Origin: Victivallales bacterium
GTDB taxonomy: Bacteria > Verrucomicrobiota > Lentisphaeria > Oligosphaerales > Oligosphaeraceae
Length of the DNA stretch: 51,063 bases
Assembly (NCBI GenBank): GCA_017431255.1
Contig: JAFRLI010000271.1
Coordinates: 1-51,063 of the forward strand
Direction of reading: 5' to 3'
Shown here: positions 1 to 51,063 of the stretch, piece after piece
Numbering within the stretch: the first letter of the stretch is position 1
Layout of the letters: each line of letters begins with the position of its first letter
Notes under the pieces: generated by a model
What the model saw: only the letters and a program-made list of their open reading frames with translations
What the model was told of the DNA's origin: nothing
Database searches by the model: none
Position numbers and translations under genes: made by a program

Positions 1-1669
1 CCTTGTCGGGAAGAGCGTCGACCATGTGCAAAGAGCTGATGAGTTGCGGATCCTGGAGGACTTGCGCCTTGAGGAACTCCCCTTTTGCCTGCTCGTTTTG
101 AACCAGGAACTTCGCCTGTGCCTCGGCTTCCCCGAGTAGCTGCGCAGTTTTTGCGAGGACTTCAGACTGCTTCAATTTCCACTGCGCGACCTGGAGTTTC
201 GTGTCATTTTCCAGCACGGCGATTTTCTTGCGGGTATCGGCCTCTGTGAGAGCGACGATTTTCTGGGTTTCCTGACGCACCTCCTGGCGTCGCTGTTCGA
301 TGAGTTCGGTTTCCGTGTTCAGTTCAGCGAGTTTTTTGGCAGTCTCCTGCTCGGCCTGATTGGTGAGGTCCTGCTCACGTGCGAGGCTAACGGACTGGAT
401 GGGGGTCAAGATGTCATTGGGAATGTCCACATTGCGAATAATGGCATTGTGCACGACGATGAGTTTCCCGGCGAGGGTCTTCTCCAATTCATCGCGCAAA
501 TCGTTCTGGAACTTCTCGCGACCATCCCCCATGATGAAGTCCTGCGCCTTGTAACTGGAACCCTTCAAGCGCGAAACAGACAGCACCTGCGGCAGAATGA
601 TTTTCTCCACGACCTGTGGCAAATCCCCGTACAGAAGGTAGATTTTCGAGATATTCTCGGGCAGCAGTTCGAACTCCACCGTCATATCCAGCGAAACCTT
701 GAACCCATCACGGCTCGGGAACTCCACGGCCTTGCTTTCGCCGAAAATCTCCGTCACCGAATCTGGCTTGGACATCGGCATCGGCTCCAGCGCCGCATCA
801 TCCGCTATCATTCGGGAACTTGGTTTCTTTTGCTTGGCGGGCACCATTTTCTTCATGTTCGAACGCGCACCTCTGCTCTGGTCGTTCTGCTGTGGCATGG
901 CATTTTGCGCATAGCGGAGTTCCTGCTGGAAATTCAGCGTGTTTGTGGTCAGTTCCTTCAGGGCGTCCGTCGCATTGTTGAGTTGGCTTCGCAATTGCAC
1001 GACATTTTTCTGCTTGCCATCTGCGGACATCGTCACCTGATTCATCCCGATTTCGATGATGTTCACCTGGTAGGCGTACTTGTTGACGTAGTAGAGGCCA
1101 GGTTGCAGGATGTCCTTCAACACCCCCTTCTCCCCCGGCTTCGCAAACTCCCCTGGTTGCGACGGCTTTCCCGTCTGGCTGGTGACAATCCCCACGTAGC
1201 CGATGGGAATGTTGATGGCGTCCGCCAGTTCAATCGAGTATCCTTCGGGGTTCAAGCGGTACACACCTGGACCGAGCACGTCGCGCCAGATGCCTTGGCT
1301 TTCGTGGTCGGGAGCAATAATCTCTCCCGCCGGCAAGGGACGCCCCACCTTGGAGGTCACGATTCCGATTTTTCCCAGAGGGATGCTCATTGCCGGACAA
1401 ATCTTGACGTCGTAGCGGATGGGATCCAGAAAATGGCGCCCTTCGCCCAGCACCTCGCGCCAGATACCTTGCTCGCCCTTCTCCACCAAAATGGTTCCCG
1501 GCTTGGGCAACTTCCCTGACTTGGCGGTCACGACTGCCATCTCGCCAGGTCTCACATAGAAACGGCAGCAGAACCACTGGTAGCCGCCCCAGACAAACAA
1601 AACCAGCAGCACCAGGGATACCAATCCGGCCACCAGATACGAACGCGTGGATGGATTCGTGTTGCTCAT
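1..1669 (-). CDS. SPFH/band-7 domain membrane protein; the 3' end runs off the left window edge. Paralogue of the gene immediately upstream.
   Basis: Manual reverse translation from ATG at 1669-1667 stays open to position 1. It is not in the ORF track because no stop lies inside the window. It reads MSNTNPSTRSYLVAGLVSLVLLVLFVWGGYQWF (TM helix), then three 'LGxGxxxxNP..Y...IGIVTS'-type repeats, then an SPFH-like core ('FPSRDGFKVSLDMTVEFEL', 'IRNVDIPNDILTPIQ') and a coiled-coil tail. The + strand ORF 449..1519 is its codon-aligned shadow. Its ATG overlaps the upstream gene's TGA (ATGA at 1666-1669). Confidence 0.8.
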   Translation of the reverse strand, partial: MSNTNPSTRSYLVAGLVSLVLLVLFVWGGYQWFCCRFYVRPGEMAVVTAKSGKLPKPGTILVEKGEQGIWREVLGEGRHFLDPIRYDVKICPAMSIPLGKIGIVTSKVGRPLPAGEIIAPDHESQGIWRDVLGPGVYRLNPEGYSIELADAINIPIGYVGIVTSQTGKPSQPGEFAKPGEKGVLKDILQPGLYYVNKYAYQVNIIEIGMNQVTMSADGKQKNVVQLRSQLNNATDALKELTTNTLNFQQELRYAQNAMPQQNDQSRGARSNMKKMVPAKQKKPSSRMIADDAALEPMPMSKPDSVTEIFGESKAVEFPSRDGFKVSLDMTVEFELLPENISKIYLLYGDLPQVVEKIILPQVLSVSRLKGSSYKAQDFIMGDGREKFQNDLRDELEKTLAGKLIVVHNAIIRNVDIPNDILTPIQSVSLAREQDLTNQAEQETAKKLAELNTETELIEQRRQEVRQETQKIVALTEADTRKKIAVLENDTKLQVAQWKLKQSEVLAKTAQLLGEAEAQAKFLVQNEQAKGEFLKAQVLQDPQLISSLHMVDALPDK

Positions 1670-3147
1670 TTTGCACCTCCCTTCTGAATGGACGGCAGAC
1701 CAAACTCGCCATGCTCGTCTCCCTTGTATAAAATCGACTGAATGCCAGGCATCAGTTTCTCCCAGAGTTTGGAGCGGACATAGCCCTCGCCACCTCCAAA
1801 TGCCTCCACCTGCTGCTTGAGGACACTGACCTGCATCTCATTCTGTTTCATGATGATTTTTCGATTGGCCTCGGCCTCGTTCAGCATCGCTTTCGCCTGC
1901 GCTTCCGCTGCCTGCAGCCTCAGTTTCGCCACCTCCAACTCCGTTTCCGCCGCAACCAACGCTTCCGACTGGCGCTGCTTCGCCGCAATCAACGCCGTGA
2001 TTTGCGACGTCTCCGCCGCAACCTTCTTCAGATTCTGCTCCGCCAGCATCTTCTGCCGCGCCAGTTCTGCCTCGGAACGCGCACGCTGGATTTCCTGCTC
2101 GTACTTCTTCGCCTCCTGCTGCGCCAATTCCCGATTTCGCGTAATGCTCGCCACGGACTGCGGCGCAATGATGTCACGAATCAACACCGAATTGATGACA
2201 ATGCCCCACTTGCGGCAATTTGCCTTCAGGAACTTGTCCAAATCCTCCTGGAACAGGCGTCGGCTCTCGCCCACGATGAACTCCGTCGATTGCTTCTTGC
2301 TCCCTTCAATCCGCGCAAAACCGTGCACGGACGGCAGGATGATTTTGCTCAAGATGTCTTCCATGTCGCCCACCACCTGCACCAGGCGCGGTGCCAATTC
2401 GACATCGATGTTGAACTCGACGGTGCCTTGCAGAGAGACGGGGAACCCGTCCATGGTGAGGAAGGTTATGGCGTCATCGCCGCTGAACTCGTGTCTCTGC
2501 CGCTGCGTATTGAGGATGGTCACACTGTACAGGAATGGATTGATTCGGTGCGTTCCTTCGCGAAGGACGCGCTTGACAACGCCCTTTCGGTTTTCCGAGA
2601 CGAGGAAACCGTTTTCATCCGAATAGTCGTTGGCAGTACCGGAGAAGACGTCTTCGCCGGCGAGGCTGGTGACGATGCCGATGTTGCCAGGCATGATTTT
2701 GACATCGTCGAATAGCTTCACGTCGTAAGCATAGGGATTGATTCGATGTCGTCCTGTTCCGAGGACGTCACGGCAGACGCCGCGGCAATTTTCATCTGCC
2801 GCGATAATGCTTCCGTGTTCCTGTTCCTTCCCGTAACGGCGCACGAGCACCGCAAACTTGCCGGCAGGGACATCCGTGATGGGGAAGAACTTCCATCCCC
2901 ATGTGTACGGATTCCGAAAATACCGTCCTTCGCCCAGCACATCCAGTTGAATCCCCTTCTGCCCTTTCTCCAACGCCAGAATCTCCGACGAAGGCAACGG
3001 CTTCCCCGTCTTTCGAATCAACACCGCAATCTGACCATTCCTCGGCTCGATTCGACAAAAACACCACACGAACATCCCTGCAAACAAGAGCAGGATAACA
3101 ACTGCCAACGGTAACGCTTTTCGCATAAGACTCCTCCAGAATTGCAT
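1666..3147 (-). CDS. SPFH/band-7 (HflK/C-, prohibitin-like) membrane protein with a long coiled-coil C-terminus
   Basis: 493-aa ORF with an N-terminal TM helix (ALPLAVVILLLFAGMFVWCF). Three tandem repeats: 'LGEGRYFRNPYTW', 'LGTGRHRINPYAY', 'LREGTHRINPFLY'. SPFH core 'FLTMDGFPVSLQGTVEFNI...IRDIIAPQSV', followed by an Ala/Glu/Gln-rich coiled coil. Confidence 0.85.
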   Translation of the reverse strand: MQFWRSLMRKALPLAVVILLLFAGMFVWCFCRIEPRNGQIAVLIRKTGKPLPSSEILALEKGQKGIQLDVLGEGRYFRNPYTWGWKFFPITDVPAGKFAVLVRRYGKEQEHGSIIAADENCRGVCRDVLGTGRHRINPYAYDVKLFDDVKIMPGNIGIVTSLAGEDVFSGTANDYSDENGFLVSENRKGVVKRVLREGTHRINPFLYSVTILNTQRQRHEFSGDDAITFLTMDGFPVSLQGTVEFNIDVELAPRLVQVVGDMEDILSKIILPSVHGFARIEGSKKQSTEFIVGESRRLFQEDLDKFLKANCRKWGIVINSVLIRDIIAPQSVASITRNRELAQQEAKKYEQEIQRARSEAELARQKMLAEQNLKKVAAETSQITALIAAKQRQSEALVAAETELEVAKLRLQAAEAQAKAMLNEAEANRKIIMKQNEMQVSVLKQQVEAFGGGEGYVRSKLWEKLMPGIQSILYKGDEHGEFGLPSIQKGGAK

Positions 3148-3328
3148 GAGAAGAGACGACAGACGGCCAAAACCCTGACTTTTTTGATTAATATAGACCT
3201 TTTTTGCAAAAACTCAAGAAGGACAACAACAGATGGACTGTCTCGTTTGAAAAGCGTTGTGCAGGAAATATAGTAATGCTTGACAGGGGGAATGGATTGA
3301 AACCGAAACCCAATTCAGGAGCAAAAAC

Positions 3329-4672
3329 ATGATTCGATTTCCAAAAGACTTTTTGTGGGGTGCGGCAACGGCGAGTTTTCAGGTGGAAGGCTATGTGACG
3401 GCAGATGGTGCTGGAGATACCAACTGGCTGACCTACTGCCGGGAACCAGGACGCGTGGTGAATGATGATATCCCGCTGGTCGGTGCCTCGCAGTACACGA
3501 AATATGCAGAAGATGTGCAATTGATGAAATCGCTGGGAATCCAGGCATATCGTTTTTCCACGGCATGGTCGCGCATTCAGCCAACTGGTCGCGGGACGGT
3601 GAACGCCAAGGGGCTGGACTACTACGACCGCCTCGTGGATGAATTGCTAGCCAACGGCATCGAGCCTTGGATGACGTTGTTCCACTGGGATTTGCCACAG
3701 GCTCTGGAGGATATTGGCGGCTGGCGAAACAAGGAAACTCCCAAGGCTTTCGGAGAGTTTGCCAAAATCATCGCCGAGCATTTTTCCGACCGTGTGAAAC
3801 ATTTCTTCACGGTCAATGAAATCAGTTGCTTTACGAGAATCGCCTACGGCGGCCTCAGCAAGGCACCTGGTCTGCTTCTGCCTCGCAAGGAAGTCAACCA
3901 GGCTGTCCACAATGGTTGCCTGGCGCACGGCTATGCAGCGCAGGCACTGCGTGCCTACTGCAAGAGTCCCGTCAAAATCGGTTTAGCGGACAATTCCGCC
4001 GCATTCGTGCCTGCGCTGGAAACTCCCGAGCATATCGCAGCCACAAAACGTGCATTCCGCATTGAAAATGCCGACATTACGACCCTCATCCGCGAAGGAA
4101 ACTATCTCCCCGAATATCTGGAAGCCGAAGGAGAAAATCGCCCCAACTATGATGACGCCGAACTCGCTGCCATTGCGACTCCCATCGACTTCCACGGGCT
4201 CAACTGCTACTCAGCCAGCGAGGTTCTTGCCGATGATTCCTCCCCGCGAGGCTACCGCATCCTTCCCAAACCGGCCTCTGCCCCGCGCCTGGTGGCGAAC
4301 TGGCTCTACCTGGAGCCGCGTGTTCTCTACTGGGCCCCGCGTCTGGTATCCGAACTCTGGCCCGTCCCGGAAATCTACATCACCGAAAACGGCTGCGCCT
4401 GCAAGGACCACCTCGAGCGAGACGGACACGTCTACGACACCGACCGCATTGAGTTCCTCCGTGCCTATCTGGCGCAGGCGGCGCGCGCTGTCGAGGACGG
4501 CGTTCCGCTCAAGGGTTATTTCCTGTGGAGCCTGCTGGACAACTTCGAGTGGGCTCAGGGATTCTCCCAACGTTTCGGCATGGTCTACGTCAACTACCAG
4601 ACACTGGAACGCATCCCCAAACTCAGTGCACACTTCTACCACCAACTGAACTCCACGGGTGTGCTGCCATAA
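3329..4672 (+). CDS. Glycoside hydrolase family 1 beta-glucosidase
   Basis: 447 aa. N-terminus 'FPKDFLWGAATASFQVEG', acid/base region 'FFTVNEI', nucleophile motif 'YITENGCA' and C-terminal 'FLWSLLDNFEWAQGF'. These are the classical GH1 signatures. Confidence 0.93.
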   Translation: MIRFPKDFLWGAATASFQVEGYVTADGAGDTNWLTYCREPGRVVNDDIPLVGASQYTKYAEDVQLMKSLGIQAYRFSTAWSRIQPTGRGTVNAKGLDYYDRLVDELLANGIEPWMTLFHWDLPQALEDIGGWRNKETPKAFGEFAKIIAEHFSDRVKHFFTVNEISCFTRIAYGGLSKAPGLLLPRKEVNQAVHNGCLAHGYAAQALRAYCKSPVKIGLADNSAAFVPALETPEHIAATKRAFRIENADITTLIREGNYLPEYLEAEGENRPNYDDAELAAIATPIDFHGLNCYSASEVLADDSSPRGYRILPKPASAPRLVANWLYLEPRVLYWAPRLVSELWPVPEIYITENGCACKDHLERDGHVYDTDRIEFLRAYLAQAARAVEDGVPLKGYFLWSLLDNFEWAQGFSQRFGMVYVNYQTLERIPKLSAHFYHQLNSTGVLP

Positions 4673-4712
4673 AGGGCACACGGGGGACAGGGGGAGTTTC
4701 CCCTGGATCCCC

Positions 4713-6707
4713 CTAGGAGAGATGGGGGATCGCGTTGGTGATGGAGGTGAGTCCCTTGCGGAAATCATCCCAGTTGTCGTGCCAGCGTAGGACTTCGAGG
4801 CGGAAAGCGGTTGGCCAGGCGGGACACCATTGTGTGGGGAAGAAACCCGGAACGGAATAGCGTCCCCAGCGCGTGTGGAAGATGGCCTCGTCCTGCGAGC
4901 CGATAGGTCGGAGGCGGTGATTCACGACGAGAGAGCCGTCGGAGATGCCTTGCGAGGAGGAGGCGAAGAAGGCGAGTGCCTTTTCGTGCCACTGCGGGTT
5001 GTGGGTGAGTTCCGCGAGTTTCATAAAGGAGAGGACATCGCGGAGCGCGTAGTGGTCGAGGGCATTGTGTGGAGTAGAGACGGCAGTGAGTCCGAAGGTG
5101 TCATATCCCATCTGGGTAATGGGGTTGTCCTGGGGATAATGGATGGTATAGTGCATGAGCCAGGTAGAGATGTACCAGGCGAGGTGTTCGGCAGCTGCGA
5201 CGTACTTGGAATCGCCGACAAGTTCATGGAGTTCGAGCGCGTCACGCAGGAGCGGGCTGGCGGACTCCTTGTCGATGCTGTAACTGTCCAAGGCGCCGGC
5301 CGTGGTGAATCCATCCTTTTCGAACTCTGAGTAGTAGAAGTCGAAAGCGCGTTTTGCAGCATTGAGGTACTTGGGTTCGCGGGAGCGTCGATAGGCTTCG
5401 AGACAGGGGAGGATTAGGAAGCAGCCGACAGTGCCGTCGCGCAGTCCCGGATTACCTTCATAGTCCCAGAACTTGGAGAATTGTCCATTCTCAGCCTGGG
5501 TACGGATGGGATGTTCGAGGATGCTATAGGCGGTTTCGAGGTATTCCGGTTTGTCGACACCGCATTTTTTCGCAAGGTCGTATGCTTCGAAGAGGGCATA
5601 GGAGGCACCGCCGAGGTTGCATGCGTCAAGGCGTGGTTGGGAAAAACTCGCGGGGACGCCACCCTCGGGATGTGCTTTCATAAATCCCTTGACGGATTCG
5701 AACTCGGTCTCGCCGAAGTCCCACATGTCTGGTTCGAAGCCAGCGGGGAAGTTTTGCTTCCGCCAGGGGCGATAGTCGATTTTGACTTTGATGAGGCCGC
5801 TGGGGAGTTTTCCGAACTTGAGCCAACTGTCGAGAACGGCGAAGGCCATGTCTCGCAGTTCGGGGTCATCGTTTCGAAGATGGTAGAAGAGGAGTGCGTC
5901 GGCGAGGGAAGCGATTTGTCCGACCCAGGAGATTTCGTGGTTGCCGAGTGCTTTCTGGTAGGAAGTGAGTGCTTTCTGCCACTGGGCGCCGTGGCAGAAG
6001 GCCTTGAGGCCATCGCGATGTTCCTGATAGAGATATCGTGCGAAGAAGGTTCCGAGGCGGTAGAGTTCTTCGGGTTGCCGCGGTTGCTTGATGGGGTGTC
6101 CGTAGTATCGCCAAGCGAAGTCAAGCAGACCTTCGTAGGGGGTGCAGGTCTGGGCTGCGGGATAGACGAGCAGGATGGCCGTGAACTCGGTGCGCGGGAG
6201 TCCTTCCCCCTGATAGGCAGGTCCCCAGAAGTGCCGCATGAGCGTGCGCGGCTTTTCCTCTTCGGGATAGATGACGACGTGACGTTCGTGGTCACCATCG
6301 CGGTAGAGGGAGCACGCCGTGTCGTCCCCGACCTCCGTCATAAGCGCGATACACGCGGACGGAGTTGCCGAAAAGGTGCAGCCAGGGATGGTGGGACGAT
6401 GCCATGCGAACGTCCACGGCGTTCCGTCCTCATCGCGGTCCCCGACATATTCCGCGAAATTCCCCCAGCCATTCCCATTGTAACTCACGGATGGCACCAT
6501 CGTGAAGGTCGGAACCTCTTCCGTCAATACCTCCATCCGCATATTGACGCGCGGCTGCGCTGTCGTGCGCCGCCACAGCAACGCACCGTCCGAAATGGCT
6601 TGAAAACTGTCCTGCGCACCCTCGCACGGAACAATCCGCGCAACGGTCTTACCGGACAATTCGACGGCGTACCCGCCATCACGAAAAACCATCTGTACTT
6701 CAGGCAT
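4713..6707 (-). CDS. Uncharacterised 664-aa protein; possibly an alpha/alpha-toroid glycan-active enzyme (function not established)
   Basis: Long ORF with codon usage like its neighbours. The preferred start is ATG at 6707 (MPEVQMVF...), with GAGGTG 6 nt upstream; the track's start at 6719 is a TTG. I recognise no family signature. It is Trp/Tyr-rich and looks helical. It is convergent with the GH1 gene. Confidence 0.7.
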   Translation of the reverse strand: MPEVQMVFRDGGYAVELSGKTVARIVPCEGAQDSFQAISDGALLWRRTTAQPRVNMRMEVLTEEVPTFTMVPSVSYNGNGWGNFAEYVGDRDEDGTPWTFAWHRPTIPGCTFSATPSACIALMTEVGDDTACSLYRDGDHERHVVIYPEEEKPRTLMRHFWGPAYQGEGLPRTEFTAILLVYPAAQTCTPYEGLLDFAWRYYGHPIKQPRQPEELYRLGTFFARYLYQEHRDGLKAFCHGAQWQKALTSYQKALGNHEISWVGQIASLADALLFYHLRNDDPELRDMAFAVLDSWLKFGKLPSGLIKVKIDYRPWRKQNFPAGFEPDMWDFGETEFESVKGFMKAHPEGGVPASFSQPRLDACNLGGASYALFEAYDLAKKCGVDKPEYLETAYSILEHPIRTQAENGQFSKFWDYEGNPGLRDGTVGCFLILPCLEAYRRSREPKYLNAAKRAFDFYYSEFEKDGFTTAGALDSYSIDKESASPLLRDALELHELVGDSKYVAAAEHLAWYISTWLMHYTIHYPQDNPITQMGYDTFGLTAVSTPHNALDHYALRDVLSFMKLAELTHNPQWHEKALAFFASSSQGISDGSLVVNHRLRPIGSQDEAIFHTRWGRYSVPGFFPTQWCPAWPTAFRLEVLRWHDNWDDFRKGLTSITNAIPHLS

Positions 6708-6719
6708 GAAACACCTCAA

Positions 6720-7337
6720 CTATTTCAAATTGCCAAAATGTATTTCTGCAAACTTCGCCAGCAACGGAACGAGAGACAACACGGGGACTCCCGTGGTGTT
6801 GACGCAAAGATGGTAGCTCTCGCGTTCCCCCCATTTCGTGTCGGAAATCATGTCGTGGTAGGTGGCGCGTGCCTTGTCGATCTTGCGGATGTGTGCCAGA
6901 AGTTCCTTGTCGGACATGGTTTCGCCTGGTTGCATACGTTCGCGGCAGCGTTGGAGTTTGCTATCCATATCCGCATAGATGAAGAAGTTGCAGGGATGAT
7001 ATTCGGAGAGAAGGGTGTCAGCACTTCGTCCCACAATGACGCAGTCGCCCCTGGAGCCGAGTTCGTGAACGACGCGGTGCTGCTCCGTCAGGAACTCGGC
7101 GGCAGGACTGGGTTGCATGGGGAAAAACGAGAAGGTGTGATGGAGGCCCGTGGAATAATTCACCAGTTCGCCGCGTTGCAGCGCATGTTCGACATAGTCG
7201 GGATGCACGGAACTGCGGCGAGCCACTTCCTCGATGATTTCACGGTCGTAGTACGCCACGCCCAGCGTCTCCGCTAGGGCCTTTCCAATTTCGCGTCCAC
7301 CGCTTCCAAACTCACGGCTGATGGTGATAATTTTCAT
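6720..7337 (-). CDS. Cytidylate kinase-like family (P-loop/AAA-like) protein
   Basis: 205 aa. The N-terminus 'MKIITISREFGSGGREIGKALAETLGVAYYDREII' is typical of the Cytidylate_kin2-type family. Confidence 0.75.
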   Translation of the reverse strand: MKIITISREFGSGGREIGKALAETLGVAYYDREIIEEVARRSSVHPDYVEHALQRGELVNYSTGLHHTFSFFPMQPSPAAEFLTEQHRVVHELGSRGDCVIVGRSADTLLSEYHPCNFFIYADMDSKLQRCRERMQPGETMSDKELLAHIRKIDKARATYHDMISDTKWGERESYHLCVNTTGVPVLSLVPLLAKFAEIHFGNLK

Positions 7338-7367
7338 CGTGCCTCCTTTCGCGCGTTCTCGTGCACG

Positions 7368-9308
7368 TTATTGGATGCTGTTTTCGCCGTCGGCAACCAA
7401 CAGATTGCTGACGATTTTGGAGAACTCCAGCGGGTCGTCCAGCGGAATCTGCGCCATTAGTTGCGCCTGGCCGTAGAGCATTTTCACGAACTGTTCCAAC
7501 TTGGGGCTCTTGGCGTCCTGAGCGCGGAGTTTCCGCATGACGGCGACGAGCGGATGGTCGGGATTCACCTCGAGAATCTTCTTGGCGTCGGGCACTTCCT
7601 GCCCCATGGCCTTCATGATTTTCGCCATCTGGTCTCCCATGCTGTACTCGCCGCCGACCAGGCAGCAGGCACTTTCCGTCAGACGATGCGAAAGCTTGAC
7701 ATCGGCGACTTTGTCCTTGAGAAGTTCCTTGATGGTTTCGAGAAGGTCTTTATTGTCGGCCTCGGCTTGCTTGCGGCTCTCTTCCTTTGCTTTCTTTTCA
7801 TCCTCGGAATCGAGGTCGACATCGCCCTTGGAGATGCAGCGGAACGACTTTCCTTTGTATTCCGGAACATCGTTCATCACCCAGTCGTCGATGGCGTCAA
7901 CACTGAAGAGGACCTCGTATCCTTTGGCCTTGAAGGCTTCGAGGACGGGAGACTTTTCGGCCGCCGCGCGGTCTTCGGCGTTGAGGTAGTATATTTCCTT
8001 CTGCGCTTCAGGCATGCGGGAAACGTACTCTTCGAGGGAGGTCTTGCGGCTGTCTGCGGTCGCCGTACTGTCAAACATCAGCAATTCGACCAGACGGTCC
8101 TTGTTCTCGAAGTCCATGTGGAGGCCTTCCTTGAGGGTGGGGCCAAACGCGTCCCAGAACTTCAAGTATTTGTCCACGTCCTTGCTCTTCATCTCCGCCA
8201 ACGTGTCCAGCACCTTCTTGACGAGGTTTTTCTGGATGATGCGGATAGTGCGGTTTTGCTGAAGGATTTCACGCGAGACGTTCAACGGCAAATCCGAGGA
8301 ATCGACGACGCCGCGCAAGAACCGCAGGTAGGACGGCACAAGTTCGTCGCATTTGTCGGTGATGAAAACGCGCCGCACGTAGAGTTGGACGCCCTTGTCC
8401 TTCATCTCGGGCACAAACATGTCGAAAATCGGTTTTGCCGGGATGAAAATGAGTGCGCGGAACTCGGTCTGTCCTTCGACGTTCCAGTGGATGGTCTCCA
8501 ACGGTTCCACGAAGTCATGGCTGATGTGGCGGTAGAACTCGTTGTACTCGTCCTGGGTGACCTCGGACTTGCTCTTCTGCCAGATGGCCTTCTGCGAGTT
8601 CAAGGTCTCCTCCGTAATGGTCACCTTGGGTTCCGCGCCTTCGACGCGCTTACCGTCCTTGTCCAGCACGGGTTCTTCGCGACGAATGTCCATAGTAATC
8701 GGGAACTCGACGTAGTTCGAGAAGCGCTCGACCGTCTTGCGGATTTTCCATTCGTTCAGGAACTCTTCGTTATCCTCGGTGAGTTTGACGATGACATCCG
8801 TTCCACGCTTTTCCCGCGTGGCCGGTTCGATGGTGTAGAAACCGTCGCCTTTCGAGGTCCATTTGAACGCCTGGCCACCTGCCTGACGCGTGATGACCGT
8901 CACCTCGCTGCCTACCATGAACGCAGAGTAGAACCCCACGCCAAACTGACCGATGAGTTCGGGTGGCATGTTTTCCTTGTTCTTCGCAAGTTCCTCCAGA
9001 AACTTCTTGGTGCCAGAAGACGCGATGGTACCGAGGTTGTTTTCGAGTTCGGCCTCGCTCATGCCGATACCGTTGTCGGAAACTGTAAGGGTTTTCGCGT
9101 CCTTGTCGGCGGTCAGTTTGATTTTCCAGTCGGAATCTCCTTCGAGGAGGTCTGCGTTGGTGAGGGACTGGAAGCGGATGCGGTCAATCGCGTCGGAGGC
9201 ATTGGAGATGAGTTCCCGCAGGAAAATCTCCTTGTTGGAGTAGAGGGAATGGATGACCAGGTCCAGAAGTTTCTGTACCTCGGTTTTGAATGCACGTTGT
9301 TCGGACAT
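7368..9308 (-). CDS. htpG: Molecular chaperone HtpG (Hsp90)
   Basis: 646 aa. Contains 'LRELISNASDAIDRIRF', 'DNGIGM' and 'GQFGVGFYSAF'. AAGGAG lies 8 nt upstream of the ATG. Confidence 0.95.
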   Translation of the reverse strand: MSEQRAFKTEVQKLLDLVIHSLYSNKEIFLRELISNASDAIDRIRFQSLTNADLLEGDSDWKIKLTADKDAKTLTVSDNGIGMSEAELENNLGTIASSGTKKFLEELAKNKENMPPELIGQFGVGFYSAFMVGSEVTVITRQAGGQAFKWTSKGDGFYTIEPATREKRGTDVIVKLTEDNEEFLNEWKIRKTVERFSNYVEFPITMDIRREEPVLDKDGKRVEGAEPKVTITEETLNSQKAIWQKSKSEVTQDEYNEFYRHISHDFVEPLETIHWNVEGQTEFRALIFIPAKPIFDMFVPEMKDKGVQLYVRRVFITDKCDELVPSYLRFLRGVVDSSDLPLNVSREILQQNRTIRIIQKNLVKKVLDTLAEMKSKDVDKYLKFWDAFGPTLKEGLHMDFENKDRLVELLMFDSTATADSRKTSLEEYVSRMPEAQKEIYYLNAEDRAAAEKSPVLEAFKAKGYEVLFSVDAIDDWVMNDVPEYKGKSFRCISKGDVDLDSEDEKKAKEESRKQAEADNKDLLETIKELLKDKVADVKLSHRLTESACCLVGGEYSMGDQMAKIMKAMGQEVPDAKKILEVNPDHPLVAVMRKLRAQDAKSPKLEQFVKMLYGQAQLMAQIPLDDPLEFSKIVSNLLVADGENSIQ

Positions 9309-9350
9309 TTTGATTTCTCCTTAGGTTATGCGCAGGAGGGACCCGCGCCG

Positions 9351-11696
9351 TTACAGATTGAGATCGATTTTGACATTGGGGAATGCGGTGAGTTGGAGGA
9401 GTATCCCCACCTCGAACGAATCATTGTCCCAACCGAATGCCAGCGCGGCTTTCCAGCAGTGGAGGTCGCGCCGGATTTCGTACATGTGTTCGGAAAGTTT
9501 TCCCTTTTCGAAGTCGTACTCAGCGGAGATGTTCAACTCCGTAAGGGAGTTCAGCGGAATCGTCACCTCGCCACGCACGATGTCTGCCGATTCAAAGTAT
9601 TTCTTCGTGTAGCCGTCCTCCCCCGTCAAATCCACCAGATTTCCACCGAGGCTGTATGTGCTCCGCGAGAGATGGTCGTTGCGGTAGATGTAGCGCAGAC
9701 GGAAGTTCGGCTCCTCTGTCTTGCCGAAACGAACGCCGAACTCCCCACGGTGCAGGTTCCCTTCGCCGACATCGTGGACCAGAGTTCCCCAGAGGCTCAA
9801 GTCATCCCGCAGCGTGAAGTCGAGACGATTTCCGAGGTTGCCGGCGCGTCGTCGATTCTCGGCGTCGCGGCAGGCGTGCAGGTCGAAATAGGCTTGCCAG
9901 CGCAGGAAAGTGCGGCTGGTGTTGTCCTGCCTGGCAAGGAGGCGCTGGTCCAAACCAAATCGGAGGAAGTGCTGTTTTTCGAGGCGGTCAATGTCGTCGA
10001 AGTAGTAGAGATGGTCGCGGTCATGAGAAGGGTTATGCATATAGGTGTAGTTCAGATAAGGTTCCACGACGTGGCGGATGGAGGTAAGTTGCAAGATTTC
10101 GTTCTTGCAGTCGAACCAGTCGCTGTAGAAAGCCCCGCGCCATTCGGCGCCCGTCTCGAAGGCGAATCGCGTCACATCGCCACCTTTGGAATCATACTCC
10201 TTGACGATGGTTTTGGAGCGTGTCTTCTCCGGATTGTCGAGGTCAATCATATCGGCGATGTCTTTTTGCGTGATGGGTTGCTTGCTGGAACGATTGTAGT
10301 AGGTCAGAGCAAATCCGGCGCGAGGCGTGAGGATGGACCAGTCCGACAACTCCGTCGGGACATACAGGAAGTGCTGGGTGTGAGCACGGAACGCCTCGTA
10401 GTCCGAATTGTCGCGGTAGAGTTCGGAATCGTACCAGATGTCATCGGGGAGCAGGTCTTTGCGGCTGCGATCAAAGTCACGCCATTTCATCGAATAGTAG
10501 CCGGCGCGGGTACTGCTCTGGTATTGAAGAGGCAACTGTGGGAAGAGTTCCGTACGTGCGACATCCAGGCGGAGTTCCGGGAGTGTCTGCGCGACGGTGT
10601 AGAAGTCATTGATGCGAGGGCGCAGGTCGATTCCAGCAGAGACCACTTCTCCTTCCAGCGCAAAATCCAAGAAGGAACGAGGCTGCTGCTGGCGGCGGTG
10701 GATTCGGCGGAACCAGTCCTCCAGCATGTCGATATCGCTCAGATAATCCAGATTGGCACGGAAAGTTGCACGTTCGAACGGTCCCCAGTCCCCGTCCCAG
10801 GTCTCACGGAAATACCCGTGGATGCGGAAGCGGTCGTCCGTAGACTTGAAACGGCGATTCCAGCCATGGGCCGTTTCGGGGGTATCCCAGTCGTGGAGGT
10901 AGTAAAGTGTGGAAGAGGCTTGACGCTGCTTGTCACGGCTTTCGTAGGCGGCGTCACTGCCGAGACCGATGCCGCGTTTCGTCATCAAATCGCCATAGAG
11001 ACTGATTTGTCCGTCACCGTTTTCAGTGTGTTTGGCAGTACGCCAAATGCGTCCCAGACGCAGGTAGAACCCACGTTTTCCCGAGTATCCTGGCTTGAAA
11101 ATGATGTTATCCATCCCCTGGAAGTCCCCCCAGAGATATGGGAAATAGAAGATGGGGACATTCCCCACATGCAAGGTCACGTGCTTTGCGGTGAAGGTCT
11201 TGTCGGGCTTGATGGTGATTTGCTTGGACTGGAGGCGGTAGTGCGGTTCTTTCTTGTCGCACGTGGTGACCCAGCCGCGCTGCACATTCGCGATTCCCTC
11301 CGCGTCATAGGCGGCGTCTTCGCCGCCGATATGCCAAATCTCGCCGTCCGCCCGATACGGTCCGAACTTCATCTCATGCGTCTTCATATTGCCAGAAATC
11401 GCAGGTGCCTCCCAACGGCCCGTCCCATCCGACAGTTCCGCCACCACATTCCCATTCGCCGCAAAGTCCAGAGTCTCCCGGTTCAGCGAAACCTTCTCCG
11501 CCGTCACCGTCAGAATCCCGTATTCTAGACGCACATTCCCCTGCGCCACGATGTCCCCCGCTCCATTCTGCGTCGCCACAATCTCGTCCGCAGACAGTTT
11601 CAGTTCCTCCGCTTGACGCAACGCCTCCAATGGGGAAGCACCAATGCACGCCAGGCAGCAAAACAACACGATGACGATATACCACTTTCGGATCAT
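9351..11696 (-). CDS. lptD: LPS-assembly outer-membrane protein LptD/OstA family
   Basis: 781 aa with a signal peptide. OstA-like N-terminal domain ('AQGNVRLEYGILTVTAEKVSLNRETLDFAANGNV'). 'VPIFYFPYLW' and a long beta-barrel-like C-terminal region are typical of LptD. Confidence 0.75.
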   Translation of the reverse strand: MIRKWYIVIVLFCCLACIGASPLEALRQAEELKLSADEIVATQNGAGDIVAQGNVRLEYGILTVTAEKVSLNRETLDFAANGNVVAELSDGTGRWEAPAISGNMKTHEMKFGPYRADGEIWHIGGEDAAYDAEGIANVQRGWVTTCDKKEPHYRLQSKQITIKPDKTFTAKHVTLHVGNVPIFYFPYLWGDFQGMDNIIFKPGYSGKRGFYLRLGRIWRTAKHTENGDGQISLYGDLMTKRGIGLGSDAAYESRDKQRQASSTLYYLHDWDTPETAHGWNRRFKSTDDRFRIHGYFRETWDGDWGPFERATFRANLDYLSDIDMLEDWFRRIHRRQQQPRSFLDFALEGEVVSAGIDLRPRINDFYTVAQTLPELRLDVARTELFPQLPLQYQSSTRAGYYSMKWRDFDRSRKDLLPDDIWYDSELYRDNSDYEAFRAHTQHFLYVPTELSDWSILTPRAGFALTYYNRSSKQPITQKDIADMIDLDNPEKTRSKTIVKEYDSKGGDVTRFAFETGAEWRGAFYSDWFDCKNEILQLTSIRHVVEPYLNYTYMHNPSHDRDHLYYFDDIDRLEKQHFLRFGLDQRLLARQDNTSRTFLRWQAYFDLHACRDAENRRRAGNLGNRLDFTLRDDLSLWGTLVHDVGEGNLHRGEFGVRFGKTEEPNFRLRYIYRNDHLSRSTYSLGGNLVDLTGEDGYTKKYFESADIVRGEVTIPLNSLTELNISAEYDFEKGKLSEHMYEIRRDLHCWKAALAFGWDNDSFEVGILLQLTAFPNVKIDLNL

Positions 11697-11811
11697 TTCC
11701 TAGACATCCTTGATTGAAGGAAAACACAATCTCTCAAGTATACTGTAACTCCTTTTCTCCATCTCGCAAGACAATCTACCGCAATTTCCCCTGCAATTCG
11801 CGGGCAGTTCT

Positions 11812-11848
11812 GGAATTACAAAGCCCCGGCGAGGTGGCTCGCCGGGGC
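11812..11848 (-). terminator. Rho-independent terminator after groEL
   Basis: Perfect 11-bp stem GCCCCGGCGAG / CTCGCCGGGGC (11823-11833 and 11838-11848) with a 4-nt loop. On the minus strand it is followed by TTTGTAATT. It lies 26 nt downstream of the groEL stop. Confidence 0.75.
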
Positions 11849-11873
11849 CTGTGTCAAAGAAAGGCTGGGAGGA

Positions 11874-13517
11874 TTACATCATGCCGCCCATTCCGCCCAT
11901 GCCGGGGTTCGGCGCGGGGGCTTCTTTCTTCTCTTCGGGAGCGTCGCAAATCATGCACTCAGTGGTGAGCAGCAGACCGGCGACGGAGGCGGCGTTCTGG
12001 AGGGCGCAGCGCTCGACCTTGGTCGGGTCGATGATACCAGCCTTAATCATATCGACGTATGCATCGTTGGCGGCATCGTAGCCTTCGTTGCCCTTGAGTT
12101 CATCCTTGACCTTCATCACGACGACGGCGCCTTCCTTGCCGGCGTTCTGCGCAATCATGCGGAGCGGCTCGTCAACCGCGCGGTCAATGATGTCAGCACC
12201 AGTGGCCTCGTCGCCCGTGAGTTTGAGTTTGCCCAGCGCGTTCTTGGCGGCTCGGATGAGTGCAACACCACCGCCGGGGACGATGCCTTCTTCGACGGCT
12301 GCGCGGGTCGCGTGCAGAGCGTCTTCGACGCGCATCTTCTTCTCCTTCATCTCCGCCTCGGTCGCGGCACCGACATGGATGACGGCAACGCCGCCCGCCA
12401 GTTTCGCCAGGCGTTCCTGGAGTTTCTCGCGGTCGTAGTCGCTGGTGGTCTCTTCAATCTGATGGCGAATCTGGTTGACGCGGCCCGCGATCTTGGAAGC
12501 GTCGCCCTGCCCTTCGACGATGGTGGTGTTGTCCTTGTCGATGGTGATGCGGCTGGCCTTACCGAGTTGGTCGATGGTGACGTTCTCCAGTTTGATGCCG
12601 AGGTCTTCGGTGATGCAGGTGCCGCCCGTGAGGACAGCGATGTCTTCCAGCATGGCCTTGCGGCGGTCGCCGAAGCCAGGGGCCTTGACGGCGCAGACGT
12701 TCAGCGTGCCACGCAGTTTGTTCACAACCAGCGTTGCCAGGGCTTCGCCATCCACGTCTTCCGCGATGATCAACAAGGGCTTGCCCTGTTTTGCAACGAC
12801 CTGGAGCAGCGGGAGCATATCCTGCAGGTTGCTGATCTTCTTCTCGTGGATGAGAATCAGCGCGTTCTCCAAAACGCATTCCATGGTCTCGGGGTTGGTG
12901 GTGAAATACGGGCTCAGATAACCCTTGTCAAACTGCATGCCTTCGACGACGTCGGAGGTCGTTTCGATGGTCTTGGATTCCTCGATGGTGATGGTGCCGT
13001 CTTTGCCGACCTTGTCCATCGCGTCGGCGATGATGCTGCCGATGCTCTGGTCGGAGTTGGCGGAGATGGTGGCCACCTGGGCAATCTTCTCGCGGCTGTC
13101 GGCAACGGAGACCGCCATCTTCTTCAGTTCGGCATTGATGGCCTCGACGGCGACGTCAATCCCGCGCTTGAGTGCCATCGGGTTGGCGCCGGCGGTAACG
13201 TTCTTCAGACCTTCGCGGAAGATGGCTTCGGCGAGGATGGTGGCGGTAGTGGTACCGTCGCCCGCATTGTCGTTGGTCTTGCTGGCAACTTCCTTCACCA
13301 TCTGCGCACCCATGTTCTCAAACGGATTCGCCAGTTCGACTTCCTTGGCGACCGTCACACCGTCCTTCGTCACGACGGGGGAACCGTATTTCTTGTCGAT
13401 GAGGACATTGCGGCCTTTCGGGCCCAGGGTGGTCTTGACAGCCTTGCTCAGCGCGGAAACACCGTTCAACAGTGCCTGACGACCCTTCACATCATACTGA
13501 ATCTGCTTTGCAGCCAT
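11874..13517 (-). CDS. groL: Chaperonin GroEL
   Basis: 547 aa. Contains '[19 protein letters not shown]', '[12 protein letters not shown]' and the C-terminal 'GMGGMGGMM'. Confidence 0.97.
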
Positions 13518-13551
13518 GGTTTATTTCTCCTGTATGCTTGTTAGAAAACGA

Positions 13552-13842
13552 TTAACGGACAACAACGGCCAGAATGTCGCTCGAAGACAGAATCTTGTAG
13601 TCTTCGTCATCAATCTTGATTTCGGTACCGCCGTATTTGCTGGTGAGAACGTGGTCGCCAACCTTGACTTCGACGGGGATCAGTTTCCCATCATCATCGC
13701 GCTTGCCCGGCCCAACGGCGACCACTTCGGCTTCCTGGGGCTTCTCCTTGGCAGAATCCGGGATGTAAATCCCACCCTTCATCTCTTCCTTGGCTTCGAT
13801 TGCTTTGACGAGGACGCGGTCGCCCAACGGCTTGATGTTCAT
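13552..13842 (-). CDS. groES: Co-chaperonin GroES
   Basis: 96 aa, '[13 protein letters not shown]...'. It lies 34 nt upstream of groEL, with AAGGAG before the ATG. Confidence 0.95.
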
Positions 13843-13893
13843 TGTTTTTCTCCTTGGTTGTTTCTATGTTTCGGGTTCAATACCCAATTCGGT

Positions 13894-15783
13894 TTATTTT
13901 TTATCGGCGTCTACGTTGATGTAGTCATCGCCGCCCTGGTTGTTGCCAGAGGTCTGGCCGGGGTTGGGGCCGCCCTGTTGCTGTTGCGCCTGCTGGGCGT
14001 TGCGGTAAAGTTCCTCAGCGAAGGAGTGGAGTTTGGATTCCAGGGCATTCATCGATTCCTCGATGCGGGAAAGTTCGTTGGATTCGATGGCCTTCTTGAG
14101 GTCTTCCTTGGCGGCTTCCAGTTCGGACTTGATGTTGTCAGGAATCTTGTCGCCATTTTCCTTGAGTTGCTTTTCGGTCTCGTAGACCATAGCGTCGGCC
14201 TTGTTGCGGGTCTCGGTCTCGGCCTTGCGTTTCTTGTCCTCTTCGGCGTGCTCTTGCGCGTCATCGACCATGCGCTTGATTTCATCCTCGGATAGACCGG
14301 AATTGGCGGTGATGGTGATTTTCTGCTCCTTGCCGGTTCCCATGTTCTTGGCGGAGACATTGAGAATGCCGTTGGGGTCGATTTCGTAGGTGACTTCGAT
14401 TTGCGGGACGCCGCGCGGTGCTGGGGGGATGTCGTCCAAGCGGAACTTGCCGATGGTCTTGTTGTCCTTCGCATAGGAACGCTCGCCCTGGAGGACGTGG
14501 ATTTCCACGGAAGGCTGATTGTCGGAAGCGGTGCTGAAAATCTCGGATTTCTTGGTGGGGATGGTGGTGTTGCGTTCGATGAGTTTGGTGAAGACACCGC
14601 CGAGAGTTTCGATACCGAGGGACAGCGGGGTCACGTCCAGCAAGAGGACGTCCTTGACATCGCCCTGCAAGACACCGCCCTGGATGGCCGCGCCAATGGC
14701 AACCACTTCGTCAGGATTCACACCCTTGTTCGGGGTCTTGTTGAAAATCTCTTTCGCCAATTCCTGGACGCGCGGCATACGGGTCATGCCACCGACAAGG
14801 ATGACCTCGTCAATCTGCGAGGCAGAAAGACCTGCGTCGCGGAGGCAGTTTGCGCACGGGGTGCGGCTGCGGTCGGAAAGGGAATTGGTGAGGCTTTCGA
14901 GAAGCGGACGGGTGAGCGTCTTGGAGAGGTGCTTGGGCCCCGTCTGGTCAGCCGTGATGTACGGGAGGTTGATTTCCGTGCTCTGGCTGCTGGACAGTTC
15001 GCACTTCGCCTTTTCCGCTGCTTCCTTGAGACGCTGCAAGGCAACTTGGTCCTTGCGCAGGTCAATGCCAGTCTCCTTCTGGAAGGATTCGGCAAGCCAC
15101 TCGATGAGGGCATTGTCGTAGTCATCGCCGCCGAGGTGGGTATCGCCATTGGTGGCCTTGACCTCAAAAACACCGTCGCCAAGTTCGAGGATGGAGATAT
15201 CGAACGTGCCACCACCAAGGTCGTAGACGGCGATTTTCTCATCCTTTTTCTTGTCAAGACCATATGCCAAAGAGGAGGCAGTCGGCTCGTTGATGATACG
15301 GCGCACATTGAAGCCTGCGATGCGTCCTGCGTCCTTGGTCGCCTGACGCTGGCTGTCATTGAAATAGGCCGGCACCGTGATGATGGCCTCGCTGACCGTC
15401 TCGCCGAGGAAGGCTTCTGCGTCTGCCTTCAGTTTGGAAAGAATCATTGCGGAAATCTCTGGTGGAGAATACTGCTTGCCGGCAACTTCGACGTAGGCGT
15501 CGCCATTCTTCCCCGCAACCACTTTGTACGGAACTGGCTCGTTCACTTCGCTGAACTTGCGGCCCATGAAACGCTTGATGGAATAGATGGTCTGCGTCGG
15601 ATTCGTCACCGCCTGGCGCTTTGCCGGCTCGCCAACCAAACGCTCGCCCGTCTTCGTGAATGCCACGATGGATGGAGTCGTGCGGTTCCCTTCCGCATTC
15701 GGAATCACTACCGGTTTCCCATTCTCCATCACGGCCATGCAGGAATTCGTCGTTCCCAAATCAATGCCTAGAATCTTGCTCAT
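13894..15783 (-). CDS. dnaK: Molecular chaperone DnaK (Hsp70)
   Basis: The true start is taken as ATG 15783 ('[18 protein letters not shown]'), with AAAGGAGAG upstream. Contains 'DLGGGTFD' and '[11 protein letters not shown]'. The track ORF extends 101 codons further upstream with non-protein-like sequence. Confidence 0.95.
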
Positions 15784-15835
15784 ACTTACTCTCCTTTGAT
15801 GAAAATGATCTTTTGACAAAACAACGACTTCTCTA

Positions 15836-15851
15836 AGCAAAAGACGTGCCA
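15836..15851 (-). promoter_or_regulatory. sigma54 (RpoN)-type -24/-12 promoter upstream of dnaK
   Basis: The minus strand reads TGGCACGTCTTTTGCT, which matches the consensus TGGCACG-N4-TTGCW with the exact GG-N10-GC spacing. The -12 GC lies about 54 nt upstream of the dnaK ATG, so the inferred leader is about 42 nt. Confidence 0.55.
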
Positions 15852-15983
15852 AATCAGAACCACTCGCCCGTAAAACGCCACAACCTTCCTTCCAATCGGC
15901 AGTTATGCGCCTCCATTCCCCTGCTGCATCTGCCTTTCCTCTCTCGCAGTCTCCCACCCTTGTCACACTCCACCCCCACTTCC

Positions 15984-16011
15984 TGTCGCACTTTTTGTCG
16001 CACTGCGACAA
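15984..16011. promoter_or_regulatory. Palindromic or direct-repeat site; candidate enhancer (UAS) or operator for the dnaK promoter
   Basis: Perfect 8-1-8 palindrome TTGTCGCA-C-TGCGACAA at 15995-16011. An extra direct copy of TGTCGCAC lies at 15984-15991. The site is about 150 bp upstream of the -24 element. Confidence 0.45.
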
Positions 16012-16227
16012 GATGACACACCATCCGTTTCCATCCGTCCACTCGCAAATATACGCTTCTTTCTTCCCCGCAATCCCCAGCCCCAAACCCTACGTAGTCT
16101 TTCTTTCCTTCTTACGATAATATCGAAATTAGCAACTACTCATAATTCTGTAAATAACTTTTTTAACAGGCAGTGATTTGCATATCCAGAAATATCGTGC
16201 TATAGTATCTTCCAAAAGGACACGAAA

Positions 16228-16255
16228 TTGACAAACTGGCAGTTGGCGATATATT
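16228..16255 (+). promoter_or_regulatory. sigma70-like promoter in an AT-rich spacer, facing the Rpn-like gene
   Basis: TTGACA (16228-16233), a 16-nt spacer, then TATATT (16250-16255). It lies about 215 nt upstream of the ATG at 16473. Confidence 0.45.
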
Positions 16256-16472
16256 AAGAGGAAATTGCAAAACCCGCCTTCCAAGCAGTGGCCGATGTAC
16301 TCCTGGATGGCTTTGCCATCGTAAACAGCACATTTTGCCATTTTGGAGGTTGTTTTGCAATGCTCTCGAAATCAAGTGTCCAACGAACGGTGTCAGGAGG
16401 CCAAAACTCCATTCACGGTTCGGAGCCTTCTGCCTGGAAGTCGCAGGATTTCAATCGAAAAAAGGAGGTTCC

Positions 16473-17597
16473 ATGGGACGACTAGATCATTGGGCAAAGG
16501 TATTTTTCCAGAGACCGGAGATTTTTGCAGCTCTCTTCAATGGGTATCTATTCCACGGGGAGGAAGTGCTTTCCGCCACAGAATTGGTACCCCTGAATAC
16601 GAAGGAGGTATTCACCAGCACAAAAAACAAAAGGACTTTTTTTGAACGGGAAAGGGATCTGCTTCAAAAGGTCACCTGCAAACGTGGAATGGACTGCACC
16701 TTTCTGCTGCTCGGGCTTGAGGCGCAATCCTTTCCGGATGCAAGCATGCCCGTTCGTTGCATGTTGTATGACGCCCTCAATTACGCCACGCAACTGAAAG
16801 AACTGCAGCCTGACCAACCAGACAACGCAAAGGCATTCCCACCAAGTTTTTCCGATGACATCCGTCTCGCTCCTGTCATCACCTTGGTGCTTGCCCTCAC
16901 GGACGCCCCCTGGCCACGGACAAGGGAACTTCACGACCTCCTGGCAATCCCAGACAAGAAACTCACACCGTTCATCCCGAACTACCGAATCAATCTCATC
17001 ACACCAAATACAATGACGGAGGATGACATCCATCCGTATGGCGGAGAACTGGAGGCCGTCCTTCTCACCGCCAAGAATGCCAGCAACAGAAAGGCTTTTC
17101 AGGAAGTCGTGGCGAGCCACACCATCTTCCAGAACATAAAAACGGATACCGCCCGCCTAATCATGGAAATCACTCAGCTGGATTTCCACATCAAGGACAA
17201 AAAGGAGAACATCAACATGACTGAACAAATGATCTCTTGGGAAGAATACTTCCAGCAAAAATGGCTCACAAAAGGACGCGAAGAAGGACTCACACAAGGC
17301 CTCACACAAGGACGTGAAGAAGGCCTCACAAAAGGACGTGAAGAAGGCCTCACAAAAGGACGTGAAGAAGGCCTCACAAAAGGACGTGAAGAAGGCCTCA
17401 CACAAGGACGTGAAGAAGGCCTCACAAAAGGACGTGAAGAAGGACAGCAAAAGGGGCAGCGTCGGGGTACCATCTCTACCTTGTTTGAACTCGGGAAACC
17501 ACCAGAGGAAGTTTGCACGTGGCTAATGGGTCATTTTTCCTTGACCGAACAGCAGGCAAAACAGGAGATCGCCGATTTTCAGGCGTCCCGTCATTAG
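16473..17597 (+). CDS. Rpn/YhgA-like (Transposase_31-type PD-(D/E)XK) recombination-promoting nuclease or putative transposase, with an expanded C-terminal repeat
   Basis: Start ATG 16473 with AAGGAGG 5 nt upstream. 'LLLGLEAQS' corresponds to the family's hhhEhQS nuclease motif. 'MPVRCMLYDA' and 'LAPVITLVLALTD' parallel RpnA's 'FRMMRY' and 'LPLVVPILFY'. The C-terminus carries (GREEGLTK)n, comparable to the EKGIEKGIQQGRQE tail of RpnA. Confidence 0.7.
   Translation: MGRLDHWAKVFFQRPEIFAALFNGYLFHGEEVLSATELVPLNTKEVFTSTKNKRTFFERERDLLQKVTCKRGMDCTFLLLGLEAQSFPDASMPVRCMLYDALNYATQLKELQPDQPDNAKAFPPSFSDDIRLAPVITLVLALTDAPWPRTRELHDLLAIPDKKLTPFIPNYRINLITPNTMTEDDIHPYGGELEAVLLTAKNASNRKAFQEVVASHTIFQNIKTDTARLIMEITQLDFHIKDKKENINMTEQMISWEEYFQQKWLTKGREEGLTQGLTQGREEGLTKGREEGLTKGREEGLTKGREEGLTQGREEGLTKGREEGQQKGQRRGTISTLFELGKPPEEVCTWLMGHFSLTEQQAKQEIADFQASRH
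17274..17444 (+). repeat. In-frame 24-bp tandem repeat (about 7 units plus one 12-bp half unit) inside the Rpn-like gene
   Basis: The unit is GGACGTGAAGAAGGCCTCACAAAA. Units 2-6 (17310-17429) are identical apart from one A/C position. It encodes GREEGLT(K/Q) repeats. Confidence 0.95.
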
Positions 17598-17622
17598 ACA
17601 GGAAACAAGGGGATAACAACAC

Positions 17623-18843
17623 ATGGGAATCAAACTTGGTCTCGTGGGTCTCGGTTCATTCGGCTCGCAATTCGCCAAACTCTTCAAGGCGCATCCGCTG
17701 GTTGACAAAATCGCCCTCTGCGACTGCGAGGCGGAAAAAGTCAAGAAGTTCCTCAACGATCCGTTCATGGCGGGGAAGGTCAGCGAAAAGGACTGCTATG
17801 AAAGTCTGGATGAACTCTGCAAATCCGATGTGGACGCGGTTGTTGTCATCACGCAGCCATGGCTCCACGCGCCGCAATGCCTGCAGGTCCTGAACGCGGG
17901 CAAACACGTCTACAGTGCCGTTCCGCTGATTACGTTGCCCGATCCAGACGAAGTCATCGACTGGGGGGTGAAAATCGCGGAGGCGGTCAAGCGCACGGGC
18001 AGGCAGTACATGCTTGGGGAGACGACCATCTACCGCCCGCAGACAATGATTTGTCGCCGTTTGGCCGCACAGGGCAAGTTCGGCGAGTTCGTGTACGCAG
18101 AAGGCGAATACACGCATGACGTTGACAACCCCTGCAACCTTCGCGAAGTCAACAAAACTCGCACGACGGGGAAAGTCGGCGAACAATTTGCGGCATTGAT
18201 TGCACCGTATCTCTCACGTGGACTGAAGACCACGCCGATGGGATACCCGACGCACTCCATATCGGGACCAATCCATGTCATGCAGACGCGCGCCGTCTCC
18301 GTCAGCGCCATCGGCATGCCAAACACGAACCACGACCCATTTTTCAAGTGGTACGACTTCACGGACGTTACCGCGCTGTTCAAACTCGCCAATGGTGCCG
18401 CGCTCCGCATCTGCGAGTTCCGCGAAATCGGCACGGAGAGCATCGATTTGCTCAACGCCGAGACATTCCGAATCTTCGGAAAGAACGGTAGTTTCACGCG
18501 CAACCGCTTCCTCGAAAACGACCGAAGCATCCCTGGCAAGAAGGTCACCTGGAACCACCAGGACTTCACCGACGCAGAAATGCGTGACGAACTACCGCCT
18601 GAAGTTCTGGAACAGTTCAAGAAAGTCTACAATCCCAATGCCACGCCAGACGACGACTTCCAGCCGCATGGGCACGGCGGCAGCCATCCGTATCTCGTCC
18701 ACAATTTCGTCAAGATGGTTGCCGAAAACGGACCGTCTCCCATTCCCATCGGCGAAGCGCTCCATTTCATGGCGATGGGCATCGCCGCAAACAAATCTGC
18801 GCGCAGAGACGGCGAAGTCGTGAAGGTGGAACAGTTTGATTAA
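17623..18843 (+). CDS. Gfo/Idh/MocA family NAD(P)-dependent oxidoreductase
   Basis: 406 aa with an N-terminal Rossmann motif 'KLGLVGLGSFGSQFAKLF'. Domain order is typical of this family. Confidence 0.75.
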   Translation: MGIKLGLVGLGSFGSQFAKLFKAHPLVDKIALCDCEAEKVKKFLNDPFMAGKVSEKDCYESLDELCKSDVDAVVVITQPWLHAPQCLQVLNAGKHVYSAVPLITLPDPDEVIDWGVKIAEAVKRTGRQYMLGETTIYRPQTMICRRLAAQGKFGEFVYAEGEYTHDVDNPCNLREVNKTRTTGKVGEQFAALIAPYLSRGLKTTPMGYPTHSISGPIHVMQTRAVSVSAIGMPNTNHDPFFKWYDFTDVTALFKLANGAALRICEFREIGTESIDLLNAETFRIFGKNGSFTRNRFLENDRSIPGKKVTWNHQDFTDAEMRDELPPEVLEQFKKVYNPNATPDDDFQPHGHGGSHPYLVHNFVKMVAENGPSPIPIGEALHFMAMGIAANKSARRDGEVVKVEQFD

Positions 18844-18938
18844 ATCCCGTTCGCGAAAAAACGGGAACCTCGTTTGCGGGAACAACCGTGATGCCCTTCC
18901 TGATACCGGTCGTCCCGGCTTGCAAAACTGCGTTCGAA

Positions 18939-18963
18939 GGATAAGAGAGGGAGTCTCTTATCC
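18939..18963. terminator. Hairpin between convergent genes; possible bidirectional terminator
   Basis: Perfect 10-bp stem GGATAAGAGA / TCTCTTATCC with a 5-nt loop. It overlaps the DMT gene's stop codon. The flanks are only moderately T-rich on either strand. Confidence 0.4.
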
Positions 18964-19869
18964 ATTTCGTTTGGGGAAAGGGAGTTGCGCCAAAATGACG
19001 CCTAGAAAAAGCACAATGCAGCCAAGGGTTTCGCGCGTGGTCATTCGGTCGTGGAAAAAGAGTGCCCCGCCGATGGTCGCAAAGACGGATTCGAGGCTCA
19101 TCAGGAGGGAGGCAATGACGGGGTGCACGTCGCGCTGTCCAACGATTTGACAAGTGTAACCGACTCCACTGGAAAGGATTCCACAATACAGAATGGGAAG
19201 CAGAGCGGACTGTACAATGGTCCATGTGAAGGGTTCCTTCACAAGCCAGGTGACGATTCCGCAGATACATCCCGCGATGAAGAATTGAAAACTAGCCATG
19301 CGAACGCAGTCGGTACGCGGTGCGAAATGATCGATCGTGAGGATATGGCAAGTAAATCCAATGGCGCACAGTGCCGCCAAGACATCCCCTTTGTTGACGG
19401 TGTCAAATCCTCCTTTGAAACAAAGGAGCCAGGCACCCAATAACGCAAGCGGAACCGCCAGAAGCATCAGCCAGTTGGAACGGCGTCCCAGAAACATTCC
19501 CGCTATCGGAACCAGCACGATGTACAGTGCCGTCAAAAAACCAGCCTTGCCCACCGTTGTATACATTAGACCAATTTGCTGCAAAGCGCTGCTCATCGCC
19601 AGAAAAAAGCCGCAGCACATTCCTCCCATCAGCAGATTGTACCGCCCTGCCCGGTCCAGATTCCCCCAAAGACTCAGTGGCTTTCCCTTGAAAAGATCCA
19701 ATACCGCAATGACAGGGATCAAGACAACACTCCCCAGCAGGAAACGACTCATGTTGAAGGCCCACGCCCCCATGTCATCCAGTCCTTTCTGCTGCGCCAC
19801 AAACGCAAAGCCCCAGACCACTGCGGTCAGGAGCAATAGAAACGAACCTCTGATTTGCCTGGAGTTCAT
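18958..19869 (-). CDS. DMT superfamily (EamA-like) transporter
   Basis: 303 aa and about 10 hydrophobic helices. The N-terminus 'LLLLTAVVWGFAFVAQQ' is typical of EamA-type permeases. Confidence 0.8.
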   Translation of the reverse strand: MNSRQIRGSFLLLLTAVVWGFAFVAQQKGLDDMGAWAFNMSRFLLGSVVLIPVIAVLDLFKGKPLSLWGNLDRAGRYNLLMGGMCCGFFLAMSSALQQIGLMYTTVGKAGFLTALYIVLVPIAGMFLGRRSNWLMLLAVPLALLGAWLLCFKGGFDTVNKGDVLAALCAIGFTCHILTIDHFAPRTDCVRMASFQFFIAGCICGIVTWLVKEPFTWTIVQSALLPILYCGILSSGVGYTCQIVGQRDVHPVIASLLMSLESVFATIGGALFFHDRMTTRETLGCIVLFLGVILAQLPFPKRNG

Positions 19870-19891
19870 AATGTTAGCCTGGAGAAGTTAC

Positions 19892-20758
19892 CTAGGCATT
19901 TGCCTCGTCAGGGTCACGTCCCAGAATACGGCGTTCTGCAGGCAAGAAGAATGCAAGGTCGTCCCAGAAGGGTTCGGGGATTTCCGGGGTGATGGCAAAT
20001 CGTGGGGAGCACATGCACTCGGCGCAGGCAGTCAGGAACTCCGATGGAGCACAGGTGGGACGGAATAGAGCCGCTCCTGGCACGGGAAGTTCCTCGGGCA
20101 CCTCGCTTAAATCGCCGCTGGCCGTAAGCAAGATGGTTTTCCCTTCTCCTGGAATGAGTGCACTCAAGGAGATGTGCTCAGGGAACGAAGAACTGTCTTT
20201 GCCATTCAGTTTCAGCAGAAAACGTCCAGACTGCCAATCGACGGAATGGAGTTCCGCGTCCAAAACAGGCTTTGCAAAAGAACGCAATGCCCCATTCCAA
20301 GGCGTGTCCAGCGTGACTGCTCCCTGCTCCTGCAACGCACGCCACTCCTGCGATACGCGTGCCGCCGCGGCGGCCTCCACTGCGGCACGCCCCAGTGCCG
20401 CTTTCTCCCAATGTCCAGAAAACATTCTGGGACGACACCCCAGACGCCGCAATGTGGCCGCCGCTTGCAACCCTGCAGAAAGCCCGAGATTTCGTCCCAA
20501 TCGGGAACCGTCGGGAATCATCAGAAAATCAGGCGTAGTCAGCAAAAGCAATACGGGAGAGCCGCCACTCGCTGCACGCTGAAGCGTCTCCTGCGGAATC
20601 TCCCCGCCTGTGGGCAGCAACACCAGAGCGTCAACGCGCTCCCCGTCGGAAACAACCTGGGCTCCTGCCTGTTCCAATGCCTCACGGATATTGGCGACAT
20701 ACACACTGTCGGAATGTTCCTTCTGCTCTCCAATAGGCTGAAATGATATGGCAATCAT
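19892..20758 (-). CDS. Hypothetical protein (no recognisable family)
   Basis: 288-aa ORF co-directional with its neighbours and of similar composition. No Shine-Dalgarno sequence is present. A C11 tract lies 8 nt upstream of the ATG. Confidence 0.6.
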   Translation of the reverse strand: MIAISFQPIGEQKEHSDSVYVANIREALEQAGAQVVSDGERVDALVLLPTGGEIPQETLQRAASGGSPVLLLLTTPDFLMIPDGSRLGRNLGLSAGLQAAATLRRLGCRPRMFSGHWEKAALGRAAVEAAAAARVSQEWRALQEQGAVTLDTPWNGALRSFAKPVLDAELHSVDWQSGRFLLKLNGKDSSSFPEHISLSALIPGEGKTILLTASGDLSEVPEELPVPGAALFRPTCAPSEFLTACAECMCSPRFAITPEIPEPFWDDLAFFLPAERRILGRDPDEANA

Positions 20759-20766
20759 AGTGGTTC

Positions 20767-20782
20767 GGGGGGGGGGGTGGGG
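20767..20782. repeat. Homopolymer tract G11-T-G4 (C-rich on the coding strand)
   Basis: GGGGGGGGGGGTGGGG, flanked by direct GGTTCG copies (20762-20767 and 20781-20786). It lies in the 43-nt spacer between two minus-strand genes. Confidence 0.95.
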
Positions 20783-20801
20783 TTCGTATTTTGAAGACTC
20801 T

Positions 20802-22184
20802 CTAGTTTCCGTTTGTCAATTGTGCGTTTGCGATAACGGTTCCGCTCATGAGGGAACCAATGACACCGAGGAGGCCCTGGTCGGTTCCCGTCACGAAAAG
20901 GTTCTCGATTCCAACGCGTCCATCTGCGAACTTCTGAGGGCTTCCGTAGATGGCTCCGTTATGGTGTCCTGTGAAGCGTTGAATGGTACGTGGCGTGAAC
21001 ATTTCCGCCTCTCCGCACAATGCCGAAAAGCCTGGATACAACGCTTCCATTCGGGAAGCCAGTTCGGCGGAACAGGCACGCTTGACTTCACGGTATGCGG
21101 GTTCCGCGAGAGAGTTCCACCAGGCGGAATTGGTGATGCAACTTACGCGAACCGTATGCGCTCCGTCTGAATTCTCGCACCCCAGATAGTTGCCGGGGGC
21201 GCAAATCAGCAGGCTATACGGCTCCAAGCCGTGCGTTGGCGGTTCAAACGGGAAGCAAACTTGATCCGAATGGAAGACAATGCATGCGTCCAAACCCCAT
21301 TCGCGCGGCGGACGCGACACGGGGAAAATGGTCTCGACAAAGCCCATCGCGCCCTCCGCAACCTCGATTGGCCGTGTCTCGTCGCAGAGTGCCAGCGTCT
21401 CCGCCGCGCCGGCACAGGAAAGAATCTTCTGCGCGGAATGAACCTCGCCGCGGTCGTCCACCACAGCCGTTGCCCTTCCCTGTTCCACGCAAATGCGACG
21501 AACGCCGTTGCCGAGCGTCAATTCCCCGCCTTCTTCCTCGAAACGACGCAAAAACACCTCCAGGAACGCACGCATACTGGTACGGGGACGCGCGAAGCCC
21601 TCCGCCAGCACGCTTTGGAACATCGTGCAGAACAGGTGCCAGTCCATATCATGCGGACTTGGATTCCCATAGAACATCACGGGGCAAAGAAGCATCTCCC
21701 GCAGCAAGGGCGTAGACAACTCCTTCTCCAAAATGGACCGCGTGGATTCTCCATTCACCGTATCCGGAGAATATGCCGTGGAAGAGATGCGCTCGGCCAG
21801 GCGGTCGAAATGTTCTGCGTCCTGAGGGAAAAGCACATGGATTTGCTCACGAAAATGCTCGAAGTCATTATCAAGTCGCAAAGTTGCGCCAGGAAATTGA
21901 ATGAGGGAATGCCCTTGCGGTGCCAAATCGAGGTCCGCACGTTTTACGCGCAACTGCCGCAAAATCTTGTTAAATGGAGCAGTCCGTGCCGTCTCTGGGA
22001 CAAAGTTCGTAATCGCATGCAGACCGACCTCCACTTCGCGTCCATTGCGACGATACCACCCGTTCAAGCCGCCTGGCAATGCGTGTCGTTCGAAAATCCG
22101 AACTTTGTGCCCATAATGTGCCAGACGGATACCCGCCGCAATCCCCGAGATTCCAGCACCGATGATGATAACATCATACTCCAT
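20802..22184 (-). CDS. NAD(P)/FAD-dependent oxidoreductase, phytoene-desaturase (CrtI)-like family
   Basis: 460 aa with the dinucleotide-binding motif 'YDVIIIGAGISGIAAGIRLA...GHKVRIFERHALPGG'. Confidence 0.8.
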   Translation of the reverse strand: MEYDVIIIGAGISGIAAGIRLAHYGHKVRIFERHALPGGLNGWYRRNGREVEVGLHAITNFVPETARTAPFNKILRQLRVKRADLDLAPQGHSLIQFPGATLRLDNDFEHFREQIHVLFPQDAEHFDRLAERISSTAYSPDTVNGESTRSILEKELSTPLLREMLLCPVMFYGNPSPHDMDWHLFCTMFQSVLAEGFARPRTSMRAFLEVFLRRFEEEGGELTLGNGVRRICVEQGRATAVVDDRGEVHSAQKILSCAGAAETLALCDETRPIEVAEGAMGFVETIFPVSRPPREWGLDACIVFHSDQVCFPFEPPTHGLEPYSLLICAPGNYLGCENSDGAHTVRVSCITNSAWWNSLAEPAYREVKRACSAELASRMEALYPGFSALCGEAEMFTPRTIQRFTGHHNGAIYGSPQKFADGRVGIENLFVTGTDQGLLGVIGSLMSGTVIANAQLTNGN

Positions 22185-22202
22185 CGTCCCTCCTCGCTCC
22201 CG

Positions 22203-24227
22203 TCACTCCCCTTCCGACGGAGCGGCTTCCCCCTCTTGAGCACCTCCATCCTCATGGGTGCCAGCGGTCTCATCGGTCGGCAACGGTGGCGGTTCCGGAT
22301 GGGATTCCGCGGCCTCCTCGTCAGAAGCGTCCTTGGGCATCGGCATTTCCAGCAAGGCGTAGACTTGCTCCGCTGTCATCGTCTCCTGCACAATCAGCGC
22401 TTCGGCCAGTTTCTCCAACTGATCGCGGTGAGTGGTTAGAATCTCCTTGGCTTTTTCTTCCGCAGCGTCTACGAGATGGCGGATTTCGAGGTCGATTTCG
22501 CGTTGCGTGTCTGGACTCATGTCATCGGAGCGCGTGATATCGCGTCCAAGGTAGATGTGTTCCTGGCGACCAGAGTAACTGACGGGGCCGAGTTTGGGGT
22601 TCATCCCCCATTCGCAAACCATTCGCCTTGCCAGTTCGGTGGCCTGCTTGATGTCCTGGGCTGCCCCCGAAGTGACCTCCTGGAAGACAAGTTGCTCTGC
22701 GCAACGCCCACCCATGCACATCACCATATAATCGAGAGCCTCGTTTTCCGTGATGTCGTAGCGGTCGTTTTTGGGCAGATACATCGTAGCGCCCATTGCC
22801 ATGCCACGCGGAATGATGGTGACCTTGTGGAGCGGTTCCGCATGCTTCATGTAGAGATTGACCAACGTATGGCCGCCCTCGTGATAAGCCGTCAGCCGGC
22901 GTGTGCGCTCGGTCAATTTGCGGCTTCGGCGTTCCTTGCCCCAGCGCACCTTGTCCCGCGATTCCTCCAGTTCGGCGAGTCCCACCATCTCCTTGTTGGT
23001 ACGCGTCGCAAGAATGGCCGCCTCGGTCAGCAGGTTTGCCAACTCGGCGCCGCTGCAGCCAGGCGTTCCCCGGGCAATGATGTGCAAATCCACGGTCGGG
23101 TCCAATTTGATTTTCTTCGCGTGAATCTGCAAAATCTCGAAGCGCCCCTCCATGTCAGGAAGGTCAATGACGATTTCGCGGTCAAATCGGCCCGGACGCT
23201 TGAGAGCGGGGTCAAGCACGTCAGGACGGTTGGTAGCCGCAATGACAATCACTCCCGTGTTGCCCTCGAAGCCATCCATTTCCACAAGAAGCGCGTTCAG
23301 TGTCTGTTCCCGCTCGTCGTTCCCACCGCCAATGCCCGCAAATCGCGAACGCCCCACCGCATCGATTTCATCAATGAAAATCAGGCAGGGAGAGTGCTTC
23401 TTGGCCTCGGCAAACATATCGCGGACACGGCTGGCGCCGACTCCGACGAAGAGTTCCACGAAATCGGAACCGCTGATGGTGAAGAAAGGCACGCCAGCCT
23501 CCCCCGCAATCGCCTTTGCCAGCAAGGTTTTTCCGGTTCCAGGAGGTCCTACCATAAGTACCCCGTGTGGAATGCGACCGCCCAGGCGCGAAAACTTGTC
23601 AGGCGCCTTCAGGTAGTCCACAATCTCCTGCATCTCCTCCAACGCCTCCTTGATGCCGGCGACATCCTTGAAGGTAATCTTCTCCTCCGTCGGCTGCATC
23701 ATGCGCGCGCGACTTCGTCCAAACTGCATCGCCCCCTGTCCGGATGTTCGCAACTGACGGAAGAAAAACCAGTAGAACAGCACCAGCAGCACCAAGAACA
23801 GCAACGGCGACGCCAGCAATGTCAAAAACCAATTCGTGGAGGATTTGACATTGCGATCGGGACAGTTCTCCCGAATCACCTGGTCCATCGCGTCCGTGTA
23901 CAACACCTTCACCCGGAACGGACGCAACGCCTTCGCGTCACCGACCGTTGCCCCATCTGGCCAGAACTCACCGGTCAAATCCTGTGCAATAGAGGAACGT
24001 TCCTCTATGACCACCTTCGCAATCCGCTTCGCCAGCAAGAGGGATTCGAACTGCGAACTGGTCAACTCCACCTCGCGCGCACCACTCTTGCGGTTGGTGT
24101 ACAGCAACAACAAGGGTACAACGCAAAATACGCACGCCCACACCAGCAGTTGCCACGTGAAAAATGGCGTGTTTTTCGGAGGACGACCACGAGGTTCGCC
24201 CCCTCCCTGATTCCGTTCTTCAGACAT
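22203..24227 (-). CDS. ftsH: ATP-dependent zinc metalloprotease FtsH
   Basis: 674 aa with two N-terminal TM helices, Walker A 'GPPGTGKT', 'IIFIDEIDA'-type Walker B ('[11 protein letters not shown]') and the zinc motif 'HEGGH'. Confidence 0.95.
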
Positions 24228-24278
24228 AAGGATATTGTTCTCGCTCTATTTCCGTAGATTTCCCGACGGCGTAGCCCG

Positions 24279-24827
24279 TTATGGTTGGACGCCCGCGTCG
24301 CCCGTCAGACTCAGAATCAACCAGACCAATGCCGCCAACACCGCCAGTCCAAACACACCGATGAGTCCATAGAACATCATGTTGTGCTTCTTGTTCTCAC
24401 GAAGTTTGCGGGTTGTCTTGACGCCCTGCGTTCCCAGATTCTTCATACGGGCGGAATCAATCGTCCCCGTACCCGTGTCATCCAGGTTAATGACGGTCAT
24501 GGTGTGCATTTCCGTGCGGTGCTCGTCCCCCATGTCAATGAGGATTTCGACACCGCCGACCTGCAGGATGTCACCGCTCTTCAACGTGACGATTTCGTCC
24601 GTGATCCGTTCGCCATTGACGCGGGTACCGTTGGTGGAGCCTTCATCCCGCACGGCATAGGTTTCGTCCTCATTGCGGAGAAGGGTGCAATGATGTCCAC
24701 TGATCGTAGGATCGGGGATGCAGATGTTGGCAGAATCGGCGCGTCCGATGGTGTACTGCTCGTTTGTCAGTTCAAACGAAGTACCGCGCATTTTTTCCGA
24801 AAGGATGGTAATTTTTACATTTGCCAT
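24279..24827 (-). CDS. FHA domain protein with a C-terminal transmembrane anchor
   Basis: 182 aa. 'YTIGRADSANICIPDPTISGHHCTL...GSTNGTRVNGERI' is an FHA signature. A C-terminal helix 'MMFYGLIGVFGLAVLAALVWLILSL' follows. Confidence 0.85.
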   Translation of the reverse strand: MANVKITILSEKMRGTSFELTNEQYTIGRADSANICIPDPTISGHHCTLLRNEDETYAVRDEGSTNGTRVNGERITDEIVTLKSGDILQVGGVEILIDMGDEHRTEMHTMTVINLDDTGTGTIDSARMKNLGTQGVKTTRKLRENKKHNMMFYGLIGVFGLAVLAALVWLILSLTGDAGVQP

Positions 24828-24881
24828 TTCGTGTACACTCCAACTTGTGATTGAGATGTGGGAACCAAAAGAGTGATCACC

Positions 24882-27299
24882 TCAGTGGGTGAAAAGTTTG
24901 AGAAGTTCAGGATGTTCCGAGTACCAAACGGGGTACTTGGAGGCGAGTTCCTTGCATACCGCCTCCGCGCGGGCACGTTGTCCTTCGGCCAGGAAACACC
25001 TAGCGGAAACGACCATTGCGGCTGGGGTATACAATTCGTCATCCAATAAAATATAGCATTGAGTTGCAAATCTGTTGGCGGCTTCCGGTTTTTTTTCATG
25101 ATTTAGGTAAAGAAAACTTAAAAGATAGAGGGTTCTAGCCTCGGCGCGGCTAGAACCAGGTGCTGCCGACTGGGCCTTTCCCGCCGTCACCAAAGCCTTT
25201 TCCGGGTCTCCTCGCACCAGTTGAGACTCCGCCAACAACGAAAAGGCGTCCTTTTTGGAAAGCCCCTCCGTCTCGCTATCTTTCGGCCACTCTCCCAAAA
25301 GCGGCTCCAAGATGGTCTCCACTTCTGCCGCGCGTGCGGGGGTACGCAGCATGAACTCCGCCAGATTGATGCGGGCGATGGCAGCCTCGCGCCAACTGGC
25401 GTCCTTCCGCTGCAGGAGCCATTGCCAGGCCTTCTCTGCGTCGGCGGGACGTCGATTCTCCTCCAGAAGCAGAGCGATGTTCTGGAGGAGTTCCGTGTCG
25501 ACGACGGGGTCGAGCAGTGCATGGTCTCCATTGAGAAAACCATCCAGGACGGGAAGGGCTTCGGAGAGTTTTTTTGCCTGAAGGAGCAGACGTAGAAGCA
25601 TTGCCTGTGCGCGGGCACGATCCTTTGCGAGGAGAGTGGGATTGTTGAGCAATGCCTGAAGGTTTTTCTGCGCATCGTCAAATCGTTCCAGATAATACTG
25701 GAGTTGGACGATGTAGAAATCAATGTCGACGCGTTGTTGTCCTTCGAGGTCCTGCCTGAGGGCTGTGAGGATTTCGATGGCATGGGAATAGTCTTTGTTG
25801 CGGATGGAAATGTCGGCGAGGGCCTGACGTGCGGAACGTGTTTGTTCTGGTTTCGTCGCCTTTGCGATGGCGGCCTCGAAATCTCTTCGGGCGTTTGCAT
25901 CGTCGTTGGCGCGAAGGGATGTCGCGCCGGCACGGAGCAAAAGGGTTGCGGGATCTTTTGCGCCAGGTGCGGCGGCCATCCAGCGAAGATGTTCCGCAGC
26001 CTCGCGCCAGCGCTCCTGCTCGGTCAATACGCGGAGGAGCAACTCCGAAGAGACGGTTCGTTCCTCAGGGGTCTCCGCAAAAAACTCAATTGCCTGATGC
26101 AAGACCTTCTCGGCGTCGGCGTGCCGTTTCAGGTTCAGCAGGACCTCGCCACGAAGTCGCAAGACATAACCGCGCACCGTCGCACGCGGATACTTTGCCA
26201 GAAACTCCTCTGTTTTCTGCTCGGCCACGGTCATGTGCCCCGCCATCATCAGGCAAAACAGCGAATAGTACGCAGCGTCCTGACGAATGCGCGCGGGAGC
26301 CTTCGGATTCTCCTCGACACGCTGGAAGAACGGCAACGCTTCCTCGTATCGCTTGAGTTCCTGGAGGGCATAGGCCTGGTAGTAATCCATTTCATGGTCG
26401 TCCGTATCGGGGTATCGCTGCCGCCAGTCGTCCGCAAGCGCGAGACATTCCCGAATCTTGCCAGCCTCCATCGTAAGAATGAAACGGTACTTTCGTGCCA
26501 GTCGCGCGTACTTACCGTCGGCATTGCGTGCAATCGTCTTTTCAAATGCGGCAAGAGCGGCCTTCGCGTGCCCGGCGCTCATTTCCAGGAAGCCGACATG
26601 GAACAACGCCCCCTCCGCAAGTTCCGCAGGCGTGTCCGCGAAAGTCGCCAAACGCTTGTAAAGGGCGAGCGCCTCCTGGTTCTTGCCGACCTTCATCCAC
26701 TCCGCCGCCGTCGCCTGCGCGGCGTATGCGCGGTACGGAAAGGCTGCCTCGAAGGGTTTGGACGCAAGTTGCTGCAGAAGAGGGAAAGCGTCGTTTGCAC
26801 GTCCACTCTGCTGATAGCAGTGCGCCAGATAGTACATCGCATACTCCTGGTCCTTTGGATTCGCGCTTTGGGAAAGTTCCAGCAGAAGCGGAGTGGCCTC
26901 TTCAAAATTCTTCTCTTGCACCAGCGCGTCGGCCGCAGTCATACGCAGACGCTGCGCTTCCTTGTGTTCCGGATGAACCTTCAGGAACTCGCGGACCGCG
27001 GCCAGCATTTCAGGGGTGCGCCCCAATTTTTGCAGGCAGTCAATTCGGAACAACTGGGCGTCCATCGCGCCAGCATCGTCCGGATACGCCCTCAGATAAC
27101 GCTCCAATTCCACCAGAGCCATGTCATGGAAGCCGCGACGGTACAATCCGTAGGCGTAGTTGAACTGCTGCTGCGGGTCCTGCGCCAGTTCCTCCTTCGC
27201 AATCTGCGCTCGCACGGAAACAAAGCAAAAAACGACCAGCAACGCCGCCAACAGCCACGTCCAGGAACTGCCGAATTGTTGCCTGTCCCGCTCCATCAT
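24882..27299 (-). CDS. Secreted or periplasmic TPR-repeat protein
   Basis: 805 aa with a signal-like N-terminus and many Ala/Leu/Tyr-rich 34-aa-type repeats. Its start overlaps the ExbD stop (ATGA at 27296-27299). Confidence 0.8.
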   Translation of the reverse strand: MMERDRQQFGSSWTWLLAALLVVFCFVSVRAQIAKEELAQDPQQQFNYAYGLYRRGFHDMALVELERYLRAYPDDAGAMDAQLFRIDCLQKLGRTPEMLAAVREFLKVHPEHKEAQRLRMTAADALVQEKNFEEATPLLLELSQSANPKDQEYAMYYLAHCYQQSGRANDAFPLLQQLASKPFEAAFPYRAYAAQATAAEWMKVGKNQEALALYKRLATFADTPAELAEGALFHVGFLEMSAGHAKAALAAFEKTIARNADGKYARLARKYRFILTMEAGKIRECLALADDWRQRYPDTDDHEMDYYQAYALQELKRYEEALPFFQRVEENPKAPARIRQDAAYYSLFCLMMAGHMTVAEQKTEEFLAKYPRATVRGYVLRLRGEVLLNLKRHADAEKVLHQAIEFFAETPEERTVSSELLLRVLTEQERWREAAEHLRWMAAAPGAKDPATLLLRAGATSLRANDDANARRDFEAAIAKATKPEQTRSARQALADISIRNKDYSHAIEILTALRQDLEGQQRVDIDFYIVQLQYYLERFDDAQKNLQALLNNPTLLAKDRARAQAMLLRLLLQAKKLSEALPVLDGFLNGDHALLDPVVDTELLQNIALLLEENRRPADAEKAWQWLLQRKDASWREAAIARINLAEFMLRTPARAAEVETILEPLLGEWPKDSETEGLSKKDAFSLLAESQLVRGDPEKALVTAGKAQSAAPGSSRAEARTLYLLSFLYLNHEKKPEAANRFATQCYILLDDELYTPAAMVVSARCFLAEGQRARAEAVCKELASKYPVWYSEHPELLKLFTH

Positions 27300-27718
27300 T
27301 GCGCATTTTCAGGTGTGATGGTGGAAAACGCCACGTTGCGAATGTCCAGTTGCGTGCATAAATCCAGCACTTTGACGACATCCTTGTGGCGCGTGTCCTG
27401 GTCCGCACGAATGATGAGCGGTTGTTCTGCGCTCTCCGCGTGCACAATCTTCAAAATCTCGCGCAGGCGTTCCATGGACATCTCAATGCTGTTGATGAAG
27501 ATGGCGCCTTTTTTGTCAATATTGACAATGATTTCGAGGCGTTGCCGACCATAGGAGACCTCGCTGTCTGCGGTGGGGACGGTAATATCGAGTTTGTTTT
27601 CCCACTTGGCGAAGAGGGTGGCAGCCATGAAATGAATGAGAGTGATGAATACGATATCCAGCATGGGGGACATCTGGAATCCAGGAGAATCCGTATTCAT
27701 TTTCTTGTGGAAGTTCAT
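27296..27718 (-). CDS. Biopolymer transport protein, ExbD/TolR family
   Basis: 140 aa with a single TM helix 'MSPMLDIVFITLIHFMAATLF' and a C-terminal periplasmic domain. It lies immediately downstream of a MotA/TolQ/ExbB gene. Confidence 0.85.
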   Translation of the reverse strand: MNFHKKMNTDSPGFQMSPMLDIVFITLIHFMAATLFAKWENKLDITVPTADSEVSYGRQRLEIIVNIDKKGAIFINSIEMSMERLREILKIVHAESAEQPLIIRADQDTRHKDVVKVLDLCTQLDIRNVAFSTITPENAQ

Positions 27719-27730
27719 CGCCGTCCTCCT

Positions 27731-28579
27731 CTACTTGCGACCGCCCTTCTCCACGAACGTCAATTTGCGCAAAACCGTTCCGCACGCGCTCTCCATCGCG
27801 GAGACAAGGCGGTTGAGGTGTCCGCGGAAGACGTCATAAAGCGCCATGGCGAAGATGCCGACGATGAGTCCGCCGAAGGTGGTGTACATTGCCTGCGAAA
27901 TACCGTTTGCCATGGTTTCCGCCTTTTTCGCGAAATCGGCACCGCTTTCAATGCCGCCAAACGAAATCATCATGCCCCACACGGTACCCAGCAATCCCAC
28001 CATCGGGGCGATTACCGCGACATCCATCAGGTACTGCAACCGCTGCCACAGGAAACCCGCCTGGCGCGCACCCTCGTCCTCCATCGCGTCCCGCAGTCGC
28101 TCATAATCCAAAGGCCGCCCGTCCACCGCCTGCTCCAACGACGCCTCCACAATCCGCGCCGCCGGACAGGCATTCGCCTTGCACAGCCCACGCAACCCTT
28201 CCAAATCCCCGCTCGCCGCCAAATCCTGCGCCTCCATCAAAAAGCCTTTCGGGAAAACTACCGACTCGCGCATTGTCAATAGGTAGAAGATAATCAGCGC
28301 CAACGCCACAAAAGACAACGCGGCAATGACATACATCACCCAACCGCCATCCCGGAATATCTTCCGCAACGATAGACGCCCTTCCAACTCCGACTGCGTC
28401 ACCGCCGCCTTCTCAGGAGTCTTGGAGTCACTCTTGCTCTTGCCTGGAACAATGGAGAGAGTCGTCGACGCACTCCCGCCTTCATTCGTCGTTTCCGCCT
28501 GCTGCGCATACACTGCTCCCGCAAAGCAAAGCACGATGGCCAGCAGAAGCGCACTCGTCATCCGTTTCCAGGCAGTCAT
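27731..28579 (-). CDS. MotA/TolQ/ExbB proton-channel family protein
   Basis: 282 aa. Contains 'IAPMVGLLGTVWGMM' and 'ANGISQAMYTTFGGLIVGI', the conserved TM2/TM3 signatures. Confidence 0.85.
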   Translation of the reverse strand: MTAWKRMTSALLLAIVLCFAGAVYAQQAETTNEGGSASTTLSIVPGKSKSDSKTPEKAAVTQSELEGRLSLRKIFRDGGWVMYVIAALSFVALALIIFYLLTMRESVVFPKGFLMEAQDLAASGDLEGLRGLCKANACPAARIVEASLEQAVDGRPLDYERLRDAMEDEGARQAGFLWQRLQYLMDVAVIAPMVGLLGTVWGMMISFGGIESGADFAKKAETMANGISQAMYTTFGGLIVGIFAMALYDVFRGHLNRLVSAMESACGTVLRKLTFVEKGGRK

Positions 28580-28629
28580 GATATCACTCCTATTTCTCTT
28601 ATTTCCATTCCTAGTGGCGCGTTCGCGAC

Positions 28630-29967
28630 TCAGTGCTTCAGACGCTGAGCAAGCGCGGCTTCATAGGCATCGAAGTCCGCAATCGGTTGTTTGGCGACAC
28701 CTGTCTGCACGGCGGCTTCCGCAACCATGCGAGCGACATGCGGAACCACGCGGGGATCAAACGGCTTCGGAATCACATACGTGCGAGCCAACGGGCACTC
28801 GCCATCAAACATTCCTTTTGCCGCATCTTCGGGATACGCCTTGGCAAGTTCTGCCTTGACTTCCGCCGGAACCGCGCAATTCGCCAGTTCCGCCAGTGCC
28901 TTCGCAGCCGCCAGTTTCATCGCCTCGTTGATATCGGACGCACGTACATCCAGCGCACCGCGGAATATTCCGGGGAATCCCAAAACGTTGTTGACCTGGT
29001 TCGGATAGTCCGTCCGCCCCGTGCAGACCACGAATGCGCCTGCTTCCAAAGCGTCCGCGGGGAAAATCTCGGGCACAGGATTTGCCATCGCGAAAATCAC
29101 AGGATTCGGTGCCATGGACTTGACCATCTCCTTCGTGACGCATTTCCCGACGGAGCATCCTAGGAACATATCCGCCCCCACCATCGCTTCCGCCAAGGTA
29201 CGGCACGGCTTCTCGGTCGCCAACTTCTCCTTCGCAAAGTTCATTCCCTCCTTGCGTCCCTTGTAAACGACCCCTTTCGAATCGCACACGACAACGTTTT
29301 CCCGGCGAACGCCCGCAGAAATGTAGAACTCCGCACACGCAATTCCCGCCGCACCGGCGCCGTTCACGACAACGTGAATGTCTTCCAGTTTGCGGCCCGT
29401 GAGTTTTGCGACATTGAGCAGCGCCGCCAGGGAGATGATGGCGGTGCCGTGCTGGTCGTCATGGAAGACGGGGATGTTCATTTTCCGCTTCAGTTCCTGT
29501 TCAATGGTGAAGCATGCGGGTGCCCCGATGTCTTCCAAGTTGATGCCGCCAAAGGTCGGTTCCAGGGCAGCCGTCACCGCAATGACCTTCGCAGGGTCCG
29601 TGCGACCCTTTTCGTCCAGCATACCGCCGAGACAGATGGGTACTGCGTCAATATCCGCAAAACGCTTGAACAGAACCGCTTTGCCTTCCATCACGGGCAA
29701 CCCGGCCTCTGGACCGATGTTACCAAGTCCCAAAACAGCCGTTCCATCGCTCACCACAGCAACCATGTTCCCTTTGCTCGTGTAACGGTACACGTCCTCG
29801 GGGGTGTCCTTAATCGCCAAGCACGGCTCTGCCACACCAGGAGTGTAAGCCAGGGACAAATCCTGCTGCGTCTCGCAGGGCTTCGTCGCCACCACGCTGA
29901 TTTTCCCCGAAGTCGGTCCTTCATGGTAAGCAAGGCTACGGTCTTTGAGCGAAGATTCTGAACTCAT
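28630..29967 (-). CDS. NAD(P)-dependent malic enzyme (short form, no PTA domain)
   Basis: 445 aa. Contains '[13 protein letters not shown]', 'INLEDI' and the NAD-binding motif '[14 protein letters not shown]'. Confidence 0.9.
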
Positions 29968-29982
29968 CTTTCCTTTCCTAAA

Positions 29983-30024
29983 TCTGGTTTTCTGGTTTTC
30001 TCTAGGGTTCTAGAGGTTCTAGCC
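29983..30024. repeat. Short compound tandem repeat in the malic-enzyme leader or promoter region
   Basis: TCTGGTTT x2 (29983-29998), followed by CTAG-anchored 8-9-bp units CTAGGGTT / CTAGAGGTT / CTAGCC (CTAG at 30002, 30010 and 30019). A hairpin GCCGC-agtcaca-GCGGC follows. Confidence 0.8.
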
Positions 30025-30233
30025 GCAGTCACAGCGGCTCGTGACATGCATCCTAATATAAATATACCACCTTCCCGACATTTTGCACATCTGCCCACAC
30101 AAAAAAACTAACCCGCCATTTGTATGTCTCCAATCCCGTTGCTCCAACGGACGAGAATCCTTTTTAGAACCCGGAAAGAGCAATGGCACGTCCCGTAATG
30201 ACCTCGCCAGCGTAGCCCACGACCAGCGTGCAT

Positions 30234-33200
30234 TTACCAGTGATAGAAGCGATACGGGTCGTCACCGGCGACAGCGGTGTCCGCATAGTAGCACTTCTGG
30301 TTGGCGATACGAAGAATGGGACGCCCCACCATGCCGCCATTGCCGCGAATATCATTGCAACGGACCACAATGGTTTGCAGACCGTCGGGACGAAGCAACT
30401 CCTTCTTGAGCAAAATGTCGCGCGGAGCCTGCCAGTAATCATCGGGATTGGTCTTTTGGTCGACAACGTGAACGAGTTTTCCATTGAGGAAGACCTGGGA
30501 TTCATCATCCACGGCACCTAGACTGAGGATTACGTTGCCGCTACGGAGTGCCGGCTGGGAGAGGTCAAGTTCCAAACAATACCACGCAGCCCCGTTGTAA
30601 TTTACACGCTCCTGGAGTTGATGTTCCCAGGGCATTCCGACTTTGACGTGACTCCATTTCCCGGCACGTGTCGGGTCTTCAAACCATTTTTTCTCAAGGC
30701 CCTCGTTGCGGTCGTCGAAGCAGATTTTCCATCCCTGGGTGCAGTCGGGCGGATTGACGAGATGTTCGGTGGCAGCATACTCTGCAAGGTTTTGGCAGAA
30801 GGCCGTCTGGAAGGTGGCGCCGAGGTTGGCGAGGAGTCGCATCATTGCAAAATCTGCGCGTCGGCAGGTGGTGCGGACGGCCTGGAACTCTGGGCTCCAA
30901 GTCCAAGGCGGCAACTGCATCATAACAATCGCGCCCTTGCCGCGTCGCACGCAATGCAGGGAGACGCCACCATTGCTTCCCTCGGGGAATCCATCGAACT
31001 CCTGCGGATAGCGCACGTGAAGTTCGGAGTTGCCGATGCCCCGAAATAGCGGTTCTTTGCGCAAGGTGGAAACGTAGTCCGTGAAATAGGTACCGGGAAC
31101 CGCCTTCACCCCTGCAATCGTTTCCAGTTCCGCCGCAGTCATCCCACAACAGAGCACATTCACGCCAAACGAAATCTTCGTCTGAAGGTCCACGACGGGA
31201 ATCTTTGCCCCGCGAGAAAGAACCACCACATCACCAGGCTGGACCAAAGAAAGTTCCAGCGGGTCGGCCTTGACACCCATCGCGGTCAGTTTTTCCGTCA
31301 TTGCCGACAAGGTCTCCCCGCCTGCATACCAAGTGCGGTGCGTGGCACTGGGTGCAGTCTGGTCCAAAAACTCGATCGCTCGCGCAAAGGTTTCAAGCGC
31401 CTGCGGGTCCACGACACGCTCCCAATGGTTAAAAGCGGGCTGTTCCTGACGATGGAAAACTTCCAGTTGGCAGAAAAGGATTTGGGCAGAATCCTCGTTG
31501 AAAAAGAGAAGCGGTGCGTATTGCAAATCGAATCCGCCCTGATAGAGCGGGAGCCAGTTGCCCTGGCTGGGCTTTTCAGGGAGGATGTGAGCGACAATGC
31601 CCCGATTGCCGGCACGGCAGGTGTGCACGACATCAAACCCGCACCAGAGATAAGGCGGATACGGGGAAAGCGGGGGCAGTTGCAGATAGCGTGGCAGGGA
31701 GGTGGATTCGCCGCGCCAGTTGGATAGTTGCAGCGGGAATGCATTGTCCACGGGGAACACCTCCCGAAGCCCTTGGATGTTCGGACGAATGCCTAGGCCA
31801 AGCAAGACTTTTTCATCCTGCGGCAACACGAGCAATTTGAGACCATCCTGCAAAGCGGCCTCCAGCGGGAACGGCAGTTTCTGCGAAAGCGCATCTGGAC
31901 CAAGAACCAGCATCTGGAGCCCCTTCAAATCCGCTTCCTTGGAAACCTCGCGCACCCCTTTGATGCCCAGGAGTTTGGTCAGCAATTTGCCCGTGGAAAC
32001 GCGCTTCGTCCCCTTCAAATCATAGCAGCCGATTTTACTTTGGACCTTTGCCTGAACCTTGCGCGGAAGCACGTTGATGGTCATCGCGTCCGTCCATTTG
32101 CGCGTCTGTCCAGGTGCCTCCTCGCAGGTGACTTCCATTGTGATTTGACAAGCCTTTTTGCTTGCCTGGAAAATGACGGGGACTTCGAAGCGCGTGCCAG
32201 GCTGAAGTTTTCTACTGCCGCTGGCTTTTGTGTTGCCTGCCTGCCACTTGTAATGGAAGGTCTGCGGATGGCGCGAATGGTTGAGGAGAAGAATGCTCTT
32301 CTCCACTTCCTCGCCGTCCCAGAAATTCAACGAGGACTCCGTGAAGTTGCCCGGTGCCCCGGCAATCCAGGCCTGGAGCGGGTCGGCAAAACATTCCACG
32401 AACGCCTTTCCCGTCAGCGTCAACTCATATTCATTGATCGTGTCCGCAAGATAGTTTCCCGCAGAGGTGTAATAATCAGGAACCAGTCCTGGTCGCTTGA
32501 GATTCTTGAAAGCGTTGGGATTGGGAATGGTCGATGGTCTCCCCGTCGTGGAGCGTCGTGTCAGAAGATGTCCGTCCCAGGGAAGACATGCGGAAATGCC
32601 GCGTGCATTCATATCACGAAGCCCCTTGCGCACGTACAGCGATTGCGTCAAATCCACGCCAGGTGCCCTCAGGAAAAAGAAACGGCGCGGGATGTTGGCA
32701 AACTGCTTTGCCACAATGTCCTTCTGGGAAAAATACCCTTGCTTGACGTCATCCATACGATACGCCTCCTCGCCCAGCGTCTCTGCGTCATATTCATCCA
32801 TCCAAAGGGTTTGCACAGCGGGACTATGATGAATGAACAGCGGTCCGCGATAACTCGACCAACTCGCCACATGCGGCATTCCATACTCCACAAAGAACAC
32901 GGGCGCGTTGCCGTTGTGCTCCCAGTCCTCCAGCCAGTCGCCCCGCTCCTGCGCAGGCGCCCAGTTTTCGTACTGGTTGGGAGCATGGACATCGCCAAGC
33001 ATGCCGCCATCGTGGTGATAGACGGGACGCGTGGGGTCCAAGTCCTTGAGAATGCCATCGACGATGAGCGCCTGGACGCGTCTGGGATTGACCTGCCCGT
33101 ATTTTTCGGGAGTGTAGCCGTTTCCGATGCGAGTGGGATTCTGCATATCGGGATAGGGGCAGAGGTTGTGGGAAGTCGATTGCATCACGAGCCCCGGAAG

Positions 33201-35165
33201 GTTTTGATAGCGGCGCAAGCGCTGTTCCGCCAGTTTGCGGAAGCGCTTTTGAGATTCCGGGTTCTGGGCCAAATCAGGCAAGAAACTGAAGTTGGGCATC
33301 GTGAGGCTCGTGAGCAACCCCATGCGGGAAGTCACCTGGCGATAGGCGTCCTGATACGCAAACTTGCCAGGCATGAACGAGTACGTCTTGTCACCGTCAA
33401 TCAGGAAATTGACGTGGATGGCGCGGCAGCGTTTCACGAGTTCCTTGACCGCCTCCTCGTGAGAATAGGCGGAATTGGCACCAGCCTGGTTCGCGATGCT
33501 ACGAAGGTGGATAATGGTACCATTGAGCAGGAAGTTGCGCCCATCAATGGTAAACTCACGGAAACCGAACTCCTCGGGATAGAGGACGTCCAGGACTTTC
33601 CCAGCCGCGTCAAGCAGGGAAATCTCGGCGGTGTAGAGGTTTTCGGGGCAGTCAATGTCCCAAAGTTTCGGGGCAATCCAGTCGTAGACCGCGCTATGAC
33701 GAGATTCCGCCGCCCCGTCCGACGTGATTTTCTGCGGTGGAAATGTTTTCACGAAGTTGTCAGGACCGCGAACGATTGCGGAGAGTTGGAAGTCCCCTTT
33801 CGGCAGTCCCAGAAAGCCTGTATTGAACTCAATGCGCTTCCTGCCGACGTAGGTGCGAACGTGTACATCCGAGATGCGCGGTCCAAAGGGAACCGCTTCC
33901 AGACGCGCCTCGCCACATAGTCCCTTGTTGGCCAGTTCGCCCATATCCTTGTAAATGCGCGTGCCTCCCATCGCCCTCTGCTGCTCCATCGGCAACGCCT
34001 CCACCAGGATCTCCACCAGGATTTCCCGCCCCGGCTTCGCCACTTTGGTCAAATCCAGTTCCCCGCAGGCAAATTGGATGGTACCGACAACCTTCCCGTC
34101 CACATGCACTTTTGCCGAGGCGTTGACGCCGTCCAGTTGCAGCAGGATACGGAATCCGTCCCAATCTTTCGGGACGGTGATTCTGCGGCGATACCAGGCA
34201 AAATGCGGGAGAGGGATGGCGGTCTGGATGCTCTTTGCGATGTGAGCGGGGGTGGGATTCTGCTGCGGCGTTCCATAACGGGATTCCGAACGCCACGAAC
34301 CCGGTACCTTCTGCCAGCCCCACCCCGTGCCGATGGCGGGCGGGACCTCGCGCGGCTCATCGTCCTTCAGCAGATGGAATTGCCAGAGACCATTCAGGGA
34401 GATTTGCTTGCGCGTTGCGGTCTCCCGCCGCCAGGCGTCGTCCAAGGAAAACACTTCTGCCACGCCGCGACCGTCAGGGGAATCCATATCCAGACGTTCC
34501 CGAACCAATTGCACGACAAAAGAATCCACCTCCAGCATGCCCGATGGTCCGTAATTGACGGGATACACCTCTATGAATTTCGTTCCTTCCGGCGGGTTGT
34601 AGACACGCTCGCACTTCTGCCAATCCGTGGTCCCAATGCCACGGAATGCACGCGGATTGTTGTGCTTCAACATCTTGTTTTTCGCGTCGCGGAAAAATAC
34701 GTCCACACGGGCATTCTTCCATTCCAAATCCCCGACAACCGCGTCCACCGTCCGCAAACGGAAAGACAAATACACCCCGTCGCCTTTCTTCCATTCGGGA
34801 AGAGGAATGCGATGCCGAACCCCACGGTTTCCACCTTGAATCACAAAATGTCCCTTGCCCGAAGAATAGTCCGCCGTGACTCCTTCCGCCAGCGGCTTCG
34901 TTGTGCACGTCTTCTCCGTGAGCATGTTCTCGGAATGCAGAAGTTCGTATTGATGCGTTCCGACCAGGAAGACCGTCGATTCCGCAGCCCAGGAACTCCC
35001 CAGCATCATCACGAAAATACCCAAGTACGCTAATCCATATAAGGCAATGGCGAAACTACCGCCCAACCGCCAAAACACCGCAAGCGAGGAAGCCATCGTG
35101 TTGCACCGTGAAGACGGTTGGGATGAGAGTTTTGCAATTACCTTGCATGACAACTGTCGTTTCAT
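30234..35165 (-). CDS. Very large (1643 aa) secreted GH2-like multidomain glycoside hydrolase
   Basis: N-terminal hydrophobic segment. GH2 sugar-binding signatures 'ISLNGLWQF', 'WYRRRITVPKDWDGFRILLQLDGVNASAKVHVDGKVVG' and 'FREFTIDGRNFLLNGTIIHLRS'. A second galactose-binding-like domain lies at the C-terminus ('AAWYCLELDL...VILSLGAVDDESQVFLNGKLV'). AGGAGA lies 6 nt upstream of the ATG. Confidence 0.75.
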   Translation of the reverse strand: MKRQLSCKVIAKLSSQPSSRCNTMASSLAVFWRLGGSFAIALYGLAYLGIFVMMLGSSWAAESTVFLVGTHQYELLHSENMLTEKTCTTKPLAEGVTADYSSGKGHFVIQGGNRGVRHRIPLPEWKKGDGVYLSFRLRTVDAVVGDLEWKNARVDVFFRDAKNKMLKHNNPRAFRGIGTTDWQKCERVYNPPEGTKFIEVYPVNYGPSGMLEVDSFVVQLVRERLDMDSPDGRGVAEVFSLDDAWRRETATRKQISLNGLWQFHLLKDDEPREVPPAIGTGWGWQKVPGSWRSESRYGTPQQNPTPAHIAKSIQTAIPLPHFAWYRRRITVPKDWDGFRILLQLDGVNASAKVHVDGKVVGTIQFACGELDLTKVAKPGREILVEILVEALPMEQQRAMGGTRIYKDMGELANKGLCGEARLEAVPFGPRISDVHVRTYVGRKRIEFNTGFLGLPKGDFQLSAIVRGPDNFVKTFPPQKITSDGAAESRHSAVYDWIAPKLWDIDCPENLYTAEISLLDAAGKVLDVLYPEEFGFREFTIDGRNFLLNGTIIHLRSIANQAGANSAYSHEEAVKELVKRCRAIHVNFLIDGDKTYSFMPGKFAYQDAYRQVTSRMGLLTSLTMPNFSFLPDLAQNPESQKRFRKLAEQRLRRYQNLPGLVMQSTSHNLCPYPDMQNPTRIGNGYTPEKYGQVNPRRVQALIVDGILKDLDPTRPVYHHDGGMLGDVHAPNQYENWAPAQERGDWLEDWEHNGNAPVFFVEYGMPHVASWSSYRGPLFIHHSPAVQTLWMDEYDAETLGEEAYRMDDVKQGYFSQKDIVAKQFANIPRRFFFLRAPGVDLTQSLYVRKGLRDMNARGISACLPWDGHLLTRRSTTGRPSTIPNPNAFKNLKRPGLVPDYYTSAGNYLADTINEYELTLTGKAFVECFADPLQAWIAGAPGNFTESSLNFWDGEEVEKSILLLNHSRHPQTFHYKWQAGNTKASGSRKLQPGTRFEVPVIFQASKKACQITMEVTCEEAPGQTRKWTDAMTINVLPRKVQAKVQSKIGCYDLKGTKRVSTGKLLTKLLGIKGVREVSKEADLKGLQMLVLGPDALSQKLPFPLEAALQDGLKLLVLPQDEKVLLGLGIRPNIQGLREVFPVDNAFPLQLSNWRGESTSLPRYLQLPPLSPYPPYLWCGFDVVHTCRAGNRGIVAHILPEKPSQGNWLPLYQGGFDLQYAPLLFFNEDSAQILFCQLEVFHRQEQPAFNHWERVVDPQALETFARAIEFLDQTAPSATHRTWYAGGETLSAMTEKLTAMGVKADPLELSLVQPGDVVVLSRGAKIPVVDLQTKISFGVNVLCCGMTAAELETIAGVKAVPGTYFTDYVSTLRKEPLFRGIGNSELHVRYPQEFDGFPEGSNGGVSLHCVRRGKGAIVMMQLPPWTWSPEFQAVRTTCRRADFAMMRLLANLGATFQTAFCQNLAEYAATEHLVNPPDCTQGWKICFDDRNEGLEKKWFEDPTRAGKWSHVKVGMPWEHQLQERVNYNGAAWYCLELDLSQPALRSGNVILSLGAVDDESQVFLNGKLVHVVDQKTNPDDYWQAPRDILLKKELLRPDGLQTIVVRCNDIRGNGGMVGRPILRIANQKCYYADTAVAGDDPYRFYHW

Positions 35166-35174
35166 TTCGTTCTC

Positions 35175-36383
35175 CTATGGTTCCAGGATGATATCCAAAA
35201 CTGGCGACGGCACCTCAGGAATGCCCTGGATGCGCAGAAAATGCCCCTGGCCGATGTGGTAGGGAACCTCTTCGTTCGAGAATCGCAATGCGTCTCCCGT
35301 GTTCAACAGCGTCGCGGAACGGGCCTTGTTGCACAGAGGTGCCAGCGAGACAAAGTCCGCGTTCAGTCCAAAGGGACAATGCACATAAAGATGCTCTCCA
35401 TCCCGCAGCGCAATAAGCCGCGGGTCCTCCAGGGCGACAGGGACGCCCGTCATCGGAAATGCCTGCCGCACAGGACGAAGCCAATTCCCGACTGTCCGCA
35501 AAATGGACGCCTGCTCGCCTGGAATCCGTCCATCCGCGTCGGGACCGACATTGAGCAGATAGTTTCCCTGGCGAGCGAGATTGCTGTCCAGAGAGCGAAT
35601 GAGGTAGGAGGGATAATGGAGGTCGTCGCCACGACGGTATCCCCAGGAATTGACCATCACGCTTTGGCAGGCCTCTGTCGGCTTTTCAAAGGCATTGTGG
35701 GATTCGGGGGAGGCGTGCTCCGGATCGAACTCGCGTTCAGGCGTTGTGTAGTCACCCTCATCGTAGCCGCGATTGTTGAGGATGGCGCAGGGTTGCAGTT
35801 CACGAATCATCTCTCGCATCGACGGCTCACGCACCCTGTCCACGTTCATGTCCCACCAAATCCCGTGAATCGTTCCATAATTCGTGCAAAGTTCGCGAAT
35901 CTGCCGTTTCACAAACGCAACATATTCTTCCATGTTGTGACGCGTTGGGTCGGTTTGGATTTCGTGGTGTCGCCCCTGGTTTGGATAGGCGGGGTGGTGC
36001 CAATCCACGCAGGAATAGTATAGTTCCAAAGGAAAGTTGCGACGATGGCAGGCTTCCGCAAGCATCCCGACGATGTCCTTCCCGTATGGGGTGTGCATGA
36101 CATTCCAGTCGGTCTCGGCGGTGTCCCACAGGCAGAATCCGTCGTGGTGCTTTGTCGTGAAAACCAGATATTCCATCCCGGCCTCCTGCGCCAAATCCAG
36201 CCATTGTTCGGGGTCGAATGCACGTGGATGGAACTGCGGCGGCAGTTTCGCGTACTCGCTCGCCGCCATCCCGTAACGCCACCAAATCTGCTCATGCACC
36301 CCCGCAACCGCATAAACGCCCCAATGCACAAACATCCCAAACCGCTTTTCATGAAACCACTTACGTTCGTCCGTAAATCGCAT
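35175..36383 (-). CDS. Alpha-L-fucosidase, glycoside hydrolase family 29
   Basis: The preferred start is ATG 36383 ('MRFTDERKWFHEKRFGMFVHWGVYAV'), with GGAG upstream. 'TKHHDGFCLWDT' is a GH29 hallmark. Its stop lies 9 nt before the GH2-like gene. Confidence 0.88.
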   Translation of the reverse strand: MRFTDERKWFHEKRFGMFVHWGVYAVAGVHEQIWWRYGMAASEYAKLPPQFHPRAFDPEQWLDLAQEAGMEYLVFTTKHHDGFCLWDTAETDWNVMHTPYGKDIVGMLAEACHRRNFPLELYYSCVDWHHPAYPNQGRHHEIQTDPTRHNMEEYVAFVKRQIRELCTNYGTIHGIWWDMNVDRVREPSMREMIRELQPCAILNNRGYDEGDYTTPEREFDPEHASPESHNAFEKPTEACQSVMVNSWGYRRGDDLHYPSYLIRSLDSNLARQGNYLLNVGPDADGRIPGEQASILRTVGNWLRPVRQAFPMTGVPVALEDPRLIALRDGEHLYVHCPFGLNADFVSLAPLCNKARSATLLNTGDALRFSNEEVPYHIGQGHFLRIQGIPEVPSPVLDIILEP

Positions 36384-36599
36384 TTTGCTCTCCTTCGTGC
36401 GTACCATCTTTACATTAATCTAGCACCACATTCCCGCTTGTCAATCCCTACCACACAAGGGCCATCTTCTGCAAATCCCAAATCCGTCCAAATCCCCAAA
36501 ACACATTTTTCTCTGTCTCCATTTGCCTTTGGCAAGATAGATAGTACATAATTGACTATTGTACACATACGAACGAACCTTCAACCTAGGAGAATCGCC

Positions 36600-37040
36600 A
36601 TGTCTGCCTTATCCATGTCTCCCTATTCCTGGCTTATCCTCGGCGCATTTCTTGTGCTGGCGGAGTTCTTCGTACCTGGTTTCATCATCTTCTTTTTCGG
36701 CGTAGGATGCCTCATCACTGGTCTGCTGATGTTCCTCTTCCCCATGCCAGACTGGCTCCAGTTGATTGTCTTCATCGCCTCTTCCGTCGTGCTCCTTTTC
36801 ACCGTCCGAAAATATATGCCAAACATCTTCGGCGGCCGCGAACGACGCCGCGAACTCCCCGATGAATCCGACGAATTCGCCGGCGAACCCGCCGTCGTCG
36901 CAGAAGACATCCCAGCCAACGGACGCGGCAAAGTCACCTTCCACGGCTCCCTCTGGGAAGCCACCTCCGACGTCGCACACGCCAAAGGCGAAAACGTCAC
37001 CGTACAGTCCCGAAAGAATCTGGTTCTCGTCGTAAAATAA
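36600..37040 (+). CDS. NfeD family membrane protein
   Basis: The start is taken as ATG 36600 (AGGAGA upstream). It has three TM helices followed by a C-terminal OB-like 'GKVTFHGSLWEATS' domain. It lies directly upstream of a stomatin-type gene, which is the classical nfeD-SPFH operon. Confidence 0.85.
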   Translation: MSALSMSPYSWLILGAFLVLAEFFVPGFIIFFFGVGCLITGLLMFLFPMPDWLQLIVFIASSVVLLFTVRKYMPNIFGGRERRRELPDESDEFAGEPAVVAEDIPANGRGKVTFHGSLWEATSDVAHAKGENVTVQSRKNLVLVVK

Positions 37041-37067
37041 TCATCATTTCCCAAAGGAGAAACTCGA

Positions 37068-38024
37068 ATGGTACCATTCCTCATTGTCGTCGCGTTCATT
37101 GTCATTGTCGCCCTCGCCAAATCGATCTACATTGTGCCGCAAAAGCACGCCTACATCGTCGAACGCCTGGGACAGTACACCTGCACCCTCAACGCCGGCT
37201 TCCACCTACTCGTCCCCTTCATCGACACCGTCCGCTACAAGCAAAACCTCAAGGAAAAGGTCATCGACATCCCGCCCCAGCAGTGCATCACCAAAGACAA
37301 CATCATGGTCTCTGTCGACGGCATCCTCTACCTCACCGTCACCGACCCCGTCAAAGCCTCCTATGGGATTGACAACTATCTCTTCGCCTGCGCACAACTC
37401 GCACAAACCACCCTCCGTTCCGAAATCGGTAAACTCGAACTCGACCGCACCTTCGAGGAACGCAACTCCATCAATGGCGCCATCTGCCAGGAAGTCGACC
37501 AGGCCTCCGACCCCTGGGGCGTCAAGGTCACCCGCTACGAAATCAAAACCATCACCCCGCCCGCCAGCGTCCTCGACGCCATGGAAAAACAAATGAGGGC
37601 AGAACGCGAAAAGCGAGCATCCATCGCCGAATCCGAAGGTCAGCGCGACTCCAAAATCAACCGCTCCGAAGGTGAAAAGCAGGAAGCCATCCGCAAATCC
37701 GAAGGTGAAAAAGCACGCCGCATCAACGAGGCAGAAGGCCGCGCCAAGGAAATCTCCCTCATCGCCGAAGCCACCGCTAATGGTCTCGCCACCATCGCCA
37801 AAGTCCTCTCCAGCGAACCCGGTGCTCACGACGCACTCAACCTCCGAATCGCGGAACAATACATCTCCGAGTTCGGCAAACTCGCCAAAACCAGCAATAC
37901 CCTCGTCATCCCCGCCGACCTCTCCAATATCGCTTCCATCGTCAAAGTCGCAACCACCGCTCTCAGCAATACGACTGCCACTGCCGAAGCCCCCACCACC
38001 CCGCCTGCCCTCCCACGTCGCTAA
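37068..38024 (+). CDS. SPFH/band-7 stomatin-like (slipin) protein
   Basis: 318 aa. 'IVPQKHAYIVERLGQY...LNAGFHLLVPFID...IDIPPQQCITKDNIMVSVDGILY' is typical of stomatin/QmcA-type SPFH proteins. Confidence 0.9.
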   Translation: MVPFLIVVAFIVIVALAKSIYIVPQKHAYIVERLGQYTCTLNAGFHLLVPFIDTVRYKQNLKEKVIDIPPQQCITKDNIMVSVDGILYLTVTDPVKASYGIDNYLFACAQLAQTTLRSEIGKLELDRTFEERNSINGAICQEVDQASDPWGVKVTRYEIKTITPPASVLDAMEKQMRAEREKRASIAESEGQRDSKINRSEGEKQEAIRKSEGEKARRINEAEGRAKEISLIAEATANGLATIAKVLSSEPGAHDALNLRIAEQYISEFGKLAKTSNTLVIPADLSNIASIVKVATTALSNTTATAEAPTTPPALPRR

Positions 38025-38082
38025 TTCCTTTCTCTCGTGGGGGCAACCCCCGCCCTCACCCTCCTCTATCCCTTTTCTTTTT

Positions 38083-38122
38083 CGGAATCGGCGTTGCAAC
38101 GCATCGCCGATTCCGGCTTTTT
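38083..38122 (+). terminator. Rho-independent terminator after the nfeD-stomatin operon
   Basis: 15-bp stem with one mismatch, CGGAATCGGCGTTGC / GCATCGCCGATTCCG, and a 3-nt loop. It is followed by GCTTTTT. Confidence 0.85.
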
Positions 38123-38263
38123 AGGGAAATGACCTGGTCCTCTCGGTTCGAAAAACTTCATCGCGAGTCCCATGAAAAAAGCGTTGTTTGTGCTTGATTT
38201 TAGGGAAATATGGTGCAAATTAATAAGATGGAGGATTTTTCAAAACAAAAGGAAATTTGTCTC

Positions 38264-39673
38264 ATGTTGTCATTTTACAATTCATTGTCGCATTTGGTGG
38301 AGGAGTTCAAGCCGTTGGTGGAGGGGAAAGTCGGGTTGTATACATGCGGCCCTACAGTGTACAACTTTGCGCACATTGGGAACTTCCGCTGCTATATGTT
38401 TGAAGACCTGCTGAAGCGGACCTTGCTGTACTTCGGGTACAAAGTCAAGCACGTAATGAACCTGACAGATGTCGACGACAAGACCATCCGCGGCTCCCAA
38501 GCTGCGGGGATTCCCCTCAACACCTACACCCGCAAGTACAAGGACGCCTTCTTTGCCGACATCAAAACCCTCCGCATTCTCCCGGCAAATGTCTATCCCG
38601 CCGCCACAGAGACCATCCCCGAAATGATTGCCCTCATCGAAAAACTCTTCGAGAAGGGGATTGCCTACCAGGCAGATGACAAATCGGTCTACTTCTCCAT
38701 CGCCAAATGGCCGTCCTATGGGCAACTCCAGAAGATCGACCGCGAAAACATGCGCGCTGGCGTTCGCATTAAAATGGACGAATACGCCAAGGACGCCGTG
38801 GCGGACTTCGCACTATGGAAGGCTTGGGACGAGGCTGACGGCGATGTCAAGTGGGATTCTCCCTGGGGTCCGGGTCGTCCTGGCTGGCACATCGAATGCT
38901 CCGCCATGTCCTCCAAGTACCTCGGCAAAACCTTTGACATCCATTGCGGCGGGTCCGACAATCTCTTCCCGCATCACGAAGACGAAATCGCCCAATCCGA
39001 GGCCGCCAACGGCTGCAAGTTCGTCAATTACTGGCTCCACTGCGCACACCTCATGGTGGACGGCACGAAGATGTCCAAATCCCTAGGCAACTTCTATACC
39101 CTCCGCGACATTCTGGAAAAAGGCTACAGCGGACGTGAAATCCGCTGGGTTCTCCTCTCCGCACAGTATCGCCAATCCCTGAACTTCTCCTTCAAGGCCC
39201 TGGAAGACGCACGCCTCGCACTCGCAAGGCTCGACGCCGTCCTCCAACGCCTCCAGGAAGCCACCAAATCCCCCGATGCCGGCGCCGATGACATCGCCCC
39301 CGCGCTCGCCAAAGCCGAAACCCAGTTCGCCGACGGTCTTGCCGACGATCTCAACATCTCCGTCTCCATCGCAGCACTCTTCGACCTCATCCGCGAATCC
39401 AACCGCCTCCTCGACGCCGCACAACTCGCCGGCAAACCCGCCCAAACCACCCTCGACCTCTTCCACAAATTCGATTCCGTCCTAGCAGTCTGCACACCCG
39501 ACCCCTCTGAAAAGCAGGACGTTCCCGAGGAAATCCAGCAACTCGCCGAACAACGCCAGGCCGCGCGCAAGGCAAAAGACTGGGCACGTGCCGACGCGAT
39601 TCGACAGGAACTCGACGCCAAGGGGTGGGTCATCGAAGACACTCCCAAAGGCCCGCATTTCAAGAGAAAGTAG
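38264..39673 (+). CDS. cysS: Cysteine--tRNA ligase
   Basis: Start ATG 38264 ('MLSFYNSLSH...'). HIGH motif 'AHIGNFR' and 'KMSKS' in 'GTKMSKSLGNF'. Confidence 0.93.
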   Translation: MLSFYNSLSHLVEEFKPLVEGKVGLYTCGPTVYNFAHIGNFRCYMFEDLLKRTLLYFGYKVKHVMNLTDVDDKTIRGSQAAGIPLNTYTRKYKDAFFADIKTLRILPANVYPAATETIPEMIALIEKLFEKGIAYQADDKSVYFSIAKWPSYGQLQKIDRENMRAGVRIKMDEYAKDAVADFALWKAWDEADGDVKWDSPWGPGRPGWHIECSAMSSKYLGKTFDIHCGGSDNLFPHHEDEIAQSEAANGCKFVNYWLHCAHLMVDGTKMSKSLGNFYTLRDILEKGYSGREIRWVLLSAQYRQSLNFSFKALEDARLALARLDAVLQRLQEATKSPDAGADDIAPALAKAETQFADGLADDLNISVSIAALFDLIRESNRLLDAAQLAGKPAQTTLDLFHKFDSVLAVCTPDPSEKQDVPEEIQQLAEQRQAARKAKDWARADAIRQELDAKGWVIEDTPKGPHFKRK

Positions 39674-39675
39674 AA

Positions 39676-40566
39676 ATGTCCGAAATCCGCGTCTTCAACC
39701 GCGAAACTCGCCAAATCGAAACCGAGAAGGTCCTCGGGGACTCTCTGATGCGCCTGGCCTACGAAACCCCGGCCAGAAGCGTCCTTTCCTGGCCTCTCTT
39801 CGGGACCTCTCTCTGTTCCCGCCTCCTCGGGAAATACGCCGATAGCACCCTCTCGCGTTCCCGCGTCGATTCCACCATCCGCAAGATGGAAATCCCCATG
39901 GAGGACTTTGAAGTTCCCGCAGGAGGTTTCCGCACCTTCAACGAGTTCTTCACTCGACGCGTCAAACCAGGCGCACGTCCCTTCCACGGCGACGGCCTCT
40001 GTTCTCCGGCAGATGGACGCCTCACCGTCTGGCAAACTCTCTCGCACGATACCTGCATTCCCGTCAAAGGAGCCTCCTTCACCGTTGCGGAACTTCTCGG
40101 TCCCCAAGGCAAGGACTACGCACGACGTTTCGAGGGCGGGTCCCTCTGCGTTTGCCGCCTCTGTCCGATCGATTATCATCGCTTCCACTTCCCCCTCGCC
40201 GGGACCCTTCTTGACGCCTGGCGCATTCGCGGGAAATACCATTCCGTGAACCCCATCGCGCTCGAACGAATGATAGACGTATTCACGAGCAACGTTCGGG
40301 AAGTGAAGATGCTCGAACTGGAAAAGGCGGGCCTTTGCGCGTTCATTCCCGTCGGAGCATTCGGGGTTGCCTCCATTGTGACCACCCACCAGGAGCGCGA
40401 GTTTCTGCGCGGAGACGAATGCGGCTATTTTTGCTTCGGCGGTTCCACCATCATCCTCGTCTTCGAACCCAACAAACTCCAATTTGCTCCCGATCTCATC
40501 CAGCACTCCGCCGCTGGCATGGAGTGCCTCGTCAAGGCCGGCGAACCCATCGCCTCGCTTCTTTAG
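39676..40566 (+). CDS. psd: Phosphatidylserine decarboxylase proenzyme
   Basis: Start ATG 39676, 2 nt after the cysS stop. 'DYHRFHFP' and the self-cleavage region 'FCFGGSTIILVF' (G-S-T) are PSD signatures. Confidence 0.88.
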   Translation: MSEIRVFNRETRQIETEKVLGDSLMRLAYETPARSVLSWPLFGTSLCSRLLGKYADSTLSRSRVDSTIRKMEIPMEDFEVPAGGFRTFNEFFTRRVKPGARPFHGDGLCSPADGRLTVWQTLSHDTCIPVKGASFTVAELLGPQGKDYARRFEGGSLCVCRLCPIDYHRFHFPLAGTLLDAWRIRGKYHSVNPIALERMIDVFTSNVREVKMLELEKAGLCAFIPVGAFGVASIVTTHQEREFLRGDECGYFCFGGSTIILVFEPNKLQFAPDLIQHSAAGMECLVKAGEPIASLL

Positions 40567-40654
40567 TGGTTAGTGGCTAGTGGTTAGTGGCTAGTGGCTA
40601 GTGGTTAGTGGCTAGTGGCTAGTGGTTAGTGGCTAGTGGTTAGTGGCTAGTGGT
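40564..40654. repeat. 7-bp microsatellite TAGTGGY x13, starting on the psd TAG stop codon
   Basis: Thirteen uninterrupted units cover 40564-40654 (91 bp). The Y pattern is T C T C C T C C T C T C T. The first TAG is the psd stop. Confidence 0.97.
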
Positions 40655-40911
40655 CGTGCCCCTAAGAGTTCCCTAAGCGTAGTGCCCCTAGGAGTTCCCT
40701 AGGCGTAGTGCCCCTAAGAGTTCCTTAAGCGTAGTGCCCCCAGGAGTTCTCTAGGCGTAGTGCCCCCAGGAGTTCCCTAGGCGTAGTGCCCCTAAGAGTT
40801 CCCTAAGCGTCGTGCCCCTAGGAGTTCCTTAAGCGTAGTGACCCTAGGAGTTCCCTAGGAGTCGTGCCCCTAGGAGTTCCCTAAGCGTCGTGCTCCTAAG
40901 CGTTGTGCCCC
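40655..40911. repeat. 26-bp minisatellite, about 9.8 units, contiguous with the 7-bp array
   Basis: Unit consensus GTGCCCCTARGAGTTCCCTARGCGTM, with unit starts at 40656, 40682, 40708, ... 40864. There is no spacer sequence between units. Each unit holds two CCTARG half-sites, including the palindromes CCTAGG and CTTAAG. Confidence 0.95.
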
Positions 40912-40932
40912 TTCTGCCACAAAATTCGCACA

Positions 40933-40966
40933 ACGCATTTGCAAAATCTGCAAATGCGTCTATGTT
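40933..40966 (+). promoter_or_regulatory. Perfect palindromic operator overlapping a candidate promoter of the amino-acid ABC operon
   Basis: ACGCATTTGCA-aaatc-TGCAAATGCGT (11-5-11, 40933-40959). It overlaps TTTGCA (40938-40943), N17, TATGTT (40961-40966), about 50 nt upstream of the ATG at 41015. Confidence 0.5.
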
Positions 40967-41014
40967 GTACAGGTCTAGTTTTCTCCATTCACCCATCAAC
41001 CATAGGAAACCATC

Positions 41015-41818
41015 ATGAAACAACTGATTTTCGCACTCCTGACCATCGCCTGCATCGTTGCCATCACCGCCTGCTCCAAGACAGACGAAGGAGGAATGGC
41101 AAACGAAACCACCTTCACCGTCGGTTTTGACGCAGACTTCCCACCCTATGGCTACAAGAACCCGGAAACGGGAGAATACGTTGGCTTTGACCTCGACCTC
41201 GCCGCAGAGGTCTGCAAGCGCCAGGGCTGGAGACTCGTCAAAAAGCCCATCAACTGGGACGCCAAGGATATGGAACTCAATTCGGGGGCAATTTCCTGCA
41301 TCTGGAACGGGTTCACCATCAACGGTCGCGAAGACAAATACGAATGGACCGAACCCTATGTGGACAACTCGCAGGTCGTTCTCGTCCGCGTCAATTCCAC
41401 CATCAAAACCGTGACCGACCTCGCCGGAAAGACCGTCGCCGTCCAGACAGACACCCCCGTCCAGAAAGCACTCTCCGAAGGGGGAGACCAGGCGGAACTT
41501 GGCAAGACCTTCAAGAAACTGGTTGTCACCGCCACTTACAACAATGCTGTGATGGACCTGGAATCCGGCGCCGTCGACGCCGTCGCGTTGGACATCGGCG
41601 TTGCCGAGAAGAAGATAGCCGACACCAAGAACACCTTCCGCATTCTTGATGAGAGAGTCATGAGCGAAAAGTACGGTGTCGGCTTCAAACTCGGCAACAA
41701 AGAACTGCGTGACAAAGTCCAGAAGACCCTCAAGGAAATGGTCAAGGACGGCAAAGCCGCCGAGATTTCCGCGAAGTGGTTCAAGGGCGAAAATGTCATC
41801 ATCCTCAAGGCCGAATAA
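41015..41818 (+). CDS. Amino-acid ABC transporter substrate-binding lipoprotein (family 3 SBP)
   Basis: 267 aa with a lipobox 'VAITAC'. 'FTVGFDADFPPYGY' and 'DMELNSGAISCIWNGFT' are typical of polar amino-acid binding proteins. Confidence 0.88.
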   Translation: MKQLIFALLTIACIVAITACSKTDEGGMANETTFTVGFDADFPPYGYKNPETGEYVGFDLDLAAEVCKRQGWRLVKKPINWDAKDMELNSGAISCIWNGFTINGREDKYEWTEPYVDNSQVVLVRVNSTIKTVTDLAGKTVAVQTDTPVQKALSEGGDQAELGKTFKKLVVTATYNNAVMDLESGAVDAVALDIGVAEKKIADTKNTFRILDERVMSEKYGVGFKLGNKELRDKVQKTLKEMVKDGKAAEISAKWFKGENVIILKAE

Positions 41819-41834
41819 ACTCAGGTAGGGTACC

Positions 41835-42485
41835 ATGAACTACGGCAGAATGCTTCTGCAACTCCTGGAGGGACTATCATACTCCATCAGTATCTTTTGC
41901 TGGACGCTATTCTTTTCGCTGCCATTGGGGTTGCTGGTGGCATTGTGCCGTATGTCGAAGTTCACCGTGCTCAAACAACTGGCGCGTTTCTGCATCAGTG
42001 TACTGCGCGGAACACCGTTGATGTTGCAGTTGTTCCTGGTGTTCTACGGTCCCTACTATATCTTCAAGATGCCCTTGACGGACACCTACCGTTTCTTAGC
42101 GGTCATCATCGGCTTCTCCGTGAACTACGCGGCGTATTTTGCGGAGATATACCGGGCTGGAATCGAGGCGATTCCCCTGGGGCAGTACGAAGCCGCGCAA
42201 GTGCTGGGCTATTCCAGGACGCAAACCTTCTTCAAAATCATCGTGCCGCAGGTGGTGAAGCGCATTCTGCCGCCAGTCACCAACGAAGTCATCACACTGG
42301 TCAAGGACACATCGCTGGCCTTCACCCTCACCATTCCCGAGATGTTTTCCGTTGCAAGGCAGTGGTCCAGCGCCAGAACCACGATGATCCCCCTGATTGC
42401 CGCCGGCGTCTTCTACTACGTGTTCAACTTCCTCGTCGCCATGCTCATGGAACGATTTGAAAAGTACCTGAACTACTATCGTTAG
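41835..42485 (+). CDS. Amino-acid ABC transporter permease (HisM/GlnP type)
   Basis: 216 aa and about 5 TM helices. Contains 'RGTPLMLQLF' and the EAA-loop region 'EAAQVLGYSRTQTFFKIIVPQ'. Confidence 0.9.
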   Translation: MNYGRMLLQLLEGLSYSISIFCWTLFFSLPLGLLVALCRMSKFTVLKQLARFCISVLRGTPLMLQLFLVFYGPYYIFKMPLTDTYRFLAVIIGFSVNYAAYFAEIYRAGIEAIPLGQYEAAQVLGYSRTQTFFKIIVPQVVKRILPPVTNEVITLVKDTSLAFTLTIPEMFSVARQWSSARTTMIPLIAAGVFYYVFNFLVAMLMERFEKYLNYYR

Positions 42486-42494
42486 GGGGAAGCC

Positions 42495-43283
42495 ATGACT
42501 CAACTGAATCTCAACAAAGCGCCCGTCCTCCACATCGAGCATCTCTCCAAGAGTTTCGATAACCTCACCGTCCTCAAGGACATCTCCCTGGATGTCCACC
42601 AGGGCGAGGTCGTCTCCATCATCGGCCCTTCCGGCTCCGGCAAGTCCACCCTCCTCCGTTGCTGCACCCTCCTCGAAACCATGACCTCGGGAATGCTTGC
42701 GTTCGGAGACACCATCGTCTGCCAAAGTGCCGCACGCGACACCAAGCAATACGCCTCCCCGGAAACCCTTCGGCTCGTCCGACAGAAGTTCGGACTCGTC
42801 TTCCAGAACTTCAACCTCTTCCCGCACTGGTCCGTCATGAAAAACATCATCGACGCGCCCATCAGCGTCCAAAAACGCGACAAGAACGAGGTCATCCATG
42901 ACGCAGAACTCCTCCTCCAGAAAATGGGACTCGCCGACCGCGGGGACTACTACCCATTCCAACTCTCTGGCGGACAGCAGCAGCGCGTCTCCATCGCACG
43001 GGCTCTCATCAACAATCCTGAAATCCTCTTTTTTGACGAGCCGACCTCCGCCCTCGACCCCGAACTCACCGGAGAAATCCTCAAGGTCATCCGCGACCTC
43101 GCCGCCGAGCATATGACCATGGTCATCGTCACCCACGAAATCGAGTTCGCGCGCAACGTTTCCGACCGCGTCATCTTCATGGCGGAGGGCGTCATCGTCG
43201 AGCAGGGTCCTGCCAACGACGTCATCCTCCACCCCACCCAGGAACGCACGCGCACATTCCTCGCAAACATGCGCAACAAATGA
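42495..43283 (+). CDS. Amino-acid ABC transporter ATP-binding protein
   Basis: Walker A 'GPSGSGKST', signature 'LSGGQQQRV' and Walker B 'ILFFDEPTSALD'. Confidence 0.93.
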   Translation: MTQLNLNKAPVLHIEHLSKSFDNLTVLKDISLDVHQGEVVSIIGPSGSGKSTLLRCCTLLETMTSGMLAFGDTIVCQSAARDTKQYASPETLRLVRQKFGLVFQNFNLFPHWSVMKNIIDAPISVQKRDKNEVIHDAELLLQKMGLADRGDYYPFQLSGGQQQRVSIARALINNPEILFFDEPTSALDPELTGEILKVIRDLAAEHMTMVIVTHEIEFARNVSDRVIFMAEGVIVEQGPANDVILHPTQERTRTFLANMRNK

Positions 43284-43966
43284 ACCGCAAGTTATTGACA
43301 TTGGAAGAGGCCGCAGCCTCGTTGAAAATGGAGCCAGGAGAACTGCGCTCCCTCGCTGTCCAGGGCGAACTTCCCTCCACCTCCCGTGGAGACGCTCTGC
43401 TCTTTTTCCAGGAGGATTTGGACTTCTGGTACTCCCAGCGTGTCATCACGGACACCAAACGCCATGAAATGCGCCGTGAAAAAACATCTTTGGACGAACT
43501 CTGCCCCGATGGATGCATCGCCGACGCCCTGCCTGGAACCTCCCGATCCTCCATCGTCAAAGCACTCGTCTCCCTGGCGGAAAACAGCGGATTCCTCTAC
43601 GACCCCGCCGACCTCGAAGCCGAAATCCTCCGCCGCGAGGAAATGGATACCACCAACATCGGAATGGGAGTCGCCATCCCACACACCCTCGTCCGCGATG
43701 AAGGATACTTCTCCGATTCTTTCCTCTGCATTGCACGCCTTGCCCGTCCCGCTTTCTTCAACTCCGCACCCGACGGCAAGCCCACTTCCCTCCTGATTCT
43801 CTCCTGCCTTCTAGACAGTGAACTCCACCTCGCCGTTCTCGCGCGAATCGCCGCCCTCTGCCGCGATACCGATTTCATCCAGCGAATCCACGAGGCTGAA
43901 GACCCCGAGCAAATGCGAGAGGTGCTCCGCCAATGCGAAGAACTTCTGGACAAAAAGCGACGCTAG
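43280..43966 (+). CDS. HTH (excisionase/MerR-like) plus PTS EIIA type-2 (PtsN-like) fusion protein
   Basis: 228 aa. The N-terminal 'LLTLEEAAASLKMEPGELRSLAVQGELP' is HTH-like. The C-terminal EIIA-2 fold carries the 'GMGVAIPH' phospho-His motif. The ATG overlaps the ABC ATPase TGA (ATGA at 43280-43283). Confidence 0.8.
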   Translation: MNRKLLTLEEAAASLKMEPGELRSLAVQGELPSTSRGDALLFFQEDLDFWYSQRVITDTKRHEMRREKTSLDELCPDGCIADALPGTSRSSIVKALVSLAENSGFLYDPADLEAEILRREEMDTTNIGMGVAIPHTLVRDEGYFSDSFLCIARLARPAFFNSAPDGKPTSLLILSCLLDSELHLAVLARIAALCRDTDFIQRIHEAEDPEQMREVLRQCEELLDKKRR

Positions 43967-43984
43967 TGATAGCCGGGGGAACTT

Positions 43985-44476
43985 GTGGACGTATTTTCTT
44001 CTGACAACCAGCACCATGAGGCGATGATGCGCCTCGCCATCGAGGAGGCGCTTGCCGCCGCCGAAGCGGGCGAGGTTCCCGTCGGTGCCGTCATTGCCTG
44101 CGGGGGCGAAGTGGTTGCGCGGGCCCACAACTGCGTTGAGAGCACGTTGCAAGGCACGGCACATGCGGAACTGCTTGCCATTCAGGAGGCTTCGCGCCGA
44201 CTGGGAATGTGGCGGCTGGACGGATGCACGCTCTATGTCACGAAGGAACCCTGTGCGATGTGCGCCGGGGCAATGGTCAACTGCCGCGTCCCTGAACTTT
44301 TTTTCGGGTGTCCAGACCCAAAGACTGGCGCGGCGGGAGGCTTTCTGGACGTCACCGCCATGCCGGACGGCTTCCACACCGTCCGCACCACGGGCGGGCT
44401 TCTGGCGAGCGAATGCCTCGCCATTCTGCAAGATTTTTTCCGGAAACGAAGACAACAAGTCAAACAACAGCCATGA
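43985..44476 (+). CDS. tadA: tRNA adenosine(34) deaminase TadA
   Basis: CDA motifs 'HAELLAIQEA' and 'PCAMCAGAM'. The start is uncertain: GTG 43985 or ATG 44024 ('MMRLAIEEA'). Confidence 0.88.
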   Translation: MDVFSSDNQHHEAMMRLAIEEALAAAEAGEVPVGAVIACGGEVVARAHNCVESTLQGTAHAELLAIQEASRRLGMWRLDGCTLYVTKEPCAMCAGAMVNCRVPELFFGCPDPKTGAAGGFLDVTAMPDGFHTVRTTGGLLASECLAILQDFFRKRRQQVKQQP

Positions 44477-44489
44477 GGAGGAAACAAAA

Positions 44490-45482
44490 ATGGCATTTGA
44501 AAAAAGGGAACTGAAGAACGAACTGACCTGGTCGGTTTCTCGCGCCAATCTCTTCCAGGAGTGCCCGCGCGCCTACTACTACAACTATTACGGCTCCTGG
44601 GGCGGCTGGGACTTCAACGCTCCCGCCGAGGCACGCCTGCTCTACACCCTCAAGAACATCCAGACGATGATTCTCTGGGCCGGCGGAATTGTCCACGAAC
44701 TCATCAAGGGCGCACTCGAAAAAGCACGCGAAACAGGAGTCCTTCCCGACGTCCCTACCCTCCAGGAAGCCGCCAGCCAACTTATGAACTCCCAGTGGCT
44801 TGACTGCATCCACGGAAGGTGGCGCGAACGCCCGAAATCCACCAACCTCGATGAACTCTACTACGGCAACGGCAAGCAGTTCGGCACCCTCACCAGGCTC
44901 CCACGCTCCGCAACCGACCCCATCCGTGAACGCGTCCAGGAATGCCTCGCCAGTTTCGTTCATGCCCCCATCGTCCAGGAAATCCTCGCCACTCCCGCGC
45001 AGCAATGGGTCACCATCGATACCCTTGACACGTTCGAACTCGAAGGCATCAAAATCTACTGCGCCATCGACTTCGCATTCTACGACAAGGAGGGTTTCCT
45101 CAACATCATCGACTGGAAAACGGGCAACGAATACTCCGATACCCTACAGCACCAACTCGCCTGCTATGCGCTCTACGCCATGCAGAAATGGAACGTCCCC
45201 TTCGATAAAATTCGCCTTCAGGGAGTCATCCTCCGCGACGGAGGACGCACCTCCTTCCACAACATCACCCAAGGCATGCTCGACATGACCCGCAAGAAAA
45301 TCCTCATCAGCCACAAGGCAATGAAGGATATCCTTGCCGACCCGGACAACAATCTCGCCCAAGAGCAGGACTTCGAGCCGCGCCCCGCTGAACGGCATTG
45401 CCTCCGCTGCAACTTCCGACAGGTCTGCCCGCTCCTCGCCGATAAACTCGACGACCTGGTCATGCCCCCTTCCGAGGAGTAA
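44490..45482 (+). CDS. Cas4/AddB-like PD-(D/E)XK nuclease with a 4-Cys (putative Fe-S) motif
   Basis: The true start is ATG 44490 ('MAFEKRELKNELTWSVS'), with GAGGAGG 8 nt upstream. N-terminal Cys in 'FQECPRAYYYNYY'. Nuclease core 'YCAIDFAF...LNIIDWKTG' (D...DxK) followed by 'QHQLACYALY' (QxxxY). C-terminal 'CLRCNFRQVC' (CX2CX5C). Confidence 0.75.
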   Translation: MAFEKRELKNELTWSVSRANLFQECPRAYYYNYYGSWGGWDFNAPAEARLLYTLKNIQTMILWAGGIVHELIKGALEKARETGVLPDVPTLQEAASQLMNSQWLDCIHGRWRERPKSTNLDELYYGNGKQFGTLTRLPRSATDPIRERVQECLASFVHAPIVQEILATPAQQWVTIDTLDTFELEGIKIYCAIDFAFYDKEGFLNIIDWKTGNEYSDTLQHQLACYALYAMQKWNVPFDKIRLQGVILRDGGRTSFHNITQGMLDMTRKKILISHKAMKDILADPDNNLAQEQDFEPRPAERHCLRCNFRQVCPLLADKLDDLVMPPSEE

Positions 45483-45494
45483 CGGAGGTCCCCC

Positions 45495-48400
45495 GTGCTC
45501 CCCAGCGAACGCTTCGCCAACTGCTTCCCGCAGGAAATCCGGCACGGTGGAGAGGCTCTCGTCCCAAATGCCACACGCCTCTGGGGCGGCGATGAATCCA
45601 TCTCCCTTGAGTTTTCCGACGGCACCAACGCCTCCTTCCAACTCGAAAACAATCTCCTCGTGCCACACTGTTCCTGCGAAACCGCACTCGCAGGAAATCC
45701 CTGCACGCACCTTTGGTGCGCACTCCTACTCGCAGACAAGTTCCAGGACCTCGCCAAGGCTCTCAAACGCTCCGTTCCACGACGCCTCCACTTCCCCACC
45801 AACAACACCGAGGATTCCCCACGGCTCGAATACGATACGCCACGACGACGCAAAAAGCCCGAAGAGGAACTCAGTCCCGAAGCCGCCGAAGCGTTGAACT
45901 ATCTTGCAGCGCTCGCCCATGGAGTCCGAGTCCCCGAAACGCGTCCCGAGGTCGATTCCTCCTTAACCCAGGAAATCCTCTACGTTGTGCGTCCAGACAA
46001 GCAGCGTCCCGACCAGCGCACCTGCCCCATCGAAACCTGGTGGCGCACGCCTGCCGCTCCTGGTCAGAAACCTTCCGCATGCCGCCCATTCACCTGGGAG
46101 GCAGGGACCCCGCTACCCACGAAAATGGACGCCACCCTGCTGGGACTCCTCACGCCTTTCCGTGCAGCCCCGCCCGAACACCCCAACCTCCACCACGTTC
46201 CCGCCTCTTGCGAACAACTCTTCGAGGCTCTCATCGGCTTCCCGAATCTCCGCTGGGCTGACGCACGCGAGGGCACCATCCAAATGCACCCGCTCGCACT
46301 CTCGTTCGGGACGGCTGCAGATTTGCACATTGCCTGCCGCCCGCTGGTGGAATTGGATTTGTACGAGTTCACTTGCCAACTGGCACATACGGGGAAAGAC
46401 ATCCCCTTCTCAGAGGTGCGAATGCAGTGCCAGGCACCTGGACGCCCTGCCCCGCCCGCCTGGCTCCTCTGCCGAAACCAACTCCTTCGCGCCAATCTTC
46501 GACGCGCCGAGGAACTCTCCCAGCAATTCCTACTCCGTGGAACCCTCCGCCTCGACTACGCAACCTCCAACGCACTCTCCGCCTCACTCGCCACTCAAAC
46601 CGACCTCGACACCGATTCCTTCCCCGAAGCCCTGCGGCACTACCGCGAAGACGCGCCCCCCATCGGCCACCTCTACGTCCGCACCGCCCAATTCAAATAC
46701 CAGGGCCAGGAACAGCTCCACGCCGAACTCTCCTTCCAGTACGGAAACATTACCTGCGAAGAAAACGACCCCAACGACCGCATCCTCGACGGACGCGCAC
46801 TCATCCAGCGAGACCCCGAAGCCGAAGAGCATCTCCGGGATTCCCTCCGCAAACTCGGCTTCCGATACAACTCCCGCTCCTGGGCCGAGGAACTCGGCTG
46901 GAAACTCCTCCCCTCCCTCCTCGACAATGCGGTCATGGAACTCATCGGCCAGGGCTGGGAAGTCCGCGCCGAAGGGAAAACCTACCGCAAGCCCCAAACC
47001 AAACAGGCCGTCGTCTCCTCAGGAACCGATTGGTTCGACCTCAAATCCGGAATCTCCTTCGATGGAATGGAGGTCCCCCTCCCCACGTTGCTCGCCGCCG
47101 CCAAACAAGGACAGCACGCCGTCCGACTCGACGACGGGACCTACGGCATCCTCCCCCGCGAATGGCTCGAAAACTTCACCGTCCTCACCGAACTTGGGGA
47201 AGTCACTAGCGACCGCATCCGCCTCCGCGTCGAGCAGGCCGCGCTCGTCAACGCCATCCTCAACGACCAACTTGCCCATGCGGGCGGAACGCTTCAAGAG
47301 CGTCTGGAGGAGTTTGAACGCCTCGGCACCCCGCAGCCCGCCGATCCGCCGCATGGATTCCAGGCGACCTTGCGCCCCTACCAGCGTGTCGGTCTCGGCT
47401 GGCTTCTCGCCATGCAGAAGGCGGGCATGGGGGCATGTCTCGCCGATGACAGGGGCCTCGGCAAGACCATCCAGGTCCTCGCCGTCCTCGCCGGGCGCGC
47501 CCTTGAACCCAACCATACCCCCTCCCTCATCGTCATGCCGCGCTCCCTCCTCTTCAACTGGCAGGCGGAAGCGCAAAAGTTCGCACCCTGGCTCCGCGTC
47601 CGTATCCATCTCGGAAATGCACGCGACCTCTCCCCACGCACCCTCGCCTCCTGCGACCTCCTCCTCACTACCTACGGAACCCTTCGCAACGACGCCACGC
47701 GGCTCGCCAATGTCGATTTCGATTACTGCGTCCTGGATGAATCCCAGGCCATCAAAAACCCCGACAGCGCCACCGCGCGCGCCGCACGCTGCATCCGCGC
47801 ACGGCACCGCATTGCCATGACGGGAACCCCCATCGAAAACCACCTCGGCGAACTCTTCAGCCAACTCGATTTTCTCAATCCGGCCCTCTTCGGGAATCGC
47901 CGCCTCCCCCTCGCACCCTCTCCCAACTCCAATCGCGAAAACTCCGCCATTGAGCGAGTGCGCAAGGGTGTCCGTCCATTTCTGTTGCGTCGCACCAAGC
48001 AAGATGTCGCCAAGGATCTTCCTCCGAAGACGGAGCAGATTCTCTGGTGTGAAATGCCACCTGAGGATCTCGCTGAATACAACGACCTCCTGCACTACTA
48101 CCAGAAGGAACTCTCCGAAGCCGAATCCACAGGAATGCAGACCCTCGCCGCACTCACACGACTGCGCCAGGCCGCCTGTCACCCTGGACTCCTCAAGGAA
48201 AACCGCTTCCACGACTCCTCCGCAAAACTCGAAATCCTCCTCCAAAACCTCGACACCATTCTCGAGGCAGGAAACAAGGCACTCGTCTTCTCTCAATTCA
48301 CCTCCTTCCTCAAAATCATCCGCGCACGCCTCCAGGACGCCGGATACAACCCCTGCTACCTCGACGGCGAAACCAAGGACCGCGCCGCCGAAGTCGACGC

Positions 48401-48725
48401 CTTCCAAAACGATCCGGCGCGCCAGGTCTTCCTCATCTCCCTCAAGGCGGGCGGTGTCGGCCTCAACCTCACGGCAGCCTCCTACGTTTTCCTAATGGAC
48501 CCATGGTGGAATCCCGCAGCCGAGGCCCAGGCCATCGACCGCGCCTATCGCATCGGTCAGAAAAACCCCGTATTCGCGTACCGTATCATTACACGTTCCA
48601 CCATCGAGGAAAAGGTCTACAACCTCCAAAACGCCAAACGAAAACTCGCCTCCGCCATCATCGACCACGATACCGACTCCCCTGCCCCACTCTCCCGCAA
48701 AGACCTCCAGGCACTCCTCTTCTAG
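45495..48725 (+). CDS. SWIM zinc-finger SNF2-family helicase (YwqA-like architecture)
   Basis: 1076 aa. GTG start with GGAGG 6 nt upstream, 12 nt after the nuclease stop. SWIM motif 'CSCETALAGNPCTH' (CxCx9CxH). SNF2 motifs 'LADDRGLGKT', 'VLDESQAIKN', 'MTGTPIEN' and 'SLKAGGVGLNLTAASYVFLMDPWWNPAAEAQAIDRAYRIGQ'. Confidence 0.9.
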   Translation: MLPSERFANCFPQEIRHGGEALVPNATRLWGGDESISLEFSDGTNASFQLENNLLVPHCSCETALAGNPCTHLWCALLLADKFQDLAKALKRSVPRRLHFPTNNTEDSPRLEYDTPRRRKKPEEELSPEAAEALNYLAALAHGVRVPETRPEVDSSLTQEILYVVRPDKQRPDQRTCPIETWWRTPAAPGQKPSACRPFTWEAGTPLPTKMDATLLGLLTPFRAAPPEHPNLHHVPASCEQLFEALIGFPNLRWADAREGTIQMHPLALSFGTAADLHIACRPLVELDLYEFTCQLAHTGKDIPFSEVRMQCQAPGRPAPPAWLLCRNQLLRANLRRAEELSQQFLLRGTLRLDYATSNALSASLATQTDLDTDSFPEALRHYREDAPPIGHLYVRTAQFKYQGQEQLHAELSFQYGNITCEENDPNDRILDGRALIQRDPEAEEHLRDSLRKLGFRYNSRSWAEELGWKLLPSLLDNAVMELIGQGWEVRAEGKTYRKPQTKQAVVSSGTDWFDLKSGISFDGMEVPLPTLLAAAKQGQHAVRLDDGTYGILPREWLENFTVLTELGEVTSDRIRLRVEQAALVNAILNDQLAHAGGTLQERLEEFERLGTPQPADPPHGFQATLRPYQRVGLGWLLAMQKAGMGACLADDRGLGKTIQVLAVLAGRALEPNHTPSLIVMPRSLLFNWQAEAQKFAPWLRVRIHLGNARDLSPRTLASCDLLLTTYGTLRNDATRLANVDFDYCVLDESQAIKNPDSATARAARCIRARHRIAMTGTPIENHLGELFSQLDFLNPALFGNRRLPLAPSPNSNRENSAIERVRKGVRPFLLRRTKQDVAKDLPPKTEQILWCEMPPEDLAEYNDLLHYYQKELSEAESTGMQTLAALTRLRQAACHPGLLKENRFHDSSAKLEILLQNLDTILEAGNKALVFSQFTSFLKIIRARLQDAGYNPCYLDGETKDRAAEVDAFQNDPARQVFLISLKAGGVGLNLTAASYVFLMDPWWNPAAEAQAIDRAYRIGQKNPVFAYRIITRSTIEEKVYNLQNAKRKLASAIIDHDTDSPAPLSRKDLQALLF

Positions 48726-48851
48726 ATGTGCTAGAGGGGCTAGATGTGCTAGATGGGCTAGATGGGCTAGATGTGCTAGATGGGCTAGATGTGCTAGATG
48801 GGCTAGATGGGCTAGATGTGCTAGATGTGCTAGATGTGCTAGATGGGCTAG
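48722..48851. repeat. 9-bp tandem array CTAGATGKG x14 (plus a partial unit), starting on the SNF2 TAG stop codon
   Basis: Units start at 48722, 48731, ... 48839 with no indels. Variants are CTAGATGTG and CTAGATGGG, plus one CTAGAGGGG. The TAG of every unit is in frame with the SNF2 stop at 48723-48725. Confidence 0.97.
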
Positions 48852-48984
48852 CAGCACCAGGTTTTGCAGGGCCGCGCTCCGAGCGGCCCAAGAGTGTGGC
48901 AAACGCGAGGAAAGGCAGGGTGCCTGACCATGGGGCTCGCATACACGCAGCCCTGCAAAACATAGTGCACAGGAGCCAGGGCAT
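48852..48984. other. Unique 133-bp core between the inverted arrays, carrying nested inverted repeats
   Basis: 12-bp perfect inverted repeat GTTTTGCAGGGC (48861-48872) / GCCCTGCAAAAC (48950-48961), 77 nt apart. Inner hairpin GGGCCGC-gctccga-GCGGCCC (48869-48889). Confidence 0.85.
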
Positions 48985-49206
48985 CTAGGGCTTCTAGCCC
49001 ATCTAGCCCCTCTAGCCCCTCTAGCCCCTCTAGCCCATCTAGCCCATCTAGCCCATCTAGCCCATCTAGCCCATCTAGCCCCTCTAGCCCCTCTAGCCCA
49101 TCTAGCCCATCTAGCCCCTCTAGCCCATCTAGCCCCTCTAGCCCATCTAGCCCCTCTAGCCCATCTAGCCCCTCTAGCCCATCTAGCCCATCTAGCCCCT
49201 CTAGCC
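48985..49206. repeat. 9-bp tandem array CTAGCCCMT x~24.7; the reverse complement of the left array, ending on the recombinase TAG stop codon
   Basis: Units start at 48985, 48994, ... 49192 and there is a partial unit at 49201-49206. CCCATCTAG is the reverse complement of the left-array unit CTAGATGGG. The recombinase stop (reverse complement of 49201-49203) lies in the last unit, and every unit gives an in-frame TAG on the minus strand. Confidence 0.97.
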
Positions 49207-50916
49207 TTTCCAGAAGTCCATGCTGGCCAAGTGGGCGAGGAGTGTTGCGTGTTCCGTACTTGAGGGGAAGAGATAGTTTACCTGAATGAGGCAGTCCTGA
49301 ATCGTGGTAGGCGGTTGTTTTCCACGCCGGGGCAGAATCCGAAAGGAAAACTTTGGAAAGTTCCTCGTACTCCCGAGAAGGACCCGTGGAAGGCTAAGGA
49401 TTCCATAATGGGTATGGATATCCAGATGGTCCTCAAAACAATGGATTTTGGAAACCGCGCGATGCAGCAATGTACGAAAACTCTCTTCCGAGAGTTGGTT
49501 GTCCAAAATGCGTTGCAACGTTTTCAAGGCATTGGCGTTGTCTTGTGCCTGGGAAGCCTGATGCGTCAGCAGGACGATTTCATTCAGCAGGGTCGTTTTG
49601 CGTTCCTGCAGATGCTGAAAAGCCGCATAGTATGCGATGCGAGAGGTTTCGTTTTCCACAAAAGAATCCACCAAATCGCCGATTTTTCCCTCTATTTCTT
49701 GCAATTCAGACTTCGTTTCCTCCAAATGAGCCTGAATCCGTTCACTGCTTTGACACTTTACACTGTCCAGGAAAAGCGCCAATGGAAGGACAGGAAGAAC
49801 AGCCTCACGCAACCCCGTAAACTCCTGCGATGACCTTACAAGCGTAATATTCACGCGCGACTTGCCGCATTGTTTGTCATGTCGCACATTCACCCCTTGC
49901 AGACAACTGTAGCAGATTTTCCCAGATTCCCGCAGCACAGACATGCGGCTTCCACAATTCCCACAATACAACAATCCTGAAAAAGGATGCTGGGCACGGT
50001 GTCTCGCATTGTCCCCCCCATGCGAGGCATTCACGATTTCATTCGCACGGTGCCACTCCTCAAACGTCACGATTTCCTTGCCTTCCATCTGCTTGGCAGG
50101 AACCAGAACCCCATGCGAATCATACATATACCCACAATAGAACGGATTCGCAATGATATGCCGCCAACTGGTGTCGTAGAAACACTTGCCAGAATGCCGT
50201 CCACGAAATCGCGTGTTCATCTCCCGCAACAAATCCGCATATTTGGCGCGATGAAGCACCTGTTCATACACAAAGCGAATCACCTCCACCGCTTCCGGAA
50301 TCACTTCAATTCTCTTCTCCTTGCCTCCCAAATACCGAATGCCGAACATCTTCGGTTGCGTACAATAGTATCCCGAATCCCGCAAACGCGCCAACGCTTT
50401 CTTGGACTTCTCGCGCGTTATCTTGATCTGATTGTCATTCACTTGAGACTGAATGCTCGATACCAGTGCGTCCGTAAACTTCTGGAAATCAATCGTCCCC
50501 TCCTTGAGACTCACCAATTCCACGCGACTGGCAAGCAGGCGATGGTTCACATATGCCTGCAAAAAACTGTTCAGGACTGGACGGTACAATCGCGTCAAAT
50601 CATACACGAGAAGGCAGTCCATCTGCGAAAGCATCTCCAGAACCTGCCCCAAGCCAGCACGATACCGCTTGCCTGTGGTATGGGAACGCAACCACTCCGC
50701 TAGCGCTTCATCCATCTCCGCAAGTGACTCCGCGCCCGTCGGATACAAGCGACCTGGGGTATTTGCATCTGCATATACCCCAATCACATCCCATCCATGG
50801 GATTCCGCGTAAACACGACACGCTTCTTCCTGCATCCCCAGCGATTCACTATCTTCTTCTTTTCCACTGGACTGACGACAGTAAATCACCGCTCGCTTTA
50901 AAACCCGGCTCGACAT
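49201..50916 (-). CDS. Large serine recombinase (resolvase/invertase N-domain, recombinase domain and zinc ribbon)
   Basis: The start is taken as ATG 50916 ('MSSRVLKRAVIYCRQSSGKEEDS...', catalytic-Ser region). Contains 'GYYCTQPKMFGIRY' and the zinc ribbon 'CGNCGSRM...CYSC', followed by a coiled-coil tail. Spot counts of 60-nt lines give about 47-48% G+C here against about 68% in one spot-counted 60-nt line of the adjacent SNF2 gene. Confidence 0.85.
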   Translation of the reverse strand: MSSRVLKRAVIYCRQSSGKEEDSESLGMQEEACRVYAESHGWDVIGVYADANTPGRLYPTGAESLAEMDEALAEWLRSHTTGKRYRAGLGQVLEMLSQMDCLLVYDLTRLYRPVLNSFLQAYVNHRLLASRVELVSLKEGTIDFQKFTDALVSSIQSQVNDNQIKITREKSKKALARLRDSGYYCTQPKMFGIRYLGGKEKRIEVIPEAVEVIRFVYEQVLHRAKYADLLREMNTRFRGRHSGKCFYDTSWRHIIANPFYCGYMYDSHGVLVPAKQMEGKEIVTFEEWHRANEIVNASHGGDNARHRAQHPFSGLLYCGNCGSRMSVLRESGKICYSCLQGVNVRHDKQCGKSRVNITLVRSSQEFTGLREAVLPVLPLALFLDSVKCQSSERIQAHLEETKSELQEIEGKIGDLVDSFVENETSRIAYYAAFQHLQERKTTLLNEIVLLTHQASQAQDNANALKTLQRILDNQLSEESFRTLLHRAVSKIHCFEDHLDIHTHYGILSLPRVLLGSTRNFPKFSFRILPRRGKQPPTTIQDCLIQVNYLFPSSTEHATLLAHLASMDFWKG

Positions 50917-51063
50917 ATAGATTCCCCTTGAGTGGCATAAGTTAAGTCCCAAGATGATACAACACACAATGTATCACTTGGTTCCGCGTTTTGCCACTCC
51001 CCCACCCATTTTTTATTCTGTTTCCACAGATTTGGGGAATGGTGCCAGCGCAAACACTAGATA

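Follow-up and report, generated by a model that had tools for sequence, protein, structure and literature searches.

Near one end of the 51,063-nucleotide stretch of Victivallales DNA analysed here (the window), the gene for a Cas4-like nuclease directly precedes that for a large SNF2 ATPase, and behind them lie a conspicuous repeat structure and a phage-type integrase. The first-pass annotation proposed the pair as a candidate defence system and kept as the alternative a housekeeping module for repair or fork remodelling, of the YwqA kind. Which of these readings suits the locus, and do the two genes form a functional unit at all? The housekeeping alternative fits better than defence, and we lean, if only modestly, towards two chromosomal genes for genome maintenance in a Victivallales-like member of the Lentisphaerota, both vertically inherited and possibly acting as a loose translocase-nuclease repair pair. 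The features on which the argument rests are listed in Table 1.

Table 1. Positions of the genes, motifs, domains and repeats discussed in the text, in window coordinates.
Feature	Position	Strand	Basis
Amino-acid ABC binding protein	41015-41818	+	ORF
ABC permease	41835-42485	+	ORF
ABC ATPase	42495-43283	+	ORF
HTH-PTS EIIA	43280-43966	+	ORF, Pfam
TadA-type deaminase (tadA)	43985-44476	+	ORF, Pfam
Cas4-family (pfam12705) PD-(D/E)XK nuclease, stand-alone, 330 aa	44490-45482	+	PF12705, conserved motifs, AF2 model
Nuclease C25	44562-44564	+	
Nuclease D194	45069-45071	+	
Nuclease D208-W-K210	45111-45119	+	
Nuclease Q222..Y226	45153-45167	+	
Nuclease C304-x2-C307-x5-C313	45399-45428	+	
12-nt spacer between nuclease and SNF2 genes; GGAGG at 45484-45488, 6 nt before GTG	45483-45494	+	Sequence
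SWIM-like / SNF2_assoc / SNF2 ATPase, 1076 aa, GTG start	45495-48725	+	Pfam, invariant orthologue motifs, AF2
SNF2 protein CxCx8CxH	45669-45710	+	
SNF2 protein disordered linker (residues 102-149)			
SNF2_assoc	46689-47270	+	
SNF2-rel_dom	47379-48191	+	
Helicase_C	48225-48557	+	
Left array, 14.4 copies of 9-nt unit CTAGATGKG	48722-48851	.	TRF score 204
Unique 130-nt spacer between arrays, long hairpin (GGTTTTGCAGGGC...GCCCTGCAAAAC)	48852-48981	.	Folding
Right array, 25 copies of CMCATCTAG (reverse complement of left unit)	48982-49206	.	TRF score 359
Large serine recombinase (phage-type integrase)	49201-50967	-	Resolvase, Recombinase, Zn_ribbon_recom domains

Both reading frames lie at the positions given by the first-pass annotation. 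The first gene, whose ATG is preceded by GAGGAGG, codes for a Cas4/AddB/Dna2-type nuclease, as the first-pass annotation had read it. The protein matches PF12705 (PDDEXK_1) from residue 13 to 314 over the whole profile (1-247 of 247; E=2.5e-17, 64.1 bits, cut-off 22), and its signature C...D...DxK...QxxxY...CX2CX5C is conserved in 21 orthologues, with C25, D194, D208, K210, Q222, Y226, C304 and C313 invariant and C307 at least 90% conserved. It contains both elements that define Cas4/pfam12705 proteins, namely the 'iron staple' of one N-terminal and three C-terminal cysteines and the D...DxK catalytic triad with QxxxY. Judging from the homology to ACE1, AdnA/AddB, Dna2 and EXO5, C25, C304, C307 and C313 would hold a [4Fe-4S] cluster, and the D194/D208/K210 metal site would cut single-stranded DNA (ssDNA) ends or flaps. 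The family comprises 889 stand-alone representatives at E<=1e-30, the best 150 of which are nearly all of about 300 to 330 aa and include no fusion to SNF2; in the genome collection it occupies 338 loci, in Lentisphaerota, Rokubacteria/Methylomirabilota and Anaeromyxobacter. With the solo pfam12705 Cas4-like nucleases, which evolve mainly vertically (Hudaiberdiev et al. 2017, PMC5704561), the protein shares its stand-alone state, the four cysteines and D..DxK..QxxxY, and a seemingly mainly vertical inheritance.

The AF2 model of the nuclease (pLDDT 91.7) has ACE1 (9iab/9iac) as its closest solved structure, followed by AdnA, Dna2, EXO5 and Cas4 SSO0001, and ACE1, an ssDNA endonuclease, is the top match both by sequence profile (E=8.6e-9) and by fold (TM 0.57/0.69). 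The cysteines of the Fe-S 'iron staple' and the D-DxK site are common to both proteins, but the window nuclease exceeds ACE1 in length by some 50 to 60 residues, shares only about 14% identity with it when the structures are aligned, comes from another phylum and lies next to tadA, with no Argonaute gene nearby. We rejected an assignment to ACE1/ACE2, which share an operon with a long-A Argonaute, as the likeness is one of fold and profile only and no pAgo gene lies among the sampled neighbours, either in the window or in the related loci. The protein is not a CRISPR-associated Cas4 either: its neighbours are tadA and the SNF2 gene instead of cas1/cas2, the window shows no CRISPR-like array, and the PADLOC Cas4 models match weakly (1e-5 or worse).

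The second gene starts 12 nt later behind its own GGAGG, and the complete SNF2 ATPase core ascribed to its product is borne out by the Pfam domains (SNF2-rel_dom, 5.6e-58; Helicase_C, 6.3e-19) and by a Walker A GxGKT, a DExQ and a motif VI that are invariant in the orthologues. N-terminal to the ATPase there is a partial SNF2_assoc match (PF08455; 2.2e-7, 30.6 bits, cut-off 27, profile 151-343 of 373). The first-pass annotation had also reported an N-terminal SWIM zinc finger, CxCx9CxH. The motif exists (C59, C61, C70, H72), is invariant in 16 orthologues and is modelled as a beta-beta-alpha element with pLDDT>85, but its spacing is x8 and Pfam SWIM (PF04434) does not match the protein even with the threshold relaxed to E<=10; it is recorded for some orthologues only (P0122, P0126, P0130 and P0133). 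The zinc module and the SNF2_assoc region may serve as targeting domains.

By sequence profile, the best match of the ATPase core is SsoRad54 (1Z63; E=1e-139), and the Foldseek matches of the AF2 model (pLDDT 81.3) are Mot1, ZorD and 1Z63. In the explanation we favour, the protein is a YwqA/SSO1653-type bacterial SNF2 enzyme. It resembles the YwqA type, compared by type and not by sequence, and SsoRad54 in combining SNF2_assoc, SNF2-rel_dom and Helicase_C with an N-terminal CxCxnCxH; B. subtilis YwqA presumably carries PF08455 as well. As a homologue of SsoRad54 and of other Snf2 ATPases, it is predicted to translocate on duplex DNA without unwinding it. As its best NCBIfam models (SCO1167/SCO6262 and pilus_reg_Snf2) score far under their cut-offs, it appears to form a separate Lentisphaerota subfamily. 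It is not RapA/HepA, whose NCBIfam model reaches 24.2 bits against a cut-off of 576.

Describing the two genes as a two-gene operon captured their common strand and close spacing but understated the arrangement, for they are the tail of seven co-directional genes (glnHPQ-EIIA-tadA-nuclease-SNF2, 41015-48725) separated by gaps of -4 to 18 nt, and are probably co-transcribed as the end of this mixed housekeeping string. The window itself is core chromosome, with DnaK, FtsH, malic enzyme, CysS, PSD, glnHPQ and tadA. Comparison of about 110 related loci with sampled flanks indicates that the nuclease is linked most consistently to tadA and not to SNF2: tadA lies directly 5' of it in most Lentisphaerota loci, and the EIIA-tadA-nuclease order is kept in relatives. 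Of about 74 nuclease loci, 8 have SNF2 as the next gene downstream, 3 have it beyond inserted metabolic genes and 63 lack it; conversely, the nuclease immediately precedes the SNF2 gene in 7 of 23 SNF2-orthologue loci. The Oligosphaera-type loci keep an EIIA-tadA-nuclease ... SNF2-thioredoxin order with 3.6 to 7.2 kb of unrelated genes between nuclease and SNF2. The adjacency is seen in three clades that lie apart in the nuclease tree, with nucleases about 47 to 55% identical to that of the window, and the orthologous pairs are spaced by 11 to 15 nt or overlap by 4 nt. SNF2 identity tracks nuclease identity, which is consistent with vertical descent. In one nuclease clade rph replaces tadA upstream, and in part of this clade the nuclease is followed by the gene for a translesion polymerase, dinB, a hint of a role in repair.

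Where the two genes adjoin, the most likely joint role would be that of a loose translocase-nuclease repair pair, in which the SNF2 motor remodels stalled forks, R-loops or protein-DNA blocks, and the ssDNA flap so exposed is trimmed by the nuclease. Such a pair would be analogous to the UvrD plus Cas4-like operons, to Dna2 and to EXO5-BLM. Dna2 (5EAX) and EXO5 (7LW9), both among the fold matches, have the same Cas4-like Fe-S nuclease fold and would follow the same logic of a motor that exposes ssDNA for a nuclease to trim; their motors, however, are SF1 or RecQ helicases and not Snf2 enzymes, and the likeness reflects design, not orthology. Nucleases of pfam12705 recur beside helicases in non-defence contexts (PMC5704561), although in those cases the motor is an SF1 UvrD or a YprA/DUF1998 helicase, while here it is an SF2 Snf2-type duplex translocase with a facultative linkage to the nuclease. 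The first-pass annotation did not recognise the pairing as a described system, and indeed the survey of the Cas4 family does not mention SNF2 or describe a nuclease-SNF2 pair (PMC5704561). If the repair-pair reading is true, the locus is an SNF2-type addition to the known theme of a Cas4-like nuclease plus a helicase. We infer both the cooperation and the substrates of the two proteins; as most loci lack the adjacency, the two proteins need not cooperate and perhaps do not do so at all.

It is possible, though we hold it to be less probable, that both genes are housekeeping but functionally unrelated, and that their adjacency is what remains of an ancestral gene string, EIIA-tadA-nuclease-SNF2. 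The SNF2 protein would then release or recycle RNA polymerase, as proposed for RapA/YwqA, while the nuclease would have a task of its own in the processing of DNA ends or in some other nucleic-acid pathway. The RNA polymerase-interacting Swi2/Snf2 translocases have been listed to include B. subtilis YwqA (PMC7385302), although our protein shows only a negligible match to the RapA model. Most nuclease loci have no SNF2 gene within up to 10 kb and most SNF2-orthologue loci no nuclease gene, unrelated opposite-strand genes split the two in three loci (L007, L086 and L087), and the downstream partner of the nuclease changes with the clade (epimerase, dinB or SNF2). The absence of fusions mentioned above points the same way. 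Moreover, the linkage of tadA to the nuclease is at least as tight as that of the nuclease to SNF2, and the EIIA/tadA adjacency is similarly or better conserved; as no functional link with tadA is expected, the tight spacing here is weak evidence of a shared function. Against unrelated functions stand the recurrence of the adjacency in three clades about 50% divergent in amino acid sequence, with stop and start codons overlapping or nearly so, and the fact that pfam12705 proteins are well known to pair functionally with motors (PMC5704561).

A two-gene anti-phage or anti-plasmid system, with the SNF2 motor sensing or tracking foreign DNA and the Cas4-like nuclease as effector, as in ZorD, Hma or the Hachiman-type helicase-nuclease systems, seems to us improbable. 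Its appeal comes from the likenesses: the top PADLOC match of the nuclease is a pAgo-associated Cas4-like nuclease (1.2e-20), ACE1 boosts pAgo interference, residues 503-1075 of the SNF2 protein match the PADLOC DpdE, ZorD and DrmD models (ZorD over 508-1056), apo ZorD (8QY7) is Foldseek rank 2 and aligns over 994 columns of the SNF2 model, and a fusion of SNF2 with a PDDEXK nickase protects against T4 (PMC11232893). The PADLOC matches, however, correspond to the generic ATPase core, and the NCBIfam models are missed by wide margins, so we rejected ZorD (242.5 bits, cut-off 1500; no zorABC in the window), DrmD (77.6 against 950 and 42.7 against 610; no drmA/B/C or methylase neighbours) and DpdE (44.2 against 500; PADLOC coverage of the C-terminal half only; no dpd genes). 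ZorD of type I Zorya and HmaA of Hma are likewise Snf2 ATPases that work with nuclease activity, but theirs is in the same polypeptide and they need ZorABC or HmaBC, while the window has its nuclease as a protein of its own, of the Cas4 family, in a core-genome context with no partner genes. ACE1, the closest characterised relative of the nuclease, and ZorD, one structural neighbour of the motor, do work in defence, which counts against our preferred explanation.

The genomic setting does not bear out the defence-island neighbourhood first proposed. The flanks of paired and unpaired genes sampled from the roughly 110 loci are housekeeping or metabolic (GyrA, RlmN, SecDF, acetolactate synthase, peptidases, glycosidases), no recurrent defence or mobile neighbourhood was found among them, and the distribution and divergence of both genes look vertical. 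Isolated exceptions are a PhdYeFM/PIN toxin-antitoxin pair at one locus (L001), Apyc1-like, NmeDI_C and AAA_14 genes at another (L003) and the integrase of the window. By the standard of the first-pass annotation itself, which had named universal conservation of the pair at a syntenic core position as an argument against defence, the defence reading fails: the nuclease is syntenic (EIIA-tadA-nuclease) across most Lentisphaerota loci and has no defence association, and SNF2 accompanies it in a minority of loci only.

The integrase, 476 nt downstream of the SNF2 gene, is the sole mobile feature of the window and would favour the defence reading if it belonged to a shared island. The earlier description of a large serine recombinase facing the pair in AT-richer DNA is correct: it matches PHROG 95 integrase (9e-55), and its GC of 0.51 and GC3 of 0.57 lie below the 0.58 to 0.64 and 0.73 of the nuclease-SNF2 pair. 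Being compositionally foreign and absent from orthologous loci, the region is best seen as a later insertion; the contig ends 96 nt beyond the recombinase start. The repeat described as extraordinary between the two convergent genes is real and consists of two inverted arrays of 9-nt units with arms of 130 to 139 nt that are 88 to 92% complementary, and the whole region has a predicted fold of -312.6 kcal/mol (z=-17.8). The SNF2 stop codon TAG (48723-48725) is inside the first unit of the left array and that of the recombinase (49201-49203) inside the last unit of the right one. The 130-nt spacer occurs once in the window, has no match in Rfam and gives fold z-scores of -2.3 (+ strand) and -4.8 (- strand). 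Intergenic regions across this lineage often contain short 7- and 9-nt arrays.

Both open reading frames lie where the first-pass annotation had placed them (see the table), and the upstream one bears out the proposal of a Cas4/AddB/Dna2-type nuclease. Pfam PDDEXK_1 spans this protein from end to end (E=2.5e-17), and in an alignment of 21 orthologues with 40-55% identity the residues C25, D194, D208, K210, Q222, Y226, C304, and C313 are invariant, with C307 conserved at 90% or more. As read from the sequence, this layout is the Cas4/AddB/Dna2 arrangement, with an N-terminal Cys, D...DxK...QxxxY, and a C-terminal CX2CX5C. The AlphaFold2 model is confident (pLDDT 91.7), and its top neighbours among solved structures are the Argonaute-associated Cas4-family enzymes ACE1 (9IAB/9IAC), followed by the AdnA nuclease domain, Dna2, EXO5, the putative exonuclease 3L0A, Cas4 SSO0001, and AddAB; ACE1 also ranks first in the sequence-profile comparison (E=8.6e-9). 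The window is a complete contig of 51,063 nt from an uncultured, Victivallales-like member of Lentisphaerota. Named homologues come from Victivallales, Oligosphaeraceae, and Lentisphaeria MAGs, with a top identity of 55%; an exact-sequence contig look-up with the window nuclease gave no record. The family is large: a profile search gave 3434 representatives at E<=0.001, of which 889 reach E<=1e-30. Among the best 150, almost every protein stands alone and measures about 300-330 aa, and no motor fusion was apparent. In contigs from one genome per species, the nuclease was found at 338 loci, belonging to Lentisphaerota, Rokubacteria/Methylomirabilota, and Anaeromyxobacter.

Coordinates of the features discussed, in the window unless a related locus (L-number) is named
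Feature	Coordinates	Strand	Remarks
ORF of 1355 aa	7461-11528		no Pfam match at E<=1e-4
Other stop-rich arrays	40564-40898		
Seven co-directional genes	41015-48725		
HTH-PTS EIIA	43280-43966		
TadA-type deaminase	43985-44476		
Nuclease ORF, 330 aa	44490-45482	+	preceded by GAGGAGG
SNF2 ORF, 1076 aa	45495-48725	+	GTG start; 12 nt past the nuclease stop; own GGAGG
Left array	48722-48851		14.4 copies of CTAGATGKG
Spacer, 130 nt	48852-48981		unique, between the inverted arrays; own long hairpin (z=-4.8 on the minus strand)
Right array	48982-49206		25 copies of the reverse complement of CTAGATGKG
Serine integrase gene	49201-50967	-	
L024, inverted 9-nt array pair	2709-2758, 4237-4278		flanks EIIA-tadA
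L042, short tandem array	16357-16470		
L090-L092, short tandem arrays			
L102, array 5' of SNF2 orthologue	9037-9193		

The downstream protein has the complete SNF2 ATPase core that had been claimed for it, as SNF2-rel_dom (5.6e-58) and Helicase_C (6.3e-19) both matched and the Walker A, DExQ, and motif VI sequences are invariant across its orthologues. The closest match of this core is the Sulfolobus SWI2/SNF2 core 1Z63 (E=1e-139), and SNF2_assoc (PF08455), suggested as a check, was matched at 2.2e-7, barely over the cut-off. The proposed SWIM finger stood only in part. A zinc motif is present, is invariant in 16 orthologues, and maps to a confidently modelled beta-beta-alpha element, but its spacing is CxCx8CxH (C59, C61, C70, H72) instead of x9, and Pfam SWIM, run at E<=10 on the first 122 or 622 residues, gave no match and is recorded for some orthologues only. 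Literature searches on SWIM-SNF2 proteins in bacteria or mycobacteria and on PF08455 returned nothing useful. In the Walker A region, SNF2 residue 653 (47451-47453) is part of ADDRGLGKT in the window, while all aligned orthologues but one have ADDMGLGKT; this M-to-R change is lineage-specific and adjoins the P-loop.

The short gap and the separate GGAGG that had suggested a two-gene operon are real, but the pair is the tail of a stretch of seven co-directional genes coding for an ABC binding protein, permease, and ATPase, HTH-EIIA, TadA, the nuclease, and SNF2, the intervals between them ranging from -4 to 18 nt. The remaining genes of the window include DnaK, FtsH, malic enzyme, CysS, an SPFH protein, phosphatidylserine decarboxylase, and glycosidases, and this part is core chromosome. 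Over the whole window, Rfam gave no match at gathering thresholds, and a promoter and terminator scan stayed at background level.

Neighbourhood conservation was analyzed from both sides. For the nuclease, the window EIIA, TadA, nuclease, and SNF2 were searched by tblastn against 85 related loci with flanks of up to 10 kb, and the results were placed on a neighbour-joining tree of the nuclease. Most Lentisphaerota loci carry tadA immediately 5' of the nuclease, frequently with EIIA before it. Only 8 loci have SNF2 immediately 3' of the nuclease (the window, L005, L042, L043, L016, L017, L020, and L024). Three more (L007 from Oligosphaera ethanolica, L086, and L087) have it 3.6-7.2 kb further 3', past unrelated inserted genes, and it is absent from 63 that have 1-10 kb of downstream sequence. 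The adjacent pairs fall into three separate clades of the nuclease tree, with gaps of 11-15 nt or 4-nt overlaps, and SNF2 identity follows nuclease identity across loci. This pattern fits an ancient EIIA-tadA-nuclease-SNF2 order that has been repeatedly eroded.

Other partners of the nuclease vary by clade, one having rph upstream and, in part of its members, also dinB downstream, and another an epimerase downstream. In one gut-associated clade (L003, 10001-12479; L047; L051; L052), the Y-family translesion polymerase gene dinB (Pfam IMS) is located 3-45 nt after the nuclease, which hints at a DNA-damage role independent of SNF2. The linkage to tadA, coding for a tRNA adenosine deaminase, is steadier than that to SNF2 and often involves overlapping genes (43985-45482 in the window; 9496-10924 in L001, for example), and the two alternative upstream partners, tadA and rph (RNase PH), both code for tRNA-processing enzymes, which may simply reflect inherited gene order. 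Outside the phylum, the nuclease is found beside M16 peptidases, IlvD, an ABC-class ATPase, and a metallo-beta-lactamase. A conserved helicase partner outside Lentisphaerota was considered and rejected, the large adjoining ORFs in Anaeromyxobacter-type loci being M16 peptidases.

From the side of SNF2, scanning metagenome contigs with the family-specific SNF2_assoc region gave 23 orthologue loci. The nuclease is immediately 5' of SNF2 in 7 of them and absent from at least 10 whose upstream sequence is 2 kb or longer. Where SNF2 is unpaired, its neighbours are SecDF, DUF1846, acetolactate synthase, an M20 peptidase, Rho, thiolase, and enzymes of glycan degradation; the paired loci have GyrA, RlmN, a VIT/LysM protein, and a GFO oxidoreductase on their flanks. 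In L086 and L087, thioredoxin is the conserved downstream neighbour. No recurrent defence or mobile genes were seen in the neighbourhoods examined, with isolated exceptions only: L001 has a PhdYeFM/PIN toxin-antitoxin pair located 2 kb 5' of the nuclease, and in L003 genes of the Apyc1-like, NmeDI_C, and AAA_14 types follow a few kb downstream.

The first-pass proposal of a defence operon is not supported. The PADLOC models of DpdE, ZorD, and DrmD match SNF2 with strong E-values, but only over residues 503-1075, essentially the ATPase core; the NCBI curated equivalog cut-offs are missed widely (score/cut-off of 242/1500 for ZorD, 78/950 for DrmD, 44/500 for DpdE, and 24/576 for RapA), and none of the partner genes required by the ZorD, DrmD, and DpdE systems is present. 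Foldseek with the full-length model places ZorD apo (8QY7) at rank 2 (994 aligned columns, TM 0.36-0.43), so SNF2 is a relative of the ZorD-type bacterial Snf2 enzymes, outside the ZorD family. The top PADLOC match of the nuclease is a pAgo-associated Cas4-like nuclease, and there is no Argonaute gene near it. With housekeeping neighbours around both genes, a dedicated defence system is quite unlikely. The locus is made up of ordinary genes for DNA metabolism within the core genome, and their arrangement is undescribed but facultative. The pfam12705 proteins occur fused to UvrD or in one operon with it, at times in settings that give no sign of defence, and are linked to YprA helicases (PMC5704561). 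SNF2 is not mentioned in that survey, in line with the first-pass view that the pairing was not a described one, and the combination is therefore a fresh variant of a known theme, a nuclease beside a motor, differing in that the motor is SNF2, and not another kind of system.

We favour, as somewhat probable, vertically inherited genome-maintenance genes, because the nuclease largely, and SNF2 wherever its surroundings can be viewed, keeps to conserved synteny within the core genome and shows no link with defence or mobile genes. By homology, the nuclease would carry an Fe-S cluster and cut single-stranded DNA ends or flaps, as do ACE1, Cas4, Dna2, and EXO5 (PMC12094033), SNF2 would translocate on duplex DNA like SsoRad54, and at coupled loci the two may form a translocase-nuclease repair pair. 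The main rival, less probable though a serious possibility, is that they are unrelated neighbours, with SNF2 acting on transcription complexes as proposed for the poorly characterised YwqA (PMC7385302); tight spacing is common throughout the seven-gene stretch, so the closeness of the two genes says little on shared function. It is doubtful that, where translationally coupled, the nuclease and the SWIM-SNF2 translocase make up a physical two-subunit machine, a Snf2-driven counterpart of AddAB/AdnAB/Dna2. Such a machine would process DNA ends or stalled forks, perhaps also degrading invading linear DNA, and no complex of a Snf2 enzyme with a Cas4-family nuclease would have been described in bacteria before it. 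If the proteins do cooperate, the recurring design of a Cas4-like Fe-S nuclease plus motor, known from SF1 and YprA helicases, would come to include a Snf2 duplex translocase. Cooperation would also offer a first way into the function of two large bacterial families that are uncharacterised, one of about 900 diverged clusters of stand-alone nucleases and the other of SWIM/SNF2_assoc Snf2 enzymes. Otherwise this is an ordinary stretch of core chromosome, whose main lesson is one of caution: PADLOC-type matches (ZorD, DpdE, Cas4-like) do not amount to a defence system, even with an integrase close by.

The convergent recombinase had been described correctly as a large serine type in AT-richer DNA; it is a phage-type large serine integrase (PHROG 95, 9e-55). 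Its gene has lower GC3 and lies in lower-GC DNA at the extreme contig end (49201-51063 region), the contig stopping 96 nt past the gene start, and at orthologous loci its place is taken by different genes. The best reading is that it was inserted later, at a synteny breakpoint, and does not belong to a shared island. The parent element and its attachment sites lie outside the window; ARAGORN found no tRNA or tmRNA in the whole window and hence no tRNA-type att site, and an IMG/VR scan gave no relatives of the recombinase.

The repeat structure between SNF2 and the integrase is as real and striking as had been noted. The arrays and spacer have a predicted fold of -312.6 kcal/mol (z=-17.8) with hairpin arms of about 130 bp, and both convergent genes terminate within the outermost repeat units. 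The spacer has no Rfam match and no second copy within the window, and might act as a bidirectional terminator or as an insulator separating the two genes, or be a small RNA. A particular tie of the 9-nt arrays to the SNF2 operon, or to the integrase, was rejected, as 7- and 9-nt arrays occur elsewhere in the window and throughout Lentisphaerota loci, where short arrays reach 5.3 per 100 kb compared with 0.4 per 100 kb in loci of other phyla. Those of Lentisphaerota are intergenic and mostly of period 7 or 9, many containing CTAG and thus stop codons on both strands; no description of such tandem repeats between genes of Lentisphaerae was found in the searchable literature. About 18 copies of the window's CCCCTCTAG unit stand immediately 5' of the SNF2 orthologue in L102, a different genome, and related arrays occur on three IMG/VR contigs.

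Follow-up and report, generated by a model that had tools for sequence, protein, structure and literature searches.

The closest described counterparts of the structure analyzed here are repeats located at gene ends or beside recombinase and partition genes. GTAG-tagged REPs occupy the gaps between ORFs that are convergent or unidirectional; they form inverted dimers, and a flanking ORF often takes its TAG stop codon from them (Di Nocera et al. 2013, PMC3733652). The ends of the MIRU of Mycobacterium overlap adjacent genes (Supply et al. 1997, as summarized in PMC3184786); MIRU units are 40–100 bp long, carry small ORFs, and are located inside operons. Hin/Gin/Cin switches and TnpX/TndX transposons combine a serine recombinase gene with inverted repeats, their known sites being single and ~26–50 bp long. 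The parC site of plasmid R1 consists of two clusters of five direct 11-bp iterons on either side of a core with the par promoter, next to parM/parR. Eukaryotic Foldback (FB) transposons have long inverted arms built of short tandem repeats, are multi-copy, and show target-site duplications. Intergenic repeat families are almost undescribed in Lentisphaerota, and our literature search found the 18-mers of this locus in no paper and nothing relevant on Lentisphaerae repeats.

The DNA analyzed, hereafter the window, is a 51,063-nt contig of a Victivallales bacterium. The first-pass annotation had reported two inverted arrays of 9-bp CTAG repeats that start on the stop codons of two convergent genes, which was confirmed by TRF, by the sequence itself, and by protein alignments. 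The first gene encodes an SNF2-family helicase (45495–48725, plus strand; Pfam SNF2-rel_dom, Helicase_C, and SNF2_assoc), and its TAG (48723–48725) falls within the first CTAG of the left array, which begins at 48722. The second encodes a full-length large serine recombinase with a native stop (P0024, 571 amino acids, 49201–50916, minus strand; Pfam Resolvase, Recombinase, and Zn_ribbon_recom), whose stop codon, CTA at 49201–49203 on the plus strand, lies within the last CTAG of the right array. Both arrays have the layout of minisatellites (VNTRs), with a short unit repeated head to tail at a period of 9 and 0% indels. The left array (48722–48851), which forms a G-rich 3' tail on the SNF2 sense strand, contains 14.4 copies with 90% matches (consensus CTAGATGGG), and the right array (48982–49206) contains 25.0 copies with 92% matches. 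The left units follow the formula CTAGATGKG (seven CTAGATGTG, six CTAGATGGG, one CTAGAGGGG, and one partial), and the right units follow CCCMTCTAG (13 CTAGCCCAT, 10 CTAGCCCCT, and two degenerate). The GTG variant is private to the left arm, and the unit lists agree with the earlier suggestion that each arm has its own minor variant and expanded separately. In the whole window, CTAGAKGKK occurs 38 times, compared with 0.86 expected. The arrays are separated by a core that forms an imperfect palindromic hairpin (48852–48984). At the far end of the contig, 147 nt upstream of the recombinase ATG, the plus strand terminates in CTAGATA (51057–51063), which probably represents either the opening unit, in degenerate form, of a third array or the edge of a recombinase cassette.

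Alignment with homologs (seven for the recombinase) placed the C-termini of both the SNF2 protein and the recombinase in the same column as the homologs' ends, indicating that both stops are native rather than created by the arrays. Reassignment of TAG and truncation of the genes by an inserted element were ruled out on the same basis. CRISPR was also rejected, as the arrays have no spacers, and inspection showed the unit to be a poor fit to a DnaA box or iteron. As had been noted before, each gene is followed by a ladder of in-frame TAG codons, 15 after SNF2 and 25 after the recombinase when the own stop is counted. Since the 9-bp unit includes the stop, this ladder is probably a by-product. 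CTAG is rare outside the arrays (30 occurrences in 51 kb), and six of the 11 such sites outside coding sequence sit on stop codons. Together with the unit length and the native stop in the first unit, this speaks against the ladder being a selected feature.

The structure shares several properties with REP/BIME elements, including an extragenic location just downstream of genes with a preference for convergent or co-directional ORFs, inverted dimers that fold into larger structures, a TAG-containing terminal tetranucleotide that often supplies the stop, occasional tandem reiteration, and lineage specificity. On the other hand, a REP is a palindromic stem-loop of 20–40 bp, whereas the repeat here is a 9-bp unit arranged in long head-to-tail arrays and palindromic in its CTAG only, the hairpins being located in the junction and the core. 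The tag is CTAG (units read GCTAGA or TCTAGC) instead of GTAG or CGTC, and three array-to-junction copies are documented (two in the window and one in another contig, L075), with no RAYT/Y1 transposase among the window ORFs scanned. Similar to VNTRs and MIRUs, these are intergenic head-to-tail repeats that overlap adjacent genes and whose variants and copy number look slippage-like; they differ from the MIRUs described above in their 9-bp units, in the inversion of the arrays around a hairpin between convergent genes, and in the presence of the unit family at other loci. The likeness to parC-type, iteron, or centromere repeats that had been proposed is confined to the presence of two short-repeat clusters around a core. 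Here the clusters are inverted instead of direct and lie at a chromosomal gene end, no promoter-like site was found in the core (consensus scan of 48300–49700), and the window ORFs scanned include no partition genes; the comparison is not supported. FB transposons resemble the locus in arm architecture, but a single copy of the complete structure was detected here. The CTAG at both ends, where a MITE or foldback element would show a target-site duplication, is indistinguishable in this structure from the repeat unit itself.

We tentatively suggest, at slightly less than an even chance, that a dispersed gene-end repeat module typical of the lineage is present here as two copies placed tail to tail, each composed of a slippage-expanded array and a hairpin junction, and that this pair either forms a boundary of a recombinase cassette or leads assemblers astray.

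The arms are 88–92% complementary over 130–139 nt and are therefore inverted copies of one unit, as described previously. The proposed stem of more than 100 bp is also compatible with folding, because the whole 485 bp is predicted to form a single hairpin (−317.7 kcal/mol for RNA, z −15.3). Where the arm variants oppose each other, the result is a U-C or A-G mismatch and not a G-U pair, so there is no sign of selection for pairing in the stem. The RNA of the 133-bp core has a minimum free energy of −58 and −65 kcal/mol on the two strands (z −2.5 and −4.7), and its outer stem is formed by GGTTTTGCAGGGC at 48861–48872 on the plus strand and 48950–48961 on the minus strand. This core had been called unique. 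Indeed, no second copy of the whole was detected in the window or in 76 loci, but it is an imperfect palindrome whose stem motif, GTTTTGCAGGGC, is also present in L075. Only its left 47 nt (48840–48878 region), the junction module, recurs, and it is found past the array in L075 too.

A role as a canonical bidirectional intrinsic terminator, another earlier proposal, was not supported. Such (Rho-independent) terminators have a GC-rich hairpin followed by a U tract, but the consensus scan of 48300–49700 detected neither a U tract nor an intrinsic terminator on either strand, and the sequence past the hairpin reads AUAGUGCAC on one strand and CUGGUGCUG on the other. Rfam 15 gave no gathering-level match in the window, the best hits within 48600–49350 having chance-like E-values of 2.8–7.9. 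A tRNA/tmRNA scan was empty, and thus no tRNA-type att site is present. BLAST searches of phage and plasmid collections returned no match to the region, and viral sequences did not match the 5' end of the cassette; a match to the junction motif in the viral_contigs set was dismissed as a chance match within a coding region.

To what extent the repeats recur could be seen in the same window and in related genomes. A second type of stop-anchored array (TAGTGGY × 13) begins on the TAG of psd at 40564, and a mini-array of CTAGRGGTT, a unit common to the genome MAG281, is located at 30001–30025. Typical intergenic gaps in this compact genome are ~40 bp, and the other short convergent gap (4673–4712) is occupied by a GC hairpin abutting a CTAG stop. 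Seven of the 21 genome_contigs matches came from five Lentisphaerota MAGs, in which the arrays form part of intergenic repeat mosaics, adjoin GC hairpins, and are found where contigs end. In an unrelated high-GC locus (L052), an array starts after hemN. In another organism, CTAG 9-mer arrays at a single locus differ in copy number, with 15 units in L062 and at least 23 in L061. The search pattern demanded CTAGAKGKG, so the sharing of units across genomes is partly an ascertainment effect. A metagenome scan for at least four units returned a heterogeneous set, including coding repeats, and supported no general rule; many high-GC cases of an ORF ending at an array are trivial since a long open frame simply meets its first stop there. 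From the sequences compared, the family appears to be typical of a gut or rumen bacterial lineage, Lentisphaerota. The first-pass annotation had stated that identical arrays at many unrelated intergenic sites, with no link to gene ends or mobile elements, would reduce them to a generic genomic microsatellite; arrays of the same units are indeed present at numerous unrelated intergenic positions, yet they often remain in contact with gene ends.

These data bear on a purely local origin, in which a terminator-like hairpin lying between both stop codons, with CTAGATGGG and CCCATCTAG at its stem base, expanded on both sides in place, with neither a dispersed family nor a link to the recombinase. 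Such an origin would be in line with the private variant of each arm, with the hairpin abutting a CTAG stop in the other short convergent gap, and with the arrayless orthologs of SNF2, which would make the arrays recent. We nevertheless consider it very unlikely, given the paralogous array junction in L075, the like unit family at 30001–30025 and probably at the contig end too, and the same units in other Lentisphaerota MAGs.

It is even less plausible that the arrays were selected as functional elements, either as cooperative sites for a CTAG-binding dimer (ribbon-helix-helix, TrpR-like, or centromere-like proteins being candidates) or as an amber-ladder or G-quadruplex terminator, and we regard this as extremely improbable. 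The palindromic CTAG cores of the units do recur at a constant spacing of 9 bp, and arrays start on the stops of three window genes as well as after hemN in L052. Moreover, the right arm, which reads CTAGAKGGG on the recombinase sense strand (|G4Hunter| 1.22), supplies five of the nine canonical G4 motifs in the window. However, the left arm has weak G4 potential (G4Hunter 0.65), the psd array has a different unit, a ladder composed of TAG only gives little extra protection from an amber suppressor, orthologous loci do not share the arrays, and neither a partition gene nor a candidate gene for an array-binding protein was present among the window ORFs scanned. These ORFs are chromosomal housekeeping genes, and the immediate neighbors of the arrays are SNF2 and the recombinase.

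Conservation of the arrays with either flanking gene was ruled out. The gene pair encoding PDDEXK_1 and SNF2 proteins is kept in two other loci (L073 and L074), neither of which has a CTAG array downstream of SNF2. Approximately 90 homologs of the recombinase were identified, almost all on contigs of 1.8–3 kb, and the thirteen homolog loci analyzed (among L026–L036 and L068–L072) lack CTAG arrays. This argues against the arrays being a conserved feature of the recombinase family and against an insulator between host and mobile DNA as a family property. A multi-copy genomic repeat, prepilin-type N-terminal coding sequence, instead bounds the recombinase relatives, and their 3' partners vary. 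The type of site is not conserved among homologous recombinases, whereas conservation would be expected of an attachment or inversion site.

An identical recombinase gene was found in an independent ENA contig, L075. The identical stretch comprises 1,972 nt (window 49092–51063), that is, the 147 nt upstream, the gene, and 12 array units, and L075 starts at the same base where the window ends. When units are numbered from the recombinase stop, the first difference falls on the variable position of unit 13 (49091). In L075, the stop is followed by 16 units, compared with 25 in the window, and then by CTGGTA-CAGGTTTTGCAGGGCCGCGCT; the contig leaves the array via a paralogous array-to-GTTTTGCAGGGC junction and enters the upstream region of a 16S rRNA gene, so that the far flanks differ and the two may represent different loci. 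The L075 junction is homologous to the left-arm-to-core junction of the window (local alignment score of 51 against the plus strand versus 27 against the other strand; 84.6% identity over 39 nt by blastn). The right arm of 225 bp can accordingly be divided into 12 recombinase-side units shared with L075 (49092–49206, including the terminal CTAG with the recombinase stop, minus strand) and 13 core-side units that are specific to the window (48985–49091, minus strand; approximately 13 units including the two degenerate ones). This arm is probably longer than a typical short read, and considering also the divergence of L075, neither the copy number of the right arm nor the physical link between SNF2 and the recombinase is secure.

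One explanation of the two flanks is an assembly artifact: the window contig would be mis-joined or collapsed inside the right arm, the recombinase and its 12 units would really lie upstream of the rRNA operon, and the SNF2-side palindrome would end in an array. The two zones of the right arm do not overlap, and the unit pattern switches at their border from alternation to runs; the 16-unit array of L075 (144 bp) could be spanned by overlapping reads with anchors in both flanks if a read length of ~150 nt is assumed. In MAG281, L002, and L012, arrays likewise fall at N gaps or at the ends of contigs, and SNF2 is recorded from NCBI only, whereas the recombinase is recorded from both NCBI and ENA. 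However, such an artifact would affect the join alone, leaving intact the left arm, the core, at least 13 inverted units, and the array on the recombinase stop. Both contigs stop after 7 nt of array-like 5' sequence, which points to real heterogeneity rather than to a run-in of repeats, and imperfect arms with private variants do not resemble hairpin chimeras. An artifact is thus considered unlikely.

Alternatively, the arrays could be the terminal or attachment repeats of a mobile or invertible cassette of ~2 kb that encodes the recombinase alone. In this case, the recombinase, or RecA acting on the inverted arrays, would recombine the array ends with other genomic CTAG arrays; the right arm would be a hybrid of 12 cassette-borne and 13 host units, and the left arm with its hairpin would be a host target or a solo end. 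As in Hin/Gin/Cin switches and TnpX/TndX transposons, a serine recombinase gene is located beside inverted repeats, here as one gene with two flanks, but the repeats are tandem arrays of 100–225 bp rather than single sites, homologs of this recombinase target prepilin-type N-terminal coding sequence, and recombination at the present locus is putative. The identical 1,972 nt joined to SNF2 in the window and to the rrn upstream region in L075, together with the shared 5' break, are consistent with a cassette and lend genuine support to the recombination hotspot or element terminus proposed before. The shared stretch ends within the array, 109 nt past the stop, and in two groups of relatives with identical recombinase genes the copies are identical for 103 and 105 nt past the stop and then diverge. 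The prepilin-type borders of the relatives, the ~2 kb contigs on which nearly all homologs occur, the inverted array-like sequences on both sides (the right arm and CTAGATA), and a decrease in GC content to 0.51 across the cassette fit the same picture.

On the other hand, no homolog has CTAG arrays, and tblastn showed CTAG arrays in Lentisphaerota loci with no recombinase nearby. The similar lengths of shared sequence past the stop are also expected from short reads anchored in unique sequence, and the divergence point may thus be technical. In addition, the 5' array is deduced from just 7 bases, and the inverted repeat does not extend into the cassette past CTAG. Large serine recombinases would not usually cross over at a palindromic TA. 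We therefore regard a mobile or invertible cassette as possible but doubtful.

Returning to the gene-end repeat module, each copy would begin on the gene's own amber stop embedded in the palindromic CTAG, continue as a slippage-prone 9-bp minisatellite (CTAGAKGKG) that is G-rich on the sense strand of the gene, and close with a conserved junction, CTRG..GTTTTGCAGGGCYGCG, past which lies a GC hairpin. SNF2 and the recombinase would each have one such module behind them, and since the two modules face each other, their junctions would pair into the palindromic core and their arrays into the long stem. The arrays may have been seeded at CTAG stops, as the proportion of noncoding CTAGs on stop codons might suggest, and grown by replication slippage. 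At the RNA level, a duplex of ~130 bp would form at the 3' end of each convergent transcript and might serve as a structural transcript end or read-through barrier, and possibly as an RNase III substrate. At the DNA level, the arrays may act as recombinogenic inverted repeats at both ends of the ~2-kb recombinase cassette (the right arm at the 3' end and CTAGATA at the 5' end), which would account for the joining of the same cassette to different flanks in the two assemblies. The label "dispersed" is based on the few array-junction copies and on the behavior of arrays at contig ends, and all three CTAGAKGKG-type array sites of the 51-kb window cluster around the recombinase, an arrangement that a role specific to the cassette would explain no less well than a generic role.

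Such arrays break and mis-join metagenome assemblies, as illustrated here by one recombinase with two different neighbors. They also inflate the apparent 3' structure of genes, which is relevant to the annotation of transcript ends, and mark places where gene neighborhoods might be reshuffled by recombination next to rRNA operons. If the locus is indeed a pair of gene-end repeat modules, Lentisphaerota would possess a CTAG-tagged counterpart of the GTAG-tagged REPs, a repeat that establishes itself on amber stops, expands in minisatellite fashion, and gives rise to palindromes several hundred base pairs long between convergent genes. If instead the arrays delimit a cassette, the locus would offer a tractable case of a serine recombinase with tandem-repeat targets. 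A broader idea, which we consider quite unlikely, is that Lentisphaerota-specific large serine recombinases are minimal cassettes of ~2 kb that recombine with multi-copy genomic repeats, here the CTAG 9-mer arrays. In that event, most relatives would target the N-terminal coding sequence of prepilin-type DUF1559 genes, crossover might take place at the central TA of CTAG, and the inverted arrays would be working sites that flip or move the cassette among gene ends, such as the 3' end of SNF2 and the upstream region of rrn. CTAG arrays would then represent a new kind of tandem, multi-register attachment site.

Using TRF, we found two 9-bp tandem arrays in the gap between the convergent SNF2 helicase and large serine recombinase genes. 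The left array (48722-48851) contains 14.4 copies of the consensus CTAGATGGG with 90% matches and no indels, and the right array (48982-49206) contains 25.0 copies with 92% matches. By unit count, the left arm consists of seven CTAGATGTG, six CTAGATGGG and one CTAGAGGGG, and the right arm of 13 CTAGCCCAT, ten CTAGCCCCT and two degenerate units. The arms are mutually reverse complementary in many registers (88–92% over 130–139 nt). The feature is genuine and its statistical support overwhelming, with 38 occurrences of CTAGAKGKK in the window versus 0.86 expected. The TAG stop of SNF2 (1076 aa; 48723-48725) lies inside the first CTAG (48722), and that of the recombinase (571 aa, minus strand) inside the last (49201). 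Thus, both sequence reading and TRF bore out the inverted arrays on both stop codons described in the first-pass annotation, as well as its in-frame amber ladders, with 15 TAGs after SNF2 and 25 after the recombinase. Such ladders follow automatically when the stop is part of a 9-bp unit; an anti-read-through reading of them was without support. Alignment with homologs revealed that both proteins have normal family C-termini, indicating that the arrays start on native stops and truncate nothing. The length of the right arm and the adjacency of the two genes are subject to an assembly caveat (see L075 below).

The 133-bp core between the arms had been considered unique, but folding showed it to be an imperfect palindrome whose outer stem pairs GGTTTTGCAGGGC with GCCCTGCAAAAC (RNA minimum free energy of -58.2 kcal/mol, z -2.5, on the plus strand and -65.3 kcal/mol, z -4.7, on the minus strand). 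The long stem proposed for the arms was also recovered in silico: a 531-nt region folds into one hairpin as RNA (-317.7 kcal/mol, z -15.3) and again as DNA (-173 kcal/mol, z -14.9). No Rfam family, tRNA, sigma-70-like promoter or hairpin-plus-U-tract terminator was found in the arrays and core, the last of which argues against the suggested bidirectional terminator. The variants of the two arms produce U-C and A-G mismatches in the stem rather than G-U pairs, and thus leave no signature of selection for pairing.

The window is an entire 51,063-bp contig from an uncultured bacterium. Its remaining genes are those of an ordinary chromosome (DnaK, GroEL, HtpG, FtsH, LptD, CysS, Psd, glycosidases and an ABC transporter), separated by short gaps of typically ~40 bp. 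SNF2 has at most 54% identity to any other protein, and its named relatives belong to Lentisphaeria. Relatives (comparison loci L073 and L074) keep the arrangement of 44052-48725, in which the SNF2 gene is preceded by a PD-(D/E)XK nuclease gene; judged by eye only, the gene 3' of SNF2 in L073 may resemble a tRNA gene. Outside the arrays, CTAG is rare, and its 30 occurrences comprise 19 in genes, six on stop codons and five in intergenic regions. About half of the CTAGs in array-tolerant DNA are therefore stop codons, and array starts on stop codons would be expected if CTAG arrays were seeded wherever CTAG occurs in permissive DNA. At 4673-4712, a second short gap between convergent genes consists of a GC hairpin abutting a CTAG stop. 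Another repeat system (40564-40912) has the TAG of psd (39625-40566) as its exact starting point; 13 copies of TAGTGGY are followed by 9.3 copies of a 26-mer (GTGCCCCTAGGAGTTCCCTAAGCGTA) built on CCCTAGG/CCCTAAG; it is located upstream of an SBP_bac_3/ABC transporter operon. Between the GH2-like and malic enzyme genes, a three-unit CTAGRGGTT mini-array (30001-30025; CTAGGGTT CTAGAGGTT CTAGCC) was observed, whose unit CTAGAGGTT also builds long arrays in the Lentisphaeria genome MAG281 (L005 and L017). TAG is the commonest stop codon of the window (13 of 31 curated genes). The window is also strongly depleted in GATC (49 observed, 230 expected) and AGCT (10 observed, 89 expected), which suggests restriction-modification pressure. 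A coding 24-bp repeat (6.2 copies, 17296-17443, within the ORF 16335-17597) encodes (GLTKGREE)n in the C-terminal part of a Transposase_31 (YhgA/Rpn-like) protein.

To examine the distribution of the arrays, 185,579 species genomes were scanned for three consecutive CTAGAKGKG units. Among the 21 loci detected, seven were in five MAGs of Lentisphaerota, a small phylum, and four in Prevotella/Bacteroidaceae MAGs. The Lentisphaerota arrays (CTAGAGGGG, CTAGAGGTT, CTAGCCCCT and CCCATCTAG) occur in mosaic intergenic repeats adjoining GC hairpins, frequently at contig ends or beside N gaps. No recombinase homolog was found near them. Arrays were absent downstream of SNF2 orthologs with the conserved PDDEXK_1-SNF2 pair, and CTAG arrays were absent at 13 loci with recombinase homologs, implying that the arrays are recent. 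Taken together, this distribution indicates that the arrays characterize the lineage rather than the gene families on either side. In unrelated genomes, arrays also lie immediately 3' of the native stops of purE (L011) and hemN (L052); in high-GC DNA, many cases of an ORF ending at an array are trivial. A metagenome scan yielded a heterogeneous set of 31 loci, three of which (L050, L061 and L062) represent one CTAG 9-mer locus of another organism (~40% GC) in three metagenomes. Its copy number varies (15 units in L062, at least 23 in L061 and at least 11 in L050), which is direct evidence of VNTR behavior for CTAG 9-mer arrays.

Approximately 90 homologs of the recombinase were detected, nearly all on contigs of 1.8–3 kb. 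In relatives (L026-L036 and L068-L072), a ~2-kb recombinase unit interrupts prepilin-type DUF1559 (SBP_bac_10/N_methyl) genes within the conserved motif FTLIELLVV|IAIIAILAAMLLPAL. Among identical copies of one homologous recombinase gene (P0034), the upstream gene body is constant and the N-terminal/promoter modules differ between samples. These relatives may represent a shufflon-like system or a mobile cassette that targets repeats. Recombinase homologs also have other 9–11-bp tandem arrays, of unrelated unit sequence, no more than a few hundred bp away: TATAAGTCT/TATCCGGCC in L068 (1930-2030), TACGGACTGA with inverted GTCCGTA copies in L071 (573-700), TCGGACCAG in L028 (2389-2426) and TTCTGTTCATG in L032 (3560-3610).

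An independent ENA contig, L075 (2,644 bp), encodes exactly the same recombinase protein as the window. The first base of L075 is the last base of the window: both contigs end at CTAGATA (TATCTAG in the recombinase orientation; window 51057-51063, L075 1-7), 147 nt upstream of the recombinase start. This shared breakpoint is suggestive of a genuine branch point (a third array or the boundary of a cassette), and the fact that both contigs break just 7 nt into array-like sequence at the 5' side suggests real heterogeneity there. The two contigs are 100% identical over 1,972 nt, through the first 12 array units past the stop, and then diverge. The L075 array has 16 units and is followed by CTGGTA-CAGGTTTTGCAGGGCCGCGCT, homologous to the left-arm-to-core junction of the window (84.6% over 39 nt), and farther on by short arrays and promoter-like boxes, then the first 54 nt of a 16S rRNA gene. 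Upstream of this gene (L075 2032-2222) are three copies of a 24-mer, 6.6 copies of TTTCCGGGCGT and two CTTGCAAAA..TACATTAA promoter-like boxes. The conflict could reflect one locus (SNF2, 14 units, core, 25 units, recombinase, third array, junction, 16S) in which inverted arrays bracket the recombinase cassette and L075 is a flipped state or a mis-join. Alternatively, a mobile cassette carrying 12 units may have inserted into arrays at two sites. Both readings are favored by the 109-nt agreement between the contigs, which resembles the post-stop identity of 103 and 105 nt in two groups of relatives with identical recombinase genes; however, 109 nt is also roughly the length that anchoring of short reads in unique sequence would support, at an assumed read length. 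The unit counts instead favor a mis-join of the window within the right arm, as its 25 units equal 12 + 13 without overlap, and the 144-bp array of L075 could be spanned by reads of an assumed ~150 nt.

Together with the window pair, L075 provides three array-to-junction copies, two of them face to face in the window. The robust result is a module in which a CTAG-embedded stop codon leads into a 9-bp minisatellite and then a GTTTTGCAGGGC hairpin junction; it is present in at least three copies, two of which lie tail to tail in the window and form a 485-bp palindrome. The closest described systems are GTAG-tagged REPs, which occupy gaps between ORFs of convergent or co-directional orientation, dimerize in inverted orientation and frequently provide the TAG stop (PMC3733652), and MIRU-type VNTRs, whose ends overlap neighboring genes (PMC3184786). 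The module matches neither REPs nor MIRU-type VNTRs in every defining feature and is thus a variant of known intergenic repeat kinds, not a member. A mosaic intergenic repeat common to two Lentisphaeria MAGs (L007 700-1000 and 1780-1900; L021 1-200; L017 200-330) has the order GCCCGGCAAGCCGGGC hairpin, CACAGAGAGCACAGAGAGG, CTAG 9-mers and CTAG-tagged hairpin CCCCCCGCTTGCGGGGGG, and hints that the phylum has a REP-like family tagged with CTAG.

A parC-like protein-binding array, as had been proposed, is unsupported: the two repeat clusters are in inverted orientation, and a scan of window ORFs revealed neither a partition gene nor a candidate gene for a binding protein. Five of the nine canonical G4 motifs of the window fall in the right arm. 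There is no sign that the arrays are selected, and their effects are most likely structural, namely a ~130-bp duplex at the 3' ends of the two convergent transcripts, sense-strand tails rich in G and inverted DNA repeats prone to recombination.
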